DNA from: a virus
DNA: 64,000 nt
IMG/VR virus record: IMGVR_UViG_3300035180_002703
Location: 10,465 to 74,464 of that record
Reading direction: 5' to 3' (one strand)
Numbering within the stretch: the first letter of the stretch is position 1; every line of letters begins with the position of its first letter. The translations under genes and the position numbers were made by a program. A model generated the notes under the pieces. That model was not told the DNA's origin. It did no database searches and saw only the letters and a program-made list of their open reading frames with translations. Positions 1 through 64,000 of this stretch are shown here, piece after piece.

Positions 1-66
1 GATGAACTGAAGCCTCTGCCAGTCCTTCGGATACACCGCCTTCTGGCTCACATCTGTGCTATCCAT
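1..66 (-). CDS. hypothetical protein, partial (runs off window)
   Basis: Minus-strand ATG at 66 after a G-rich SD (plus-strand poly-C 69-90); frame MDSTDVSQKAVYPKDWQRLQFI is open to the window edge. Confidence 0.5.
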   Translation of the reverse strand, partial: MDSTDVSQKAVYPKDWQRLQFI

Positions 67-89
67 TCACCCCCCCCCCCTCCCCCTCC

Positions 90-320
90 TTACTGAGCAG
101 GCGACCGCTGCCCACCGAATTCCTCAGCGACTGCGGAAAGCGTTTGCTCGGCGATGTTCAAGCACATCACTGCGAGATCGTGGCAGGACAGCGTTTCGAG
201 GACAATCATCTCCCTCTCGATAGCCGATAGCAGGCTCCGTCGAATGCCTGCACTCCGGCAGAGCTCGGCCTGCTTGACCCCCAGCTTATTACGTACGGCT
301 TTGAGCTCGGTTCCTGTCAT
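90..320 (-). CDS. XRE-family helix-turn-helix regulator
   Basis: MTGTELKAVRNKLGVKQAELCRSAGIRRSLLSAIER fits the HTH_XRE pattern. Confidence 0.8.
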   Translation of the reverse strand: MTGTELKAVRNKLGVKQAELCRSAGIRRSLLSAIEREMIVLETLSCHDLAVMCLNIAEQTLSAVAEEFGGQRSPAQ

Positions 321-339
321 TGAATTCACCCCCTGGCGT

Positions 340-406
340 ATCATATCGGAATGGTGTCCAGATTGTCAATAGACACCTTGACATTTTTTTCATGGTCTGA
401 TACACT
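340..406. promoter_or_regulatory. back-to-back sigma70 promoters
   Basis: Plus strand TTGACA(378)-17-TACACT(401); minus strand TTGACA(369-364)-18-TATGAT(345-340). Confidence 0.65.
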
Positions 407-438
407 TCGCCAAACAGTCTCGGCAGGAGGATTTCAGC

Positions 439-1956
439 GTGAACTACCAGAAGGCCCCATTTCCGTGGTTCGGCGGGAAGGCCGACGCCTCGCCTACGGT
501 TTGGGCCGCACTCGGCGACGTTCCTCACTATATAGAACCGTTCGCCGGTTCTCTTGCCGTGCTACTGCGCCGCCCGCATCCGGCCAATCGTCCATACTAC
601 TCCGAGACCGTAGCCGACATTGACGCGCTGCTGACGAATTTCTGGCGGTCGGTTCAGCTCAAGCCGCAGGAGACGGCAGAGGCGGCGAGCTATCCGGTGT
701 CGGAGCTAGACAAACACGCTCGTGGGTGTCACCTTCTGAAATGGCGGCAGAGCGAGGCAACGGCGCGCCTGGCGGGCGATCCTACATTCTGCGATCCGGT
801 AGTTGCCGGGTGGTGGGCGTGGTGCGTGAGTTGCTCGATAGGCGCATGGGGCATCGGCGGCCCGTGGTGGCCGGATGAAAACGGCATACTGCGCAAGAGA
901 AAGCGCGGGACGGGGGTGCCAGGCGATGGACCGGAGACCGTCAACAACGGGCGAGGCGTCAATCATGCGAGCATGCGCGAGCCTGGAGTGCTCGGCAACC
1001 TACCTCATCTTGTCTCGAACGGACAGGGCGTCAACCGCCCGCAGTCGCGAGAACCGGGAGTGCTCGGCAATCGTCCGGAGATCGTCGACAACGGGCGGGG
1101 CGTCAATCGCCCGCAATCGCGAGAACCGGGAGTGAAAGGCGATCTGCCCCATATCAGCAAAACCGGACAGGGCGTCAATCATCCGCACACTCGCGAGCCT
1201 GGAGTGCTCGGCAATATCCCCGACTTGAACAAGCTTGGCGGTGTCAATAGTGCGCAAGCGCGCGAGCCAGGGGTGACAGGCGATCGGGTGTTTCTCACCG
1301 ACAACGGACAAGGCGTCAATCGCCAGAACATGCGCGAACTGGGAGTGATTGGCAGCTCCCCTGAGCCGCAGGATGACGTAGAGGCCGCAATCGCCAACGA
1401 CTACGAAGAGACTGGCGGCTACCATCCGATGACAATGCCGGAGGTGCGCCGATGGTTCGCGTTCCTGTCGGCCAGGCTCCGCCACGTCCGCATCATCAAC
1501 GGTGACTGGTCTGGCGCAGTCAACGGAAGCTATGAGCGGCTCATGACATCCGGAGCATCGCTCACGCTCCCCGTTCGGCAGGGTAAAGGGCCGTGCGGAG
1601 TGTTCCTCGACCCGCCTTATGGGGTAGATGACCGCTGCGACTATATCTACGGCGACAACGACAGTCTGCAGGTGGCCGCGCGCGTGCGCAAGTGGTGCCT
1701 AGAGCATGGTGACGACCCCCGCTATCGGATCGTCTACGCTGGGTTCGACCAGGAAGGCGAAGCACTGGTCGCCGCGGGTTGGCGCGAGGTCGAGTGGTTT
1801 CGCGGAGGGTTCCTCAAAGGCGGCCTGGGCAACATGAAGCGGGAAAGGGGTGATGGCCCCGGCCATCAGCAGCATCGCGAGCGTCTCTGGCTATCGCCGC
1901 ATTGCCTAACAGCATCGGAGCCAAGCGAGCCGGAACAGCCAACACTAGAGTTGTAG
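439..1956 (+). CDS. DNA adenine methyltransferase (Dam/D12-like) with internal 24-aa repeats
   Basis: PFPWFGGK, YIEPFAGS (motif I), FLDPPY (motif IV); GTG start with SD. Confidence 0.85.
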   Translation: MNYQKAPFPWFGGKADASPTVWAALGDVPHYIEPFAGSLAVLLRRPHPANRPYYSETVADIDALLTNFWRSVQLKPQETAEAASYPVSELDKHARGCHLLKWRQSEATARLAGDPTFCDPVVAGWWAWCVSCSIGAWGIGGPWWPDENGILRKRKRGTGVPGDGPETVNNGRGVNHASMREPGVLGNLPHLVSNGQGVNRPQSREPGVLGNRPEIVDNGRGVNRPQSREPGVKGDLPHISKTGQGVNHPHTREPGVLGNIPDLNKLGGVNSAQAREPGVTGDRVFLTDNGQGVNRQNMRELGVIGSSPEPQDDVEAAIANDYEETGGYHPMTMPEVRRWFAFLSARLRHVRIINGDWSGAVNGSYERLMTSGASLTLPVRQGKGPCGVFLDPPYGVDDRCDYIYGDNDSLQVAARVRKWCLEHGDDPRYRIVYAGFDQEGEALVAAGWREVEWFRGGFLKGGLGNMKRERGDGPGHQQHRERLWLSPHCLTASEPSEPEQPTLEL

Positions 1957-1982
1957 TAACAGTCGCAGAGCGTATCATACAC

Positions 1983-2027
1983 GATAGCTCCTCCCTGCGG
2001 GTTCTTGTTCCTGAAGGAGGAGCTATC
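1983..2027 (+). promoter_or_regulatory. hairpin sequestering the SD of the subtilisin gene
   Basis: GATAGCTCCTCC (1983-1994) is the exact reverse complement of GGAGGAGCTATC (2016-2027), which abuts ATG 2028. Confidence 0.65.
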
Positions 2028-2873
2028 ATGGCAGAGCCTGTGGTTATTGAAGCGACGGACGATGTTGTAGACTGGGGGCTTCAGGTAATTGGGGCAGAGG
2101 CCGCGTGGCGAGAAACGCGGGGCGAGGGCGTGCGCGTTGCGGTGTTGGATACTGGGTGGCCGCAGCACCCAGATTTGCCAAACGTGGTAGCCCGCGCATG
2201 TTTCACAGGAGACGGGGACGGGCATGATGATGTTGGGCATGGGACGCACACCGCTGGTATCATCGGGGCAATCGACAACGGGATCGGCGTGATTGGCGTA
2301 GCTCCCGGGTGCGAGCTTCTATGTGGACGTGTTATCCCCATGACCACCCCGGCGCAGCTGGCAGACGGCATCGATTGGGCGATTGAGCAGGGGGCGCACA
2401 TCATCAACATGTCGCTTGGATCACCATTTGACTATGTTGAAGTGCATATGGCGGTCAAACGCGCATACGATGCTGGGGTTGTTCTGGTCGCCGCCGCCGG
2501 GAACACATACCTGGATGGCGTTGACACGATCGCTTACCCTGCCAGGTACCCGGAGGTATTGGCGGTTGGCGCGGTCGACACGAGTCTGCATAAGGCGTCG
2601 TTTTCGGCTGCCGGTCCTGAGCTGGCAAACTCGGTTGCGATGCCAGGTGTGTCCATGCTTTCGTGCTGGCTAAATGGTGGTTACGCTCGCATGTCAGGAA
2701 CAAGCTGCGCGGCACCTATGCTGTCCGGCCTGATTGCGCTTATCATCGCACACGCCAAAGCTGATCGGTCAAGCGTACATGAAGTAGTGCAAAACACGCT
2801 GCATGCAATCGCTCGGAAGGAAGATGACTTCAACTTCACCGGGTGGGGCATCCCTGATGCAAGCAAGCTATGA
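2028..2873 (+). CDS. S8 subtilisin-like serine protease
   Basis: VAVLDTG, HGTHTAG, AAAGN, GTSCAAP catalytic motifs. Confidence 0.95.
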   Translation: MAEPVVIEATDDVVDWGLQVIGAEAAWRETRGEGVRVAVLDTGWPQHPDLPNVVARACFTGDGDGHDDVGHGTHTAGIIGAIDNGIGVIGVAPGCELLCGRVIPMTTPAQLADGIDWAIEQGAHIINMSLGSPFDYVEVHMAVKRAYDAGVVLVAAAGNTYLDGVDTIAYPARYPEVLAVGAVDTSLHKASFSAAGPELANSVAMPGVSMLSCWLNGGYARMSGTSCAAPMLSGLIALIIAHAKADRSSVHEVVQNTLHAIARKEDDFNFTGWGIPDASKL

Positions 2874-2893
2874 AGAGGGGCATGCAATAGGAT

Positions 2894-4828
2894 ATGGCTT
2901 CATGGCATATAGTCGTTATAGCGCGCGGGCTGACGACGACTAACGAGACGCTCTGGCCGCAATTAGAACAGATCGAGCAGTCGATTGTCGTCATCGACTC
3001 CGGCGCATCCCAGCCTCTTATGCGCCGGGTATCAAAGTTTGCCACCTATATGCGGATAGAGCGCCCGGCATTCAACTGGGCGGTCTATGCTAACGCCGGT
3101 GCTGCAATAGCCCCGCGCGGCACCGACAACCTCCTTTTCCTACATGACGATGTGTCGCTGACTGATGGTGCCAGCACGCTACCTGCGCTAGAGCCCGCGC
3201 TCGTTGGTAACGGGATCGGGCTCGCAGTCCCCCACATGACCGGAGCATGTAGAACGTCGGCTCAAATGTGGTCTGGCCCGTGGTTTGCGCCATATTTCCA
3301 CACGACAGAATATGTGTCCGGGGCTGTTGTGGCTGTATCGGCCAAGCTGTTTCGCGAAGTCGGCGGATGGGATGACAGATTCACCGCCGCTGACTGGCAC
3401 GCTCCGGACTTGCAGTATCGGCTTGCGGAGGCCGGCTATGTCGTCGCGGTTGTGCCTTCCATATCATGTCACCACCTTGGCTGTGTCACGTATGGTGACG
3501 CGATCGAGGCTAGAACTCATAATCAGGGCGTCTTCTGTCTTGTGCATGGCATCAGCTCCGATTGTGGGTTGCGCCCGATGTTGCCAAGAATCGCCCCACA
3601 TGAAGAGTCTTCCGAATGTTGGGTCATGAAAGGCACGACGGAGCATTTTGTTAGGTCGCTGGGAAAAACGAAGGGAACGGTGATTGTTGATTGTGAGGCG
3701 CACCCCAGTGCTGACTGGAACATGATTGTGTCCACTGTAAGGTGCTCCCCGGCGATTGACGATCGCCCCGATGTGCTCGCCGTGAATTTGGCGGGCTCCG
3801 ACAATGTAAAGCTGCATGACATGCGTCGGGGTGCTCCCACAGTGATAACGGGCAGAAGACTCCGGCTCGGTGACGAATATAGGCTCCGACAACAAGCGGA
3901 CGAAATCCACTGGGGGTTGCTGCAACATTCCGGCATTGGCGACCTTGTAATGATGACCCCGGCCATTGCCCGGTTCCGTCTAGAGTACCCTCGCGTTCGC
4001 ATCATTGCTCACGGTTACTGGGAGGCTATTACAGTTCTGGATAACCTGCCAGAGATTGATGAAATTGTATGGCACAGGGAAAGACCAATACAGGTGCCTG
4101 CGGCATTCATGGACTTTACCGGCGGGAATGCAAGAGAAGGTACGATCAGATGGCCGTACTATCAATTGGGGCTTGACCCAGATGACGATCCGGATCGCAG
4201 AATGCGATATCGGGTTAGGGCAGAAGAGTTTGATCGAGCGGTTGCATGGCTTCGGTCCGTAGGGATACGTGACGAACCCATACTAGGTCTTCAGGCACAT
4301 GGCTCATGGGCGATGAAGCAGTGGGAGCATACATCCGAGCTTTCCAGGCTGTGGCAGGCTGCCGGTGGGCGAGTAGTCCTGTTCGCTCCGGATTCGAATC
4401 GGAGGCCCGAATGCCCAGGAGCTGACATTCTCCCGCTGATGTCTATTCGTGAGGCTATGGCGGTCCTGTCTGTCTGTGATTGCTGGGTGGGGCATGACAG
4501 TGGTCCAACGCTCATTGCGGCTGCTATGCGTATACCAACTGTCGTGCTGGTTGGCTCCCACGATCCCAAGGGGTTGCTGATGGACGCGCACACCGAGAAT
4601 GTTACGGTATTCCGGGCCATCAGCCCAGACCAGTGCCGCGAGTCTCATGGGAAATCATGCCGATGCCCGATGACGCTCACTTATTGTCCTTTGAGGGGTG
4701 AGGATGGCGCTGGGGCGGATTGTCTCGATGCTGTGAATGCGGAAACAGTAATGGCGGAGCTGGAGCAGATGCCGCGGTGGTCGCGCCCGTTGGAGCAACG
4801 CTTTGGGGTGATCTCGATGTTGGATTAG
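2894..4828 (+). CDS. GT2-like + GT9 (heptosyltransferase-like) glycosyltransferase fusion
   Basis: N-terminal LFLHDD and VGGWDDRF; C-terminal GIGDLVMMTPAI and VGHDSGPTLIAAAM. Confidence 0.8.
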   Translation: MASWHIVVIARGLTTTNETLWPQLEQIEQSIVVIDSGASQPLMRRVSKFATYMRIERPAFNWAVYANAGAAIAPRGTDNLLFLHDDVSLTDGASTLPALEPALVGNGIGLAVPHMTGACRTSAQMWSGPWFAPYFHTTEYVSGAVVAVSAKLFREVGGWDDRFTAADWHAPDLQYRLAEAGYVVAVVPSISCHHLGCVTYGDAIEARTHNQGVFCLVHGISSDCGLRPMLPRIAPHEESSECWVMKGTTEHFVRSLGKTKGTVIVDCEAHPSADWNMIVSTVRCSPAIDDRPDVLAVNLAGSDNVKLHDMRRGAPTVITGRRLRLGDEYRLRQQADEIHWGLLQHSGIGDLVMMTPAIARFRLEYPRVRIIAHGYWEAITVLDNLPEIDEIVWHRERPIQVPAAFMDFTGGNAREGTIRWPYYQLGLDPDDDPDRRMRYRVRAEEFDRAVAWLRSVGIRDEPILGLQAHGSWAMKQWEHTSELSRLWQAAGGRVVLFAPDSNRRPECPGADILPLMSIREAMAVLSVCDCWVGHDSGPTLIAAAMRIPTVVLVGSHDPKGLLMDAHTENVTVFRAISPDQCRESHGKSCRCPMTLTYCPLRGEDGAGADCLDAVNAETVMAELEQMPRWSRPLEQRFGVISMLD

Positions 4829-4851
4829 GCATTCCCGCAGTGCGGGAATGC
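4829..4851. promoter_or_regulatory. palindrome TTCCCGCAGTGCGGGAA, copy 1
   Basis: 23-bp intergenic inverted repeat; same core at 29806 and 52616. Confidence 0.6.
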
Positions 4852-4855
4852 GTGT

Positions 4856-6037
4856 TTGGAGGTTGGCATGGATGCTGTCAGACCAATAGAATACTGGCCC
4901 AATGCGGTGCATGCGAGGCTGTCGGCTCGATGCCAACTGAACTGCTCATTTTGCGAACGTGTGAATTGGAAAACTGGTGACTTGCCTGCAGAGCCGGACA
5001 TGCCGGGAACGGTATGGAAAGCCATCGCCGAGAAGTACATGCCATACGTTGATGGCATAGAACTGGTAGGGCTGGGAGAGCCGACGCTGAGTGCTATTTT
5101 CCAGATGGCGTGCCTCGACGTTGTTGGCGCTGGCAAAAAGCTTTACTTCGCGACCAACGGGATGACGCTTGGGCGGAAGTGGTTGCACGAAGTGGTCGGC
5201 GAGACGCCCACAGTGTCTGTTTCGATCGATGCGTGGGATGCCGAATCCTACAAAATGATCCGCGGGGAGCCAAGCTGGGATGCTGAGAAGCAGTGGAAGA
5301 AGCTGTTGGATGGCATACGCGCGTTTAGGGCCGCCAAACCGAAAGCCCGAATGCACTCGCAGTACACCGGGCAGGTAGCGAACATCGACGGGTTGCCAAG
5401 CTTCATCAAGTTGGCAGCAAGCCTGGGGATACAGGATGTCACTCTTCGCCCCGTTCATGGGCACGCTGTAGCCAGAGAGAATGTGTCGCTTCGATACGAG
5501 CGTGATCGGACGGAGAGAGCTATAGATGCGGCGCGTGCCGAGGCTGAGAAAGCGGGAATCATGTTCATTGCCGAGCGCCCCGCATACTCGAAGCTATCTA
5601 TGAAGTCCGGGAAGCGTGTTGGCGGGGTCGTCCGTTACTTAGACTTCGTCCCGTTGAATATGGCCACCTGCCCTGTTAGCGAGGTGACATCAAGTGGTAG
5701 TACGACGACAACGACGACGACAACGACGACAACGACGCCAAAAATAGGGCCGCCGGGAGTAGGGTTTGCTGAAGGGGCTGTGGAGCCTGTCGTTATTCGA
5801 TCCAAGCGCAAGCTTCGCGACGTTGAGCCTGAGGTAGTCAAGATCAATCAGCCGGTGATCGTAGCAGCTAACGGCGAATGCTGGTCGTGTTTCGGTCGCC
5901 ACGTAGTGGGCAATGTGCTGGATGACGACTGGCTAACATTGGTTCGCAGGCCGAGATATCAGGAATTCCTTCGGAACAGAGCGACCGGACAGGTATTACA
6001 GGATACATGGTGCAGGAACTGCCCGAGGGTGATGTAG
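4856..6037 (+). CDS. radical SAM protein with SPASM/twitch-like C-terminus
   Basis: CQLNCSFC (CxxxCxxC), GLGEP, ATNG, SIDA; C-terminal CWSC...CRNC. Confidence 0.9.
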   Translation: MEVGMDAVRPIEYWPNAVHARLSARCQLNCSFCERVNWKTGDLPAEPDMPGTVWKAIAEKYMPYVDGIELVGLGEPTLSAIFQMACLDVVGAGKKLYFATNGMTLGRKWLHEVVGETPTVSVSIDAWDAESYKMIRGEPSWDAEKQWKKLLDGIRAFRAAKPKARMHSQYTGQVANIDGLPSFIKLAASLGIQDVTLRPVHGHAVARENVSLRYERDRTERAIDAARAEAEKAGIMFIAERPAYSKLSMKSGKRVGGVVRYLDFVPLNMATCPVSEVTSSGSTTTTTTTTTTTTPKIGPPGVGFAEGAVEPVVIRSKRKLRDVEPEVVKINQPVIVAANGECWSCFGRHVVGNVLDDDWLTLVRRPRYQEFLRNRATGQVLQDTWCRNCPRVM

Positions 6038-6864
6038 CTCCCGACCTACGGTGGTATATCACCCCATGTGGAATAGGCGATTATTTGTGCGTGTTCATGG
6101 CCGTTGGCGCATACTTGCGCAAATGGCCAAACGCTATAGCTCATATCGCGTATTGGCCGTGTCCTGCCGCGGAGTGTATCCTCGGGTGGGATCGCGTCGC
6201 GTACACCGCCATCACGCGTCAGCCGGATGGGTACTGGGATATTCTGCAGCAGTCTTCCCGCCATTTGGATATGCCCTGGTGGGTGTGTGGTTTCAACACC
6301 AGGAAAGAATGGTTTGACCGTTTGGGGCTGGATTGGGAACACAAGCGAATGTACTATCGAATAACTCCCGACGAAGAGCGGTTCGCATCTGGTGTCTGGG
6401 GGCCGCGGCGTCCAAGGGTATCTTTGCAGTGGCACGGCGGCGCAGCTCACAAGACGTACTCGCATATGCGGGAGGTGTATGACTGGTTTGAGAAGAGGGG
6501 CGCGAACGTCGTCGGCCTGGATCAGCGAGGAGTGTCTGATGGATATGGGCGAGCATTGCGAGGAGATTACCCTGTACGCGAAATGCTGTCAATACCAGCT
6601 ACCGCCGATATGCACATTGGGATGTGTTCTGGCCCTTCGTATGCTGCTATTGGATCAAACGTTCCCACAGTCATGCTGCTACCATATGACGACCCAGACG
6701 AAATTTTCGAGCCCCTGGAGTCTCCCCCAGTATGGTCACACTTGAAGTTTTCCGACATTGAGGGGATACCGCTTTCAGACATTCTGCGGTCGTGTGAGGA
6801 GATGTGGGATCACGTAGTCGAGAACATGTGCGGGCGGGGAGCAGGCGAATGGCGATATTGGTAG
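6007..6864 (+). CDS. GT9-like glycosyltransferase
   Basis: GIGDYL and HIGMCSGPSYAAIGSNVPTV resemble GT9 motifs. Confidence 0.65.
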   Translation: MVQELPEGDVAPDLRWYITPCGIGDYLCVFMAVGAYLRKWPNAIAHIAYWPCPAAECILGWDRVAYTAITRQPDGYWDILQQSSRHLDMPWWVCGFNTRKEWFDRLGLDWEHKRMYYRITPDEERFASGVWGPRRPRVSLQWHGGAAHKTYSHMREVYDWFEKRGANVVGLDQRGVSDGYGRALRGDYPVREMLSIPATADMHIGMCSGPSYAAIGSNVPTVMLLPYDDPDEIFEPLESPPVWSHLKFSDIEGIPLSDILRSCEEMWDHVVENMCGRGAGEWRYW

Positions 6865-7166
6865 ACATTGACGGAACGCTTGCTGAATATCACGGGTGGA
6901 CAAGCTATACGCCGGTTGGCAATCCGGTCCCCAAAATGGTAGAGCGTGTCAAGAAGTGGATCGCCCAGGGGAAAGACGTCAGGATATTCACAGCGAGAGC
7001 ATGCGACCCAAGCGAAGTGCCCGAAGTGGAGGATTGGTGCGCTAAGCACCTAGGTGTCGTCTTGCCTGTCACAAACGTAAAAGAATGGGACGCGGAAGAG
7101 ATTTGGGATGACCGCGCGGTTGGGGTTCGCCTGAACAGCGGAGAGCGGGCTGATGGGCTGGAATGA
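6849..7166 (+). CDS. HAD-family phosphatase (PNK phosphatase-like)
   Basis: ILVDIDGTLA, IFTAR, IWDDRA. Confidence 0.8.
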   Translation: MAILVDIDGTLAEYHGWTSYTPVGNPVPKMVERVKKWIAQGKDVRIFTARACDPSEVPEVEDWCAKHLGVVLPVTNVKEWDAEEIWDDRAVGVRLNSGERADGLE

Positions 7167-7176
7167 GGGGTGAGTA

Positions 7177-9408
7177 ATGACGCCTGACCTGACCATTGTA
7201 ATACCGACGCTAAACAATGTGCGATATACTGCGCAATGTATGGCATCGCTTGCTCATGCGGCAGAAGGCGTCACCTATGAGGTGGTGGTCGTAGATAACG
7301 GGAGCGATGACGAAACCCTCTCTTTCGTTGGATCGCACACTCCGGGGCAGTTGCGCGGTGGTGCGCAGGGACCATACCCGCCGAAAGCCGTCCGGTTGGT
7401 CAAGAACGATGTGCGCCGCGCGCTGGCTCGGTCGTGGAACATGGGGTTCGACGCTGCCGCCGGACGCCATGTGATCATTTCCAACAACGACGTTATCTAT
7501 GCTCCCGGGTCCCTACGCGAAATGGTCTATGCTGCGGAGAGCAGTGACCAGGTCGGGATTGTTCTGCCGCTGTCTCCGCTAGACATTACCACGGCAAAAC
7601 CGCGGCTTCTCGATCCGTCCAGTGGGCCGGAGGCGATGGCGGAAAACATCGAGGAAGTTGCCAGGTGGGACGCCGCGCGATCCAAGATTCCGAATGACGT
7701 TATGCCGGTCCGCCATCCATACATCATGCAAGGCGGGTATGTGTTCCTGCTGAAACGCGATTGCTGGAACGTCGTTGGGAGGTTTGATGAAGAGTATGAC
7801 CTGACCGGAGAGGATTACGACTACTTCTCCAGGACGTTGCGTTGGCGTAAGATCGTGCAGGCAAGGCGGGCATATGTAGAACATTTCGAGCGACAAACTC
7901 GCATGTGGCTCGGCGATGAAGAACACGAGCATGTCATGCGCAATCGTTTTCGCCTTGCCGAGAAGCGAGACGGCCAGATTGAGATGTTCAGCGTTGTGAT
8001 TCCAAACTATAATCGGATAGAAGCGCTGATTGCCGCATTGGACTCGCTTGAACATCAGACGTTCCCGCATTGGAAGGCGTATGTGATCGATGACGGGTCG
8101 CCGGACTGGGACCGTATTCAGAAAGGCGTGGCCGACCGATTTGGATGGGACGCTGGCCGGGTATGGTTCCTGCACCGACCGAAGAACTTGGGGCCGTCTG
8201 CTGCCAGAAACTACGGGCTTCGTTTGACGCGCGGAAAGTACGTGGCGTTTCTGGATTCCGACGACGTATGGAAGCCCAATCACCTTCAGCGGCATTGGGA
8301 CGTCCATGAGGTTGGCAAGTATGCGGCGGTTTACTCCAACCCAGAGTTTGCATGGAGATGGTATGACGCTGATCAGCGCAAGTTTCTTTACCGACCAGAC
8401 AAGCACCCGACCATCACCTACTGGGGGCCGTTTGACAAGGAGAGGCTGAAGGCGTTCAACTACATCCAAACGTCCTCATTGTCGGTGTGGGGGCCTCTGG
8501 CGCGTGCGCTGGAGTTCCCGGAGGGAATGCACGTCGAGGAGGACTGGGAGTACTGCAAGCGCATTGCGGAACACGGTGACATCTATCACCTAGACGAAAT
8601 AACGTGCCGCTATCATATCAGCCGCAACCCGGAGCAGGAGCACCTGATTAGCCGAGTGGTATCCTTTGAGACGACAGAAGCGTCGTGGGAAACGCGTCGG
8701 CTTGTGGTGATTCCCCACCAGCTGAGCGAGTCGGCCAAGCTGTCGGTTGTTATCCCGACGAAAGATCGGGCTGGGCTGCTTGGCAGGGCCATAGAATCCT
8801 GCATTATCTATCCAGATACGCCGGTGTGTGTTGTCGATGATGGATCGGAGGACGCGGAATCTGTCCGTAAGGTAGTAAACGAGGCGCTACTGGGCTGTTT
8901 GTTGCGATCCCAGGAGAGCAAAGGCCCTTCATGGGCAAGAAACCGCGGCGTAGAGTACATGCCGTCCGAGTGGATACAGTTTCTCGATGACGACGACATT
9001 TTGACTGCGGATTGGGGGTCTAGGCTGGCCGTGCACCTGACGGACGACTGGGATGTTATATTGGCACAAGCATTAGTACCAGATATGATGGGAGGATTCA
9101 GGGCTACTGATGATGTGTTCACGTCTCAGGTTGCCGTGCGCCGGAGCGCGTTCCTGAACGTCGGCGGATTCAAGGAAGATTTGTGGTGGGCTGAGGAGCG
9201 CGACCTTGTGGATCGCATGAAGACCTGGGGTGCGCGCATCAAATACATCAAGACGCCGCTTGTAATACGACCTGCGATTGGCGGTTCCGGTAAGCCTGAA
9301 ACCGCGCAGAAGAATGAGCCGTGCAATGACTGTGGGCCTGTGGTCTTCAGGCCGTCCGCGGCACGGGATAAGCCACAGTCGAAGCGGCCTGCGCGCCCTG
9401 GATTCTGA
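7177..9408 (+). CDS. triple GT2 glycosyltransferase
   Basis: Three IVIP..VVDDGS..N.G..FLDxDD modules. Confidence 0.9.
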   Translation: MTPDLTIVIPTLNNVRYTAQCMASLAHAAEGVTYEVVVVDNGSDDETLSFVGSHTPGQLRGGAQGPYPPKAVRLVKNDVRRALARSWNMGFDAAAGRHVIISNNDVIYAPGSLREMVYAAESSDQVGIVLPLSPLDITTAKPRLLDPSSGPEAMAENIEEVARWDAARSKIPNDVMPVRHPYIMQGGYVFLLKRDCWNVVGRFDEEYDLTGEDYDYFSRTLRWRKIVQARRAYVEHFERQTRMWLGDEEHEHVMRNRFRLAEKRDGQIEMFSVVIPNYNRIEALIAALDSLEHQTFPHWKAYVIDDGSPDWDRIQKGVADRFGWDAGRVWFLHRPKNLGPSAARNYGLRLTRGKYVAFLDSDDVWKPNHLQRHWDVHEVGKYAAVYSNPEFAWRWYDADQRKFLYRPDKHPTITYWGPFDKERLKAFNYIQTSSLSVWGPLARALEFPEGMHVEEDWEYCKRIAEHGDIYHLDEITCRYHISRNPEQEHLISRVVSFETTEASWETRRLVVIPHQLSESAKLSVVIPTKDRAGLLGRAIESCIIYPDTPVCVVDDGSEDAESVRKVVNEALLGCLLRSQESKGPSWARNRGVEYMPSEWIQFLDDDDILTADWGSRLAVHLTDDWDVILAQALVPDMMGGFRATDDVFTSQVAVRRSAFLNVGGFKEDLWWAEERDLVDRMKTWGARIKYIKTPLVIRPAIGGSGKPETAQKNEPCNDCGPVVFRPSAARDKPQSKRPARPGF

Positions 9409-9422
9409 ACGAGAGGCGATAA

Positions 9423-11912
9423 ATGCCCGAGGTTATCGGTGTATCAAGAGTAATCCTACAGCCGTTGCATCAGATGTGGACGATGCAGCGCAAGCCTCCA
9501 GCCGCCTTCACGGACTTTCTGGGGCAGTATGGCGCGCTTGGGTTCCCGCAAGTAGACGCGAATGGAATGACGGGCACCCAAACGCAGCATATGGAGATGA
9601 ACCCAGTAGCCGGATGTGTCCATGCCCGTCGGATATTCGTGCCACACAACAACACCATTGCATCCGGCGGAGACCCCTATGTAGTGCATTGCCCAAGGAC
9701 AGGGCTCCCAAGTATTCCTTGGAGTGTGGTTTATACGCGTGATGATGATACGTTTGATGAAGTTGTCCAAAGCGAATTGCATCCGCCGGGCTTCTGCGAG
9801 TGCGGCGTTATCCTCCATTGCGATGGGTATCTCCTCCCGGATGCACCCGCCGATGTAATTGCGAGCGCATATTTGCATGCCAGAGCGACTCTGTCCTCTC
9901 CATGCCAAGGGTTCACCGCATTACTGCTGCCGATTTTTCCGCAAATGACTGACACGGAAGAGGATAACCACCTCGACGTGTCGTGTGCGCTGCGATGGCG
10001 GTTGTATGGCGCGTTTTTTGACGAAGGCCCCTACAGGTGGTATTCGCTATCATTTCGCCCCGCCGGCGATGTGCGATTGGGATACAACGACTATGTCGAC
10101 TCCGACGGAGAGCCCGTGGCGGATACGTGGGTATGGATGGATAGCCCCGCAGTTGGGTCTAATTTGGGCACTCTATTTGCTGGGCAACCCAACCTAAGCT
10201 CCGAGTCGTTCATGGCGTGGGCGGGAGACGAAGCGGGTACTTATCCGTCACATTACGAACGCTCGTATGAATCAGACAATCAGATAGAAGTCCTGCTGAT
10301 GGGCGGGAACATGCTCGTCACCATAGGCTCTGGGCATACCCCGTGGGTCGTGCCGCTGATAGGGACCGACCGGTACGGCAATCACCTCTGGGGGGTGGAC
10401 TCGTTCGCTGTTGTGTCGTGGGGATGTTTCCATCACTTCTGGTCTGTTCACCCTACGAAATTCTACACAGATGCCACGATGGTGTCTAACGAGCAGAACC
10501 TTGGGTTCGTGCCCGACTATGCCCAGAATGAAACATATGTAATTCATTGCGGCCCAGACTTTGGCGCTGGGCGAACGGTGGGGTCAACCGGGTGGATACC
10601 CGCCGGCTCACCGGTCAGCGCCCAAAGAGAGTATTTGAATGGCACCAACCTGGTATATCGGTTGAACATCAGCAATGAATCGACAGGGACATGGAACGAT
10701 AATGACTACGCCGATTACACGGCAGCTGTACGCGGCGTTTCGGCGTTCATGCCAGGCATTACCTATCGCAGCGGGGGCGGAGCGGTTGCTGTTGCGCCGG
10801 AAGTCATCACGGTTAGTCACTCATTCAACCTGTCTGACCTTTCGATTACATCGCAGGCGCAGATCACCGTCAACAACTTTACCGGAGTATGGACAAATGA
10901 TTGGCAATCTGGGTTCCTCGACAATCGCGGCCATGTGGGGATTACGATTGACTTGGGAGTTATGGGTGGCGGGGTATTTCGGCAGTTTACTGGGATCGGC
11001 AATACCCGATACGATGAAGAATGGGGGGCTGGAGGGGAGAACCACATCCGGATTACCTGCCGAGATGGATGGCTGCCGCTAAACACCCCGAGATGGAACC
11101 TGCCGTGGATGGATGGGTGGAATGTTCTCTACGCGTTGGGGTGGCTGGCAGAACACGGAGGGGTATCTCCAGATAGGATCGCGTGGAGGTCGGCAATCCC
11201 GCAGTACCCCTTTGACGAAAACGCGGACGGATCGCCGAGCTACTTCTTGCCGATCGGCCCTGCCGGCACGCCTCTGACGCGGCACACTGGGGGACAGATG
11301 TTGAGTGCCGTAATGAAGAAGATCGCGAACACGATTGGCTGTTTGCTCTTCTTTGACGTGTGGGGAGTGCTTAGGCTGCAGAAGTTTTCCATCCCAAGCG
11401 GGTCGTGGGCAACAAAGACTTTCACCCACACTGCCAACTCTAATTTGTCTGAGATATTCGCCGGGGCGTCGTTCTCTTCGGACCTGTCGGAGGTTCGGAA
11501 CGCAGTAACATGTATCGGCGTGAACGCGATGGGGCCGTTGTGGAACCCGGTCGTTGCGCACTTCACTGACGAAGGAAGCGTATGGAACGATTCGTCGCCA
11601 AACTTCCTGGGATATTACAACCCGCTGGTTTGGGCTGACAACATCTTCTCCGACATCGACTTCGCATCAGAGGCTGCGTATGAGCTCTTGTCCTTCCTGC
11701 GGCTTCCTGCGAAGACAGTCCAGTTTACATCATGGTTCCCGCCGGACCGGCCCATCTATCCTCTAGATTTGGTAAGAATAGTCAACCCAAGAAGCGGCGC
11801 GGGATCGTCCTGGTATAACAACCGTGGCTTCCTTGTTTTGGCTACCCAGATGATGTTGAAGAAGGGCGCACCACCATCGATCACCATAGCCGGTCGGTGG
11901 ATGCCTAACTAG
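9423..11912 (+). CDS. putative tail/baseplate hub-like protein
   Basis: 829 aa; C-terminal LFFDVWGVLRLQ...VRNAVTCIG resembles tail hub proteins; precedes lysis genes. Confidence 0.5.
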   Translation: MPEVIGVSRVILQPLHQMWTMQRKPPAAFTDFLGQYGALGFPQVDANGMTGTQTQHMEMNPVAGCVHARRIFVPHNNTIASGGDPYVVHCPRTGLPSIPWSVVYTRDDDTFDEVVQSELHPPGFCECGVILHCDGYLLPDAPADVIASAYLHARATLSSPCQGFTALLLPIFPQMTDTEEDNHLDVSCALRWRLYGAFFDEGPYRWYSLSFRPAGDVRLGYNDYVDSDGEPVADTWVWMDSPAVGSNLGTLFAGQPNLSSESFMAWAGDEAGTYPSHYERSYESDNQIEVLLMGGNMLVTIGSGHTPWVVPLIGTDRYGNHLWGVDSFAVVSWGCFHHFWSVHPTKFYTDATMVSNEQNLGFVPDYAQNETYVIHCGPDFGAGRTVGSTGWIPAGSPVSAQREYLNGTNLVYRLNISNESTGTWNDNDYADYTAAVRGVSAFMPGITYRSGGGAVAVAPEVITVSHSFNLSDLSITSQAQITVNNFTGVWTNDWQSGFLDNRGHVGITIDLGVMGGGVFRQFTGIGNTRYDEEWGAGGENHIRITCRDGWLPLNTPRWNLPWMDGWNVLYALGWLAEHGGVSPDRIAWRSAIPQYPFDENADGSPSYFLPIGPAGTPLTRHTGGQMLSAVMKKIANTIGCLLFFDVWGVLRLQKFSIPSGSWATKTFTHTANSNLSEIFAGASFSSDLSEVRNAVTCIGVNAMGPLWNPVVAHFTDEGSVWNDSSPNFLGYYNPLVWADNIFSDIDFASEAAYELLSFLRLPAKTVQFTSWFPPDRPIYPLDLVRIVNPRSGAGSSWYNNRGFLVLATQMMLKKGAPPSITIAGRWMPN

Positions 11913-11986
11913 GGTGTACATGCTGATCATCCTGTTGGGTTTTATATGTGGGGAGGCGCAATTCATGTAGAGGTGGGCATTGAACT

Positions 11987-12325
11987 ATGGCAGAGGCTGC
12001 AGCTGGGATCACGCCGGAAGAGCGCAAGGTTGCGCGATACATTGCGACTCACTGGAAAACATTGGTACCAGCATTGGCGGTGATTATTGGCTGGGCAATC
12101 CAGTATCAGGTGGGCAACGCCCAGAACGATATTGAGCATGGCGTTATGAAATCTCAATTGCAGGTGAATGCTGCCGACAATAGGAAAGTGAAAGACGATC
12201 TTCTATCGGTGCGCGTACAAACAGAGCAGGAGCTAGGCGAAGTCAAGGCCGATGTGCGAGAGGTGAAAGCGGATATCCGCGAGGTTCGAGATACTGTTAG
12301 ATGGATTCGTGGCCGCCTAAGGTAG
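11987..12325 (+). CDS. membrane protein with coiled coil (lysis-associated?)
   Basis: One TM segment plus EVKADVR heptads. Confidence 0.6.
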   Translation: MAEAAAGITPEERKVARYIATHWKTLVPALAVIIGWAIQYQVGNAQNDIEHGVMKSQLQVNAADNRKVKDDLLSVRVQTEQELGEVKADVREVKADIREVRDTVRWIRGRLR

Positions 12326-12343
12326 GGCGGAAGGAGCACTGAA

Positions 12344-12712
12344 ATGAGCATTTGGGGTGGGATCGTACGGATGTTTACTCTGCCAAAGAATCGCAACTCG
12401 CTGTCGGATATCCTCGGGCATGACGCTGCGGATGCGATTACGGCTACCGTCAACAGCCTGGTCCAGGAGGCTGCGGCAAGCGCGCTGAAGTCGCTTGCTG
12501 GCAACATTGAACACGGATCGGACAAGATCGGGGTAGAAGTCACTCATGCAGTAACGGGAGCCCTCAAGGGGGTTTCGCCGGTACTGGCTGATACAGTCAA
12601 CGCCGCAGTTGGCGAGGCTATTGGCAATGCGAAGGCTGTTGCGTTGGATGACGTAGAGAAGCTGACGGCAAAGGTTGTCGATCAGGTCTCTGGCGCGCTG
12701 AAGCTAAAGTAG
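12344..12712 (+). CDS. hypothetical protein
   Basis: SD AGGAG, tight packing. Confidence 0.65.
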   Translation: MSIWGGIVRMFTLPKNRNSLSDILGHDAADAITATVNSLVQEAAASALKSLAGNIEHGSDKIGVEVTHAVTGALKGVSPVLADTVNAAVGEAIGNAKAVALDDVEKLTAKVVDQVSGALKLK

Positions 12713-12717
12713 CTGCC

Positions 12718-13179
12718 ATGCAAATGCTTGTTGGGGACGGGTCGTACCTAGCTGTCGGGCTACGCGTTCTGGTTGACGGAGATGACCTGCTGGTCAAGAA
12801 CGTACGGGCGACGTGGTTCGGCGGGAGTAACGACCCGGATGATTCTGGCCTTACGGCGTCTGGCGTCTCGACGCGCGGACGCCCAAATCTTATGGGGTGC
12901 TCCCTGCCTATGGACCTGGGCCCGGGCGCGAAACAGAACCCATGCCACGGATCGCCAATCCCGCGAATCCCCTGGTTCACTCGTGTGCGGGTGTATTCTT
13001 ACGTCAATCAGAGGGTGTTGACCGTCCCGCTTATTGACATTGGGCCTTCTCGGCCACCGATCGCGCACGCACCGATCGACCTGACCCAAGCAGCATATCG
13101 AGCACTCGCCGGGTCGCTGGAGAAAGATTTGAGCGTAGACTTCCGCATCATTGGCGGTGCCAGATATCTACACGGATAA
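12718..13179 (+). CDS. putative endolysin (RlpA/3D double-psi beta-barrel-like)
   Basis: ATWFGG..D...TASG, LIDIGP, IDLTQAAY. Confidence 0.6.
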   Translation: MQMLVGDGSYLAVGLRVLVDGDDLLVKNVRATWFGGSNDPDDSGLTASGVSTRGRPNLMGCSLPMDLGPGAKQNPCHGSPIPRIPWFTRVRVYSYVNQRVLTVPLIDIGPSRPPIAHAPIDLTQAAYRALAGSLEKDLSVDFRIIGGARYLHG

Positions 13180-13184
13180 CAGAC

Positions 13185-13352
13185 ATGCTCAAATTTGCTA
13201 TTCTCACACTGTGCTATGGTATTCTGGCGGCGGCGGCTACATGGACCGTTACGCCGTCGTGGCGTGCCGCGCTCTGGGGTGGTGTCGTGGGGGCCGCCGC
13301 GTACGTCAAGGGCAAGCTCGAAGAGCAGCCGGGTCAAGACAAGGAGGGCTAA
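13185..13352 (+). CDS. small two-TM protein, holin candidate
   Basis: 55-aa ORF MLKFAILTLCYGILAAAATW...GGVVGAAAYVKGKLEE with a charged tail, absent from the ORF track. Confidence 0.55.
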   Translation: MLKFAILTLCYGILAAAATWTVTPSWRAALWGGVVGAAAYVKGKLEEQPGQDKEG

Positions 13353-13658
13353 ATGGCCGCGACGGATAGACAGATGCAGGACTACTGCGACCAGAGGATT
13401 CGCGTGCGAGCCGAACAGGTTCGCGCGCTTCTGGCCGCGATGCAGGACGACAAGGCCGCGATTGACGACGTCTACGCCCGCGCGAACGATCCTAACTCTC
13501 CGTGGGCAGACGCGCGTACGGACGGCCCGCCGCATCTGCTGGTGAGCAGTGACATATTGGCCTACAACACGTTCATCATGGACATGATCGCGGCGATCCA
13601 GAACGACGCGCAGTGGCCTGTGCTATCCAAGGCGTGCGTGAGGCCGGTCGGGAGCTAA
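13353..13658 (+). CDS. hypothetical protein
   Basis: SD AAGGAGG; coupled to upstream stop. Confidence 0.65.
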   Translation: MAATDRQMQDYCDQRIRVRAEQVRALLAAMQDDKAAIDDVYARANDPNSPWADARTDGPPHLLVSSDILAYNTFIMDMIAAIQNDAQWPVLSKACVRPVGS

Positions 13659-13664
13659 TCGGCG

Positions 13665-14984
13665 ATGGCATGGACCGAACGGTACATCACGGCTTCTGCG
13701 CCGGGCGGGGGCGACGGGAGTCAAGGTAATCCGTGGACGCTCGCCGAGGGGTTGACGAACCTCGCCGCGGGCATGCGCCTCAACCTGCTTGTGGGCACGT
13801 ATACGAGGACGGCGGGGATCAACGTCACCGTAGGCGGGCCGCTCGCGATCCAGGGGTATTCGGTAACGCCGGGCGACGGCGGGCGAGCGACGATTGCATT
13901 AGGGAACACGAACGATGGCGGCCTGACGTTCAATGCCGGTTACCAGCAGGCTCGCGACCTTATCCTCACGAGCACCTATGCCGGGGGCAATCAGCTCTAT
14001 GCAGTATCTATGAACGGCACCGGTTGCACTTGCGAACGGGTTATCGCCTCCGGATGGTCTGGCAAAGCGTTCTTCCTGAATGGCAGTGAGGTAAAAACGA
14101 TCCACTGCGAGGCCTATAACTGCTGCACGAATGGGAGTTCCGGCCAAGGCGCGTTCACGATCAACTACGACGGCGGCTGCTCGATCATAAGTTGCATTGC
14201 TCACGATATCAACCCGGCGAACGCAAACTCCCACGGGTTCCTGCTGACGGAGGATAACCAGGGCGCAACGATCGTAGATTGCATTGCGGACACATGCGGC
14301 GGCTACGGGTTCTATATCAATCGCCAGCGAGTAAACCGCATAATCATCAACTGCGACGCGTACAACTGCGCGCTCGGCGGGTTCTATTGCAACGTCGCGT
14401 CGTATACGCCGGTTACCTACCTCAAGAACTGCAACGCGATCAGCAACGGCGGCTATGGCTACGCCTCGGCGCAGGCAGGGAACAAGCTGATCCTGGTGAA
14501 CTGCTTCGATTACGGGAACACATCTGGTCGATTGTACGATACCGGCGGGTGTTCGGACGAGTCGCCGAACAGTCACTATACGGCTGTCCCATATGTCGAT
14601 GGGCCGAATGGGAACTTCGCGCTCGACCGAGTGAACGGCGCGGCTGGGCGCGGGGCGTCTGCCCGATTCCTTCAGACACTCGGCTACACGGCGTCGATCC
14701 CGGCCTCGCGCGACATCGGAGCGGCCCAGCACGCGGACCCTGTACTCGGTCTGCCTGCTGCAGGGTCGCTTTACGCCGGGAAGACCGTCACGGTAGACGG
14801 CACGGCGGCGGTGACTGGCACCCTTCGCGCGTCCAACATCTCGAACCCCGACGCCGCGAACGGGGGCGAGGACCTTTCCGCTCCGATCCTCGGCTCGGGG
14901 CATACCGTTGACGGGATTGCGGGCAGTCTATCCGGCGGAAGCAGCGGCGGCATGGGCGGCATATTCGAAACGATCGTGAGGTAG
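13665..14984 (+). CDS. right-handed beta-helix protein (tailspike/depolymerase-like)
   Basis: GDGSQGNPW start and repeated (I/L)xNCxAxNxxxxGF units. Confidence 0.75.
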   Translation: MAWTERYITASAPGGGDGSQGNPWTLAEGLTNLAAGMRLNLLVGTYTRTAGINVTVGGPLAIQGYSVTPGDGGRATIALGNTNDGGLTFNAGYQQARDLILTSTYAGGNQLYAVSMNGTGCTCERVIASGWSGKAFFLNGSEVKTIHCEAYNCCTNGSSGQGAFTINYDGGCSIISCIAHDINPANANSHGFLLTEDNQGATIVDCIADTCGGYGFYINRQRVNRIIINCDAYNCALGGFYCNVASYTPVTYLKNCNAISNGGYGYASAQAGNKLILVNCFDYGNTSGRLYDTGGCSDESPNSHYTAVPYVDGPNGNFALDRVNGAAGRGASARFLQTLGYTASIPASRDIGAAQHADPVLGLPAAGSLYAGKTVTVDGTAAVTGTLRASNISNPDAANGGEDLSAPILGSGHTVDGIAGSLSGGSSGGMGGIFETIVR

Positions 14985-14988
14985 GGGC

Positions 14989-16836
14989 ATGTACCTGGGC
15001 TCATGGGCGATCAACGACGTTCTAACGTTCAGCGTAAACACGCATTCGTTCTCAACGGGCGTGGCTACGAACGCCGACTCCGCCCCCACCTATCGCGTTT
15101 ACGAGGATAACACGGCTACCCCGATTTTGACCGGGTCCATGAGCGCATTCGATAGTGCGAATGCCGTCGGCCAGTACGTCGCGCAGATAACGTTGAGCGC
15201 AGCGAACGGCTTCGAGGTCGGGAAAACGTACACGATCCGGGTCGCCGCGACCGTCGGCGGAGTAACTGGGGCATGTGTGCGAACGTTCCAGGTCGGGGCG
15301 AAGGTGAACACGACACTGGTAGCCGGTACGGCGCAGACCGCGCGCGACCTAGGGAATGCACTCCCTGCTGCGGCTCCCGGCGCGAGCGGAGGACTGCCAA
15401 CCACCAATGGCTCGAAGCTGCTCCAAACCGCGGACCTGACAGCTGGGCAGACGATCTCGGCGACCGTGACAGACAAAACCGGATTCGCGCTAACCTCCGC
15501 CGAGCATACGCTGATCTCTGGCACCGACGTTCCTGCCGGCCTAACTGCGCAGGGGTATACGACTACGCGGGCGGGCTATCTCGACACGCTCAACGGGATT
15601 GTCGCGGCCATCTGGAATGCTCTGACGTCTGGCATGGCTACAGTGGGGAGCATCGGTAAGCGCATCGCCGACTATCTCGACGTGGCGGTATCCTCGCGCG
15701 GCACGGGCACGGCACTCGACGCTTCGGGCGTACGATCCGCGGTAGGTCTCGCCTCGGCGAACCTCGATACACAACTGAGCGGAATCTCGGGCAAGACGAA
15801 CCTGATACCGGCTTCTCCGGCTGCCGTGGGGTCTGCAATGACCCTCGCGGCAAACTCCGTCAATGCCGCGGCCATTGCGACAGGTGCAATCGACGCCGAT
15901 TCGATTGCCGCCGATGCCGTTACTAAGCTCCAGAACGGGCTGAGCACCTATGCAGGAACCGATACGCCTGGCACGACTACATTGCTTAGCCGATTGTCCG
16001 CAGCGTGGGCATCACTGCTAGACGTCGCAGTGAGCACGCGTGGCACGGGAACGGCGCTTGATGCCGCGGGTGTGCGATCTGCTGTTGGCCTGGCATCTGC
16101 CAATCTTGATACCCAGCTGGGGGGCATAAAGGCGAAGACGGACTTGCTCCCAGCCTCTCCCGCCGCCGTCGGGTCCGCGATGACGTTGGCTGCGAACTCA
16201 GTCAATGCGGCTGCCATCGCGACTGGCGCAATTGACGCCGATTCTATAGCGTCGGATGCCGTTACTAAGCTCCAGAATGGGTTGAGCACGTATCAGGGCA
16301 CGGACACTCCTGGGACAACTACACTGCTCAATCGCCTGTCTGCATCATGGGCTTCACTGCTTGACGTCGCTGTCAGCAGCCGTGGTACAGGAACCGCGCT
16401 AACTGCTGGTGACGTGCGGGCAGCTATCGGGATGGCGACAGCCAATCTTGACGCTCAGCTTGCTGCGTTGCCGACGACGGCGCATATCGACGCCAGGACG
16501 CTGCCGTCTGCAAGCTACGCATTGCAGTCCAGCCTCGATGCCCATCTGCCAGCTGCCATCAAGCGCAATCAGCCGCTCCCGGCGTTCGCATTCCAAATGG
16601 TCGACGCCACTGATCACGTCACGCCCAAGGCCGGACTGACGGTGACCGCGCGGCGCAAACTCGACGGTGGCGCGTGGACCACGTGCACGAACCCGGTGAC
16701 GTTTGATGCCACGGCTCCGGTTCCGACGTACATGATCGACCTCGCGGCGGCGGACCTCAACGGCGCAGTCGTTACGTTGTGCTTTACGGCGAGCGGTGCC
16801 GATCCGCTCCAGCTTACACTACTGACGCAGGCATAG
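14989..16836 (+). CDS. tail fibre-like protein with ~114-aa tandem repeat
   Basis: Ala/Thr-rich; LDVAVSSRGTGTAL three times. Confidence 0.65.
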   Translation: MYLGSWAINDVLTFSVNTHSFSTGVATNADSAPTYRVYEDNTATPILTGSMSAFDSANAVGQYVAQITLSAANGFEVGKTYTIRVAATVGGVTGACVRTFQVGAKVNTTLVAGTAQTARDLGNALPAAAPGASGGLPTTNGSKLLQTADLTAGQTISATVTDKTGFALTSAEHTLISGTDVPAGLTAQGYTTTRAGYLDTLNGIVAAIWNALTSGMATVGSIGKRIADYLDVAVSSRGTGTALDASGVRSAVGLASANLDTQLSGISGKTNLIPASPAAVGSAMTLAANSVNAAAIATGAIDADSIAADAVTKLQNGLSTYAGTDTPGTTTLLSRLSAAWASLLDVAVSTRGTGTALDAAGVRSAVGLASANLDTQLGGIKAKTDLLPASPAAVGSAMTLAANSVNAAAIATGAIDADSIASDAVTKLQNGLSTYQGTDTPGTTTLLNRLSASWASLLDVAVSSRGTGTALTAGDVRAAIGMATANLDAQLAALPTTAHIDARTLPSASYALQSSLDAHLPAAIKRNQPLPAFAFQMVDATDHVTPKAGLTVTARRKLDGGAWTTCTNPVTFDATAPVPTYMIDLAAADLNGAVVTLCFTASGADPLQLTLLTQA

Positions 16837-16838
16837 CC

Positions 16839-17102
16839 ATGATAATCTCCTGGAGTAAACGCGGAACACGATATTTCGATTCAAGTTTCGTGCGTATTCT
16901 ATATGGACGGCTCGCCGCGGCAGTGAATCGCCGCAAGGCAGTGCGGATAGTGCCATCCATCCTAGCCGACAGCATTGCCAAAAGCTCGTGTCTTGACATG
17001 GAAACGTTAGTATCGTCGGGTGCGATTGTCCGTGATATGGGGGTTGACATAGAAACGTTAGCATCGGCAGGGCCGGTTGTTGCTGGCGCGGAGGTGGAGT
17101 AG
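16839..17102 (+). CDS. hypothetical protein
   Basis: Fills the gap between coupled genes. Confidence 0.5.
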   Translation: MIISWSKRGTRYFDSSFVRILYGRLAAAVNRRKAVRIVPSILADSIAKSSCLDMETLVSSGAIVRDMGVDIETLASAGPVVAGAEVE

Positions 17103-17431
17103 TGGATAGAGTTTCCCTAATCAAAGGAGAGTCCCGCGCCATCAAGGCTGTGGTTCGCACGACGCCCGGACAGACGTTGCAGATCACAGGCACTCCCACC
17201 TATGAGCTGACCGATGGGAATGGTGCTATGGTTTCATCCGGGAACTGCGGCGGATGGGACACTGACGCCAAACAGGCCCCGGAGGCATATGCCCTGATAG
17301 CGACGGCGGCTGTGGACCCGGGTGCATATGATCTTCTGGTTACAATGGACGTTGTAGACTCGAACTCGGTGCAACAGAGAGTAAAAGTCCATTGCGTCAT
17401 AGAGGTCATACATCACCCGCCGTGGCCATAG
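17102..17431 (+). CDS. small Ig-like virion protein
   Basis: beta-rich, PGAYDLLVT. Confidence 0.55.
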   Translation: MDRVSLIKGESRAIKAVVRTTPGQTLQITGTPTYELTDGNGAMVSSGNCGGWDTDAKQAPEAYALIATAAVDPGAYDLLVTMDVVDSNSVQQRVKVHCVIEVIHHPPWP

Positions 17432-17443
17432 AGCGGAGGCATT

Positions 17444-18526
17444 ATGCGTAAGATACAGAGGCTGTATCCACAACACGTGCTTGCAATGAATGAGCAGTGG
17501 GCGGCATTAGCGAGCGATCGTAGCCGCCCACTAGTAGAACTAGAAGCTAAAGCTAGAGAGATAATCCCAAAAGTCGGACATGCAACGGTATGGCGAGCCA
17601 GAAGTCTAGTCCTGGAAGGCAAAATCCCCGCACCGGGTTCCCTCAAACGATACGACACACCCCACGTCGGTGACAAAAAGATCGGGGACATTGACTGGCG
17701 GGAAATGCTGAATGCCACAAAGGAGTTTCAGCAGTATCGCAAAACAACATCGTGGAGCAATGATCAGGCGACATGGGAACTGGACACAGACCAGGAGGTC
17801 GGCATTGCCATTATCGGAGATTGGCACTGGGGTTCTTGGGGCACCGACTATTCGCTGATCGAGCGGTTGACGGACGAAATTGTAAACACCCCGAACCTTT
17901 ACATAATCGTCGTTGGCGATATGGAGCAAATGGCAATCCGTCTCCGTGGTGTTTCAGAAGTTACTGACAACATGTGGCCTCCGGAATTGCAGCATGCATT
18001 CACGGAGTCTTGGCTCAAGACAGTAAAAGACAAGATCGTCTGCGCATGTTGGGACAACCACAGCGTAGAGCGAGAAGAGCGAGGATCGGGCACATCTGTC
18101 TACAAGTGGATCATGTCAAGGCATGTTACCTACTTCAACGGCATTGCCCATGTGGACGTCCGCATAGGCAGGCAAATGTACCGGTTTGCCGTTTCGCACA
18201 GGTTTCGCGGTTCCTCAATGTTCAACCCTACGCATGCCCATGGCAGATACATTCGGCAGGAGGGACATGATAGGGAGATTGTTGTCGCGGGTGATACGCA
18301 CGAGCCGGGAATGATGCAGTGCATGATCGGCCAAAGACAGCGAACGCTGCTCAATTGTGGGTCGGCGCAGGTGGACTCGGGGTATGGCAAGCGATACTTT
18401 TCGCTCAAGACTGCAGAGGTGTTCCCAATGGTGGCTTTGCGACCGGACATACACAGAGTGACGCCATACTGGTCGATTACCCACTGGCTACGAATAGCTG
18501 GCCATGAGGATCAGCAGGAGGGATAG
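17444..18526 (+). CDS. calcineurin-like metallophosphoesterase
   Basis: GDWHWG, VVGD, DNH, GDTH. Confidence 0.8.
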   Translation: MRKIQRLYPQHVLAMNEQWAALASDRSRPLVELEAKAREIIPKVGHATVWRARSLVLEGKIPAPGSLKRYDTPHVGDKKIGDIDWREMLNATKEFQQYRKTTSWSNDQATWELDTDQEVGIAIIGDWHWGSWGTDYSLIERLTDEIVNTPNLYIIVVGDMEQMAIRLRGVSEVTDNMWPPELQHAFTESWLKTVKDKIVCACWDNHSVEREERGSGTSVYKWIMSRHVTYFNGIAHVDVRIGRQMYRFAVSHRFRGSSMFNPTHAHGRYIRQEGHDREIVVAGDTHEPGMMQCMIGQRQRTLLNCGSAQVDSGYGKRYFSLKTAEVFPMVALRPDIHRVTPYWSITHWLRIAGHEDQQEG

Positions 18527-18528
18527 CG

Positions 18529-18786
18529 GTGTCGGAATGTGGATGTGATCGCGGGCAAGACGGCGGAGACGTTGTGAACCATCCGAGGCACTATTGCCGG
18601 GGCGGGATGGAGGCTAAGGACATTATAGCCGCAATGATGCCACCCGAACTAACCGGGTATCAATGCTGGTGCTGGGGGAATGCCATGAAGTATATGCTCC
18701 GGCTCGGGTGTAAAGGCCCTGCGCTCGAAGACTTGGACAAGGCGTTGGTGTACCTGCGATGGCTGCGGGAGTCATTGCGCAGGTAG
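18529..18786 (+). CDS. DUF3310 family phage protein
   Basis: VNHPRHY...GNAMKY..R...K...EDLDKA..YL. Confidence 0.85.
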   Translation: MSECGCDRGQDGGDVVNHPRHYCRGGMEAKDIIAAMMPPELTGYQCWCWGNAMKYMLRLGCKGPALEDLDKALVYLRWLRESLRR

Positions 18787-18809
18787 CCGCCTTCAAATAG
18801 AATAACCCG

Positions 18810-18895
18810 AAAGTGATCAAGGCCCTGCCATCCGTGGCGGGGCCTCTATGTATCACCATACGAACAGGCAATACTTGCCTGCTTACGGCTTGATT
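18810..18895 (-). ncRNA. candidate small RNA carrying a variant leader motif
   Basis: Follows a minus-strand promoter, begins UCAAGCCGUAAGC plus a hairpin, ends at the terminator; no ORF with SD seen. Confidence 0.45.
18820..18845. terminator. hairpin terminator, possibly bidirectional
   Basis: AGGCCCTGCCA/TGGCGGGGCCT stem at the end of the late gene block. Confidence 0.55.
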
Positions 18896-18901
18896 GGTGA
18901 C

Positions 18902-18930
18902 AGTATACCACAACCCAAATGGCATGTCAA
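18902..18930 (-). promoter_or_regulatory. leftward sigma70 promoter
   Basis: TTGACA-17-TATACT with extended TG. Confidence 0.7.
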
Positions 18931-18966
18931 GCCTTTTCCGCGAATTTTCGAAACTTTCTCGCTGGC

Positions 18967-18995
18967 TTGACTTTTCCGGGAAGGCGTGATATAAT
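18967..18995 (+). promoter_or_regulatory. sigma70 promoter
   Basis: TTGACT-17-TATAAT with extended TG. Confidence 0.85.
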
Positions 18996-19030
18996 ATACC
19001 AGTCAAACAGAACGATCAACGGGGGTAAGA

Positions 19031-19348
19031 ATGCGAGAGGTAGTTGACTGGAAGCTGTATGACACAGCTAATGCCATTCGTGTAGCTGACTTGGGTGATG
19101 ACACGGAGGGCACTACCGAATGGATGGCCGGGCTTTACTGGGAGCCGAACATGGCGGAATGGTTTCTGGCAGGATTTGGCAGGTCAGAGTCCCCGCTGGC
19201 GATTGAGACAGAGGCAGGCAAGAAGTCTAACTTCGCTGGGATCAAGCCAATGTCTCAACGCGAAGCTGAGGATTTCGTGGATCGGTTTGGGGATGATGAA
19301 GCACGTCGTGAGCTAAATGACTTTCTTGCTAATGGCAGGAAGGACTGA
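19031..19348 (+). CDS. hypothetical protein, YDT paralog family
   Basis: VVDWKLYDT...LY...WFL, shared with 20693, 25704, 26061. Confidence 0.7.
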   Translation: MREVVDWKLYDTANAIRVADLGDDTEGTTEWMAGLYWEPNMAEWFLAGFGRSESPLAIETEAGKKSNFAGIKPMSQREAEDFVDRFGDDEARRELNDFLANGRKD

Positions 19349-19376
19349 GGCGCAATAGCGCAGAATGGAGGGGGAA

Positions 19377-19526
19377 ATGGACCAACACATGGCGGATGAC
19401 TTCTTCGGGCTTGCCGTTGCACTCGCAAGGGCCAAGGCTGACGAAGTGGCGATTGAGTCGGCGTTGATGTCGCTTGTGCAGACCGAGAAGCAGAATGCCA
19501 ACGACAAGCAAAAGCTTGATAGCTAG
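19377..19526 (+). CDS. small hypothetical protein (49 aa)
   Basis: SD GGAGG; MDQHMADDFFGLAVALA. Confidence 0.5.
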   Translation: MDQHMADDFFGLAVALARAKADEVAIESALMSLVQTEKQNANDKQKLDS

Positions 19527-19552
19527 CTAGCTATCGCGAAAGGAGAGGGACA

Positions 19553-20677
19553 ATGGTCATTGAGTGCAAGCGCAAAGAACTGTTCGATGCGATGGATCGC
19601 GTCTCATACGCCATCTCAAATCGAACGTCTCTGTCGGTAATGAAGCACGTGCTCATGGAAACTGTCGATAGCGACCATGTGAAGCTGAGCGCGGGCGACC
19701 TTGAGCTGTTTGTGTCAATCACCATTCCGGCATCCGTGAGGCAGACTGGTGCCTGCACGATGGAGGCCAAGCGCGGGTCGGAGCTGATTGGATCGCTTGT
19801 TGGGAATGAGGTGCTTCTCGATACGAAGCGTGGGTTTGCCGTGCATGTCGCCTGCGAAAATTCCAGGTACGTGCTCGCAGGTTTGGACCCCGAGAGCTAT
19901 CCGAGTCTGCCAGAAGTGACAGATGAAATCAGCTTCACGATTCCCCAGCGCACATTGCGAGAGATGATCAGGCAGACTGCGTTCGCGATGTCGAAAGATT
20001 ACTCGCGAGCAAACATAGCTTGCACACTGTTCGACCTTGAGGAAAGCAAGCTCACCTTGGTTGCCACCGACTCGTTCCGTCTGGCATGCCGAAGTGAATC
20101 TGTCACGGATTCCAGCGGCTCGGCTCAGTCTCTTGTGCCCTCCCGCGCCATCACGGAGTTGAGCAAGCTGCTGGAGGACGCTCCGGGCGATGTGCGTGTG
20201 AGTGCGACATCCAGTCAGATCAAGTTCTCCATGCCGAACGACATCACGTTCATTTCCAGGCTTGTCGACGGCAAGTACATTGGTTACAAGCGCGTCATCC
20301 CGGAGTCTGCGTCTATCAAGCTCAAGACCCCGCGGCGCGAGCTGCTTGATGCCGTTCGTCGCGCAGAGATTGTGGCTTCCCGCGTTTCCCACCGCGTCAC
20401 ATTCCATTGGCATGAATCGACGCTGGCTGTCACTGCCAACGAAACGGACGGTGGCAGCGCGCGCGAGCTCGTGGATGGCTACTACGGAGCGCGTACTGAC
20501 GTCAACATGGCGTTCAACGCGTTGTATCTTTCCGACGCGCTCAAGGCTATGGACGGCCAATTCGTGGAGTTCCAGATGGATGACCCGGAGCGAACGGTGG
20601 TTCTGAGGCCTGTGGATGAAAAGGACAAGCCCGCACCGGACTACCTTTGCATAGTCATGCCGATGAAGAGCTTCTAG
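19553..20677 (+). CDS. dnaN: DNA polymerase III beta sliding clamp
   Basis: 374 aa; LVATDSFRLA, SRLVDGKY, FNALYL.D.L, C-terminal IVMPM. Confidence 0.95.
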   Translation: MVIECKRKELFDAMDRVSYAISNRTSLSVMKHVLMETVDSDHVKLSAGDLELFVSITIPASVRQTGACTMEAKRGSELIGSLVGNEVLLDTKRGFAVHVACENSRYVLAGLDPESYPSLPEVTDEISFTIPQRTLREMIRQTAFAMSKDYSRANIACTLFDLEESKLTLVATDSFRLACRSESVTDSSGSAQSLVPSRAITELSKLLEDAPGDVRVSATSSQIKFSMPNDITFISRLVDGKYIGYKRVIPESASIKLKTPRRELLDAVRRAEIVASRVSHRVTFHWHESTLAVTANETDGGSARELVDGYYGARTDVNMAFNALYLSDALKAMDGQFVEFQMDDPERTVVLRPVDEKDKPAPDYLCIVMPMKSF

Positions 20678-20692
20678 ATCGGAGGCAAAGCC

Positions 20693-21064
20693 ATGAGGGA
20701 AACCGTGGATGGCACGACGTTCGACGAATCTCGCGCGGTGTTCGTGGCACACGTCGATTTCGAGGATTGCGAGGAGGATTGCGGCTGGAGCGGTGACATC
20801 TACGTGTACGACGACATAAGCAGATGGTTCCTGGTCGGGAAAGGCGGAGCATGGACCGTCTTCAGCAAGTGCATGGGTAAGTACGACGACAGGGAACCGG
20901 GGGAGGCTGTCCTTGAGCTATCCAAGGACGAAGTGATCTACCTTCTCCGAGGCGAGGCGTCCGCGGCGTCGTATGATGCACTTCAGAAGTACGCGAAAGA
21001 GCTCGATTACGACCCAGACACGGACTACGATGACGAAGAGCCGTACATCTACGTTCTGGAATGA
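20693..21064 (+). CDS. hypothetical protein, YDT paralog family
   Basis: ETVDGTTFDE...RWFLVGKGG. Confidence 0.7.
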   Translation: MRETVDGTTFDESRAVFVAHVDFEDCEEDCGWSGDIYVYDDISRWFLVGKGGAWTVFSKCMGKYDDREPGEAVLELSKDEVIYLLRGEASAASYDALQKYAKELDYDPDTDYDDEEPYIYVLE

Positions 21065-21083
21065 CGTGTGAGGGGCACCATCT

Positions 21084-21165
21084 GTGATAAAGTACCTCGG
21101 CTCCAAGCGTCTGCTATTGCCGAACATTCTTGCGTGTATAGAGGCATTACAGCCTAGGCTGAGCT
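21084..21165 (+). pseudogene. 5' remnant of a DNA adenine methylase
   Basis: MIKYLGSKRLLLPNIL resembles D12-class MTase N-termini; frame then runs into a promoter with no motif I or IV. Confidence 0.45.
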
Positions 21166-21281
21166 TCAGATGGTGCCCCCAACGTTCTGCGTTCGACTGC
21201 CGAGATCGCGGCTTTGGCCGCGCTCGGCGCATGCATGAAGCATATCCTCCAGTTTATTTCCCAATAGAACGGCATCAGGGG

Positions 21282-21310
21282 TTGACATCGTGCGAACGGC
21301 ATGATATAAT
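21282..21310 (+). promoter_or_regulatory. sigma70 promoter
   Basis: TTGACA-17-TATAAT, extended TG. Confidence 0.9.
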
Positions 21311-21323
21311 ATACATAGTAGTA

Positions 21324-21358
21324 AACGATAAGCCGCCACCGTTCGCGGGGCGCACGTT
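21324..21358 (+). ncRNA. structured leader motif copy 1
   Basis: AACG AUAAGC CGCC A CCG(UUCG)CGG GGCG CA CGUU. Confidence 0.8.
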
Positions 21359-21372
21359 ATGGGGAGAGGGGT

Positions 21373-22170
21373 GTGGAGAAAGAGTACACGCAACAGTTGC
21401 TGGATCGCGCAGTGTGGAAACACCAGCGGTGGATGCGAGAGAAACGCTACGCGGCGCAGCGGCTCAATCTGTCAGACATTCAGCTGAACGGTCTCGATTT
21501 GTCGGGCCTTGACCTAAGCTACGCCATCTGCGTCAACACGACTTTCAACAAGTGCAACCTGAAGGGCGTGAACCTGATGTTGGGTGTTGCGGCGCAGGCC
21601 CGATTCCTGGAATCGAATCTGCGAGGGGCTGATCTCTCCCATTCTATGCTGTCGGAGGCCACCTTCTGGGCGAGCATCCTGTCGGAGTCCGACTTTGGCA
21701 GCGCGAATTGCTCGGGTGCATGTTTTGACGAAGTACTGCTTACCGGGGCGAGATTCAACAAGACCATCCTGTATGACGCAGTGTTCCGAAACGCTCACAA
21801 CGTGCCGGAATCCGCTCGGGCGTTCTCCCGCATCACTCCCGAAACCGGATCGTTCGAGATGTGGAAGAAATGCGACGGAGACGTGCTGGTGAGGCTTCTG
21901 GTTCCTGCGGATGCCCATCGGGAGAACGGGTGTTCGCGTCTACTGCGGGTCTCGAAAGCCGTTGTGCTGGAGATATTGGGGCCACACGGCGAAACGACGG
22001 TCAGAAACATGTCCGATCCAGATGTCGAGTACAAGGTCGGGGATGTTGTTACTCCGCGAGAAGGCTTCAACCCAGATTGGGAGAACGAGTATTCGGGAGG
22101 AATCCACGGATATCTGTCTCGCGCAGAGGCCGCATCACCAGGTATTTACAAGATCGATGTTGACGAATGA
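21373..22170 (+). CDS. pentapeptide repeat protein with DUF5758-like C-terminus
   Basis: A(D/N)LxX repeats, then WKKC...VRLLVPADA.R. Confidence 0.9.
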   Translation: MEKEYTQQLLDRAVWKHQRWMREKRYAAQRLNLSDIQLNGLDLSGLDLSYAICVNTTFNKCNLKGVNLMLGVAAQARFLESNLRGADLSHSMLSEATFWASILSESDFGSANCSGACFDEVLLTGARFNKTILYDAVFRNAHNVPESARAFSRITPETGSFEMWKKCDGDVLVRLLVPADAHRENGCSRLLRVSKAVVLEILGPHGETTVRNMSDPDVEYKVGDVVTPREGFNPDWENEYSGGIHGYLSRAEAASPGIYKIDVDE

Positions 22171-22221
22171 CACAGAAGCGAAACACTTAGGCGCATACAT
22201 TGGAAGAGGAGGAGAGGGAAT

Positions 22222-22596
22222 ATGGTATCGATTGTAACTGTCGCAATGCCCGTGGAGATGGGGCAGAAGCTTGAGGAACTGCGTGCGGAATACGGACACG
22301 CATCGCGGTCGGCGATCGTTCGGATGGCGGTTGAATCGTTCATCCGCGGCGGCGGCGTGGGTGGAGAGAAAAGCAAGTGTCCTGCTCTGACGTGGCATGC
22401 GGTATCAGATCAGTTGCCGGACGATTCGGAGGTGAAGCTCGTAACCGTTCTCGACTCACATGGTGGCCGTTGTGTGGCGACGTCCTATTACATCAAAGGC
22501 AGCTGGTACAGTGATGGCCCATACTCGTCGCTTCCTGTCATTGCATGGACCGATTGGCCGGAGGCATGGGACGGAGAGGTGAAGAAGAATGGATAA
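22222..22596 (+). CDS. ribbon-helix-helix protein with DUF551-like C-terminus
   Basis: VTVAMP...SRSAIVRMAV; W..VSDQLP...VIAW..WPE. Confidence 0.6.
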   Translation: MVSIVTVAMPVEMGQKLEELRAEYGHASRSAIVRMAVESFIRGGGVGGEKSKCPALTWHAVSDQLPDDSEVKLVTVLDSHGGRCVATSYYIKGSWYSDGPYSSLPVIAWTDWPEAWDGEVKKNG

Positions 22597-23047
22597 TGAT
22601 GGATTGCAGGTCGCCGAACGAGCAGAAGAAGAGCGCGGGGGAGAAGCGATAAAGCCTGGCGATCTGGTGATCTGCGGCGTAAATGGTGATCGAGGCCGGG
22701 TTGTGCGAACTCACACCAAGCTGGTCTGGACGGATGAACCAGAGATGAAGGTGCACGAAGAGACTGTACTCACCTGCGAGCTGCCCGAATGGAGCACGGA
22801 ATGGGAGTACGATGTCGATGAAGTGACCCCGGTAGAGATTGCACCGACTGGCACGAACAATGCGAACTGCAGTATTCGCGTTGGAGACGTCATCCAACTC
22901 GAAGAGACAGGTCTGCTTGCACGGGTTGAGTCTGTTACACTCAAGACGAAAGGTACACACGATGGAGTCAAACAGTACCTAGCATTCTCGGTCGTTATCG
23001 AACCTGGGCAACGCATGGTCTTGTGGGATACCGAGGTTGATATTTAG
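22589..23047 (+). CDS. hypothetical protein (two SH3-like modules)
   Basis: IKPGDLV and IRVGDVI. Confidence 0.6.
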   Translation: MDNDGLQVAERAEEERGGEAIKPGDLVICGVNGDRGRVVRTHTKLVWTDEPEMKVHEETVLTCELPEWSTEWEYDVDEVTPVEIAPTGTNNANCSIRVGDVIQLEETGLLARVESVTLKTKGTHDGVKQYLAFSVVIEPGQRMVLWDTEVDI

Positions 23048-23082
23048 ACTGCGAGGAGAACAACGACGCAAAGGAGGGTGGA

Positions 23083-23302
23083 AATGGAGAACATCGGGCT
23101 GAAAGTCGGTGACAGGGTCGTGGTGCTGCATGACGGCGAGCCGGGCAAAGTGGTGTTTCTGTCTTCCTACGGCGGATGGACAACACTCACGGTCAAGGCT
23201 GATATTGGCGGATGTGGCACATGGATGCTGAACGGGCCGGATGCGATTGCCGAGGTGGTCCGCAAGGTGCCTGCAGAAACGGGATGTATCGCCAATGCCT
23301 GA
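23083..23302 (+). CDS. hypothetical protein
   Basis: SD GGAGG; LKVGDRVV. Confidence 0.6.
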
Positions 23303-23342
23303 GCTGGGGGCGTGGAGTGGAGAGGAATAGGAGGGGGAATCA

Positions 23343-23882
23343 ATGAACAAGGTCTCTCAAGAAGAAATGAAAGGAATCCTCCAGCGTCATAGTCTGTGGC
23401 TACTCACGAGCGCTGGAGGGGAGCGTGCTATGCTGGCGGGATGTGATTTGAGGGGTCTCGATCTATCGGAAGCGAACCTGGCATATGCCAACATGGCAGG
23501 CTGCATGCTCGATAATGCGAACCTTTCTCGCGCTATGATGTCGTACGCAAACCTGGCCGACGCCACGCTGAGAGGGGTGAACGCCGTCGAGGCATCGTTC
23601 GATCGGGCCAACCTTTCTCACGCGATCCTGGCGCGGGCCGATCTGACGAATGCCAACCTGGAGTGGGCGATTTGTACGCAGACGGCATTCACCTACGCGA
23701 AGATGGATGGGATTCGGTTCTACGGCATCACGCTGGTTGGTGCATGGTTCATGGGAACGTCGGCTGTCGGCCATATGATAGAGGCTGCCAAGTATGATTT
23801 GAAGAACGCGCAGTGGACGCTCGACCGCATCGAAGAAGAGACCGAGAGACAGGCCAAACACGCACAGTTGTCGCAGTCGTAG
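23343..23882 (+). CDS. pentapeptide repeat protein
   Basis: ANLxx repeats. Confidence 0.9.
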   Translation: MNKVSQEEMKGILQRHSLWLLTSAGGERAMLAGCDLRGLDLSEANLAYANMAGCMLDNANLSRAMMSYANLADATLRGVNAVEASFDRANLSHAILARADLTNANLEWAICTQTAFTYAKMDGIRFYGITLVGAWFMGTSAVGHMIEAAKYDLKNAQWTLDRIEEETERQAKHAQLSQS

Positions 23883-23884
23883 CG

Positions 23885-23922
23885 TGCCCCAGTAAGCCGC
23901 CACCTTAGGGGGCGCATGGGCA
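23885..23922 (+). ncRNA. structured leader motif copy 2
   Basis: CCCA GUAAGC CGCC A..GGCG CA UGGG. Confidence 0.8.
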
Positions 23923-23934
23923 AGGAGGGGTGGG

Positions 23935-24615
23935 ATGACGAATAAGATGTCGCAGGAGAAGCTGGATCGGATTCTGGATGCACACGAGGCATGGCTGGGG
24001 AGGAAACCTGGAGGCAGAAGGGCTAGGCTGTGCGGAAAGAACATGTCGGGGCTGAACTTCGCGGGCCGTACGCTGAGGCACATCATCTTGGCAGACGCCG
24101 AACTGCACGGTGCGAACCTGTCCGGGGCCGATCTCGACGCAGCGAATCTCAGTTGCGCGAACATGTGGAGGGTAAATGCAGAGCGAGCAACTTTCCGAGA
24201 GACGGACCTTTCTTGCGCCGATCTCTCAGGTGCGAGGCTGTTCGACGCCGATCTCGATACAGCGAATCTCAGTCACGCGAAGATGTGGGGTGCGAATGCG
24301 GAGCGGGCGGCTTTCCGAGAAGCGAACCTTTCTTGCGCCGATCTGCGGAAAGCGAACCTAGAAGGATCGGTGTTTACCCAGGCTAATCTGTCTGGAGCTC
24401 GCCTATCAGGTGCGCATATCGACGGCGCTAAGTGGACGGACGCCGTCATGGCGATTGCGGATGTTCGCGATGTGGCTCCGACCGAGGAATTCCTGGATGC
24501 TTTTTACGATTGGAAGATATGTGTAGACAGTGCATATACAACTTGCTGCCAGCGTTACGCAGTGGCGGTAGCCACCCAAACGAATGGCGCTGACGAAACG
24601 GAGGGGGAACAATGA
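23935..24615 (+). CDS. pentapeptide repeat protein
   Basis: ANLSGADL repeats. Confidence 0.9.
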   Translation: MTNKMSQEKLDRILDAHEAWLGRKPGGRRARLCGKNMSGLNFAGRTLRHIILADAELHGANLSGADLDAANLSCANMWRVNAERATFRETDLSCADLSGARLFDADLDTANLSHAKMWGANAERAAFREANLSCADLRKANLEGSVFTQANLSGARLSGAHIDGAKWTDAVMAIADVRDVAPTEEFLDAFYDWKICVDSAYTTCCQRYAVAVATQTNGADETEGEQ

Positions 24616-25193
24616 AGCGAATGACACAGAAGAAGCTGAACAAGATTCTGGATGCACACGAGGCGTGGCTTAGGATGGAGAAGAAAGGGAAGAGGGCCAT
24701 GCTTTGTGGAAAGAACATGTCCGGCTTGGACTTCTCGGGGCGAAAGCTGAGACACGCATGCATGGCGCATTCCGTTCTGATGTATGCGAACCTGCGGGGT
24801 GCGGATTTCTCAGATGCCATTCTGATCGACGCGATTATGCTAGGAGCCGACGCAGAGAATGCGGTGTTCTGGAACGCGCACCTAACATCTGCAAATTTGT
24901 TGGATGCGAACCTGCGGAATGCGGACTTCACTCAGGCGATCGTTGTGGGGATTCTTCTAACGGAGGCGAACACGAAGGGGGCGATCTGGGACGACGCTGT
25001 TCGGCAATACTGGAATAAGCCCATGTGGTACTGGGAAACCGAGTTCGGAGAGTCGAAACATGACACAAACGAAACGGAGGGGGACAATGAAGCGAATGAA
25101 GCCAATGACACAGAAGGAGCTGAACAAGGTTCTGGATGCACATCAAGCGTGGCTGAAACTGAGGAAGGGCGAGATGGCTGTCCTAGCCAGTAG
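24612..25193 (+). CDS. pentapeptide repeat protein
   Basis: ANLRGADF repeats; tail overlaps the next gene. Confidence 0.85.
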   Translation: MKRMTQKKLNKILDAHEAWLRMEKKGKRAMLCGKNMSGLDFSGRKLRHACMAHSVLMYANLRGADFSDAILIDAIMLGADAENAVFWNAHLTSANLLDANLRNADFTQAIVVGILLTEANTKGAIWDDAVRQYWNKPMWYWETEFGESKHDTNETEGDNEANEANDTEGAEQGSGCTSSVAETEEGRDGCPSQ

Positions 25194-25614
25194 GAACATG
25201 TCCGGCTTGGACTTCTCGGGCAGGAACTTGTTCTTGGCAAACCTGTCTCGTGCTGATCTGCATGGCGCAAAACTGAGAGGTACGGACCTGCAGTCTTGCG
25301 ACCTGAGCGGTGCGGATATGCATGATGTGGATGCAGAGGGTGCGTCATTCGAGAAGGCTCAGTTGACTCGTGCGTGCCTGAGGAAAGCGAACCTGCGCAG
25401 AGCAAATTTTAGCAAGGCGTGTCTTGCTGGCGCTGATCTATCGGGTGCACATATCCAGAACGCAGTCTGGGATTATGCCGACATGAACTTCGGGTTTGCC
25501 AACGGAGTAATGCCGAGGGAAGAGCTGTTAGAGGCCCTGAAGCAGTGGAAGCTCCGTGTTGATGCCGAGTACGAGAAGTTCTGCGCGGATGTTGAGGAAC
25601 ACTCGGAGAAATAG
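25087..25614 (+). CDS. pentapeptide repeat protein
   Basis: ANLSRADL repeats. Confidence 0.9.
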   Translation: MKRMKPMTQKELNKVLDAHQAWLKLRKGEMAVLASRNMSGLDFSGRNLFLANLSRADLHGAKLRGTDLQSCDLSGADMHDVDAEGASFEKAQLTRACLRKANLRRANFSKACLAGADLSGAHIQNAVWDYADMNFGFANGVMPREELLEALKQWKLRVDAEYEKFCADVEEHSEK

Positions 25615-25615
25615 C

Positions 25616-25645
25616 TTGACAAACCCGAAGAAGACGGGATATAAT
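25616..25645 (+). promoter_or_regulatory. sigma70 promoter
   Basis: TTGACA-18-TATAAT. Confidence 0.8.
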
Positions 25646-25658
25646 ATGTACGTAGAAA

Positions 25659-25693
25659 GCCGATAAGACGCTACCTGTTACGGAGCGCGCGGG
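25659..25693 (+). ncRNA. structured leader motif copy 3
   Basis: CCG AUAAGA CGCU A..AGCG CG CGG. Confidence 0.8.
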
Positions 25694-25703
25694 CTGAGGG
25701 GGA

Positions 25704-26045
25704 ATGAGCATGAAGCGTGTGGTAAATGGCCTGCTGTACGATACCGACACTTCCCATTTGATTGCGGAGGGCTTGTCGAGAGACTATTGGGGAAGATCAG
25801 CATGGCAAGGCAGCCTGTATATCACGCCGAGGTCTCGCAGATGGTTCGTAGTGGGCCACGGCGATCCCGATAGCATCTTTTCGGGAATCCCAAATAACGA
25901 GGGGATTGTGCCAGTCGACTCCAAGTTTGTCGTGGACATGCTCGAATACGTTGAGGAAGACGTGTTCAACATACTGCTGAAGTACAAAAGCGATCTTGGA
26001 ATTCGCGATGCCGACGAAGTGCCAATTGGCACGGTCGGCTGCTAG
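25704..26045 (+). CDS. hypothetical protein, YDT paralog family
   Basis: VVNGLLYDT...LYITPRSRRWF. Confidence 0.75.
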   Translation: MSMKRVVNGLLYDTDTSHLIAEGLSRDYWGRSAWQGSLYITPRSRRWFVVGHGDPDSIFSGIPNNEGIVPVDSKFVVDMLEYVEEDVFNILLKYKSDLGIRDADEVPIGTVGC

Positions 26046-26060
26046 AAAGGAGAGGGAACA

Positions 26061-26408
26061 ATGAAGCAAGTCATTGACGGTATTCGCTACGATACCGAGA
26101 AGGCGGTTCCTGTTGCGCGGGTCTCCGGCAATAGCGGAACCCCGCACTGGTTCAGTGGCACGCTCTACATCACTCCGAGGTCTCGCCGGTGGTTTATGTC
26201 GGGCGATGGCGGTCCATACAGTCCGTTCGGCCAGAGCGTCGGCTGGGGCGCATACGCCAGCGGATCGGGGATCGCACCTCTAACTCCGGAGCGCGCTCGG
26301 GAGATTCTTGAGGGAGGGGATGATGAGTGCCAGAGCGCGATGGAAAGGTATGCCGAGGAGCTCGGCATCGTCGACGCGGATGACGTGAAGGAGCTGGCCA
26401 CTGTCTGA
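26061..26408 (+). CDS. hypothetical protein, YDT paralog family
   Basis: VIDGIRYDTEKA...LYITPRSRRWF. Confidence 0.75.
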   Translation: MKQVIDGIRYDTEKAVPVARVSGNSGTPHWFSGTLYITPRSRRWFMSGDGGPYSPFGQSVGWGAYASGSGIAPLTPERAREILEGGDDECQSAMERYAEELGIVDADDVKELATV

Positions 26409-26466
26409 TCGGTCCAGAACCCCGGGGGGGCAGGCAGAACACCCCCCGGGGGAAGAATAGAAGGGG

Positions 26467-26495
26467 TTGACAAGCCGACTATCGTATGATATAAT
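26467..26495 (+). promoter_or_regulatory. sigma70 promoter
   Basis: TTGACA-17-TATAAT, extended TG. Confidence 0.9.
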
Positions 26496-26509
26496 ATGTA
26501 CATAGTCAA

Positions 26510-26540
26510 GCCGATAAGCCGCCAACAAGAGGCGCACGGC
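26510..26540 (+). ncRNA. structured leader motif copy 4
   Basis: GCCG AUAAGC CGCC AACAAGA GGCG CA CGGC. Confidence 0.8.
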
Positions 26541-26555
26541 GAAAGGAGAGGGAAC

Positions 26556-26864
26556 ATGAACAGCACCGAGGCTCCTATGACGCTCACCGCGCTGGCCGCC
26601 GATCAGGAGTGGAACCTGGTGGAGTCGCTCAAGGGCATCGCTGACGGGCAGCGTGTTCCAGAGACCATCGACACTCTGGTTCGTCTCGCCGAGGAGTATC
26701 AGAAGTCCGCTCGCGATAAGCTGGCCGAATCGGAAAGGCTGAAGAAGTATCCTGTATCGGCGCACTTCCTCGCTCACGAGAAGGAATGCGACGCGCTGGA
26801 TGACGCTCGGGTTGCCAAGGCGTACAACGACATGGTGGATAGGCTCACGAAGTACCTGCACTGA
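26556..26864 (+). CDS. hypothetical protein
   Basis: SD AAGGAG; LKGIA.GQ...ET..TL shared with 26974. Confidence 0.7.
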   Translation: MNSTEAPMTLTALAADQEWNLVESLKGIADGQRVPETIDTLVRLAEEYQKSARDKLAESERLKKYPVSAHFLAHEKECDALDDARVAKAYNDMVDRLTKYLH

Positions 26865-26865
26865 C

Positions 26866-26930
26866 TGCCGAAACCGGCTTTCGGGCCGGTCTGCACCGGG
26901 CGGCTCCCGGCGCACTGAAGAGGCAAGCCG
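26866..26930 (+). ncRNA. type II hammerhead ribozyme
   Basis: UGCC GAAA-stem III(UUCG)-GUC-stem I-CUGAAGA GGCA; loop I CGGCU complementary to 3' AGCCG. Confidence 0.92.
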
Positions 26931-26959
26931 ATAAGTCGCCACCTTAGGGGGCGCAACGG
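26927..26959 (+). ncRNA. structured leader motif copy 5
   Basis: CCG AUAAGU CGCC A..GGCG CAA CGG. Confidence 0.8.
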
Positions 26960-26973
26960 AGGGGAGGGGAGAA

Positions 26974-27378
26974 ATGGATGACGTTGGTAGTGGTGGCTCC
27001 GTCTGGAGCGAAACCGTCTGGAAGATGCCGATGACGCTGGAGCTCCTGGAAAGACAGGCGATCGGTGCGGAAAGCGCGGCGCAGGAACACTCCGAGATTG
27101 CCAAGAGGGCTACCAGCCGGGCGGAAGCGAAGAAGGCGCGAGAGGAAGCAGATTACCTGTACGAGCTGGCCGACGAATACCGAGGGCTCGCACGTGATCT
27201 GAAGGGGATCGCGGAAGGACAGACGCTGGAAGAAACGGTGAAGACACTGCGCAGTCTATCGCGAAGGAAGACAGGTATCCAACGACACAGGCAGTTGAGC
27301 GACTATGAGGAGATGGCAGATATTCTGTCATTCTACCTGCGAGGATATACGGGAGAGGAGGATCACAATGAACAGTGA
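26974..27378 (+). CDS. hypothetical protein
   Basis: SD, helical. Confidence 0.7.
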   Translation: MDDVGSGGSVWSETVWKMPMTLELLERQAIGAESAAQEHSEIAKRATSRAEAKKAREEADYLYELADEYRGLARDLKGIAEGQTLEETVKTLRSLSRRKTGIQRHRQLSDYEEMADILSFYLRGYTGEEDHNEQ

Positions 27379-28030
27379 AGACACCTGGGCCAAGTGCCAT
27401 GTGGACGTGGCTAACGCCGCGCTCGGTATCGCCCGCGAATACGGGCATCCGTGGGCGCATAGCTCCGTGGTTCCTCAAGCTGGGGGGTGGGAGCCAGAGG
27501 ACAAGCGACCCACGCTCGAAGAAATCAAGATGCACATCCCGTGTCGGATCGCACGCGGCGTTCTCACTCCGCGCGTCTCCTACGACGAAAACGGTTGGGT
27601 GCTGAGATTCAAGACGCCGGACGGGCGCGCGACCATCCAGGTGTCGCATGAGACGGACCGCGACACGGAGTATTCAGTCACTGTCTGGAGGTCAGACGGA
27701 TCGTGGGCGCGAGGCACGAAGTCTGGGCATTTCATCATGGTCGGGGCCGACGACACTCGCTGGGGTATGCGCCATATGAAGGCATGGCAGCGAGCGTGGC
27801 GTGCGATTGGCATCGAGCCGCCGGAGTTTCCCGGGGTTCTCCGCGCTGAGTGGGACCTGATCGTCGACGCAGACAGTCCATTGCCAACAGGCACCGAGGA
27901 TATATCGGGGGCAACCGTCCAGATCATGCCCTCGGCGCTCTTGACGGGGAGGGACCTGCTCAAACTGGTGCAGTATGCACGACACGTTATCGTCCGGGAT
28001 GACGACTACCGGGCGTATCCTCTGGCATAA
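27368..28030 (+). CDS. hypothetical protein, AW.RAW paralog family
   Basis: AREY...HMKAWQRAW..IG..PPEFP. Confidence 0.7.
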   Translation: MNSEDTWAKCHVDVANAALGIAREYGHPWAHSSVVPQAGGWEPEDKRPTLEEIKMHIPCRIARGVLTPRVSYDENGWVLRFKTPDGRATIQVSHETDRDTEYSVTVWRSDGSWARGTKSGHFIMVGADDTRWGMRHMKAWQRAWRAIGIEPPEFPGVLRAEWDLIVDADSPLPTGTEDISGATVQIMPSALLTGRDLLKLVQYARHVIVRDDDYRAYPLA

Positions 28031-28033
28031 CGG

Positions 28034-28062
28034 TTGACGGGATCGGCGTGATGGGATATAAT
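28034..28062 (+). promoter_or_regulatory. sigma70 promoter
   Basis: TTGACG-17-TATAAT. Confidence 0.8.
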
Positions 28063-28103
28063 AAGTGTGCCGATATGGCTAATCTGATGGGAGGGACATA
28101 TGC

Positions 28104-28322
28104 ATGAAAGGCAGGCCACGAAGAGAGATGCAGAGTTGCGATGTTGCGCTCTGGGAGTACGGTGGAGTACGGGCGTTCGTTGAGGAGCTAGACGCCGAAG
28201 GAGTTCCTCGCCCGAAGATCATTCAGGCGATTTCGGAGGCGGCTCCAGACGCGAAGATTCCGAAGTCCGCTCAAACGATCGGTAACTGGATACGGTACTG
28301 GAAGAACCCCGATCGCGGCTAA
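28104..28322 (+). CDS. small HTH-like protein
   Basis: SAQTIGNW recognition-helix-like segment. Confidence 0.5.
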   Translation: MKGRPRREMQSCDVALWEYGGVRAFVEELDAEGVPRPKIIQAISEAAPDAKIPKSAQTIGNWIRYWKNPDRG

Positions 28323-28341
28323 CGAGAGAAGGAGGGGGGAA

Positions 28342-28608
28342 ATGCCGGACCTGGTGTTGCAAACGGGCGTCAAAGTTCCCGCTCGCGATGTTACAGAAGC
28401 TTGGGCCATGACCGTGCCCGGCGATGGCGCGGAGATACACGTCAGGCTGCGGGACCGCGCACCGTTCTGCTTGGCGTTCGCATCTGAGCTGAGAAGCGCG
28501 CCGATACATGACATGATCGAGAGGCTGACGGACTGGCTCCGCTCACCTCAAGGCGATTTCGACCTGGAGGCCGAATGGCGCGAGGCGGATACGCGCGCGG
28601 GGCTCTGA
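28342..28608 (+). CDS. hypothetical protein
   Basis: SD AAGGAGG. Confidence 0.65.
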   Translation: MPDLVLQTGVKVPARDVTEAWAMTVPGDGAEIHVRLRDRAPFCLAFASELRSAPIHDMIERLTDWLRSPQGDFDLEAEWREADTRAGL

Positions 28609-28620
28609 AAGGAGAAGCAC

Positions 28621-28947
28621 TTGACCGACGAATATGCGGGCCTTAGAATACGGCGGTACGAACGAAAGCGGGCTCGAAGGGAGAAATTCCTGGAGAACTC
28701 ATGGCGCACGCTGATCGCAGTCGCAGTCCTGGCAGGCATCGCAGTGGAGTATCACAGGCTGCAGGTTCTGGATAAGCTCGCACAGTCGCCGGTGGTGGTT
28801 TACATGCCATCGGAGCGGAAGGCGATGCGCGAGGTTCGACCGCTCGCGAGCCGGGGGAGGCGCGTTGTTCGCGAGTCAAGCGATCCGCATTACAAGGGAA
28901 TGTTGCCGGCATTGCCAGACCTGCCGGGGAGAGGAGAGGGAGAATGA
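28621..28947 (+). CDS. membrane-anchored hypothetical protein
   Basis: TTG start with SD; basic N-terminus then one TM. Confidence 0.55.
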   Translation: MTDEYAGLRIRRYERKRARREKFLENSWRTLIAVAVLAGIAVEYHRLQVLDKLAQSPVVVYMPSERKAMREVRPLASRGRRVVRESSDPHYKGMLPALPDLPGRGEGE

Positions 28948-29747
28948 GCGAGGCCGAGGAGAAACATGAGGCGGTGGGCTCCGCAGAGTGGGCCGCGAAG
29001 CGTTGCATCAAAATGCAGGGGGGTAAGTGGTACCTGCCAGTGGCTCCGCGCGTACAGTGGTTTAGAACGGTGCATCCCGACTGGGGTATCAGCACGTCCC
29101 TGATCGAGGGCGGCCACGAGGCGGGGTTCGCGACGGTGCAGGCGATCATCTACAACCCCGAGGGCCGGCTGCTCGCATCCGGGATGAAGACCGAGTCCAA
29201 GCATGACTTTCCCGCAGGGTGGGTCGAGAAGGCGGAGAGTGGCGCTGTGGGCCGGGCGCTGGCATTGCTCGGGTTCGGCACGCAGTTCACGCCGGAACTT
29301 GACGAAGCGCCGCGGATCGTCGATACTCCACGGCGTCCCGTCTCGGATCACGGAGGCCTGCCGGTGTCCACGAAGGTCACGGACAGCATCTGGGAGGGTG
29401 ACGGACCCTGTCCGTTCTGCCATGCCAAACCTGGCACGGGGCACGTCGAGGCGTGTCGATACATCGGAAAGTCGCCCGAGGAGGTGGACAAGGACATCGC
29501 GGCACGGCGATGGATCGCGGAGTTGGCGAAGCGCGGCTACACTGACAAAGAAAGCCGCGCGCGTGTTCTCCGCGACGTGTTGACATGGAAGGCCGGCGGG
29601 AAGGTCAACCCGCGAGTCCCTCCGCCGGTGCTTTCGACTTACACTGCCGCCGACTTCAGGCTCGCGGTCGATAACCTGGAGGCCTACGAGGCGGTGCGGA
29701 ACAAGACCGATCAGGCGCTCGCATCGAGCGCTGACTTCACGGATTAG
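28944..29747 (+). CDS. single-strand annealing recombinase (Rad52/Sak-like)
   Basis: YLPVAPRVQWFR...EKAESGAVGRALALLGFG. Confidence 0.65.
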   Translation: MSEAEEKHEAVGSAEWAAKRCIKMQGGKWYLPVAPRVQWFRTVHPDWGISTSLIEGGHEAGFATVQAIIYNPEGRLLASGMKTESKHDFPAGWVEKAESGAVGRALALLGFGTQFTPELDEAPRIVDTPRRPVSDHGGLPVSTKVTDSIWEGDGPCPFCHAKPGTGHVEACRYIGKSPEEVDKDIAARRWIAELAKRGYTDKESRARVLRDVLTWKAGGKVNPRVPPPVLSTYTAADFRLAVDNLEAYEAVRNKTDQALASSADFTD

Positions 29748-29766
29748 ACATGCTACATAACTCGGT

Positions 29767-29808
29767 GAAACCCCGTCCGCCGCCGGTTCGTCGGGCGGGG
29801 TTTCTTTC
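29767..29808 (+). terminator. intrinsic terminator
   Basis: GAAACCCCGTCCG/CGGGCGGGGTTTC followed by TTT. Confidence 0.65.
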
Positions 29809-29821
29809 CCGCAGTGCGGGA
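29806..29821. promoter_or_regulatory. palindrome TTCCCGCAGTGCGGGA, copy 2
   Basis: Same core as 4829 and 52616. Confidence 0.6.
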
Positions 29822-29836
29822 GAAGGGAGGGTGGGT

Positions 29837-30157
29837 ATGCCTTGGTATAGGATGACCGCTAAACCGCGCTCTGCGAGCGAATCCTGGGTCTTTACGTGCC
29901 CTTCCTGCGGGCACGAGGCGTGGGCGGTTAGCGAGGAACTTCCTGGCTATACTCGCATCGAATGGGGCTGCATCAGCCCGGATTGCCCGGCGGGCGGTTC
30001 GCAGTGGATCGAGCACAAGAGGGAACGCGCGGTGGCGGCTCCGGAGGGGCGCTCGTGGGGCGCAGTCAACGTGGCGATTGTCGTTGCGGCCCTGGTCGCG
30101 TTCTGGTGGGGGTTCGTGCCCTGGGCCGTCGAAATGCTGGTCCGACTCTGGAAGTAG
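29837..30157 (+). CDS. zinc-ribbon membrane protein
   Basis: CPSC...EWGC...C plus C-terminal TM. Confidence 0.6.
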   Translation: MPWYRMTAKPRSASESWVFTCPSCGHEAWAVSEELPGYTRIEWGCISPDCPAGGSQWIEHKRERAVAAPEGRSWGAVNVAIVVAALVAFWWGFVPWAVEMLVRLWK

Positions 30158-30182
30158 CTCTGCGAGGCAAAGGAGGGGGGAA

Positions 30183-30548
30183 ATGGGTTCTGAAGTGAGC
30201 CGGGAGCGGATGTCGTCTCAAGAACAGTCGATGTTGACCGGCGTGGTTGATTTCGAACTATTCGAGCTCACCTGTCCGCGCTGCGGGGCCACGGCCGTTG
30301 CCATTGCCGAGTCGCGAGATGGCGGCGTATATGCCGAGTGGGATTGCTGCGACGACATGTGCGGGCTGCATGGGGGTATGTGGACGGAGGAGTGCTCGCG
30401 GGATCGTGGGCCGATGAAAACTATGCCGCCGGTGGCGATCATCACGCTTGCGAATCTGAGGCTGGCTGCGATAGCTATCGGGATATTGCTGGCGTTCTGC
30501 TTGCATTACAGCGGATTTCTTCACGCGCTGACTGCGGTGCTTCGATGA
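30183..30548 (+). CDS. zinc-ribbon membrane protein
   Basis: CPRC...EWDC...C plus TM. Confidence 0.6.
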   Translation: MGSEVSRERMSSQEQSMLTGVVDFELFELTCPRCGATAVAIAESRDGGVYAEWDCCDDMCGLHGGMWTEECSRDRGPMKTMPPVAIITLANLRLAAIAIGILLAFCLHYSGFLHALTAVLR

Positions 30549-30937
30549 ACGAGAAGTCTTCTTCCGGTGGCTGGGAAGTCATCAGGTCCGCGATGGGCCG
30601 TGAGCTGGCCATGTTCAACGAGTACAGGCCGGCGACGTTCGAGTCACATTCGCTTTTGCGACGTTGCCCGTATTGCGGGCATTTGTCCGACCTTTCCGTT
30701 AGGTGGCGTCCCGGGGGGGCCTACGTCGAATGGGACTGCGAGCCGCGGTATTGCGGGCGACGCGGCTACGCATGGTGGAGGCGCAGGCCGCTGATCAGCA
30801 GGCTTCTTCGCAAGCTTCGGCGCGAGGGGATTACGCGCGATGACCTCAAGCGTCTCGGGGCAATCGCGGCAGAGGTCGCCTTCTGGCTTTGCTACGCTGC
30901 ATGGATGGCATCACTACTTGCGAAACTACGGAGATAG
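30545..30937 (+). CDS. zinc-ribbon membrane protein
   Basis: CPYC...EWDC...C plus TM. Confidence 0.6.
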   Translation: MNEKSSSGGWEVIRSAMGRELAMFNEYRPATFESHSLLRRCPYCGHLSDLSVRWRPGGAYVEWDCEPRYCGRRGYAWWRRRPLISRLLRKLRREGITRDDLKRLGAIAAEVAFWLCYAAWMASLLAKLRR

Positions 30938-30940
30938 AAA

Positions 30941-31897
30941 TTGGGCACGCTATCGGAAGGACTGCTGGCACGATTGAACGAACCTGTCCCGGCAGGTGCG
31001 CAGGAGCGATACCTGGAATGGCTCGACGCGGGGTTGTTCGCGCCGGTGCCGGAGATCGGGCCGTCGGAGCTGCGGGAATGGGTGAGACTGTCGATTACTC
31101 GGGTGAAAACGCTGGCATTCAAATTGGGCATGCTCTACGCGTACGGCACACAGACGTTCGGCGAAGAGGTTAGACAGGTCGCGGAGGAAGCGGGCGTTAG
31201 CTTGCATACGATCGAGAACAACGCGTCGATCATTCGCAGGTTCGGTGGATCGCCGGAACTGCGGGCCATTGCGGCAAGCGACGGCATCACCACGCGGCAT
31301 TTGGACGCGCTATGCGACCGACGCCTGGACGACTCGGAGCGGGTGGAGCTTGGCAAGACGATTGTCGATCGCGGGATGTCGAGCATTGCGGCTCGGGCGC
31401 TCGTTCGGGAATACGTCTCGGCGCGCGAGGATATCAAGGAATCGCCGGAATGGTCTCCGGGCGGGCCGTTCGACGCGTCGGCGGCGTCGAGGGCGGTGGA
31501 CGCTGTCATCTCCTCCGCGAAGGCGCGCGATATCGCGTCGGTCCTTCTTGGCCTGCTCGATGACCGTCTGCCAGACTGGCGCGCGGAGTTCGGTATCGCT
31601 CGTGACGCTGACAAGTGCGACGCGCTGCAGGCGGCTATGAGTGCCCTTCTGACGGCATACAAGGCGCATGGTGGGACGTTGGAGGATATCATGGCCGCCG
31701 ATCCGACGATTGGCCGCCGGTGCGACTGGGTGTCGGAAATGACCGGGGAATGCATACCTGCCATCATCGAAGGCTATGCGCGCGGTGGTAGGACTGTGCT
31801 CGTAGACGTCGACGGATTTGACAGGGACCGCGGGCGCGCGCGTATCGTTCCGACCGAGGCTGTCCGTCTTGAGCTCACACGCAAAGGAGGCTCATAG
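30941..31897 (+). CDS. hypothetical protein, possible HTH DNA-binding
   Basis: QVAEEAGVSLHTIEN; start uncertain. Confidence 0.55.
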   Translation: MGTLSEGLLARLNEPVPAGAQERYLEWLDAGLFAPVPEIGPSELREWVRLSITRVKTLAFKLGMLYAYGTQTFGEEVRQVAEEAGVSLHTIENNASIIRRFGGSPELRAIAASDGITTRHLDALCDRRLDDSERVELGKTIVDRGMSSIAARALVREYVSAREDIKESPEWSPGGPFDASAASRAVDAVISSAKARDIASVLLGLLDDRLPDWRAEFGIARDADKCDALQAAMSALLTAYKAHGGTLEDIMAADPTIGRRCDWVSEMTGECIPAIIEGYARGGRTVLVDVDGFDRDRGRARIVPTEAVRLELTRKGGS

Positions 31898-31898
31898 C

Positions 31899-32291
31899 AT
31901 GGTTGGTTCCCGTCGGATGAAGTACGGCAATAACCGGGTTCGGGTGGATGGGCAGTTGTTCGACTCTGTCGGAGAGTACGAGCATTGGAAGCATTTGCGG
32001 GAACGGGAGGCTGCCGGGGAGATCAGTGATCTGAAGCGACAGATGGCATTCGAGCTTGCTCCGTCACTTGTCCTCTGGGGTCGCAAGAAACCTGCATTGC
32101 GATACATCGCCGATTACGTGTACATGGAGAACGGCGAGCGTGTTGTCGCTGACTACAAGGGCGGGCCGCTGACGCCATTGTTTCGCGCGAAGGCGCATCT
32201 GCTGAAGGCGGTGCATGGCATCGATATCCTCATTGTGCGTGGTCGGGCCGATCGTCGCGGGAGGGGCGGAAATGAAGCGAATAACGCTTGA
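31899..32291 (+). CDS. DUF1064-family endonuclease
   Basis: KYGN..V.VDG..FDS..E...Y.ADY.Y...DYKG. Confidence 0.85.
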   Translation: MVGSRRMKYGNNRVRVDGQLFDSVGEYEHWKHLREREAAGEISDLKRQMAFELAPSLVLWGRKKPALRYIADYVYMENGERVVADYKGGPLTPLFRAKAHLLKAVHGIDILIVRGRADRRGRGGNEANNA

Positions 32292-33663
32292 TCTGAATGA
32301 TCTGGTTGTGCAGGGAAACATTCGGCGTTTGACGTTTGCCGAACGGGGCGCGTTCGACATATTATTGGAGCAGTATATCACGCGCGGAGGCTCGCTGCCG
32401 TTGGACGTGGACGAATGTTGCGATTTGGCCTCGGCGCGAACTGAGGAGGATCGGGCGGTAGTGAAGTCGACGCTGTCGGCGGCGTTTCGTGCGACCGATG
32501 ATGGTTGGCGCAGCACCTGGGCCGATGGTCTCGCGGAGCGTGTCGGTCGGCGTTCGGACACCTATCGGGAGAATGCCGTGGCGCGTTGGTCGAAGTCGCG
32601 GAATGGCGTTGATATCGCTGATAATGCATGCAATAGCATCGGCGAAAATGCAATTGCAATGCAATTGCATCCGGAGAAATGCAATTGCATCGGCTCGAAC
32701 GGGATCGGACCGAAAATCGCATCTGATAGTGCTGATAATGGCGTTGATATCGCTGATAACTCATGCAATTGCATCGAATCACATGCAATTGGAATGCAAT
32801 TGCATCAGGCGGAATGCAATTGCAATGCAATAGCATCGGCGGGAATGCAATTGCATCAGGCGGAATGCAATTGCAATGCAATAGCATCAGATTGCATGAA
32901 TTCGCATGGAATCGCGTCGAAAAGCGTCCAAGATGGCGATGATGACGCTGTTTCTGACGTTCCCCCCCCTTATAACCCCCCTATATACAAAGACTCTATA
33001 CTAATACAAAGAGTCTTTGACTCTAAGAGACTCTCTACCTCTGAAGACTCTATATCTAACAAAGAGTCTTGTAAGACTCTAAAAGACTATAAAGACGAAG
33101 AGAGTCTTGGCGTTGAGAAGAGAGATTGTACGAATTACCACTCTTGCGCAAATCGCGTCGATTTTGCGCTTTTCGATGTCGAAAACGACGTTGAAGCACA
33201 GGGCGATGGCGTTGCGCAACCTGACGTCGCGAACAACGCCACGACGCTGGACCCGGGGCACGGTGGTAGTAGTCGCTCGAAAGGATGGACCGCGGAGGAA
33301 GTGAAGGAGAAACAGTTGCGTGGCTTCAACAGGTTCTGGGAACTTCAACCCCGAAAGGTCGATAAGGCTCGGTGCTGGGCATGGTGGCAGCGCAACGTTC
33401 GCGAACGCGGCATCGCTCCGGCTATCATCAACGGCTTCAAGGCATATCTCGCCACGTGCAATCCGGAGGATAACTTCAAGTACGCGAAGCGACCCATAAC
33501 CTGGCTCCGTGGTAGGTGCTGGGAGGACGAAGGGCTCGATCCTTCTGCTCTGGAGGCTGTTCTACCTGCTCGCGAACCCATCCGCGATCTCGGATTCGAG
33601 TATAGTGCAGAGAATCTCGAACGAACGCTCGGAATCTCGCTTCCACGCGCGAAAAGCGGCTAA
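32272..33663 (+). CDS. phage replication initiator (YdaU/DUF1376-like N-terminus)
   Basis: ERGAFDILLEQY, central repeats, FNRFWELQPRKVDK...TWLRGRCWED; upstream of DnaB. Confidence 0.8.
   Translation: MKRITLDLNDLVVQGNIRRLTFAERGAFDILLEQYITRGGSLPLDVDECCDLASARTEEDRAVVKSTLSAAFRATDDGWRSTWADGLAERVGRRSDTYRENAVARWSKSRNGVDIADNACNSIGENAIAMQLHPEKCNCIGSNGIGPKIASDSADNGVDIADNSCNCIESHAIGMQLHQAECNCNAIASAGMQLHQAECNCNAIASDCMNSHGIASKSVQDGDDDAVSDVPPPYNPPIYKDSILIQRVFDSKRLSTSEDSISNKESCKTLKDYKDEESLGVEKRDCTNYHSCANRVDFALFDVENDVEAQGDGVAQPDVANNATTLDPGHGGSSRSKGWTAEEVKEKQLRGFNRFWELQPRKVDKARCWAWWQRNVRERGIAPAIINGFKAYLATCNPEDNFKYAKRPITWLRGRCWEDEGLDPSALEAVLPAREPIRDLGFEYSAENLERTLGISLPRAKSG
32600..33110. repeat. iteron-like repeats, probable replication origin
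   Basis: Many TGCAATTGCA palindromes (32646-32880), then AT-rich AAGACTCT/AGAGTCTT repeats (32989-33108). Confidence 0.65.
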
Positions 33664-33767
33664 TCCGGTTCGTTGTACTCGTTTCGGCTTAGAACGCGTC
33701 TGCGGGCATCCTGGCGCGATTACGGGGCATTGTGGAAGTTCGACGAAACTAGCATCGGAGGATTCGC

Positions 33768-35153
33768 GTGAGTAACAACCGTCTGCCGCCGCAAAGTCTG
33801 GAAATGGAACAGGCAGTCTGCGGCGCTATGCTGATCGACCCGGAAGCGGTCTGGACGTGCGCATCCATTCTCCGACAAACGGACTTCTACCGAGTCGAAC
33901 ATGGTACCGTCTTCGCAGCAGTCATCGCCGTCGCGTCGCGCGGGCAGGCGGTCGACGTGCTCACAGTCCAAGAAGAGCTTCGCTCGGCAGGCAATCTCGA
34001 AACTTGCGGAGGCGCTCCTTATCTGGTTCACCTCACAGACTGTGTACCTTCTGCAGCTAACGCGGAATATTATGCTAAGGTCGTGGCGGAGAAAGCTACT
34101 CTGCGACGTATCTCGGACGCTGGCTCGCAGCTGCGTACGATGGTCTATGCGGATTACGACGAAATCGGCGATGTCTGCGATAAGGCGTTTCGTACGGTCA
34201 TGGACGCAGTTTCGCATCGTGATAGTCGCAACCCATCAGACGCTCGTACGCTGGTCGAAGAAATTCTCGCGGAAGTCGATAAATTGCGCGAAACTGGAGA
34301 AATTCCGGGCCTTTCTACCGGATTCGCTGATCTCGATACGGCAACGGCGGGGTTCTGCGGAGGTGAACTCGTTATCGTCGCAGGCGCTCCGTCTATGGGC
34401 AAATCGGCTTTCGCGCTCCAAATCGCTCGCCACGTCGCTCGCAAGCACGGGCCCGTCCTTATCGTCTCACTCGAAATGTCTGGACGGGAAATCATGCATC
34501 GACAACTTTCTATCGAATCTGGTATCGACCTGCTACGATTGCGACGCGGAATGGTCTCGAAGGAAGAGCGAGAAACGCTAGATAGAGTCGGAAAGACTCT
34601 CTGCTCGGAACCGGTGCTCATTCACGATCGCGGCGTCGATTCGCTCGGCGCAATCCGACAAGCAGTTCGACGAATGAGGCCGGAACCGGTTATGGTGCTC
34701 GTCGATTACCTGCAAATCATGCGAGTCGAACGTGTCACGGATAATCGGGCGCAGGACCTCGGCGCTATCTGCAGAGGCTTGAAACGTCTCGGCATGGATT
34801 ACGAAATGCCAGTGGTCCTATTGTCACAACTTTCACGCGAAATCGCAAGGCGAAACGATCGCAAACCGGTTATGTCTGATCTCCGAGACTCGGGCGCGAT
34901 AGAACAGGACGCGGATATCGTGCTCGGATTGTATCGCGAGAATTACTACAAGTCACAAGGCGTTGTAACGCGAGACTCGCCACCGGAGGAAGCGGAAATC
35001 CTGATCATGAAACAACGCAACGGGCCGCGCGGTTCGGTTCGCGTTATGTTTCGACCGGCTACGGCGCAGTGGGCGTCTGGAATGTTTGGCGCGCGTGCTG
35101 ACGCATACACGCGATATGATCAGACGCCAAACGATGAAGACTATACCGACTAG
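33768..35153 (+). CDS. dnaB: replicative DNA helicase
   Basis: PPQSLEMEQ, GAPSMGKS, SLEMS, VDYLQ, LSQLSR, DLRDSGAIEQDAD, KQRNGP. Confidence 0.95.
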   Translation: MSNNRLPPQSLEMEQAVCGAMLIDPEAVWTCASILRQTDFYRVEHGTVFAAVIAVASRGQAVDVLTVQEELRSAGNLETCGGAPYLVHLTDCVPSAANAEYYAKVVAEKATLRRISDAGSQLRTMVYADYDEIGDVCDKAFRTVMDAVSHRDSRNPSDARTLVEEILAEVDKLRETGEIPGLSTGFADLDTATAGFCGGELVIVAGAPSMGKSAFALQIARHVARKHGPVLIVSLEMSGREIMHRQLSIESGIDLLRLRRGMVSKEERETLDRVGKTLCSEPVLIHDRGVDSLGAIRQAVRRMRPEPVMVLVDYLQIMRVERVTDNRAQDLGAICRGLKRLGMDYEMPVVLLSQLSREIARRNDRKPVMSDLRDSGAIEQDADIVLGLYRENYYKSQGVVTRDSPPEEAEILIMKQRNGPRGSVRVMFRPATAQWASGMFGARADAYTRYDQTPNDEDYTD

Positions 35154-35164
35154 GAGGGGAAGTT

Positions 35165-35503
35165 ATGCAGGTACCGGAACTCTTCACGATCGCGCGCGAA
35201 GCGGGCGTGCGCGTTCGCTTGATGGATGGGCGGATCGTGTTCGGGCCGCGCGCGGCGTTCGAAGCTCTACCGGCGCATGTTCAAGATGGTCTGCGTGCAG
35301 CGAAAGCGATCTTTGCATTACACGTGGACGAAACCGGAGAGGTGACTGGCTATCGGCAGTGGGGGCCGTGCGACGACACGGCGCATCCGGAAGGTCTCGG
35401 GCGTTGTGCAGTCTGTTGGCGGATAGTTCACAATGATGGCGTTTGTCGCATAGGCGATAACGGGGAATTCACGATCACTCACTCGGCTTGTTCTGGTACA
35501 TAG
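35165..35503 (+). CDS. hypothetical protein
   Basis: SD AGGAGG. Confidence 0.6.
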   Translation: MQVPELFTIAREAGVRVRLMDGRIVFGPRAAFEALPAHVQDGLRAAKAIFALHVDETGEVTGYRQWGPCDDTAHPEGLGRCAVCWRIVHNDGVCRIGDNGEFTITHSACSGT

Positions 35504-35616
35504 ATGGTAACGTTTTGGTCAATTTCAGGCTGTTTGGTAAGGCTTTGGTAAGGCGATGGTCAAGTCCTGGTAAGTTTGGTAAGGCTTTGGTAAGCTTCTG
35601 GTAAGGCTTTGGTACC
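35494..35616. repeat. 11-bp-phased TGGTAAG array
   Basis: TGGT at 35494, 35505, 35516, 35535, 35546, 35557, 35568, 35577, 35588, 35599, 35610. Confidence 0.85.
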
Positions 35617-35701
35617 ATCCTCGTGCTGTTTCTCCTTGTACTATCCTCAACGTCCGATAATGTGCTTTACGCCATTCGAGAAACTTTTTTTCGAAGTGGG
35701 C

Positions 35702-35730
35702 TTGACAAGCTCGGGCCGTTATGGTAGTAT
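35702..35730 (+). promoter_or_regulatory. sigma70 promoter
   Basis: TTGACA-17-TAGTAT, extended TG. Confidence 0.75.
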
Positions 35731-35771
35731 ATATTCATAACAAGGCGAAAGACGGAAGGGGGGCGAGGGGA

Positions 35772-36005
35772 ATGTGTTCAGTCGATGTAGAGGCGTTGCG
35801 GGATACCGTGAAGTGGCTTCGGGGGAGAAGTGAAGATCATCTTGTAGTAGCTCGGAACTGGGATAACGACGTCGCATACTATAGCGCTAAGCCGGGCTAC
35901 CGAGAAGAGGTTCAGGTGTATGCGGCGTTTCGGGATTCGTTTCGCAAGCGATCGGCGGAGGTGTTGGAGATCGCGGAGATGGTCGAGAAAGCGATACTAC
36001 CATGA
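35772..36005 (+). CDS. hypothetical protein
   Basis: SD, helical. Confidence 0.6.
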   Translation: MCSVDVEALRDTVKWLRGRSEDHLVVARNWDNDVAYYSAKPGYREEVQVYAAFRDSFRKRSAEVLEIAEMVEKAILP

Positions 36006-36022
36006 TGGAAGGAGGCAGGGGA

Positions 36023-36247
36023 ATGTCAGATGTGTTGCGTACGAGGCTGTTGGTAGGGAAACTGCGCGAGATTGGAACCGGTCTGCGAGAAAGCCAGGAG
36101 AAGTGTCCTGACAAGACGAACGCGATTGGTTGGGGTGATCGGGCGGATGGCGTGGAGGCTTTTGCTGACGCTCTGTCTAAGGCGCTGGACTCACACGCGC
36201 GATATGATGTGGAAACGGCGTTTGAGATTGTGTTTGGCGCGCGATAG
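36023..36247 (+). CDS. hypothetical protein
   Basis: SD AAGGAGG. Confidence 0.6.
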   Translation: MSDVLRTRLLVGKLREIGTGLRESQEKCPDKTNAIGWGDRADGVEAFADALSKALDSHARYDVETAFEIVFGAR

Positions 36248-36250
36248 AAA

Positions 36251-36313
36251 GCCGAAACCGGTCTTCGGGCCGGTCTATGCAGGACGGCTACCTGCATACT
36301 GAAGAGGCAAGCT
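36251..36313 (+). ncRNA. type II hammerhead ribozyme
   Basis: GCC GAAA-CCGGUC(UUCG)GGCCGG-UC-UAUGCAGG(loop)CCUGCAUA-CUGAAGA GGC. Confidence 0.92.
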
Positions 36314-36314
36314 T

Positions 36315-36347
36315 CTGCATAAGTCGGCACCTTCGGGGCCGCGGCAG
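36315..36347 (+). ncRNA. structured leader motif copy 6
   Basis: CUGC AUAAGU CGGC A CC(UUCG)GG GCCG CG GCAG. Confidence 0.8.
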
Positions 36348-36360
36348 GTTGGAGGTAGAT

Positions 36361-36669
36361 ATGACGTCGCAGGAGGAGTCTCGGGTGCGCCGTGTTCTGT
36401 CGGATTTATACTATGCTAGCAGTGAGGGGGAAGGACTGGCGAAGCAGTGGGAAGAGTGGGCACATGAGGCCGAAACTAATCAGAACAAGTGGATATCTGC
36501 TGAAGCGAAGGCGAAGAAGGCAGAATACTGCAGGAAGATTGCGGGGGTTCATGCTATGACTGCGATGCATTTGGGCGGTATTGCGGATGCTATTGCGGGT
36601 GCTATCAACGCTGGTGCGCTTGACGCGCTGGAAGACATATTCGGCGCGGTTTACGGGGTTCGGGATTAG
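36361..36669 (+). CDS. hypothetical protein
   Basis: SD GGAGG. Confidence 0.65.
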   Translation: MTSQEESRVRRVLSDLYYASSEGEGLAKQWEEWAHEAETNQNKWISAEAKAKKAEYCRKIAGVHAMTAMHLGGIADAIAGAINAGALDALEDIFGAVYGVRD

Positions 36670-36686
36670 CTTTGGCGTTGTGCTAG

Positions 36687-36719
36687 GCGCATAAGTCGGC
36701 ACCTATCGGGCCGCGGCGC
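36687..36719 (+). ncRNA. structured leader motif copy 7
   Basis: GCGC AUAAGU CGGC A..GCCG CG GCGC. Confidence 0.8.
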
Positions 36720-36735
36720 ATGGAGGGGCGAAGGA

Positions 36736-36990
36736 ATGTCTAAGGCGGAGCGGTTGCGGGGGCTAGTGTCGAAGTTGTACGAGATGGCGGATGGTGCGGG
36801 CGTTCGCGCGGCTTATAATCAAAGCTTGGCGAATAGGGAGCGGGAGTCTGAAGTGTGGGTTGCGCCGGAGTCGCGCGCGGCATTGGTCGCTATGTACCGG
36901 GCTCAAGCTGACGCTGCGGCGAATAGGAAGCTGGAGCTAGCATGGCTTGCTAATCAGGTCGAGCAGATACTGGATCAGGAGGGGGAATGA
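36736..36990 (+). CDS. hypothetical protein
   Basis: SD, helical. Confidence 0.65.
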   Translation: MSKAERLRGLVSKLYEMADGAGVRAAYNQSLANRERESEVWVAPESRAALVAMYRAQADAAANRKLELAWLANQVEQILDQEGE

Positions 36991-37289
36991 TGGATATCGA
37001 ACTGCTTCGAGTGATCGTTCAGGAACTGCGGGCCCGGGCCGCGAAACTGCAGGAAGAGGCGGGCGCATGGGCGGAGGATATGCAGAACATGGAGGCGAAG
37101 GCCGAAGCGAGTCCGGCGTTTCGCGAGGAATACTTGGAGAGTGCACGCGTGTCGAAGATATTCGCTAATGCAGGAAAGGCGCACGCGAAAGAACTGTCGG
37201 AGTTGGCGGAGCTGATCGATTCTGCCACGAACGGTTTCGCGGGCAAGGCGTTGTGCACGGCAATCGAGAGCGCGGCGCGGGCGCGCTAG
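36987..37289 (+). CDS. hypothetical protein
   Basis: ATGA coupling. Confidence 0.65.
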   Translation: MMDIELLRVIVQELRARAAKLQEEAGAWAEDMQNMEAKAEASPAFREEYLESARVSKIFANAGKAHAKELSELAELIDSATNGFAGKALCTAIESAARAR

Positions 37290-37302
37290 AAGGAGGGGAG
37301 CG

Positions 37303-37854
37303 ATGGATTTCGATAGGGTCGAAGGGGTTGCGTCGGAGTTGGAGTTCCGGGCGCGAGAGTATCGCAGACTCTCTCAGGAGGCCGCGGAGGCCGCGGAGAG
37401 GGCCGAGAAGTCGGACGGTTGGCAGACTCCTGAAGACAAGGCGCGCGAGGTGGTTCTGCACAAGGCGCGCGCGGAGTTGTACACCATGCGGGCGAGTGAG
37501 ATGGAGGATATGTCTCGGCGGTTGTACGACGCGTTGTATCCTGCCGAGGAGAAGGGCTGTCCGTCGTCGAAGAACTTCGACAGTCTCCGATTTGTCATGG
37601 CGGATATGTGGCATCGCGTGCAGGAATATCGCGATAACTCGCCGGAAATGCTGGCAGTTATCGTTCGGGCGGAGCAGGCGGATTGTTGGAAGACTGCGGA
37701 GGCCAAGGCGCGCGGGTGTGCATACTACGGGGAGTATGCGAAGGGATACAAGGACTGGGCGCGGGAGCTTGAGGATTTGGAATACGATTTGCGATATGGG
37801 CTGTTTCCTGAAGAGTACGAGCAGGAAGAGGAAGAGGAGAAGGAGGGGGAATAA
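37303..37854 (+). CDS. hypothetical acidic protein
   Basis: SD AAGGAGG; Glu-rich tail. Confidence 0.7.
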   Translation: MDFDRVEGVASELEFRAREYRRLSQEAAEAAERAEKSDGWQTPEDKAREVVLHKARAELYTMRASEMEDMSRRLYDALYPAEEKGCPSSKNFDSLRFVMADMWHRVQEYRDNSPEMLAVIVRAEQADCWKTAEAKARGCAYYGEYAKGYKDWARELEDLEYDLRYGLFPEEYEQEEEEEKEGE

Positions 37855-38132
37855 TGGACGCGAATCTGTTTTCGAAGTTCGTCTGCATGGTCAACGACCG
37901 CAAGGATGGTAAGACGTTCGGCGCGGATTTGAGGCTCAGGCCGAGTGGTCGTTTTATCCTCGTCGCTGACGAAGTCGAAGTCGCGAAGGCGCTGGGGCGG
38001 GAATACTACGACTGCGACCCGCGGAGGACTGCCATTGTCGAGATCAGCGTTCGCGATGCGTTCGCGATGATGGCGCGTGACTGTGACGAAGAGACTCTTG
38101 CGCACTATGCCCGCGTGTTGGCGCGGGCATAG
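37854..38132 (+). CDS. hypothetical protein, paralog of 38148
   Basis: FG.DLRL.P.GRF.LV...A.ALGR. Confidence 0.7.
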   Translation: MDANLFSKFVCMVNDRKDGKTFGADLRLRPSGRFILVADEVEVAKALGREYYDCDPRRTAIVEISVRDAFAMMARDCDEETLAHYARVLARA

Positions 38133-38147
38133 GAAGGAGGCGGAGGA

Positions 38148-38450
38148 ATGTCTGCAAAGTCGCGTTCGACGGGGTACCGAGAAGAGCGGTCGGAACATGT
38201 CTGCGTTCTCAGTACGCTATCGTACCATAATCCGTTTGGGCCGGAATTGCGGATAATGCCAGATGGCAGGTTCTTCATGGTCGGAAACGCGGGCGAGATC
38301 GCTGACGCGTTGGGACGGGATACCTGCGAAGGCAGTCGGTGGGCTAGCGTCGTTGTGTCGATCACGGCGCGCGAGGCGTTCGAACTACTGACGCGCGAAG
38401 GTGATTCGGAAACGTTGTCGCGCTATGCGTTCGCGCTAGCTGGCATGTAG
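38148..38450 (+). CDS. hypothetical protein, paralog of 37854
   Basis: FGPELRIMPDGRFFMV. Confidence 0.7.
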   Translation: MSAKSRSTGYREERSEHVCVLSTLSYHNPFGPELRIMPDGRFFMVGNAGEIADALGRDTCEGSRWASVVVSITAREAFELLTREGDSETLSRYAFALAGM

Positions 38451-38474
38451 GGAAACATACCAGGCAACGAACAC

Positions 38475-38503
38475 TTGACAAGTCTTTGCGGGCGTGATAT
38501 AAT
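38475..38503 (+). promoter_or_regulatory. sigma70 promoter
   Basis: TTGACA-17-TATAAT, extended TG. Confidence 0.9.
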
Positions 38504-38526
38504 ATGTGTGTTGGTGAACGGGAGGG

Positions 38527-38557
38527 GCCGGTAAGTCGCCACTACGGGGCGCGCGGT
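38527..38557 (+). ncRNA. structured leader motif copy 8
   Basis: GCCG GUAAGU CGCC A C(UACG)G GGCG CG CGGU. Confidence 0.8.
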
Positions 38558-38570
38558 TCGGAGGTGTTCG

Positions 38571-38954
38571 ATGGACGCGAAGGGGCTGGCGGTTCGTGTG
38601 AACGCGTTGCAGTGGCGAATCTGGAAGGGCGTCGGGGTCGAAGTGTCTTATGATGACGCTTACCGATTGCGAGGGGCGGCGGAGAGTCTGCGCCGGTGGT
38701 ATCGCATGGAATACGGAAACGGGCGCGGTCAGGTAACGCGCGATAAGTCTGGCAGGTCGGTTTTCGTCGATTGCGTTACGACTAAGGCGAAACCGGTTCC
38801 AGATCGTGAGGCGGTGGCGTTGCGTGAGGTTATGGAGGTATGCGCAAGGTGCGGTTTGGCATACCGAACGAGCCACGATTTCCGTGGTTCGGTCTTGTTC
38901 GTGTTCTCTCAGTCGGATACTACTGCGCATCCGAAGGCGGTCGCGTGCGAATGA
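38571..38954 (+). CDS. hypothetical protein, paralog of 40732
   Basis: DDA..LR.AA..LRRWY..E.G. Confidence 0.7.
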   Translation: MDAKGLAVRVNALQWRIWKGVGVEVSYDDAYRLRGAAESLRRWYRMEYGNGRGQVTRDKSGRSVFVDCVTTKAKPVPDREAVALREVMEVCARCGLAYRTSHDFRGSVLFVFSQSDTTAHPKAVACE

Positions 38955-39532
38955 GACCGCGAACCGATTGGGCGCAGATCGCGCCGAAACACTGGGACCG
39001 TGTCAGCGTCGGCATGGCGAACGCTGTGCTGCGCGTGGCGCGCGTGGTACATGGCGCGCGGAATGACCTCGAAACATGGATAACGTCAAGCGCCGTACCT
39101 GTGCGGGGCGAGTGGATGGGGGAGCATCCGAAGTTGGAGGATATCGCCGAAGGGCTTTCCGTTGTCGAGGATTTGCCGTTCGTGTCTCAGTATGATGGGC
39201 GATTCCACTACTACCAGGACATTCGAGAAGGGATTTTCTCGTGTCGCGTGTCCGAGCCCGTTCATGGCGGAGCTGTCGAAACGATCATAGAAACTGGTGC
39301 GGGTTGGTCCGCGCTTGCGGGGATGGTCGATTCCGAGGGGTTCTGCGAGGTTCGCGGAAACATGGAGAAGGCGGATTCCTACTGGTACGAGGCGTGGGCG
39401 GCGATAGGTTTGACGGCACCTATGGGGCCGGTTATGAAACATGGAGAGGGAGAGTGTCTGCGGTGGTTCAAGCGCGGATACGGGCATTATGCCGGGCCCA
39501 TTCAGCTGTCGTTACTCTTGGAGGCGGTCTGA
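38951..39532 (+). CDS. hypothetical protein with C-terminal QLSLL
   Basis: ATGA coupling; distantly like the AW.RAW family. Confidence 0.65.
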   Translation: MRPRTDWAQIAPKHWDRVSVGMANAVLRVARVVHGARNDLETWITSSAVPVRGEWMGEHPKLEDIAEGLSVVEDLPFVSQYDGRFHYYQDIREGIFSCRVSEPVHGGAVETIIETGAGWSALAGMVDSEGFCEVRGNMEKADSYWYEAWAAIGLTAPMGPVMKHGEGECLRWFKRGYGHYAGPIQLSLLLEAV

Positions 39533-39559
39533 ACGGGAGCACGAAAGCCGGGGGGGGGC

Positions 39560-39588
39560 TTGACAAGCTCTGTCGAGTGTGATATAAT
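39560..39588 (+). promoter_or_regulatory. sigma70 promoter
   Basis: TTGACA-17-TATAAT, extended TG. Confidence 0.9.
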
Positions 39589-39609
39589 ATGTGTGCAGTT
39601 GGACGGGGG

Positions 39610-39648
39610 GCCGATAAGTCGCCATTGCCAGTCTGGCAGGCGCGCGGT
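39610..39648 (+). ncRNA. structured leader motif copy 9
   Basis: GCCG AUAAGU CGCC AU UGCCA..UGGCA GGCG CG CGGU. Confidence 0.8.
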
Positions 39649-39656
39649 TCGGAGGA

Positions 39657-40334
39657 ATGAAGATGGACGCGGAGCAGGTTTGGGCGGCGTTGCCGGTGCG
39701 TTTGAAGAATGTGGCGCTTGCCATGGCCCGTGAGTATAATCACGGGTGGGCCGCGTCGTCTGCAGTACCGCCGGCGGGCGAATACTGGGAGTTTCCGGAG
39801 GAGGTCCCGTCGTTGGATCAGATCAAGGCGGGAACTCCTGAAGGACCGCGCGGGCGTGGTATCGCCGGCCCGTGCGTGTCGGGAGCTGACGGATTCTTGT
39901 ACATTACTCATGGCTCGGCCACGGGCAGGCTGCTCATTATCGTTCGGTATTCGGAGCAGGAGGGCGAGCGGTATACCGTGCGCATCGCTCGTCCGAACGG
40001 GAGGAACGCGCAGGGAACATACTGCGTGGATCAGCAGCAGTATGCCGGGAGCGCGGAGGCTACCGCGTGGGGCCCGCGGCATTTTGCCGCGTGGCATCGC
40101 GCGTGGGGAGTGCTTGGCCTTTCTCCGGCGTTCCCGGAACTCGCGCGAGAGTGGGAGTTCGACTTGACGGAGGAAGGAATCCCGAATGACGGGCGGTTGG
40201 AGTTTGCGACCGTTCACCTGCGGGCGGGAGCCCGTCCGCGGGCGGAGGACTTGTATGATTGTCTTCGCATCGCTGACGCAGTCTATGTTCACGGGGCGAA
40301 CGGAGGAGTCGCCCGGATAGTTGCGCAGGACTGA
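39657..40334 (+). CDS. hypothetical protein, AW.RAW paralog family
   Basis: VWAALP...AREY...HFAAWHRAW. Confidence 0.75.
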   Translation: MKMDAEQVWAALPVRLKNVALAMAREYNHGWAASSAVPPAGEYWEFPEEVPSLDQIKAGTPEGPRGRGIAGPCVSGADGFLYITHGSATGRLLIIVRYSEQEGERYTVRIARPNGRNAQGTYCVDQQQYAGSAEATAWGPRHFAAWHRAWGVLGLSPAFPELAREWEFDLTEEGIPNDGRLEFATVHLRAGARPRAEDLYDCLRIADAVYVHGANGGVARIVAQD

Positions 40335-40375
40335 TCGGCGGGAGCAGGTTCGGGCGCGTGCAGGTGCGGGCGAGG

Positions 40376-40615
40376 GGCGCAGAGTCTCTCGCTCGTGCTT
40401 GCGCGTGCTCGTGCGTGTCGGGCGCGTACGCGGGCGCATACGGTCGGGCGCGTGTTCGTGGTACCCGCGGGCGTTCGCGCGCGTCTCCGTCGATCCTGGC
40501 GCGATTATGGCGCATTCTGGCAGGGGCCCGGGCCGTCGTGCGTGCGTGCGTGCGTGTTCGCGTGCGTGCGTTCGCGTGTTGCCGTCTATGGTATCTGGCA
40601 ATAGGCGAAACATAC
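40376..40615. repeat. dispersed GC-rich intergenic repeat, copy A
   Basis: GGCGCAGAGTCTCTCGC...GATCCTGG block also at 41826-41973. Confidence 0.8.
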
Positions 40616-40638
40616 CGGGATAATCTTTCGGGCAGGGC

Positions 40639-40667
40639 TTGACAGGTTCGGCGGCGCATGGTAGTAT
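40639..40667 (+). promoter_or_regulatory. sigma70 promoter
   Basis: TTGACA-17-TAGTAT, extended TG. Confidence 0.75.
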
Positions 40668-40679
40668 ATATGCATAACT

Positions 40680-40718
40680 ACCGATAAGTCGTCACTACCG
40701 AGAGGCAGGGCGCGCGGT
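40680..40718 (+). ncRNA. structured leader motif copy 10
   Basis: ACCG AUAAGU CGUC A..GAGA loop..GGCG CG CGGU. Confidence 0.8.
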
Positions 40719-40731
40719 GCGGAGGGGTGAC

Positions 40732-41106
40732 ATGGACGCATACGATAAGACCGAACTCGTTCGGTTGCGGATTCTCGCCGGGTGCGGTGTCAAGCTTGCC
40801 TTTGATGATGCGCAGACTCTGCGCCGGGCCGCGCGAACGCTTCGCCGCTGGTACGAGGCGGAATGTGGGGATGCATCGGGCGTCGTTTTCCGCGGGCCGG
40901 GCGGTAAGCCGTTCCGCGAGTCTTATACGGGCGCGTCTGTTCCCGTACGCGATATGGAGTCTGGCGCGGTCCGCCGCGTGCAGGAGGTTTGTACGCGGTA
41001 TGGGCTAAGCTATAAGCTGAACACGGACCCGCGCGGCGGCGTGCTATATGTTACGTCTCCCGCGTTGTCGTTAGATTATTCGTTCGGTGTGCCCGTCGAC
41101 GTTTGA
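40732..41106 (+). CDS. hypothetical protein, paralog of 38571
   Basis: DDAQTLRRAARTLRRWYEAECG...DPRG. Confidence 0.75.
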   Translation: MDAYDKTELVRLRILAGCGVKLAFDDAQTLRRAARTLRRWYEAECGDASGVVFRGPGGKPFRESYTGASVPVRDMESGAVRRVQEVCTRYGLSYKLNTDPRGGVLYVTSPALSLDYSFGVPVDV

Positions 41107-41138
41107 TGGGGCGCAGGTTCGGGCGGGGTGCTGGTAGT

Positions 41139-41176
41139 CGCCGGTAAGGCGCTAACGCGAAGGCGGGCGCGCGGCG
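41139..41176 (+). ncRNA. structured leader motif copy 11
   Basis: CGCCG GUAAGG CGCU AA..GGCG CG CGGCG. Confidence 0.8.
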
Positions 41177-41189
41177 CAGGAGGGATTCG

Positions 41190-41594
41190 ATGGATTCTCA
41201 TGAGGTGTGGGCGGCGCTTCCGGAGCATGTGCGCGAAGTGGCGCAACGCATCGCGCGCGAATACGGGCCGAATGTCTCTCTTTCCGAGTCGGCGTTCGAG
41301 TGTTGCGGCGGGTTGTGTTGGGGATACCGCGGGTATGACGGGGCCCGATTCTATATCGCGATACTCTGGACCGAGGATAGGGGGTTGCGGTGCTTCGTTG
41401 GGGTCGACGGATACCTGCCGCATATCGCATATGGTTCGTGTTCGCTGACGGACGGGAAACTGCTTGAGCATCATGCAGACTCGGGAGAGTGGCAGGACCG
41501 TCACTATGCGGCGTGGCGTCGCGCGTGGGGCGCAGTCGGGTTGTCTGTGCCGTTTCCGGGAGCGGCGCAGGAGGTTCGCTATGATTGTCTGTGA
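41190..41594 (+). CDS. hypothetical protein, AW.RAW paralog family
   Basis: VWAALPEHV...HYAAWRRAWG. Confidence 0.75.
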   Translation: MDSHEVWAALPEHVREVAQRIAREYGPNVSLSESAFECCGGLCWGYRGYDGARFYIAILWTEDRGLRCFVGVDGYLPHIAYGSCSLTDGKLLEHHADSGEWQDRHYAAWRRAWGAVGLSVPFPGAAQEVRYDCL

Positions 41595-41790
41595 TTATCA
41601 CTCCAAGGGCCGGGGCGCGTCGTTCTCCGGGTCTCGGGTGACTATTCGGACCGCTTCAGGCAGTGTAGTCGACGTTATCTACGTGCCGTCATGGTACGGT
41701 TTGAGGTACCTGCGGCAGCATCCGTCTGGTACATACGGGCGCAGGTTCTCGGCGGCGTGCGCGCGGGCCCGGGAGTTGGATCAGGGCTAA
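41581..41790 (+). CDS. hypothetical protein
   Basis: SD AGGAGG. Confidence 0.55.
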   Translation: MIVCDYHSKGRGASFSGSRVTIRTASGSVVDVIYVPSWYGLRYLRQHPSGTYGRRFSAACARARELDQG

Positions 41791-41825
41791 GCGCGGTTCT
41801 CGGCGGGCGCAGTAAGCGGGCGGGA

Positions 41826-42241
41826 GGCGCAGAGTCTCTCGCCCGTTCGCGTGCGTGCGTGCTCGTGCTCGTGCTCGTGCGTGCGTGCGTGTCGGGCGCG
41901 TACGCGGGCGCATACGGTCGGGCGCGTGTCGCAGGTACCTGCGGGCGTTCGCGCGCGTCTCCGTCGATCCTGGAGCGGTTGCGGCGCATTCTGTCGCGGT
42001 GGTAGTCTGTCGGCGGCGTGTTCGCGTGTCGGTCGTTCGCGCGTGCGTGTTCGCGTGCACTACCTGCCGGGCGCGGTGGTAGTCTACCTGCCGGCGGCGC
42101 GGGCTGGATCGGGCGGCGCAGGTACCACGGCGGGCGCGTCGTGCTCGTGCTCGTGCGTGCGTATGCGTGCGTGCGTATGCGTGCGCGTGCGTGTTCGCGT
42201 GCGCGTTGCCGGGGGGTTGTCTGGCAATAGGCGAAACATAC
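41826..42241. repeat. dispersed GC-rich intergenic repeat, copy B
   Basis: Matches 40376-40615, including TCTGGCAATAGGCGAAACATAC. Confidence 0.8.
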
Positions 42242-42263
42242 TAAGTTTTTTTAGTCGCGGCTA

Positions 42264-42292
42264 TTGACTCGGCGCGCGCGGCGTGGTATTAT
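42264..42292 (+). promoter_or_regulatory. sigma70 promoter
   Basis: TTGACT-17-TATTAT, extended TG. Confidence 0.75.
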
Positions 42293-42303
42293 CTATGCAT
42301 AAC

Positions 42304-42342
42304 AACCGGTAAGGCGCTATCGCAAAGGCGAGGCGCGCGGTT
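42304..42342 (+). ncRNA. structured leader motif copy 12
   Basis: AACCG GUAAGG CGCU A UCGC(AAAG)GCGA GGCG CG CGGUU. Confidence 0.8.
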
Positions 42343-42349
42343 CGGAGGA

Positions 42350-42739
42350 ATGAAAATGGACGCTCTGCAGCAGGTTCGCGAAGCATGGGCCGGTCTGCCG
42401 TACCTGGTGAAGGCGCGCGCGGGCGCGGTGGCGGCAGTGTTCAACGTCGACGAGCCTTCTGACTATGCGTTTGTCGGTTCAGACGGTGCCTATGGCTGGT
42501 CGTGTGCGGTAGTTCCGAGCGGGCTTTCTGTTCTCATTCGTTCCCGGGCGTCCGGTATGCTCCTGGTCGTTACTGTGTACAACGAGGAAGGGCAGGCTAT
42601 CACGGCGTCGATCGGAGAGGACATGTTCGAAACTACAACGATCGGTACGGAGTGGGGGCCGCGGCAAGCGGCGCTTTGGAATCAGGTTTGGGCGGTTCTC
42701 GGATACCGTATGCCGTTTCCTGTTCCCGTGAAGTGCTAG
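42350..42739 (+). CDS. hypothetical protein, AW.RAW paralog family
   Basis: AWAGLP...WGPRQAALWNQVW..LG...PFP. Confidence 0.7.
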   Translation: MKMDALQQVREAWAGLPYLVKARAGAVAAVFNVDEPSDYAFVGSDGAYGWSCAVVPSGLSVLIRSRASGMLLVVTVYNEEGQAITASIGEDMFETTTIGTEWGPRQAALWNQVWAVLGYRMPFPVPVKC

Positions 42740-42785
42740 GCGTGCAAGGGCCGGGCGGGGCGCAAGCTCCGCTCGGCTTGCAGGT

Positions 42786-42825
42786 CGCCGGTAAGTCGCT
42801 AACGCCGGAAGGCGGGCGCGCGGCG
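42786..42825 (+). ncRNA. structured leader motif copy 13
   Basis: CGCCG GUAAGU CGCU AA CGCC(GGAA)GGCG GGCG CG CGGCG. Confidence 0.8.
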
Positions 42826-42838
42826 CAGGAGGAATGAC

Positions 42839-43018
42839 ATGGCCGGTTTCGTTGTCTGCTACATGCCGTCGGCGCAGTCGGCAGGTTCGGCGGAGCAGGT
42901 TCGGCGCGTGCAGGTTCGCGCGCAGGATACCCGGGCGCAGGACCGGGCGCGGGCGGTGCAGCGGGCGCAGGCGCGGCGTGCGAAGCTCTTCGAGCGGGCC
43001 GCCGAGTCTGTCGAGTAG
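42839..43018 (+). CDS. 59-aa Arg/Ala/Gln-rich peptide
   Basis: SD GGAGGA 5 nt before ATG 42839; absent from the ORF track. Confidence 0.5.
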   Translation: MAGFVVCYMPSAQSAGSAEQVRRVQVRAQDTRAQDRARAVQRAQARRAKLFERAAESVE

Positions 43019-43019
43019 T

Positions 43020-46000
43020 TCGGCAGGGCGGGAGGTTTCGACGGCGCAGGGGCTTGCCGTCGAAGATCGGGCGGGGCGCGCGAACGCTCCGCCCATTCTT
43101 TCGCGTGTCGTACATAGGCGGGCGCGTGTCGCAGGTACCTGCGGGCGGTTCCGTGCGTCTCCGGGCATCCTGGAGCGGTTGCGGGGCGTTCTAGCGGGCG
43201 CGTTCGCGTGCAGTCTGCAGGATAGGCGGCGCAGGTACCCGGCGGGCGCAGGTACCCGGCGGGCGCAGGTACCCGGCGGCGCAGTCTGTCGGAGATCCGG
43301 CGGGCGCAGGTACCCGGGCGGCGCTTACCCGGCGGCACTACCCGGCGGCACTACCCGGCGGGCGCAGGTTTCGGCGGGTTCCGTACCCGGGCGGCGCTTA
43401 CCTGTTCGCGTATCCGTTCACTACCTGCGGGCGTCGCTTCTACCCGTACCCGTTCTGCTACCCGTTCCGTACCCGTGCGGCGCGTGTCCGTCCATCCTGG
43501 AGCGAAAGCGGCGCATTCTGGCAGGTACCCGGCGGCACTACCCGGGCGCAGGTACCCGGCGGCGTACCCGTTCACTACCTGCGGGCAGGTACCCGGGCGG
43601 CTACCCGGCGGCTACCCGTTCCGTACCTGCGGGCGGAGCTTCTACCCGGGCGGAGCTTCTACCCGGGCGGGCAGGTACCCGGTGGACGCGTTCGCGCGCG
43701 TTCTACCCGTCGACCGGCTACCCGTTCGCGTGCAGGATACCCGGGCGGCGCTTACCCGGCCCATAGGCGGCGCTTACCCGGGCGGGCCCATAGGCGGGCG
43801 GCTACCTGCTACCTGCTACCCGGGCGGAGCTTCTACCCGTTGCCATTCGGCGGCGCTTCTACCCGGCCCATAGGCGGCCCATAGGCGGCGCTTACCTGCT
43901 ACCCGGGCGGCTACCTGCTCTGCTACCCGGCCCATAGGCGGCAGGTACCCGGGCGGCAGGTACCCGGGCGGCTTGCCGTACCACGGCGGGCGGGTCCATA
44001 GGCGGGCGGGTTCCGCAGGTTCCGTACCCGGCGGCGCTTGCCGTACCCGTTGCCGTACCTGCTACCCGGGCGGCAGGATAGGCGGGCGGGCCCATAGGCG
44101 GGCGGGTTCGGCGGCGTACCTGCTACCTGCTACCTGCTACCCGTTGCCGTACCCGGCGGCGCTTGCCGTACCTGCTACCCGGGCGGCGCTTCTACCTGTT
44201 CGCTCGTACCTGCTACCCGTACCCGTGCGGCAGGTTCCGTGCTCGTGCAGGTACCCGGGCGGCGCTTACTGCTACCCGTTGCCGTACCCGGCGGCGTGTT
44301 CGGCTCGTGCTACCCGTACCCGTTACCCGTGCAGGTTCGGCGGCAGGTACCTGCTCTGCTACCCGGCTTCTACCCGGCTTCGGCTTCGGCGCGCGGCTTC
44401 ACCTTCTACCCGGCTTCATGGCGCTTACCTGCTACCCGTACCCGTGCAGTCTTCTGCTACCCGGCTTCTGCTCGTGCAGGTTCGGCAGGTTCGCGATACC
44501 CGGCGGCTTCTACCCGTCGACCGTCTACCTGCTACGGCGTCTTTGCCGTACCTGCTCTGCTACCCGTACCCGGTGCGGCGGCTTCGTACCCGTGCAGGTT
44601 CGCGCGCGGCTTCTACTCGGCGGCTTTCGGCGGCTTCTACCCGTCGACCGTCTACCTGTTCGGCGGATTTGCCGTACCCGTACCCGTACCCGTACCCGTA
44701 CCCGTGCAGGTTCGGCGGCGGCTTCTACCCGGCTTCACCTTCTACCCGGCTTCTGCTACCCGGCTTCGTACCCGTGCGGCTTCGCGGTATCCTGCGGCTT
44801 CTACCCGGCTTCTTCTCGGCTTTGGACGGCTTCGCGGCGGCTTCTACGGAGCTTACCTGCTACCTGCTTCGCGGCGGCTTCACCTTCGCGGCTTCTCGGA
44901 GGATACGGCGGCTTTCTGCTACCCGGTGCGGCTTTCTGCTACCCGGCTTCACCTTCTCGGCTTCACCTTCTCGGCTTTCTGCTACCCGTGCGGCTTCGGC
45001 TTCACCTTCTCGGCGGCTTCTACCCGGCTTCTCGGAGGATACGGCGCTTACCCGTTACCCGTGCAGGTTCGGCGGCTTCGGCGGTCTTCGGCTTCTACCC
45101 GGCTTCTGCTACCCGTGCGGCTTCGCGGGTTCGGCTTCGGCGGCTTCTGCTACCTGCTTCGCGGCGGCTTCTACCTGCTACGCGGCTTCGCGGCTTCTGC
45201 TACCCGGCTTCTACCTGCTACCCGGCTTCTACCTGCTACGCGGCTTCTACGGCGCTTCTACGGCTTCGGCGGCGCTTACCTGCTACCCGTACCCGGTGGA
45301 CGCCTTCGCCTTCTCGGCGGCTTCTACGCGGCTTCTACTGCTACCCGTGCGGCTTCGCCTTCGGCTTCGGCGGCGGCTTCTGCTACCTGCTACCTGCTCT
45401 GCTACCCGGCTTCGGAGTGATACCCGGCTTCGGAGTGTTTCGGAGGATACGGCGCTTACCTGCTACGCGGCGGCTTCGCGGGTTCGGCTTCTTCGCCTAC
45501 TCGGCGGCTTCGTACCCGTGCGGCTTCTACCTGCTACCCGGCTTCTCGGCTTTCGGCGGCTTCCATGGCGCTTACCTGCTACCTGCTACCTGCTACCTGC
45601 TATCTGCTACCTGCTACCTGCTATCTGCTACCTGCTACCTGCTACCTGCTACCTGCTATCTGCTACCTGCTACCTGCTACCTGCTACCCGGCTTCTTCTC
45701 GGCTTCTCGGCGGCTTCGGAGTGTTTCGGAGTGCTACCCGGCTTCGGCGGCTTCGGTCGCAGGTATGGGCGCAAGCATGGGCGCAGGTATGGGCGCGGCT
45801 TCTGCTACCTGCTACCCGGCGGCTTTGGACGGCTTCGCTTGTGCTACCCGTACCCGATACCTGCGCCATACCCGGCGGCTTCGCGGCTTTGGACGGCTTC
45901 GGAGTGTTTCGGAGGATATGGCGGCTTCGCGGCTTCTGCTACCCGGCTTCTACCCGGCTTCTATGCGGCGGCTTCTGCTACCTGCTACCCGGTTTCTATG

Positions 46001-46090
46001 CGGGTTCGGGTTCGGGTTCGGCTTCTACCCGGCTTCTGCTACTCGGCGGATTCGGAGTGTTTCGGAGTGTTTCGGAGGATTATCGGCAGG
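43020..46090. repeat. ~3 kb low-complexity mosaic of short words
   Basis: Built from CTACCCGG, CGGCTTC, TACCTGC, GCAGGT, TACCCG; tandem TACCTGC run at ~45573-45688. Confidence 0.9.
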
Positions 46091-46116
46091 TTCGCGCGAA
46101 TTTTCGCATACGAGGC

Positions 46117-46146
46117 TTGACAGTTTCGCGGGTTATTATCTATAAC
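46117..46146 (+). promoter_or_regulatory. probable sigma70 promoter
   Basis: TTGACA-18-TATAAC. Confidence 0.55.
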
Positions 46147-46246
46147 ACGGCGAATCTGCTGGTACGCCGTGTCCGTGCGCCGTAGCTTATCGGCGCGTAT
46201 GATATAGGCGGAAGGTCGTACTACTTGCGGTCTTCCGCCATTCTTT
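46145..46246 (+). ncRNA. candidate small RNA complementary to the leader motif
   Basis: Three consecutive inverted repeats, the last terminator-like; middle segment CCGUGCGCC-GUA-GCUUAUCGGC. Confidence 0.55.
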
Positions 46247-46422
46247 GGGGAGCATAGGGAGTAAGGGAGCATGGGCAGGGAGCGTCGGAATCTCTCGGCG
46301 GTCGAATTGGAGCAGGAACGGCGGGAGCGGGAGAGGGAGCGAAGGGAGCGGGAACGGCGCAGGAGTCGGCGCAGTAAGCGTCGCGGGTGGATGGATTCGG
46401 CGCAGTATAGGGAGTATGTCTG

Positions 46423-47259
46423 ATGCCGCGGACTAAGGGAGCGAAGGCGGGGGGTGACGATTCGAACGTCGCGCCGGTACGGACTACGAAGGGTCCGCCT
46501 ACTATGCGTGGCGCGCGGGAGATTGGGCAGCTAGTAACGGAGGAAGACGCGGCGGCCATTCGTGCGCAAGCGGAGGAGTATAATCGTGCGTCTGAGGAAC
46601 GAGAGTCGCTCGAAGTTGGAAAGGGGATACTCCCTCGGCGTCGCAAGGCGATAGTTCCTCGGCGTGCGAGGCCGAAGGGAGAGCTTGCGCCACTTCTTCC
46701 GCAGCAGGAGTTATTCGTCAAGGAGTATCTGACGCGTGCGCATAGAAGCGCGGCGGTTGCGGCGCGGCTTGCGGGGTATGGCAGGGATAAAGACGTCCAT
46801 AAAGTGATGGGCTATAAGCTAGTCCATCAGCCCAATATCAAGAATGCCATTGCGCGTGCGTTAGAAGCGACTCGGATGGAGGTCGAGGAGGCCATGTCGC
46901 GGCTTGGGGCTGCGGCGCGCGGGGTTGGTGCGTATCTACGCGCGGACGAAACCGGGTATTTGACGTTGGACGTGAAGCAGATGCTCGAAGACGGCAACGG
47001 TGATTTGATTGTTGAGATATCGGATAACGGGCGGGGTCAGACGGTGAAATTTGCGAATCCGCAGGAGGCTCAGAAGTTCATTGCGTCTGTTGGTATGAAA
47101 GTTGAGACGGGGTTTGGCGCGAAGAACGTTCAGCCTACTGCGCGGGTGGATGTTGACTTGAACGTAGTATTCAAGAGCGTGGCGGACATTTTGACGGAGC
47201 GTGCGGGGTTGACGATCGACGCGGAGAAATCGCCCAATGAATATACCGACGTCGATTGA
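46423..47259 (+). CDS. terS: terminase small subunit
   Basis: QELFVKEYL...AARLAGY...PNIKNAI; overlaps the TerL start. Confidence 0.8.
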   Translation: MPRTKGAKAGGDDSNVAPVRTTKGPPTMRGAREIGQLVTEEDAAAIRAQAEEYNRASEERESLEVGKGILPRRRKAIVPRRARPKGELAPLLPQQELFVKEYLTRAHRSAAVAARLAGYGRDKDVHKVMGYKLVHQPNIKNAIARALEATRMEVEEAMSRLGAAARGVGAYLRADETGYLTLDVKQMLEDGNGDLIVEISDNGRGQTVKFANPQEAQKFIASVGMKVETGFGAKNVQPTARVDVDLNVVFKSVADILTERAGLTIDAEKSPNEYTDVD

Positions 47260-49132
47260 TCCTCTTTCCGCGGAGCGGATACAAGCGGCCATTGATGCGT
47301 TGAAGGCGCAGGGCAAGGACCCGACGCTAGAGTTGAACACTGCGATGCAGGAGGCGCAGCAGAAGGCCTTTCGAGTATGGCGAGATGGCAGTCCTCCGAT
47401 GTCGCTTGGTCCGTTTGCGTATCGGGTTGCGGGGTTCAACCTATCGGCGCGTCAGGAGGCGGCGTTTCGTGGCGCGGGGTTATGGTATCCGCAGGATGTG
47501 ATATCGCCCGACAGGCGTGTTCAGGAGGTTGTGCTAGCGTTTGGCAAGGGCAGCGGCAAGGACCGTATCGCGAGCATATTCATTGCCTACATGGCGTACT
47601 TGGTGCTTCACTTGGCGGGTGATCCTGCGATCTACTATGGTCTTGCGCCAAAGACGCCATTGCACATCCTGAACGTCGCGCCGTCGGAGGACTTGGCGCG
47701 GCGTGTTTTCTTTGCCTACCTGAAGCAGGATATCGGGAGTGATTTGTTTGCGCCGTTCATTACGAATCCGAAGATGCAGATACTGTCGGACGAAATCCGG
47801 TTTCCAGATGTTGGGTTGTACTTGTACTCGGCGCATTCCAACTCGAAGGGTATGGATGGGTACAACCTATTGGCATGGATCATGGACGAAGCCGATGACT
47901 TCCTCGATAACGAGAAGCGGAGCAATGCGGATATCGTCCACAACATCCTGCGGTCTTCTGCCAACACCCGTTTGCGGAACCGTTGGGTTGGAATGGTTAT
48001 CAGCTACATGCGGTATGCGGAGGGGTTTGTAGACCGCGTATACCGTCGTGGCAAGGGCGACCCGACGTTCTTTGTTGACAAGGCGGCGACGTGGGAGGTG
48101 CGCGAGGATGTAAGTCGTGACGATCCGGGCATTGCGTCCGACTACGCGAACGACCCGGCGGATGCGGCGGCGCGGTACGAGTGTAGGCCGCTTCAGATTG
48201 CGGATGCGTTCTTCGAGATGCCGGAGAAGATCGACGCGGCTGTTGATAACGAGCGGTTTCCGTGCATTGACGTGGTGACGAACGAGATCATACGGTCGGA
48301 GCGTCCGGACGGATCGGTGATTGAGACGATAGGTGGGGGTTTACTGAGTTCCCACCCAAAGCCTGGGGCGACATACTTTCTAGCGGGTGATGGCGGGCTT
48401 TCGGGCGACTCCTTTGCCATTGCATTGTTCCGTGTTGACGCGCAGGAGAGGGGCGCGGAGTGGCTATGCCCGGATTGCACGCGGTTCGGGACTGATCAGG
48501 AGGTGCTCGGTGTAGCGCACTACGAGATCATGCCGCCGTATTCTCGTGCGGAGGAGGATGCTTACTGCGGCGTGTGTGGGATGGCGATCACCGAGCGTGA
48601 ATACGGCACGTTACGATGCGACGGGTGGGCGCACAAGGTAATGGGCGAGCGCAAGTCGGTGCTTGTGAACGGTCGTCCTGTGACGTTGCCACAGGTGATT
48701 GAGGAGGGTCTGTTGGAGTTCAGGCCGGAGCGTGCGTCTCGGGTTGGGCAGGTCAACCGGCCCGTAAACTTCGCGTCGGTTCAGAATGTGTGCCGAGACA
48801 TTATCCAGTCGTGCGCTGTGGTACAGGCTCGGTTTGACCCCTGGAACACTGCGCAGATGGTGCAGGGGTTGCAGGGCGTTTGCGATGTAGACGTTATTCA
48901 GTTCTCACAACCGGAGCAATACCGTCGGGCGCGGGTTGTCAAGGCGATGTTGTATGCAGGGTTGATTTCTTTGTTGCCGAATGAGAAAAGGGACAAGGAA
49001 TGGAAGCGTCTACAGCGAAATAAGGAGCGTATCGATCACCCCGAGGGAGGGTCCAAGGATTTGTACGATGCGGAGTCTGTTGCCATATGGTTGGCTGCCC
49101 GATGGGCATGTGGCGCGCTAGAGGTGGTCTAA
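47237..49132 (+). CDS. terL: terminase large subunit
   Basis: GKGSGKD Walker A, IMDEAD Walker B, FDPWN, IDHP..GSKDLYDA. Confidence 0.9.
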   Translation: MNIPTSIDPLSAERIQAAIDALKAQGKDPTLELNTAMQEAQQKAFRVWRDGSPPMSLGPFAYRVAGFNLSARQEAAFRGAGLWYPQDVISPDRRVQEVVLAFGKGSGKDRIASIFIAYMAYLVLHLAGDPAIYYGLAPKTPLHILNVAPSEDLARRVFFAYLKQDIGSDLFAPFITNPKMQILSDEIRFPDVGLYLYSAHSNSKGMDGYNLLAWIMDEADDFLDNEKRSNADIVHNILRSSANTRLRNRWVGMVISYMRYAEGFVDRVYRRGKGDPTFFVDKAATWEVREDVSRDDPGIASDYANDPADAAARYECRPLQIADAFFEMPEKIDAAVDNERFPCIDVVTNEIIRSERPDGSVIETIGGGLLSSHPKPGATYFLAGDGGLSGDSFAIALFRVDAQERGAEWLCPDCTRFGTDQEVLGVAHYEIMPPYSRAEEDAYCGVCGMAITEREYGTLRCDGWAHKVMGERKSVLVNGRPVTLPQVIEEGLLEFRPERASRVGQVNRPVNFASVQNVCRDIIQSCAVVQARFDPWNTAQMVQGLQGVCDVDVIQFSQPEQYRRARVVKAMLYAGLISLLPNEKRDKEWKRLQRNKERIDHPEGGSKDLYDAESVAIWLAARWACGALEVV

Positions 49133-49758
49133 TGACAGAGGAAGAGTTTAGACGGACCTTCGACCCGTTACGCTCCTATGCGCTTCATCTCGCTCGTGCT
49201 ATGAGTTGTTCGGCTGATGAAGCGGAGGACGTGGCGCAGGACGCTATGGTAAGGGCATACAATCATCGGGACGAATACGACCCGATGCGGCCCGCCCGTG
49301 CCTGGTTTACGGTGATTGTGCGACACATTGTGATCGACCATCATCGCAGGGCTGCGCACCGGGAGCACGTTGTGGAGGTTGCGCGTGACGCGTACCCTGT
49401 AGTGACGCGCGATCCGTCGTGTGATTTGGCGATACTGGGCATATTAGCGGATGCCGCGGCGCGTGCGAGTTGTGGTGCAATGGACATAGACGCTGCGATC
49501 ATGGCGCATGTGCAGGGGTACACGTACAAGGAGATTGCGCGCGAGCTGTCGATGGAGGGGAGATTTGTAAGCGTTGCCCAGGCAAAGAGATTGGCGCGCG
49601 TAGGTCTCGACCGATTGAAATCGGAGCTACTTCGCGCGGGTAGTGGGGTTCCGAGCAATGACACCAGGTCCCGCAGACGCCGATGCCGTAGCAGAGACAT
49701 GAGGATTGAGATTGAGAGTGAGGATTGCCAGGGATCGCTTCCATTTCTGATTGACTAG
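49132..49758 (+). CDS. ECF-type RNA polymerase sigma factor
   Basis: AEDVAQDAMVRAY...WF..IVR...ID..R (region 2); GYTYKEIA (region 4). Confidence 0.88.
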   Translation: MTEEEFRRTFDPLRSYALHLARAMSCSADEAEDVAQDAMVRAYNHRDEYDPMRPARAWFTVIVRHIVIDHHRRAAHREHVVEVARDAYPVVTRDPSCDLAILGILADAAARASCGAMDIDAAIMAHVQGYTYKEIARELSMEGRFVSVAQAKRLARVGLDRLKSELLRAGSGVPSNDTRSRRRRCRSRDMRIEIESEDCQGSLPFLID

Positions 49759-49779
49759 AAGGCTTGGCTGGGATATAAT
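49751..49779 (+). promoter_or_regulatory. sigma70 promoter of moron 1
   Basis: TTGACT-17-TATAAT. Confidence 0.8.
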
Positions 49780-49889
49780 AAAGGCGCGATCGTGTATCGT
49801 GGGAGGGGACCGGGTTGGAGATACGGCGGTCTTGGACGAACATGGCGGCCAGTTATTGTGTTGAGAACGTAGATAAGGAGGGGGGAGCT

Positions 49890-50645
49890 ATGCCTGGAGT
49901 ATTTGTGCCAGAAGGCATTGATGAAGTTCTGAGGTCCCATAAGAGGTGGTTGAGCGGTAGAGGTGGAGGGGAGCGAGCCAACCTGTCTGGGGTCGATTTG
50001 TCGCACATCAGGTTTGGGGATGTGAAGCTGAAGGACGCTAACCTGGCAGAGGCCAACCTTGATGAAGCGTGGTTGGTTGGTGCTGATCTGTGTGGTGCCA
50101 ACCTTTCCGGTGCGAGCATGAAGTGTACGACGTTGAGCAACGCGTCACTTCGCGGGGCTAATCTGACGAACTCGGATTTGTTTGACGCGGACCTGAGGTC
50201 TGCCGATCTAACCGGGGCGAATCTGTCCGGCGCGATGTTGAGCCGGACGCAACTGAAGAATGCTATATGCGATAATGTGATTGCTGCTGGGATGTCGCTT
50301 GTTTACGTCAAGGGAGCGCCCGAATCGTTGCGCGCATGGTCGTCCATCGTGCCAGAGACTGGCTCATTCGAGCTGTGGAAGCGATGCCGCGATGGTGTGA
50401 TAGTAAGGCTGTTGGTCCCAGAGGATGCGAAGCGAACGAACGCGGCAAGACGTGCTGTGCGGGTATCCAAGGCTATTGTTCTGGAAGTAATTGGTGCCGA
50501 TGAAGCTCGCAGCTTGTATTCGAATGATGTTGTCTATCGCGTTGGTGAAACGGTCGAGCCGGAGGACGAATACGAGGACGATTGGACAATGAGCTGTGCG
50601 TCGGGCATCTACGGGTACTTGACACGGCTAGAGGCAGAAGCGTAG
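49890..50645 (+). CDS. pentapeptide repeat protein with DUF5758-like C-terminus
   Basis: ANLSGA repeats; WKRC...VRLLVPEDAKR. Confidence 0.9.
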   Translation: MPGVFVPEGIDEVLRSHKRWLSGRGGGERANLSGVDLSHIRFGDVKLKDANLAEANLDEAWLVGADLCGANLSGASMKCTTLSNASLRGANLTNSDLFDADLRSADLTGANLSGAMLSRTQLKNAICDNVIAAGMSLVYVKGAPESLRAWSSIVPETGSFELWKRCRDGVIVRLLVPEDAKRTNAARRAVRVSKAIVLEVIGADEARSLYSNDVVYRVGETVEPEDEYEDDWTMSCASGIYGYLTRLEAEA

Positions 50646-50701
50646 TACGGCACGGCGATTTGGCCGCATGAAGTGGCGTGTGGCCCGCCACTGAGCGAGA
50701 T

Positions 50702-50756
50702 GGCTCCAATCCGCCAGGCAGAGTTCCCGGCGGGCTGGAGCCGTTATCGCTTGTTT
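50702..50756 (+). terminator. terminator-like hairpin of moron 1
   Basis: GGCTCC...GGAGCC long hairpin plus T-rich tail; homologous to 53815. Confidence 0.55.
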
Positions 50757-50769
50757 GGAGGATACTGAG

Positions 50770-52605
50770 GTGATGACCTTCGGCATTGATTCCGGCCCTG
50801 TTGGCGAGGCTATTTCCAACGCATTGCAGTCTTTTCGCCCTAGTTTGTGGGATCGATTGCGCGGGTCCGACCACTTGCGCGGTCTTGCATTGGAACACAT
50901 GGCGAAGGCGTATGTGAGCGCCGAAAAGCGCACGCTGGAGGCTGCAGAGCAGGGCGCAGTTGTTGCACAGACGCTAATGCTTGGTGGGCGATATGGAACC
51001 ATGCAGGGCGTGCAGGATAAGACGGAGGCCACATGCTCAGCATTGCGGCTGTATGCGCGTCAATGCGAGGCGGTTGCTGCCATTCGCCAATGCAGGGTTT
51101 CTCAGATCGCGCCTTTCGCTAGCCGTCCGGAGATCGATCATGGGATGCCTAAGGGGCCCGGGTTCCGCGTTCGGATGACAAGCCGATCTCATGAAGCAAC
51201 CCCAGAAGATCGGCACAACATCGAGCGTTTGGAGCAGATGATCGAGGAATGCGGGTTTGTAGAGCCGCCGGAGGACGAACGTCCGATAACCTACCAGCGA
51301 GGGTTCGAGCCATTCCTTCGCATGGTTATCGACGATAGGTTGACGTTGGGCTGGTTCGCCGTGAGGATGTGGAGCGACAAAGAAGACCCGCACCGGTTCC
51401 CCGTTGTTAGTTTCCAGGCTTGGGACGCAGGAAGAATCCAGCACGCTCGTGGTTGGGTTGACAAGGTAAAACGCGGGGTGCCTGTGCATACGCCCCCCGT
51501 GGATATGCGCGAGGACCCACATGGGCGAGTGCGATATGTGGAGGTCGGCGAGGGCTCGTCTACCGGCAGCGTGATTGCTCAATACACGGACAAGCAAATG
51601 GCGATGTGGATCGGGCAGCCTCGCACTGATACTCGCCTCAACGGGTATGGGCTAGGTGAATGTGAGTTGGCGATGTCCTCCGCGGCGTCGTGGGTATATG
51701 CGAGGCAGTACAATTCGCTTCGCTTCCGCCGAGATAGTCTGCCCAGAGGCTTCCTGACTGTGTTTGGCAATGTGGACGAACACGCATTGCAGCGCATCCG
51801 GCTTTCGTTTGCTCAGCAGGGCACTGGGGTGGATAATTCGCGGAGCTTCCCGATTGTGCACGGAACGCCCCAGACGGGGTCGTCCATTCAATGGACGCCG
51901 ATCGACATGTCCTCAAGAGACATGGAATACACCCAGTTCTTTTACACGTTGGGAGTGATCATCCACGCGTTGTTCCAGATTCACCCAGACGAAACCGGGT
52001 TTGCCAGCGCGTCCCCGTTCCGTGCCGCTCTGTCCGAACCTTCTCCGGAGTCACAGCTCAAATGGTCTCAGGACAGAGGGCTGAACGACCTTCTGCGGAG
52101 CGTCGCGTCGTTTATGAACCGGCAGATCGTCTGGCGTCTCTATCCAGATCGTCGGTACTCGTTCGAGTTTGTTGGGCTGGGTGATTATGATCGAATGCAG
52201 CGTGTCGAGTATTACGCTCAGATGCTGGCAACTGGCATGATTACTCCACGCGATGTGTGGGCGGAGCTTGACCAGCCGCTCCCAGAGGGCCTTGAGGATC
52301 ACCCAGCATGGGACTTGCCGATGCCGTTTGCTCAGGGGCTTCAGTATGTTGACTCTCAGCGGCAGCAGGCGATTGCGGAACAGCAGCAGCAACAGCAGCA
52401 GGCCCAGGGGCAGGAGGCGCACCAGGCGAGCATGGACGCCCATCGCATGCAGATGATGGCGCAAAGCGGCCAGCAGCAGATGGAGGGTGGTGAAGAGGGA
52501 GATGAAGAGAACGGGCAGGTCGATAGGTCTGCGGGTTATTCTATGCAGAAAGCGTTGGCAGACATACCGATCTATCTAGAGCCGCTATTGGGGCGGCACG
52601 CGTAA
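50770..52605 (+). CDS. portal protein (SPO1/Twort-like)
   Basis: PRTD...GYGLGECE, PRGFL, RDMEY, HPDETGF, SQDRGL..LL. Confidence 0.88.
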   Translation: MMTFGIDSGPVGEAISNALQSFRPSLWDRLRGSDHLRGLALEHMAKAYVSAEKRTLEAAEQGAVVAQTLMLGGRYGTMQGVQDKTEATCSALRLYARQCEAVAAIRQCRVSQIAPFASRPEIDHGMPKGPGFRVRMTSRSHEATPEDRHNIERLEQMIEECGFVEPPEDERPITYQRGFEPFLRMVIDDRLTLGWFAVRMWSDKEDPHRFPVVSFQAWDAGRIQHARGWVDKVKRGVPVHTPPVDMREDPHGRVRYVEVGEGSSTGSVIAQYTDKQMAMWIGQPRTDTRLNGYGLGECELAMSSAASWVYARQYNSLRFRRDSLPRGFLTVFGNVDEHALQRIRLSFAQQGTGVDNSRSFPIVHGTPQTGSSIQWTPIDMSSRDMEYTQFFYTLGVIIHALFQIHPDETGFASASPFRAALSEPSPESQLKWSQDRGLNDLLRSVASFMNRQIVWRLYPDRRYSFEFVGLGDYDRMQRVEYYAQMLATGMITPRDVWAELDQPLPEGLEDHPAWDLPMPFAQGLQYVDSQRQQAIAEQQQQQQQAQGQEAHQASMDAHRMQMMAQSGQQQMEGGEEGDEENGQVDRSAGYSMQKALADIPIYLEPLLGRHA

Positions 52606-52615
52606 TACAAGCATC

Positions 52616-52632
52616 TTCCCGCAGTGCGGGAA
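52616..52632. promoter_or_regulatory. palindrome TTCCCGCAGTGCGGGAA, copy 3
   Basis: Same core as 4829 and 29806. Confidence 0.6.
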
Positions 52633-52659
52633 CGTGCCCAAGGATAAAAGGAGATTCCA

Positions 52660-52938
52660 ATGGGAGCAGTGCCATTCCACCCAAGCCGCAACAATCACCC
52701 GACGGCTCCATCTACACAGTGGGAGCTGGTCGATCTTTCCGGTGGTGATTGGATTCCACAGAACTTCGTACCGAGATATCTGTTTATCGGAGGCGCTGGG
52801 AACTTGAGCGTGTGCGACCAAAACGGCGGGTCTGTGCTGACTGCATATCCGGTGCAGGCGGGGTGGATGTTGCCGCTCGCTGTGGGCAGGGTCGTTGCTG
52901 CCACAACGACTGCAACAAACATCCTCGCGCTGAAGTAG
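52660..52938 (+). CDS. head spike base-like protein (RcGTA Rcc01079-like)
   Basis: RYLFIGGAGNLSV...LPL.V.RV.A.TTATNILAL. Confidence 0.65.
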   Translation: MGAVPFHPSRNNHPTAPSTQWELVDLSGGDWIPQNFVPRYLFIGGAGNLSVCDQNGGSVLTAYPVQAGWMLPLAVGRVVAATTTATNILALK

Positions 52939-53004
52939 CCGCATTCCATTTATTGCCCGGCGGTGTATAATAAGTGCGACGGGCAATCACTAGAGGAGGG
53001 GGAA

Positions 53005-53760
53005 ATGGACTCGGACGATGTGCAAAAAGCTTTGGAGCAGCACGATCTGTGGCTGCACAACGGAGTTGGGGGACGTCGCGCGAACCTGGCTGGAGCATGC
53101 CTGTCGGATATGTTCCTGATGCAGGTCAATCTGAGGGGCGCTAACCTCGCCGGAGCGAGTTTCTCGGGCGCGATCTTGAATGGGGCTGACTTGTCGTATG
53201 CGAACCTCGCGGATGCGGACTTTCAGCATGCCAAGATGGGGCGGGCCACTCTGGCCGGGGCTATCCTGGCACGAGCCAATTTCGCTGATGCTGACCTATC
53301 GGATGCTAATCTGAACCAGGCAAACCTGGCTGGGGCCAGCTTCAAGCGTGCTCAGTTGACGCACGTCACATGCTGGGGCGTGATTATGGCGAACGTCAAT
53401 CTTGAGCACGCAGCCGATATCCCGGAGCACATGCGGATTTTGTCTTCTATTGTGCCGCCAGATGGCCCGTTCGAGATGTGGCAACGATGTGCCAACAACG
53501 TTTACGTGCGGTTCAGGGTCCCCAGCGATGCAAAGCGAACAAACGGTGGATCGCGCCGCATTCGGGTATCCAAGGCGTTGGTCACGAAGATCGTTAGCGA
53601 TACCGACGCCACAGAAGCCCGAAGCTTGTATGATGACAAAGTGTGCTATCACCTAGGTGATATTGTCGATCCGGCTGATGGCTATGATGATGACTGGACG
53701 TCGTGGCTTGGGCGTGGGATTTACGGGTATTTGACGCGAGAGGAAGCCGCGTTGATGTAG
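53005..53760 (+). CDS. pentapeptide repeat protein with DUF5758-like C-terminus
   Basis: ANLAGA repeats; TATAAT at 52966 upstream. Confidence 0.9.
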   Translation: MDSDDVQKALEQHDLWLHNGVGGRRANLAGACLSDMFLMQVNLRGANLAGASFSGAILNGADLSYANLADADFQHAKMGRATLAGAILARANFADADLSDANLNQANLAGASFKRAQLTHVTCWGVIMANVNLEHAADIPEHMRILSSIVPPDGPFEMWQRCANNVYVRFRVPSDAKRTNGGSRRIRVSKALVTKIVSDTDATEARSLYDDKVCYHLGDIVDPADGYDDDWTSWLGRGIYGYLTREEAALM

Positions 53761-53814
53761 CTCGCGATGATGACTTGGCCGATGTAGTGCGGCGTGCGAC
53801 CCGCTATTGAGCTG

Positions 53815-53868
53815 GCGGCTCCAATCCGACGGGCAATGTTCCGTCGGGGAGGGGCCGCTTTCGTTTGT
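53815..53868 (+). terminator. terminator of moron 2
   Basis: GCGGCTCC...GGGGCCGC followed by TTTCGTTT. Confidence 0.65.
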
Positions 53869-53881
53869 GTGAAGGAGTGAA

Positions 53882-54616
53882 TTGGTGCGCAGACAGGCTC
53901 CGAGGGGTGGTATCGGCAGGTATAGGGGCGGTCAGTTTATAGATACGGCCACGTTGCGATTGCAGTCTCAAGACGCCGTATCCAGCATGGGCAGGATATT
54001 AGAGGACTTCGGCGTCAGGTTGCAGTTCTTGCGTGCGGTTTATGAGCAGAACGCAGCGCTTCGAATGGTGCGAGACCTGCCAATCACCCCAATGCCATTG
54101 TCTACAATCGAGTACCAGATGAAAGCCACGATACGTGACGTCTATGAGCGCGCGTTTCTGGCTGGAAAGCGTTCCGCTGGGAACCTCTTTGGCATTACTC
54201 CGGACGAAGCGAAAGCGATTCGTAGAGCGCGGCTCGATGAATACAAGTGGCTGAGGAAGTTCCTGGCAGACATCCGCGGCGGTGGTGGCCGGATTAGATA
54301 CCAGGATCGAATGGACTATTATCGTGGCGCGGCGCGCGAGATATTCTGGCTTGGATGGGTCTTGGCTGATACCAGGCCAAGCAGGAAGATAACTTGGCAT
54401 TGGGGCGATACGGTCGATCACTGCTCTGATTGTCGAGGATATGCCAATCATGGGCCATACACAGTGGCCGACTTTCGCAGGAATGTGATGTCCCGAGGCC
54501 ATCTGCCCCAATCTGGGGCGCTCGAATGTATGGGGTATAGCTGCCGGTGTTGGTTGTCGGACAACTATGGCCTGTTGGGTAAGGATAATGCAGCACAACT
54601 AGGGGGGCGAGGATGA
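53882..54616 (+). CDS. MuF-like minor head protein
   Basis: W......HCSDC....GPY...LP.SG..EC...CRC; follows the portal. Confidence 0.6.
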   Translation: MVRRQAPRGGIGRYRGGQFIDTATLRLQSQDAVSSMGRILEDFGVRLQFLRAVYEQNAALRMVRDLPITPMPLSTIEYQMKATIRDVYERAFLAGKRSAGNLFGITPDEAKAIRRARLDEYKWLRKFLADIRGGGGRIRYQDRMDYYRGAAREIFWLGWVLADTRPSRKITWHWGDTVDHCSDCRGYANHGPYTVADFRRNVMSRGHLPQSGALECMGYSCRCWLSDNYGLLGKDNAAQLGGRG

Positions 54617-54780
54617 AGCTTAGGCGGTGGTTGCGACAGGCATTGGTACGTAGCACGTGGCATTTAGCTCGGCGCTATGGGGTGCGATGGACCGTACGGT
54701 ACCTTTGGCTGGGCTGGAAGCTGGGTTGGGCAGGAGAGGAGGAATCGCAGCGGTTTCTCTCGCGTGCGCTTGGAAGATAG
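54613..54780 (+). CDS. small basic hypothetical protein (55 aa)
   Basis: ATGA coupling; MKLRRWLRQALVRS. Confidence 0.45.
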   Translation: MKLRRWLRQALVRSTWHLARRYGVRWTVRYLWLGWKLGWAGEEESQRFLSRALGR

Positions 54781-55038
54781 AAAAGATGGCACTATTTATC
54801 GCCCATGACAAGCGTACATATTGTGACACCTGCAGCCTAGTCGAGTAGGGAGTGATAGCAACCCGTCCGGGATGAGCGGCTCGAACCCGCCCCGGGTAGA
54901 CAGATGCCCTCGCTGGTGCGTTTCTGGTAGCTTGTGCGGCTTCCGCCATGTACATGGCGGAGTAAACCAGCCTGCAGGTGTTCTTTGTTTGAGTATTAGT
55001 CAGTCAACGGAGCCCGCTTCAGATGGGCGGCTGGGGCA

Positions 55039-58000
55039 TTGCGCATGAAACTGATTATCGGTGGTATTGTTCGCTTTATGAAGGCTGTCCGTGCTCGCGC
55101 TCGTGATGTGGGCATGGGCTCATTGTTTGATACGGACGTCTCTGAGCCCCAGCCGAAGACGTCAGAACCTCCAAAGCCCCGAACGAACCATTCCACCAGT
55201 CCCCAGCGGACTCGTGCGACTACTGCCCCCAAAAGCCGTGCGGCCAAGCCGAAAAGCCCGGCGGCTCACATGGGGAGTTTGTTTGACTTTGATGGAGGTG
55301 ATCTGTTTGACAATGGCGGAATAGAGTTCTATCATGAATCTGGTGGAAACAATCAGAAGGCGTCTGCGCAGCCGGAGACCCGCCCAAAGCCGGAGCCCCA
55401 CCCAAAGCCAGAGCCCCGCCCCGAGCGGCCTCGCAATACTACCGGCACCAAAAGCCGCGTGGCCAAGCCGAAGAGCTCGTCGGCTCATATGGGGAATTTG
55501 TTTGACTTTGATGAAGGCGATCTGGTTGACAACAGCGGAATAGAGTTCTATCATGAGTCTGAGGGTAAGAGCCAGGAATCGCCTGCACAGCATGAGCACG
55601 GCGAGGCCGAGCAGCACGATGTTGGCACTGTTGCCGATTGGGAGTTCGAGCACAAGCACCCGCGCGCGCAGTCTGGCACCCCGACATATAACCCGGAAAC
55701 TGGCAAGCAGATCAAGCCGGGTCAGTTTGCACCTAAGCAGGACACTGGAGAGGACGAAGAGACACCAAAGGAGGGTGGAGATGTTGACACATTGGGGGCT
55801 TCTGTACATGAAGCACCTGAAGCAGTTCAGGCCGAAGCTGTACAGAGAAATGAAGAAAGCGGGAGAGCTGGAGAAGTTCGCCCTGAGGGCACAGGAGTCG
55901 GCGAAAGACATGTTCGAGATACTGGTGAGGCGAGGGGTGGACCCGCACGACGCGAAGATCAGGGCGGAGAGAACGTACATCCTGCTTCCGGACGAAAAGG
56001 AAGTGCCCGACCTAGCGAACAACCCGTATCAGACCGGATAGAACCTGCCCATGCCGATGTAGAGATTGTCGGCCAGTTTTCTGCGCCGACGAAGGTCGGG
56101 AACGACTACCGAATTCGCGAAGACGACGATATTGGCGGAGGCAACGAGAGGGAGAAGCTCGACCGCAACATGGAGGCTATCCGAATACTGAAAAGCCTCC
56201 AGGAAAGCGGTAGAATGGCAACGCCTGAAGAGCAGGCGAAGCTGGCGTTGTATACCGGATGGGGATGGGCGCAGGAAGTCTTCAGGTCTCGGTATGTAGA
56301 CAGCCGGTGGAGTAAAGACTTCGATGAGTTGGAGGACCTGCTAACTGGGGAGGAATACGAGGCGGCAAGGGACTCTATTGTCAATGCCCACTACACATCC
56401 AAAGAAGTTGTCGAATCAATCTATGGCGTTCTGCGCGGAACCGGGTTCTATGGTGGCCGCGTCCTTGAGCCTGGGTGCGGAGTTGGCAACTTCATCGGCT
56501 TGATGCCACCCGACATGTGGGCGCGATCTCAGATTACCGGCGTGGAGAAGGAAACCATTGCCGGGTCGATCGCAAAGCACCTCTATCAAAGCGCAGATAT
56601 TCAGGTTACGCCAATGCAGAATTCTGTGTTGGCGGATAACTTCTACGACCTCGCTATTGGCAACGTCCCGTTTGGCAACTTCGGTGTTGCCGACATAGAA
56701 TTTGAGCGAACGGGCAGGCAGTACCTCGAACGATCCATCCACAACTACTTCTTCGCCAAAGCGCTTGACAAGGTGCGCCCGGGTGGCTTGCTGTGTATGA
56801 TCACGTCGACATACGCAATGGACTCCCAAACTGGGAAGCTGTGGCGCGAATACATGGCCAAACATGCTGATCTGTTGATGGCATTGAGGTTGCCGGGGGA
56901 AACTTTTGCAAAGAACGCTGGGACGAAGGTGACTTCGGACATTCTGTTCTTGCGGAAGCGCATGCCTGGCGAAACGGGAACCGGCGAAAAGTGGGCGGAT
57001 GTTGTTGAGACACCCATAGACATCAATCTTGCCAACGGCGAGAAGCACACGGTGACTGTGGAGCTCAATGAATACTTTAGGGACCATCGCGACCACGTGT
57101 TGGGCAAGATGTTGAATTACAACCCGCTCATACCGAATGGCCGTGGCACCTCTGTGACTAGCGATGGGAGGAACATCCAGAGAGCCATTGCGCAGGCCGG
57201 CTTGAAGCTTCTAGGCATCTACAAGGCGTCGGAGACGCCCAACAATAAGCCCGATGCGGATAGGATTATTGCCCCGGAGGGTTTGAACCAGGGCGGCTTT
57301 ATCGTGCAAGGCGGTAAGGTCTATGTGCGGGAAGGCCGCGAACTTGTTCCGCGCAACGTGTCCCCGACGGACGTGCGCAAATACGAGCGAATGACCGCGT
57401 TGAGAGATCATACGCGCGCGCTGATCATTGCAATGGGGAGCCATGATTCAACAGATGCTGAAATAGCCTCCATGCAGTCTGATCTCACCAATTTGTATTC
57501 GTCCTTCTACAACAACCACGGCTACCTGCATGACCCAAAGAACGTTCGCACGTTTGGAGATGACCCCGACTACCCGCTGTTGTTGGGGTTGGAAACCAAG
57601 AGTGGCAATCGGTGGGTGAAGTCCGATATCTTCACGAAGCGGACCATTGTGCCTGCGTCCAAGGCGACCCACGCCGATAGTGCTCGCGACGCCATGATGA
57701 TCTCCCTACGGGAGAACGGCGGAATCGATCTGGAGCACATGGCGAATCTAACTGGGAAGTCGCAGGAAGAGGTGCAGGCCGAGCTTGTCCGAACCAGTGT
57801 GGCGTTTGTCAATCCAGGTGGAAGCCTAGAAACGGCGGATTCTTATCTGTCTGGAGACGTTAGAAAGAAGCTGGCCGAGGCACGTGCTGCTGCCAAGCTC
57901 GACCCAAAGTATAAGCCAAACGTGGATGCGCTTGAGGCGGTGCAGCCGGTCGATCTGGCACCAGGCGAGATTGATGCGAATTTTGGTGCTCCGTGGATAC

Positions 58001-61000
58001 CCAACGATGTCATCGTCGAGTTCATGAACCAGATCATCGGTTACACTAGAGATCACAGTGCGGAATTCAACGAAGTTGACGGTGAATGGAGGCTGGACAC
58101 CGGCCCGCTTACTCGCACGTGGAGCCCCGCCCGGCGGCAGTTTGAAACTGAGGAAGTAGACATCCTGAAAATGCTTCGCACGACTATAAATGGGAAGCAT
58201 ATTGTTGTGTACAAGACGGAGGGGTATGGAGATACCGCGCGCAGAGTAGTGGATGCGGTGGCCACAGAGGTGGCTCAGCAGCGGCAGGAGGCATTGCGCA
58301 ACGAGTTCCGGAAGTGGGCGTGGTCAGACCCGGAGCGTGCGGAAAGCCTTGCGAAACGTTACAACGTTATGTTCAACAATCTGCGCCAGCGCCAATACGA
58401 CGGATCGCACCTAGAGTTGCCCGGATTGTCTGCCGGTTGGGCGGCACCGGGGAAGATGCATAAGCATGTGAAGGACGCTATTTGGCGTCAGCTCCAGAGT
58501 GGCACGACACTTTTGGCACACGCGGTCGGCGCTGGGAAGACTGCCGAGATGATCGGCGCGGCTATGGAAATGCGCCGGTTGGGAATGGCGCGCAAGCCGA
58601 TGTTTGTTGTCCCAAACGGTCTTGTTGGGCAATGGGCAGAGGAAATCAGGGGCATGTATCCGGGTGCGAAGGTGCTCATGACTACTCCGCAGGACTTTAC
58701 GCCGAGCCGCCGTCGGGCACTGGCAGCTAAGATCGCGACGGGGGATTGGGATGCGGTTCTGGTAGCTCATTCCCACTTTACCAAATTGCCACTGTCTGCT
58801 GATGCGCAAGAAGAGTACATCAAAGAACAAATTGAGCAAATAGAACACGCCATTGCGTCCAAAGACCGCACGGAAACAATGAAGAAGCTGGTCAAGGCTA
58901 AGCTGCGGCTTGAGGTGAAGCTACAGAAGCTGAGAATGAGCCAGGATGAAAACACGATCCCGTTCGAATCCCTTGGCGTCGATCAGCTGTTCGTAGATGA
59001 ATTCCACTTGTTCAAGAACCTTGGGATAACGACCAAGCGCCAAAGCGTTGCTGGCTTGCCTACTGGGAATGGAAGCGCGCGTGCGCTCGATATGTACATG
59101 AAGACGCAACATCTCATTAGGCGGAACAACGGTCGAGGCGTCGTCGCGGCGACCGGAACACCGATTGCTAATTCTATTGCCGAGATGTACACCATGATGC
59201 GATACCTGTCGAACGACAGGCTGAGGGCGGCTGGCCTGGGGCATTTCGACTCTTGGGCTAACAACTATGGTGAGGTGGTGAGCTCGGTTGAGTTGAAGCC
59301 GAACGGCAAATATGGCGTTAGGCTAAGGTTCTCAAAGTTCACGAATGTTCCAGAACTCGCGGCCATGTACCAGCAGTTTGCCGACGTGAAGACGCAGGAG
59401 GACTTGAACCTAAAGCTGCCAAAGGCGAAGCGGCTTCCTGTGATTTGCCCGCCATCGCCATCTCAGATTGCATACATCAAACAGTTGCAGTATAGGGCTG
59501 AATCCATCTTGGGAGAACATGGAGAGCGACCACCGCTGAATGAAGACAACATGCTGAAGCTGATGTCCGACTGGAGGAAGTGTTCTCTTGATATAAGGCT
59601 GGTCGATCCTAGCGCTCCTGAAAACCCTGACAGTAAGGTCAACAGGTGCGTGACCAATGTGACGAATGTGTACAAACGTACGAAGGACAATCTCGGCACT
59701 CAGATATTGTTCCTCGATCTGGGCACACCAAAAACCAAGGATAACGCTCGGGCGTCTCGCGTTGACATTGATGCCCCAGACGAAAACGACTTGACTGCGG
59801 AGGAGAGAAGCCTCCAAACGAGCGTCTATGAGGACTTGCGCAAGAAGCTGATTGCTCAGGGCATCCCAGCACACGAGATTGCATTCATCCATGATGCCAA
59901 GACGCAGAAGGATAAGGTCGATCTATTTGATGACGTGAATCAGGGCAAGATTCGCGTGCTCATCGGCTCAACGGAAAAGATGGGTGTCGGGATGAATGCC
60001 CAGAAGAAAGTTGCCGCCCTGCATCACATCGATTGCCCGTGGCGTCCATGCGACCTCGAACAGCGAGAAGGACGGGCCATTCGACAGGGCAATGAAAACG
60101 AAGAAGTAGAACTCTATTTGTACGCCACCGGTGGTGAAGGCAACGCGATGTCTGCTGACACCTTGATGTATCAATACGTTGAGACAAAAGGCAAGTCGAT
60201 CAATCAGATACAGCAGGGCAAGACTGACGGACGGACGATGGATGACGTCGGACTGGTAATTACCGCCGGCGAAATGAAGGGACTATCCAGCGCTAACCCG
60301 CTTGTCCGGGAGAAGGTTGCTGTCGATAACGAGCTACATAAGCACGAGAGGCTGGCACAGGCACACATCATTGAACAGCAGAAAATTAGCTATCGGGCTC
60401 ATGTGATACCCAAAGAGAATGAAGAGCTTGCCAAGAAACTCAGAGTGATTGGCGATGACGAAAAGCACTACATGGCCAATAAGTCCGACCACTTCTCTGC
60501 GGTAATCGATGGGAAGACATATACGAACCCAGAGGAAGCGGGAAACATTATCAACAAGAAAATGATAGAGGCGCATTTTGCCCCTGGGGTATCCGCTGTC
60601 GGTTCGTTGGACGGGTTCACTATACTGATAAGAGGTGGCGAATCGCCAGAATTGTCGTTGACGCGCGACCCGACGGCTGCATCTAAAGGGTTGGCTGCCA
60701 CATACTACTGTGGGGTTGGCGACGGGGGCCGTTCGACGGCTGCCAAGATGACATATGCGTTATCTAGCATCCCCGGTCGCATCAAGCATATTCAAGAAAC
60801 GATTGAGAATAACAAGAAGGAGGCGGAGTCTCTGATGAATGCAATGCGCCCCTTTGAGCATCAAGAGAAGCTAGAAGAACTCCGCCGCCGTGCGGAGGAG
60901 ATCAACGAACAGCTTGGAGTCACCAAGAAGGATAACAGCGCATTCTCGGAAGATGACGATGAAGGCGACGATTCCGTTGACTATGAGGGCCTTGAAAAAG

Positions 61001-62709
61001 CGTTGTTGCGCACCGTGATCATCTCTGGGTCCAACAAGCAAACTGTCGATCGTGCGATGGATGCAATCGAGAAGGCGATCGCGCTGAATAGGCAGACGGG
61101 CAGCATGCAGGGTAAGGCATCATACATGACGCCGATGCGGTCTTTGGCGAATGCCGCTCAATCTGTGTATTCGGGCGCTCGCCGGGCTATTCAGACGGTT
61201 CGATCCCCCCGCATGGCGTCTGTGGCAGCTGCTGCGCGCATGAGGGGCGTTGGTGGAAACCAGTATGAAGCTGCGGACAGCGAGCATGCTGCGCGCGTCG
61301 TGTCTAAGTTGGGAGCGAAGCGCGGCATGTCCGTGGGCGAGCCTCGTAGAATGATCTCGGCTGGGTCCAGAGGTCAGGCTGCGGTTGCACATACTGTAGA
61401 TGTCAATGGCCGGCAGGTCCAGATTACGCAGAAGCCGAAGGCGAGTTTGCAGAACATGCAGCGCCCACCGAAGGCAATGCCGAAGACGCCGAAGACGCCA
61501 TCGATGCCAAAGCAAGCCGTGCCACAAACAGAGAAGGTTATGCCGCCGGTCAACGTTCACGATCGTGCCGTAAACCTGGGCATGCATCATGTCGCGACAA
61601 ACACAAAGGCGAAGCGGAACTGGTATGGCAAGCGAATTGGCGATATTGCCTACCATGACTACCACCATCCGAGGCCGCACGTGGCAGCTCGGCTCCTCCG
61701 TAGCGGCCTGCAAGAGACGCACAAGGTGTCCAACATTCGCCGTCGCAAGGTCTACATGAAAAACGGTACGGCACGCGTAGTCGCGGCATTTCATGCCACG
61801 CCGAAGAATGGCGGTTCATCGCACATCATCAGCGTAATGAGGAAGAGCGTCGTCGATCCAGCCATGTGTCGTCCTATCGTCATCACAGGGGTCGAGGGGC
61901 TTATCTTCAAGGCGTTGGATGACCATGACGTCCGCCTGCTTTCGTTGTTTACCCGGCAGGAGGGTCCCCTGAGCAAAGCCGCCGGCGGAAATGGCCAGAT
62001 GGCTTTTGACTTTGGGGGCGAGTCGGAGAACCATTCGAAAAAGAAGCCGGAAGTCGGTGGCGGTAAGCGCAATGTCGTACGCAAGCCCGATGCCAAAACG
62101 CCAAGCGTTGGTGTCCTTCCCGGCTTAGGGGATGACCATCCGAACGAACCCGCGCCTAAAAGCCCGACGGTGGCTGCTCCCGCCAAGCCTCCGGCCACTT
62201 CCCCGAGCGTGGATGCCAAACCGACGGTTACTGTGAAGCCCGCCGACGATACCGATTATTCTGAACACAAGTCGCGGTATGAGAATGCGATGAGCAAGTA
62301 CAAAGAGGCCGATGAATGGCACGCCAAGACGCACCAGGCATACCGTAAGGGTGACGTTAGCCATAGGGGAATGGTGAATGCCATCGAGCGGCTTGAGGAC
62401 GCTCACCATGCATTGCTCGACGCGAACCATCGACTGCCTAGACACCTTAGGAAGGTCCCTCCGGAGCCTTCGTATAGTCTTCCTATCCCCAGAGAGCATG
62501 TAGATCAGTATCGCAAAGCGCGCGCCAACTACAACAAGGCCTCCGCTGAACACGATGAATTGTCTGCGAAGCACTCTCGCGGAGAGGTTGGCCGCCATGA
62601 GGTGGAGTCTGCTCGTAGGCGGAAGTTTGATGCTGGATTGGCGGCTATGGATGCGGACCGTAAGCTGACGTCGGCGCTTGAGCGGTTCAGATCACAGGGC
62701 GTTTATTGA
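55039..62709 (+). CDS. giant DarB-like virion protein: N6-adenine MTase + SNF2 helicase with low-complexity extensions
   Basis: LEPGCGVGNF, GNVPF, AHAVGAGKT, VDEFH, ATGTPIANS, QREGRAIRQGN. Confidence 0.9.
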   Translation: MRMKLIIGGIVRFMKAVRARARDVGMGSLFDTDVSEPQPKTSEPPKPRTNHSTSPQRTRATTAPKSRAAKPKSPAAHMGSLFDFDGGDLFDNGGIEFYHESGGNNQKASAQPETRPKPEPHPKPEPRPERPRNTTGTKSRVAKPKSSSAHMGNLFDFDEGDLVDNSGIEFYHESEGKSQESPAQHEHGEAEQHDVGTVADWEFEHKHPRAQSGTPTYNPETGKQIKPGQFAPKQDTGEDEETPKEGGDVDTLGASVHEAPEAVQAEAVQRNEESGRAGEVRPEGTGVGERHVRDTGEARGGPARREDQGGENVHPASGRKGSARPSEQPVSDRIEPAHADVEIVGQFSAPTKVGNDYRIREDDDIGGGNEREKLDRNMEAIRILKSLQESGRMATPEEQAKLALYTGWGWAQEVFRSRYVDSRWSKDFDELEDLLTGEEYEAARDSIVNAHYTSKEVVESIYGVLRGTGFYGGRVLEPGCGVGNFIGLMPPDMWARSQITGVEKETIAGSIAKHLYQSADIQVTPMQNSVLADNFYDLAIGNVPFGNFGVADIEFERTGRQYLERSIHNYFFAKALDKVRPGGLLCMITSTYAMDSQTGKLWREYMAKHADLLMALRLPGETFAKNAGTKVTSDILFLRKRMPGETGTGEKWADVVETPIDINLANGEKHTVTVELNEYFRDHRDHVLGKMLNYNPLIPNGRGTSVTSDGRNIQRAIAQAGLKLLGIYKASETPNNKPDADRIIAPEGLNQGGFIVQGGKVYVREGRELVPRNVSPTDVRKYERMTALRDHTRALIIAMGSHDSTDAEIASMQSDLTNLYSSFYNNHGYLHDPKNVRTFGDDPDYPLLLGLETKSGNRWVKSDIFTKRTIVPASKATHADSARDAMMISLRENGGIDLEHMANLTGKSQEEVQAELVRTSVAFVNPGGSLETADSYLSGDVRKKLAEARAAAKLDPKYKPNVDALEAVQPVDLAPGEIDANFGAPWIPNDVIVEFMNQIIGYTRDHSAEFNEVDGEWRLDTGPLTRTWSPARRQFETEEVDILKMLRTTINGKHIVVYKTEGYGDTARRVVDAVATEVAQQRQEALRNEFRKWAWSDPERAESLAKRYNVMFNNLRQRQYDGSHLELPGLSAGWAAPGKMHKHVKDAIWRQLQSGTTLLAHAVGAGKTAEMIGAAMEMRRLGMARKPMFVVPNGLVGQWAEEIRGMYPGAKVLMTTPQDFTPSRRRALAAKIATGDWDAVLVAHSHFTKLPLSADAQEEYIKEQIEQIEHAIASKDRTETMKKLVKAKLRLEVKLQKLRMSQDENTIPFESLGVDQLFVDEFHLFKNLGITTKRQSVAGLPTGNGSARALDMYMKTQHLIRRNNGRGVVAATGTPIANSIAEMYTMMRYLSNDRLRAAGLGHFDSWANNYGEVVSSVELKPNGKYGVRLRFSKFTNVPELAAMYQQFADVKTQEDLNLKLPKAKRLPVICPPSPSQIAYIKQLQYRAESILGEHGERPPLNEDNMLKLMSDWRKCSLDIRLVDPSAPENPDSKVNRCVTNVTNVYKRTKDNLGTQILFLDLGTPKTKDNARASRVDIDAPDENDLTAEERSLQTSVYEDLRKKLIAQGIPAHEIAFIHDAKTQKDKVDLFDDVNQGKIRVLIGSTEKMGVGMNAQKKVAALHHIDCPWRPCDLEQREGRAIRQGNENEEVELYLYATGGEGNAMSADTLMYQYVETKGKSINQIQQGKTDGRTMDDVGLVITAGEMKGLSSANPLVREKVAVDNELHKHERLAQAHIIEQQKISYRAHVIPKENEELAKKLRVIGDDEKHYMANKSDHFSAVIDGKTYTNPEEAGNIINKKMIEAHFAPGVSAVGSLDGFTILIRGGESPELSLTRDPTAASKGLAATYYCGVGDGGRSTAAKMTYALSSIPGRIKHIQETIENNKKEAESLMNAMRPFEHQEKLEELRRRAEEINEQLGVTKKDNSAFSEDDDEGDDSVDYEGLEKALLRTVIISGSNKQTVDRAMDAIEKAIALNRQTGSMQGKASYMTPMRSLANAAQSVYSGARRAIQTVRSPRMASVAAAARMRGVGGNQYEAADSEHAARVVSKLGAKRGMSVGEPRRMISAGSRGQAAVAHTVDVNGRQVQITQKPKASLQNMQRPPKAMPKTPKTPSMPKQAVPQTEKVMPPVNVHDRAVNLGMHHVATNTKAKRNWYGKRIGDIAYHDYHHPRPHVAARLLRSGLQETHKVSNIRRRKVYMKNGTARVVAAFHATPKNGGSSHIISVMRKSVVDPAMCRPIVITGVEGLIFKALDDHDVRLLSLFTRQEGPLSKAAGGNGQMAFDFGGESENHSKKKPEVGGGKRNVVRKPDAKTPSVGVLPGLGDDHPNEPAPKSPTVAAPAKPPATSPSVDAKPTVTVKPADDTDYSEHKSRYENAMSKYKEADEWHAKTHQAYRKGDVSHRGMVNAIERLEDAHHALLDANHRLPRHLRKVPPEPSYSLPIPREHVDQYRKARANYNKASAEHDELSAKHSRGEVGRHEVESARRRKFDAGLAAMDADRKLTSALERFRSQGVY
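55781..56041 (+). CDS. nested out-of-frame TnpV-like protein
   Basis: SD AAGGAGG/GGAG before ATG; WG..Y.KHLKQFRPKLYREMKKAGELEKF. Confidence 0.65.
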   Translation: MLTHWGLLYMKHLKQFRPKLYREMKKAGELEKFALRAQESAKDMFEILVRRGVDPHDAKIRAERTYILLPDEKEVPDLANNPYQTG

Positions 62710-62739
62710 TGTTGGGCGTGCGGCCCACTGGAGGCTGTC

Positions 62740-63417
62740 ATGAAAAGCCAGGACATGCGAAAGGCGATTGAAGCATGGTGCGACATGATTGTTGAGGACC
62801 TGCGCAAGGCGGTTGAGGATGCCGACATCGCGGCGTCTCCGCAGGTGAAAACCTCAAATCCGCGCGTCTCCCAGCTTCCCAAGCAGGCTGGCACACCAAA
62901 GAAAGATAACCCGGAGCATGCGGCGGCTTTATCGAGATATCAAGATGCATTGAAACATTACCGAAAGGTCGAGGCCGAGCATTCCACTGCATACAACCAT
63001 TACTTCAAGAGCCCCCGCATCTGTGCTAATGACTACAGCCGCGCCCTGGCGAAGCTTGATAGCGCTCATTACGCACTTCGCACCGCAAGGTCGCGATTGC
63101 CCCAGCATTTGAGAGAGCCGTTGCCGAAGATGCCGTATAACGTTGAAATGCCAGAAGAGGTCGGTCGCTTTAGGGCTGCCCGTGCTGAAACCCGGAATGA
63201 GTTGAAAAGGCATTTGGGCGTATTGCTCCGCAGGTCTACCGGTGAAGTAACGCCAGAACAGGTTGCCGAAGCAAAGCGTGGCGCAGAAGCAGTGTTGGGT
63301 AAGGAATTCTCCAACCGGGGGAAGCTGAATTCTGACCTTGTGCGACATCGCGCAATGGCTTTGGACCCAACGCAGAGAATGCGTATCCTAGCTCGGCGCA
63401 TGGCTCATGGAGAGTAA
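62740..63417 (+). CDS. hypothetical protein paralogous to the giant protein's C-terminus
   Basis: RY..A...Y......H...L..AH.AL..A..RLP.HLR. Confidence 0.7.
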   Translation: MKSQDMRKAIEAWCDMIVEDLRKAVEDADIAASPQVKTSNPRVSQLPKQAGTPKKDNPEHAAALSRYQDALKHYRKVEAEHSTAYNHYFKSPRICANDYSRALAKLDSAHYALRTARSRLPQHLREPLPKMPYNVEMPEEVGRFRAARAETRNELKRHLGVLLRRSTGEVTPEQVAEAKRGAEAVLGKEFSNRGKLNSDLVRHRAMALDPTQRMRILARRMAHGE

Positions 63418-63420
63418 CCA

Positions 63421-64000
63421 ATGCAAAAGGATAACGTCGAGGAGCCTGTGTCGAAGGAGCAGGCTGCATACAATACGGCGCTTGCCAGGTTTCGTAAGCT
63501 TGATGCAATTCATCGCAGAGTAGAAGCAAAGTACCGAGGCCACGAGATCAGCCACACTGATTTCCTCCAGTCTATGGCGCGCCGAACATCTGCGTTGTCC
63601 AAGCTAGATGATGCCAGGCGCAAACTGTCTTCTGGCGATACTGGTAAAGGCGCTGGGATTTCCCATACGATCGGTAGCCAGAATAAGAAAGAGGATACAG
63701 TCGGGGTCTCGGGCCGCCACTATGAATGGCCGGACCATACTGCTGTGCCAAAATATTTTGATAGGCTATACAAAGAGCATATGGCGGATCATAAGAAGAA
63801 GCGTGGGCGGGTACCAAGCCAGATTTGGGATGAATTGTACCGTTCGGCACTGATTGAGGCGATGGATAATGCAAAGTCGCATCGAATGGATGCAGAGCGT
63901 CACAGGATGGGGAACCTGACGCATGAGGCATATGCATCCAGCCTCCGCAGTCTCATGGGGTCGTACCATGCATTTGAGAAGGCCAATAACGATTTGCCGG
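63421..64000 (+). CDS. hypothetical protein, partial
   Basis: SD GGAG; MQKDNVEEPVSKEQAAY, open to the window end. Confidence 0.65.
   Translation, partial: MQKDNVEEPVSKEQAAYNTALARFRKLDAIHRRVEAKYRGHEISHTDFLQSMARRTSALSKLDDARRKLSSGDTGKGAGISHTIGSQNKKEDTVGVSGRHYEWPDHTAVPKYFDRLYKEHMADHKKKRGRVPSQIWDELYRSALIEAMDNAKSHRMDAERHRMGNLTHEAYASSLRSLMGSYHAFEKANNDLP

Follow-up and report, generated by a model that had tools for sequence, protein, structure and literature searches.

Background

Why would a short non-coding segment, lodged just upstream of the terminase genes of a phage, carry the exact antisense of both arms of a leader that precedes one of its early genes? The segment, at positions 46117..46246 of the plus strand, belongs to a window of 64 kb, by which we mean the whole stretch of 64,000 nucleotides that was analysed, taken from a 74.5-kb IMG/VR virus record rated 67% complete. 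The phage is uncultivated, its genome is 63% GC, and every gene is on the plus strand.

The temporal programmes of phages are known to be run by proteins: repressors, antiterminators, sigma factors, and factors of the RegA/RegB type. Known phage antisense RNAs address one or two sites each. The answer that we favour, with a confidence a little short of even, is that the segment encodes a plus-strand antisense RNA directed against a family of early leaders, and that this RNA doubles as the attenuated leader of the operon that encodes terminase and a sigma factor. If this is true, an RNA that addresses an entire family of structured leaders, and that is physically joined to a late-operon gate, would be a new regulatory design.

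Genome context

The replication and early region begins near 19 kb, ends at a terminator (43069-43094), and contains genes for a beta clamp, DnaB, a DUF1376 initiator and pentapeptide proteins. Its last gene is a 59-aa ORF located behind the thirteenth leader (42839-43018, plus strand); the terminator comes next, with the tail ATTCTTT, the same as in the candidate unit. A 3-kb array of words, non-coding and strand-asymmetric, occupies positions 43226-46080 (~43.2-46.1 kb), between two terminators, and is followed by the candidate unit.

The sole close relative that we recovered is L041, a metagenome contig of 1865 nucleotides whose TerS is 95% identical. In the alignment with this relative, the unit is free of gaps from about 46085 on, whereas the array upstream differs by many substitutions and by indels whose lengths are not multiples of three. 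Two plus-strand ORFs that run out of the stop-poor array (42834-43766 and 43973-46120), and a minus-strand ORF of 77 aa (46272-46039), were rejected as coding sequences: they have no ribosome-binding site and low-complexity translations and, for the array ORFs, the lengths of the indels are a further reason.

Elsewhere in the early region, the DUF1376 gene (32215-33663) contains, at 32600-32910 on the plus strand, dense direct and inverted ATGCAATTGCA repeats that resemble origin iterons.

The candidate transcription unit

The unit opens with a sigma-70-type promoter on the plus strand (46117..46146), composed of the -35 box TTGACA (46117-46122), an 18-nt spacer, and the -10 box TATAAC (46141-46146). 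Unlike the early promoters it is without TG extension; its hexamers are identical in L041. The relaxed pattern TTGAC[AT]-16..18-TAnnAn has 14 matches in the genome, all on the plus strand and almost all before genes, where an estimate based on composition gives about 0.1: the match at 46117 is thus very unlikely to be due to chance. Over the -10 box, at 46129-46149, lies an inverted repeat GTTAT-N5-ATAAC, lengthened by C-G and G-C pairs and unchanged in L041; it could be an operator.

The other end of the unit is an intrinsic terminator on the plus strand (46207..46246), with a 14-bp stem and a 5-nt loop CUACU (46207-46239), a tail AUUCUUU, and a predicted energy of -20.1 kcal/mol. It has what is expected of such terminators, namely a stem-loop rich in GC and, after it on the transcribed strand, a tract rich in T. 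The sequence-only reading of this locus had described the same promoter, and had called the hairpin at 46207-46239 and its ATTCTTT terminator-like. The letters and coordinates of the promoter are as it gave them, and an independent scan returned the terminator, among just five sites of the 74-kb genome where a hairpin precedes a T tract. Three G.U pairs of the stem become C.A mismatches on the minus strand, so that the terminator is specific to the plus strand.

We infer that these signals delimit a non-coding RNA of ~94 nt (46153..46246, plus strand), whose 3' end would be the T tract. Its 5' end is less certain. A start about 7 nt past the -10 box, near 46153, omits the 5' arm (46147-46152) of a first hairpin (46147..46170, plus strand; ACGGCG / CGCCGT with a 12-nt loop), which would be part of the RNA only if transcription began at or before 46147; the ambiguity of the start site, already pointed out in the sequence-only reading, thus extends to this hairpin. 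The second hairpin (46176..46197, plus strand) is folded by ViennaRNA as a 7-bp stem (46176-46182 / 46191-46197) closed by the loop UAGCUUAU (46183-46190), which contains CUUA, a YUNR-type motif. The only -10-like sequence past the predicted start is TATGAT, some 45 nt downstream (46198-46203). A search of 46050-46300 with Rfam cmscan, under permissive filters, yields no family at E<=10, C4 included. Going by these signals, the segment looks like a discrete plus-strand transcription unit; alternatively, a longer transcript might end here, with the candidate RNA as its 3' end.

A family of structured leaders

A structural scan, together with a covariance model that we built, identifies exactly 13 leaders, all on the plus strand and scoring from 42.8 to 51.1 bits, which span 21322..42839. 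Their RUAAG words start at positions 21328, 23892, 25663, 26514, 26931, 36319, 36691, 38531, 39614, 40684, 41144, 42309 and 42791. The common fold is P1 - RUAAGY - P2 - variable hairpin - P2' - CR - P1'. Compensatory changes are present at 6 of the 8 pairs, in both helices, and 94.5% of the cells are paired; shuffles reach 80%, and sliding the partners lowers the figure to 28-48%.

Each leader stops 3-5 nt short of a GGAGG-type ribosome-binding site, and the 13 genes behind them belong to the early/replication region. Eight leaders stand behind strong promoters of the TTGACA-17-TGnTATAAT type, and type II hammerhead ribozymes (Rfam RF02276; 26866-26933 and 36250-36316, plus strand; 38.7 and 31.0 bits) lie directly upstream of copies 5 and 6. 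The leader motif matches no Rfam family, and in the literature we found no description of it or of the candidate RNA. When 185,579 species genomes are searched with the leader pattern, the 15 matches come from unrelated taxa, lack the promoter and ribosome-binding-site context, and fit chance.

Complementarity between the unit and the leaders

The bipartite core of the unit (46173..46194, plus strand) consists of CCGTGCGCC (46173-46181), a GTA linker (46182-46184) and GCTTATCGGC (46185-46194). The first segment complements the 3' arm of the leader; the second complements the 5' arm, including RUAAGY. As the sequence-only reading had it, down to letters and coordinates, the core is the exact reverse complement of the arms GCCGATAAGC (26510-26519) and GGCGCACGG (26531-26539) of copy 4, a leader that occupies 26508..26556 on the plus strand, with its ribosome-binding site 3-5 nt further on. 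Where copy 4 has its inner hairpin, the core has 3 nt. The proposal that the complement of the leader loop is exposed by a hairpin agrees with the predicted fold, in which this complement is the loop UAGCUUAU on its 7-bp stem.

Mismatch-free pairing with both arms occurs, in the 74-kb genome, at copy 4 alone, where 19 of 19 positions form Watson-Crick pairs. Counting G.U pairs, of which they have one to three, four further leaders are paired at all 19 positions, for a total of five leaders with 0 mismatches. Six others have 1-3 mismatches, located at the ends of the 19-position pairing, and the two leaders whose P1 and P2 are rewritten (36319 and 36691) pair poorly. Position by position, the three variable positions of the leaders do sit opposite U, U and G of the core, as had been claimed. 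If each of the 13 leaders is used in turn to derive an antisense, copy 4 yields the best one, with 23 total mismatches versus 26-90 for the others; the theoretical minimum is 17.

The energy of the duplex formed by the 22-nt core averages -30.3 kcal/mol over the leaders, versus -19.4 +/- 4.0 for random genome segments, and 12 of the 13 leaders are within the top 4%. The net ddG, in which both partners must be unfolded, averages -14.9 kcal/mol for the leaders and -8.9 for random targets. A comparison with shuffles, which the sequence-only reading had suggested as a check, is also favourable: dinucleotide-shuffled versions of the RNA give a predicted -9.7 +/- 2.5 kcal/mol, and 5 of 150 do as well. 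Raw duplex energies are less selective, since several non-leader sites of this 63% GC genome equal or better the leaders, which hold 7 of the 12 top places; computed with long segments, raw energies do not discriminate in such a GC-rich genome. We thus consider the predicted pairing signal as real but moderate.

Two other places of the genome contain words that recall the leaders. On the plus strand of the word array, CCGTGCGGC is found seven times and GCTTCTCGGC twice, each being a single mismatch removed from the two arms in the candidate RNA; both words come in "antisense leader" order at 45516-45550, where the minus strand scores 10.3 bits. Weak matches to the leader model in 43000-46400 are on the minus strand in 19 cases out of 21. 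These leader-like words could be a composition effect, or could have a common origin. The other place is a second unit without ORF, on the minus strand at 18806-18930, where a TTGACA-17-TATACT promoter with TG extension is followed by a terminator-like hairpin; its RNA begins near a leader-like AGCCGUAAGC plus hairpin. The pairing of the candidate RNA with this unit (minus strand, 18930-18810) is negligible, with a ddG of -3.8.

Conservation of the unit

Over 46117-46246, the relative L041 has six differences, all in loops or in the promoter spacer: position 46124 is in the spacer, 46162 and 46163 in the loop of hairpin 1, 46189 in the loop of hairpin 2, and 46222 and 46224 in the loop of the terminator. 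No change is seen at the 73 positions of the hexamers, stems and T tract. The chance that all six changes avoid the constrained positions is (57/130)^6 = 0.007, or about 0.04 if adjacent changes are counted as one event. The unit diverges by 4.6% and the third codon positions of terS by 10%, so that the unit changes about half as fast as synonymous sites. With the loop change A46189G, a G.U pair is retained with a leader U that is invariant in 16/16 aligned leaders; on the minus strand, the same change would disrupt UAAG, which is invariant. Finally, contigs from four metagenome DNA runs were compared over 26400-46300 and, among the matches listed, the only variants within the unit are those of the terminator loop, 46222/46224. 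Small as the sample behind each of these results is, their combination indicates that purifying selection acts on a structured unit of the plus strand. As far as such comparisons of sequences can tell, the element is real and under constraint.

Relatives are few. One more homologue of TerS, P0002, is 86% identical. A megablast of 45000-49200 against cultured phages gives no match, and a tblastn search with TerL gives only matches of 23-32% identity, in phages of Thermus, Brevibacillus, Rhodococcus and Streptomyces. Searching IMG/VR with TerS, TerL and a TerS alignment returned no relatives, and the exact hairpin core has 0 matches there. The looser pattern of arms without inner hairpin has 29, all in unrelated coding or random contexts, which fits chance.

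Alternative explanations

The sequence-only reading had cautioned that the core might be a truncated copy of a leader, read on the minus strand, a possibility that is now largely ruled out. With the leader model, the minus strand at 46164-46196 scores 10.0 bits, versus 42.8-55.1 for true copies (43-51 for the 13 copies of this phage), and it lacks the leader architecture, P2 and its hairpin being absent. Neither a TTGACA/TATAAT pair, nor a ribozyme, nor GGAGG with a start codon, nor a gene is seen on the minus strand at the unit. Local alignment with the leader cassettes detects no similarity beyond the two arms, and the flanks score below shuffled controls: conserved arms sit between unrelated flanks. 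Had the copy been old and neutral, it would not have held 19/19 arm positions while losing all else; had it been recent, its flanks would still be recognisable. The broader version of this idea, namely that a leader fragment, inverted long ago and without function, forms the core and happens to lie beside the terminator insulating the late genes, and that no dedicated RNA is made from the promoter-like hexamers, does have some appeal. The minus-strand core reads as a leader without P2, if only as a weak covariance-model match; leader cassettes have clearly multiplied in this genome; and the words of the adjacent array, one mismatch away from both arms, suggest a neighbourhood that generates such sequences. 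However, besides the intact arms, a neutral relic would have to account for changes in L041 that run at about half the synonymous rate and spare all stem and hexamer positions, and for a promoter match far above chance, and we consider it improbable. An even more remote idea, to which we give very little credit, is that a protein binds the shared sequence in DNA, or binds the hairpin in RNA, base pairing having no part in it. Early and late promoters alike would then offer GCCGATAAGC / GGCGCACGG to a regulator able to recognise it in both orientations; all copies are indeed ~10-70 bp downstream of promoter -10 elements or ribozymes, and the orientation of a DNA site need not matter. But the compensatory base-pair changes in both helices of the leaders, the variable spacing of their arms (7 to 15 nt of loop plus P2), and the copies that follow hammerhead ribozymes instead of promoters together point to an RNA, and not to a DNA operator.

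The most serious rival takes its argument from what lies downstream. The plus-strand operon at 46271..49758 has no promoter of its own, and comprises a 50-aa ORF (46271-46423), terS (46423-47259; Pfam Terminase_2), terL (47237-49132; PHROG terminase large subunit) and a gene for a sigma-70-family factor (49087-49758; Pfam Sigma70_r2, PHROG 1740) that overlaps the end of terL; the portal gene comes next. The 50-aa ORF is very rich in Arg and Glu, overlaps the start of terS and matches no family; with three synonymous changes and one Val-to-Ile with respect to L041, it is probably coding. In the 25 nt that separate the first ATG (46271) from the T tract (46246), and in the stretch before terS, no sigma-70-like promoter is found. 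The promoter at 46117 is thus the only visible one for this operon, and the candidate RNA is also its attenuated 5' leader, a point that the sequence-only reading had missed. Since the gated operon encodes a sigma factor, read-through of the terminator is a plausible master step into late expression.

It is therefore conceivable that the unit is purely cis-acting, a late-operon leader with an attenuator comparable to lambda PR'-tR'/6S, the short RNA being a by-product. The terminator would hold the operon off until a phage antiterminator, or another signal, permits read-through. The complementarity to the leaders would have no role in trans, or else the early leader RNAs, being abundant, would pair with the nascent late leader and so time the read-through. 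This accounts fully for the position and architecture of the unit: the terminator is strong and conserved, a sigma factor in the gated operon makes it a natural master switch, and the terminator at 43069-43094, which bounds the array upstream, blocks read-in from early transcription. What it leaves unexplained is a hairpin holding 19 nt exactly antisense to the arms of the leaders, between flanks that have no homology. In addition, neither the MFE nor the centroid structures contain an alternative fold that competes with the terminator, and no Q, N or other antiterminator family is detected among the 30 proteins scanned with Pfam and PHROGs; most early proteins, and much of the proteome, match no family. 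We hold a purely cis-acting unit to be a strong rival, if a rather unlikely one. The antisense and attenuator readings are compatible, so that the attenuator can also be seen as a complement.

Proposed mechanism and known systems

By analogy, we think that the element is best read as an antisense RNA, a variant of the P1 C4 / P4 CI kind, and that the unit may let an RNA control the change from early to late expression. A ~94-nt plus-strand RNA would be made from its own sigma-70-type promoter and end at the strong terminator, 25 nt before the first gene of the operon. Its loop UAGCUUAU would kiss the unpaired RUAAGY internal loop of a leader, with 6 bp; pairing would then spread into both arms, up to 19 bp around the bulged leader hairpin. 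The leader would thereby be unfolded, the duplex would come to lie a few nucleotides from the ribosome-binding site, and the early mRNAs would be silenced or destabilised as a group. Terminated molecules would be the small RNA, and those that pass the terminator would serve as mRNA for terminase and the phage sigma factor. Because the candidate RNA is the promoter-proximal part of the late transcript, we propose that early shut-off is coupled to late onset.

Part of this scheme goes back to the sequence-only reading, according to which one small RNA could control many early mRNAs. The complementarity covers most leaders and the predicted pairing beats its controls; action in trans is what we infer from them. 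Several observations weigh against the antisense reading. The arms of the RNA are locked in its own 7-bp GC stem, and the leaders share the top raw duplex energies with other sites. With TATAAC, an 18-nt spacer and no TG, the promoter is weaker than the early ones; being near-consensus, it would also fire early, a poor fit to a late switch unless it is regulated. The complete scheme, in which a single small RNA, by kissing and then bipartite pairing, switches off 13 early mRNAs and is produced by attenuation of the terminase-sigma leader, is a tentative conjecture, with the odds against it.

The small immunity RNAs of phages P1 and P7 (C4) and P4 (CI) are encoded on the same strand as their targets, and carry two short segments complementary to mRNA leader sequences, near the ribosome-binding site or in the leader; as a result, a block of genes is shut off. 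RNase P releases them from a leader, that of the operon under their control, and their targets are in the same transcript. PMC5499578 cites C4 and CI as RNase P substrates (its refs 49, 50). Like them, the candidate is on the strand of its targets, and shows two-segment complementarity to leaders that end 3-5 nt before GGAGG. Unlike them, it is framed by a promoter and a terminator of its own, and its 13 targets, scattered over 21 kb of upstream sequence, belong to separate transcripts; these targets are themselves a conserved folded motif. The covariance model detects no leader downstream of 46246, hence no target in the candidate's own operon transcript. The mechanism thus resembles that of C4 and CI, while neither an Rfam match nor targets in the same transcript are found. 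Nor does anything point to an immunity role, which the sequence-only reading had entertained in speaking of an immunity switch: we see no sign of a lysogenic immunity function.

In phage lambda, PR'-tR' is a near-consensus promoter followed within ~100 nt by an intrinsic terminator, before the late genes, and its default product is the short 6S RNA, for which no antisense targets are known. The PR'-tR'/Q antitermination mechanism is described in bioRxiv 10.1101/651190 and PMC9388147. The unit has the same layout, a promoter and then an intrinsic terminator right before late/packaging genes that have no other promoter. It differs in that no Q-like protein (30 proteins scanned), no Q-binding element and no promoter-proximal sigma-dependent pause element was identified and, in contrast with the 6S RNA, it carries the exact antisense of a repeated leader.

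A leader transcript that doubles as a regulator has a precedent in SreA and SreB of Listeria, terminated riboswitch leader transcripts that act in trans as base-pairing small RNAs. The candidate is likewise a 5' leader ending at its own terminator and proposed to double as a pairing RNA, but no ligand-binding aptamer or alternative fold is evident in it. Global shut-off of early mRNAs is known from phage T4, where RegA is a translational repressor protein and RegB an endoribonuclease. Here also, one proposed factor would act on a short element shared by many early phage mRNAs, at or near their ribosome-binding sites; the factor would be an RNA instead of a protein, and the shared element is a folded leader.

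If the complete scheme is correct, early shut-off and late onset would be two outputs of a single RNA element, an RNA-only counterpart of RegA/RegB joined to a lambda-like late gate. It would also offer the first functional handle on an uncharacterised leader motif, which is shared by at least two unrelated phage groups, stands beside type II hammerhead ribozymes, and is without a match in Rfam. With a standard sigma-70-type promoter and short parts, the hypothesis can be tested on synthetic constructs, despite the uncultivated phage and host.

Leaders in a second group of phages

The same leader motif is present in a second group of IMG/VR phages, G001-G005, which are not close relatives and have 3-4 copies each. 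These copies are located at L042 13080-13992 (minus strand), L044 14875-15590 (minus), L048 7148-8495 (plus), L050 11050-11765 (plus) and L051 1-803 (minus), in a row before small genes and beside a divergent XRE/Cro-like gene. They display further compensatory P1/P2 changes, such as CCC/GGG, CGC/GCG and CGUC/GACG, and include the same arm sequences as copy 4. A hammerhead (RF02276, 54.5 bits) at L042 13130-13197, minus strand, is upstream of the third leader of that phage; with hammerheads before leaders in both phage groups, the ribozyme-leader module is conserved across them.

No antisense element is found in the second group at <=3 mismatches, or at <=2 with G.U pairs; one of the records has terminal repeats. 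Since this group has the leaders and the hammerhead-leader module without antisense, the leader motif works without such an RNA, and the candidate RNA, if functional, is a lineage-specific addition. The sequence-only reading had stated that related phages keeping the leaders without the element would speak against it: G001-G005 do keep them in this way, although they are not close relatives.

Another repeated cassette of promoter plus structured leader, unrelated to the leader motif, is found in the second group. It consists of TTGACA...TACAAT followed by GGCGGCTTTGCGAAGCC..., and occurs on the plus strand at positions 6236 and 23807 of G004, and 8376, 26425 and 45135 of G001.
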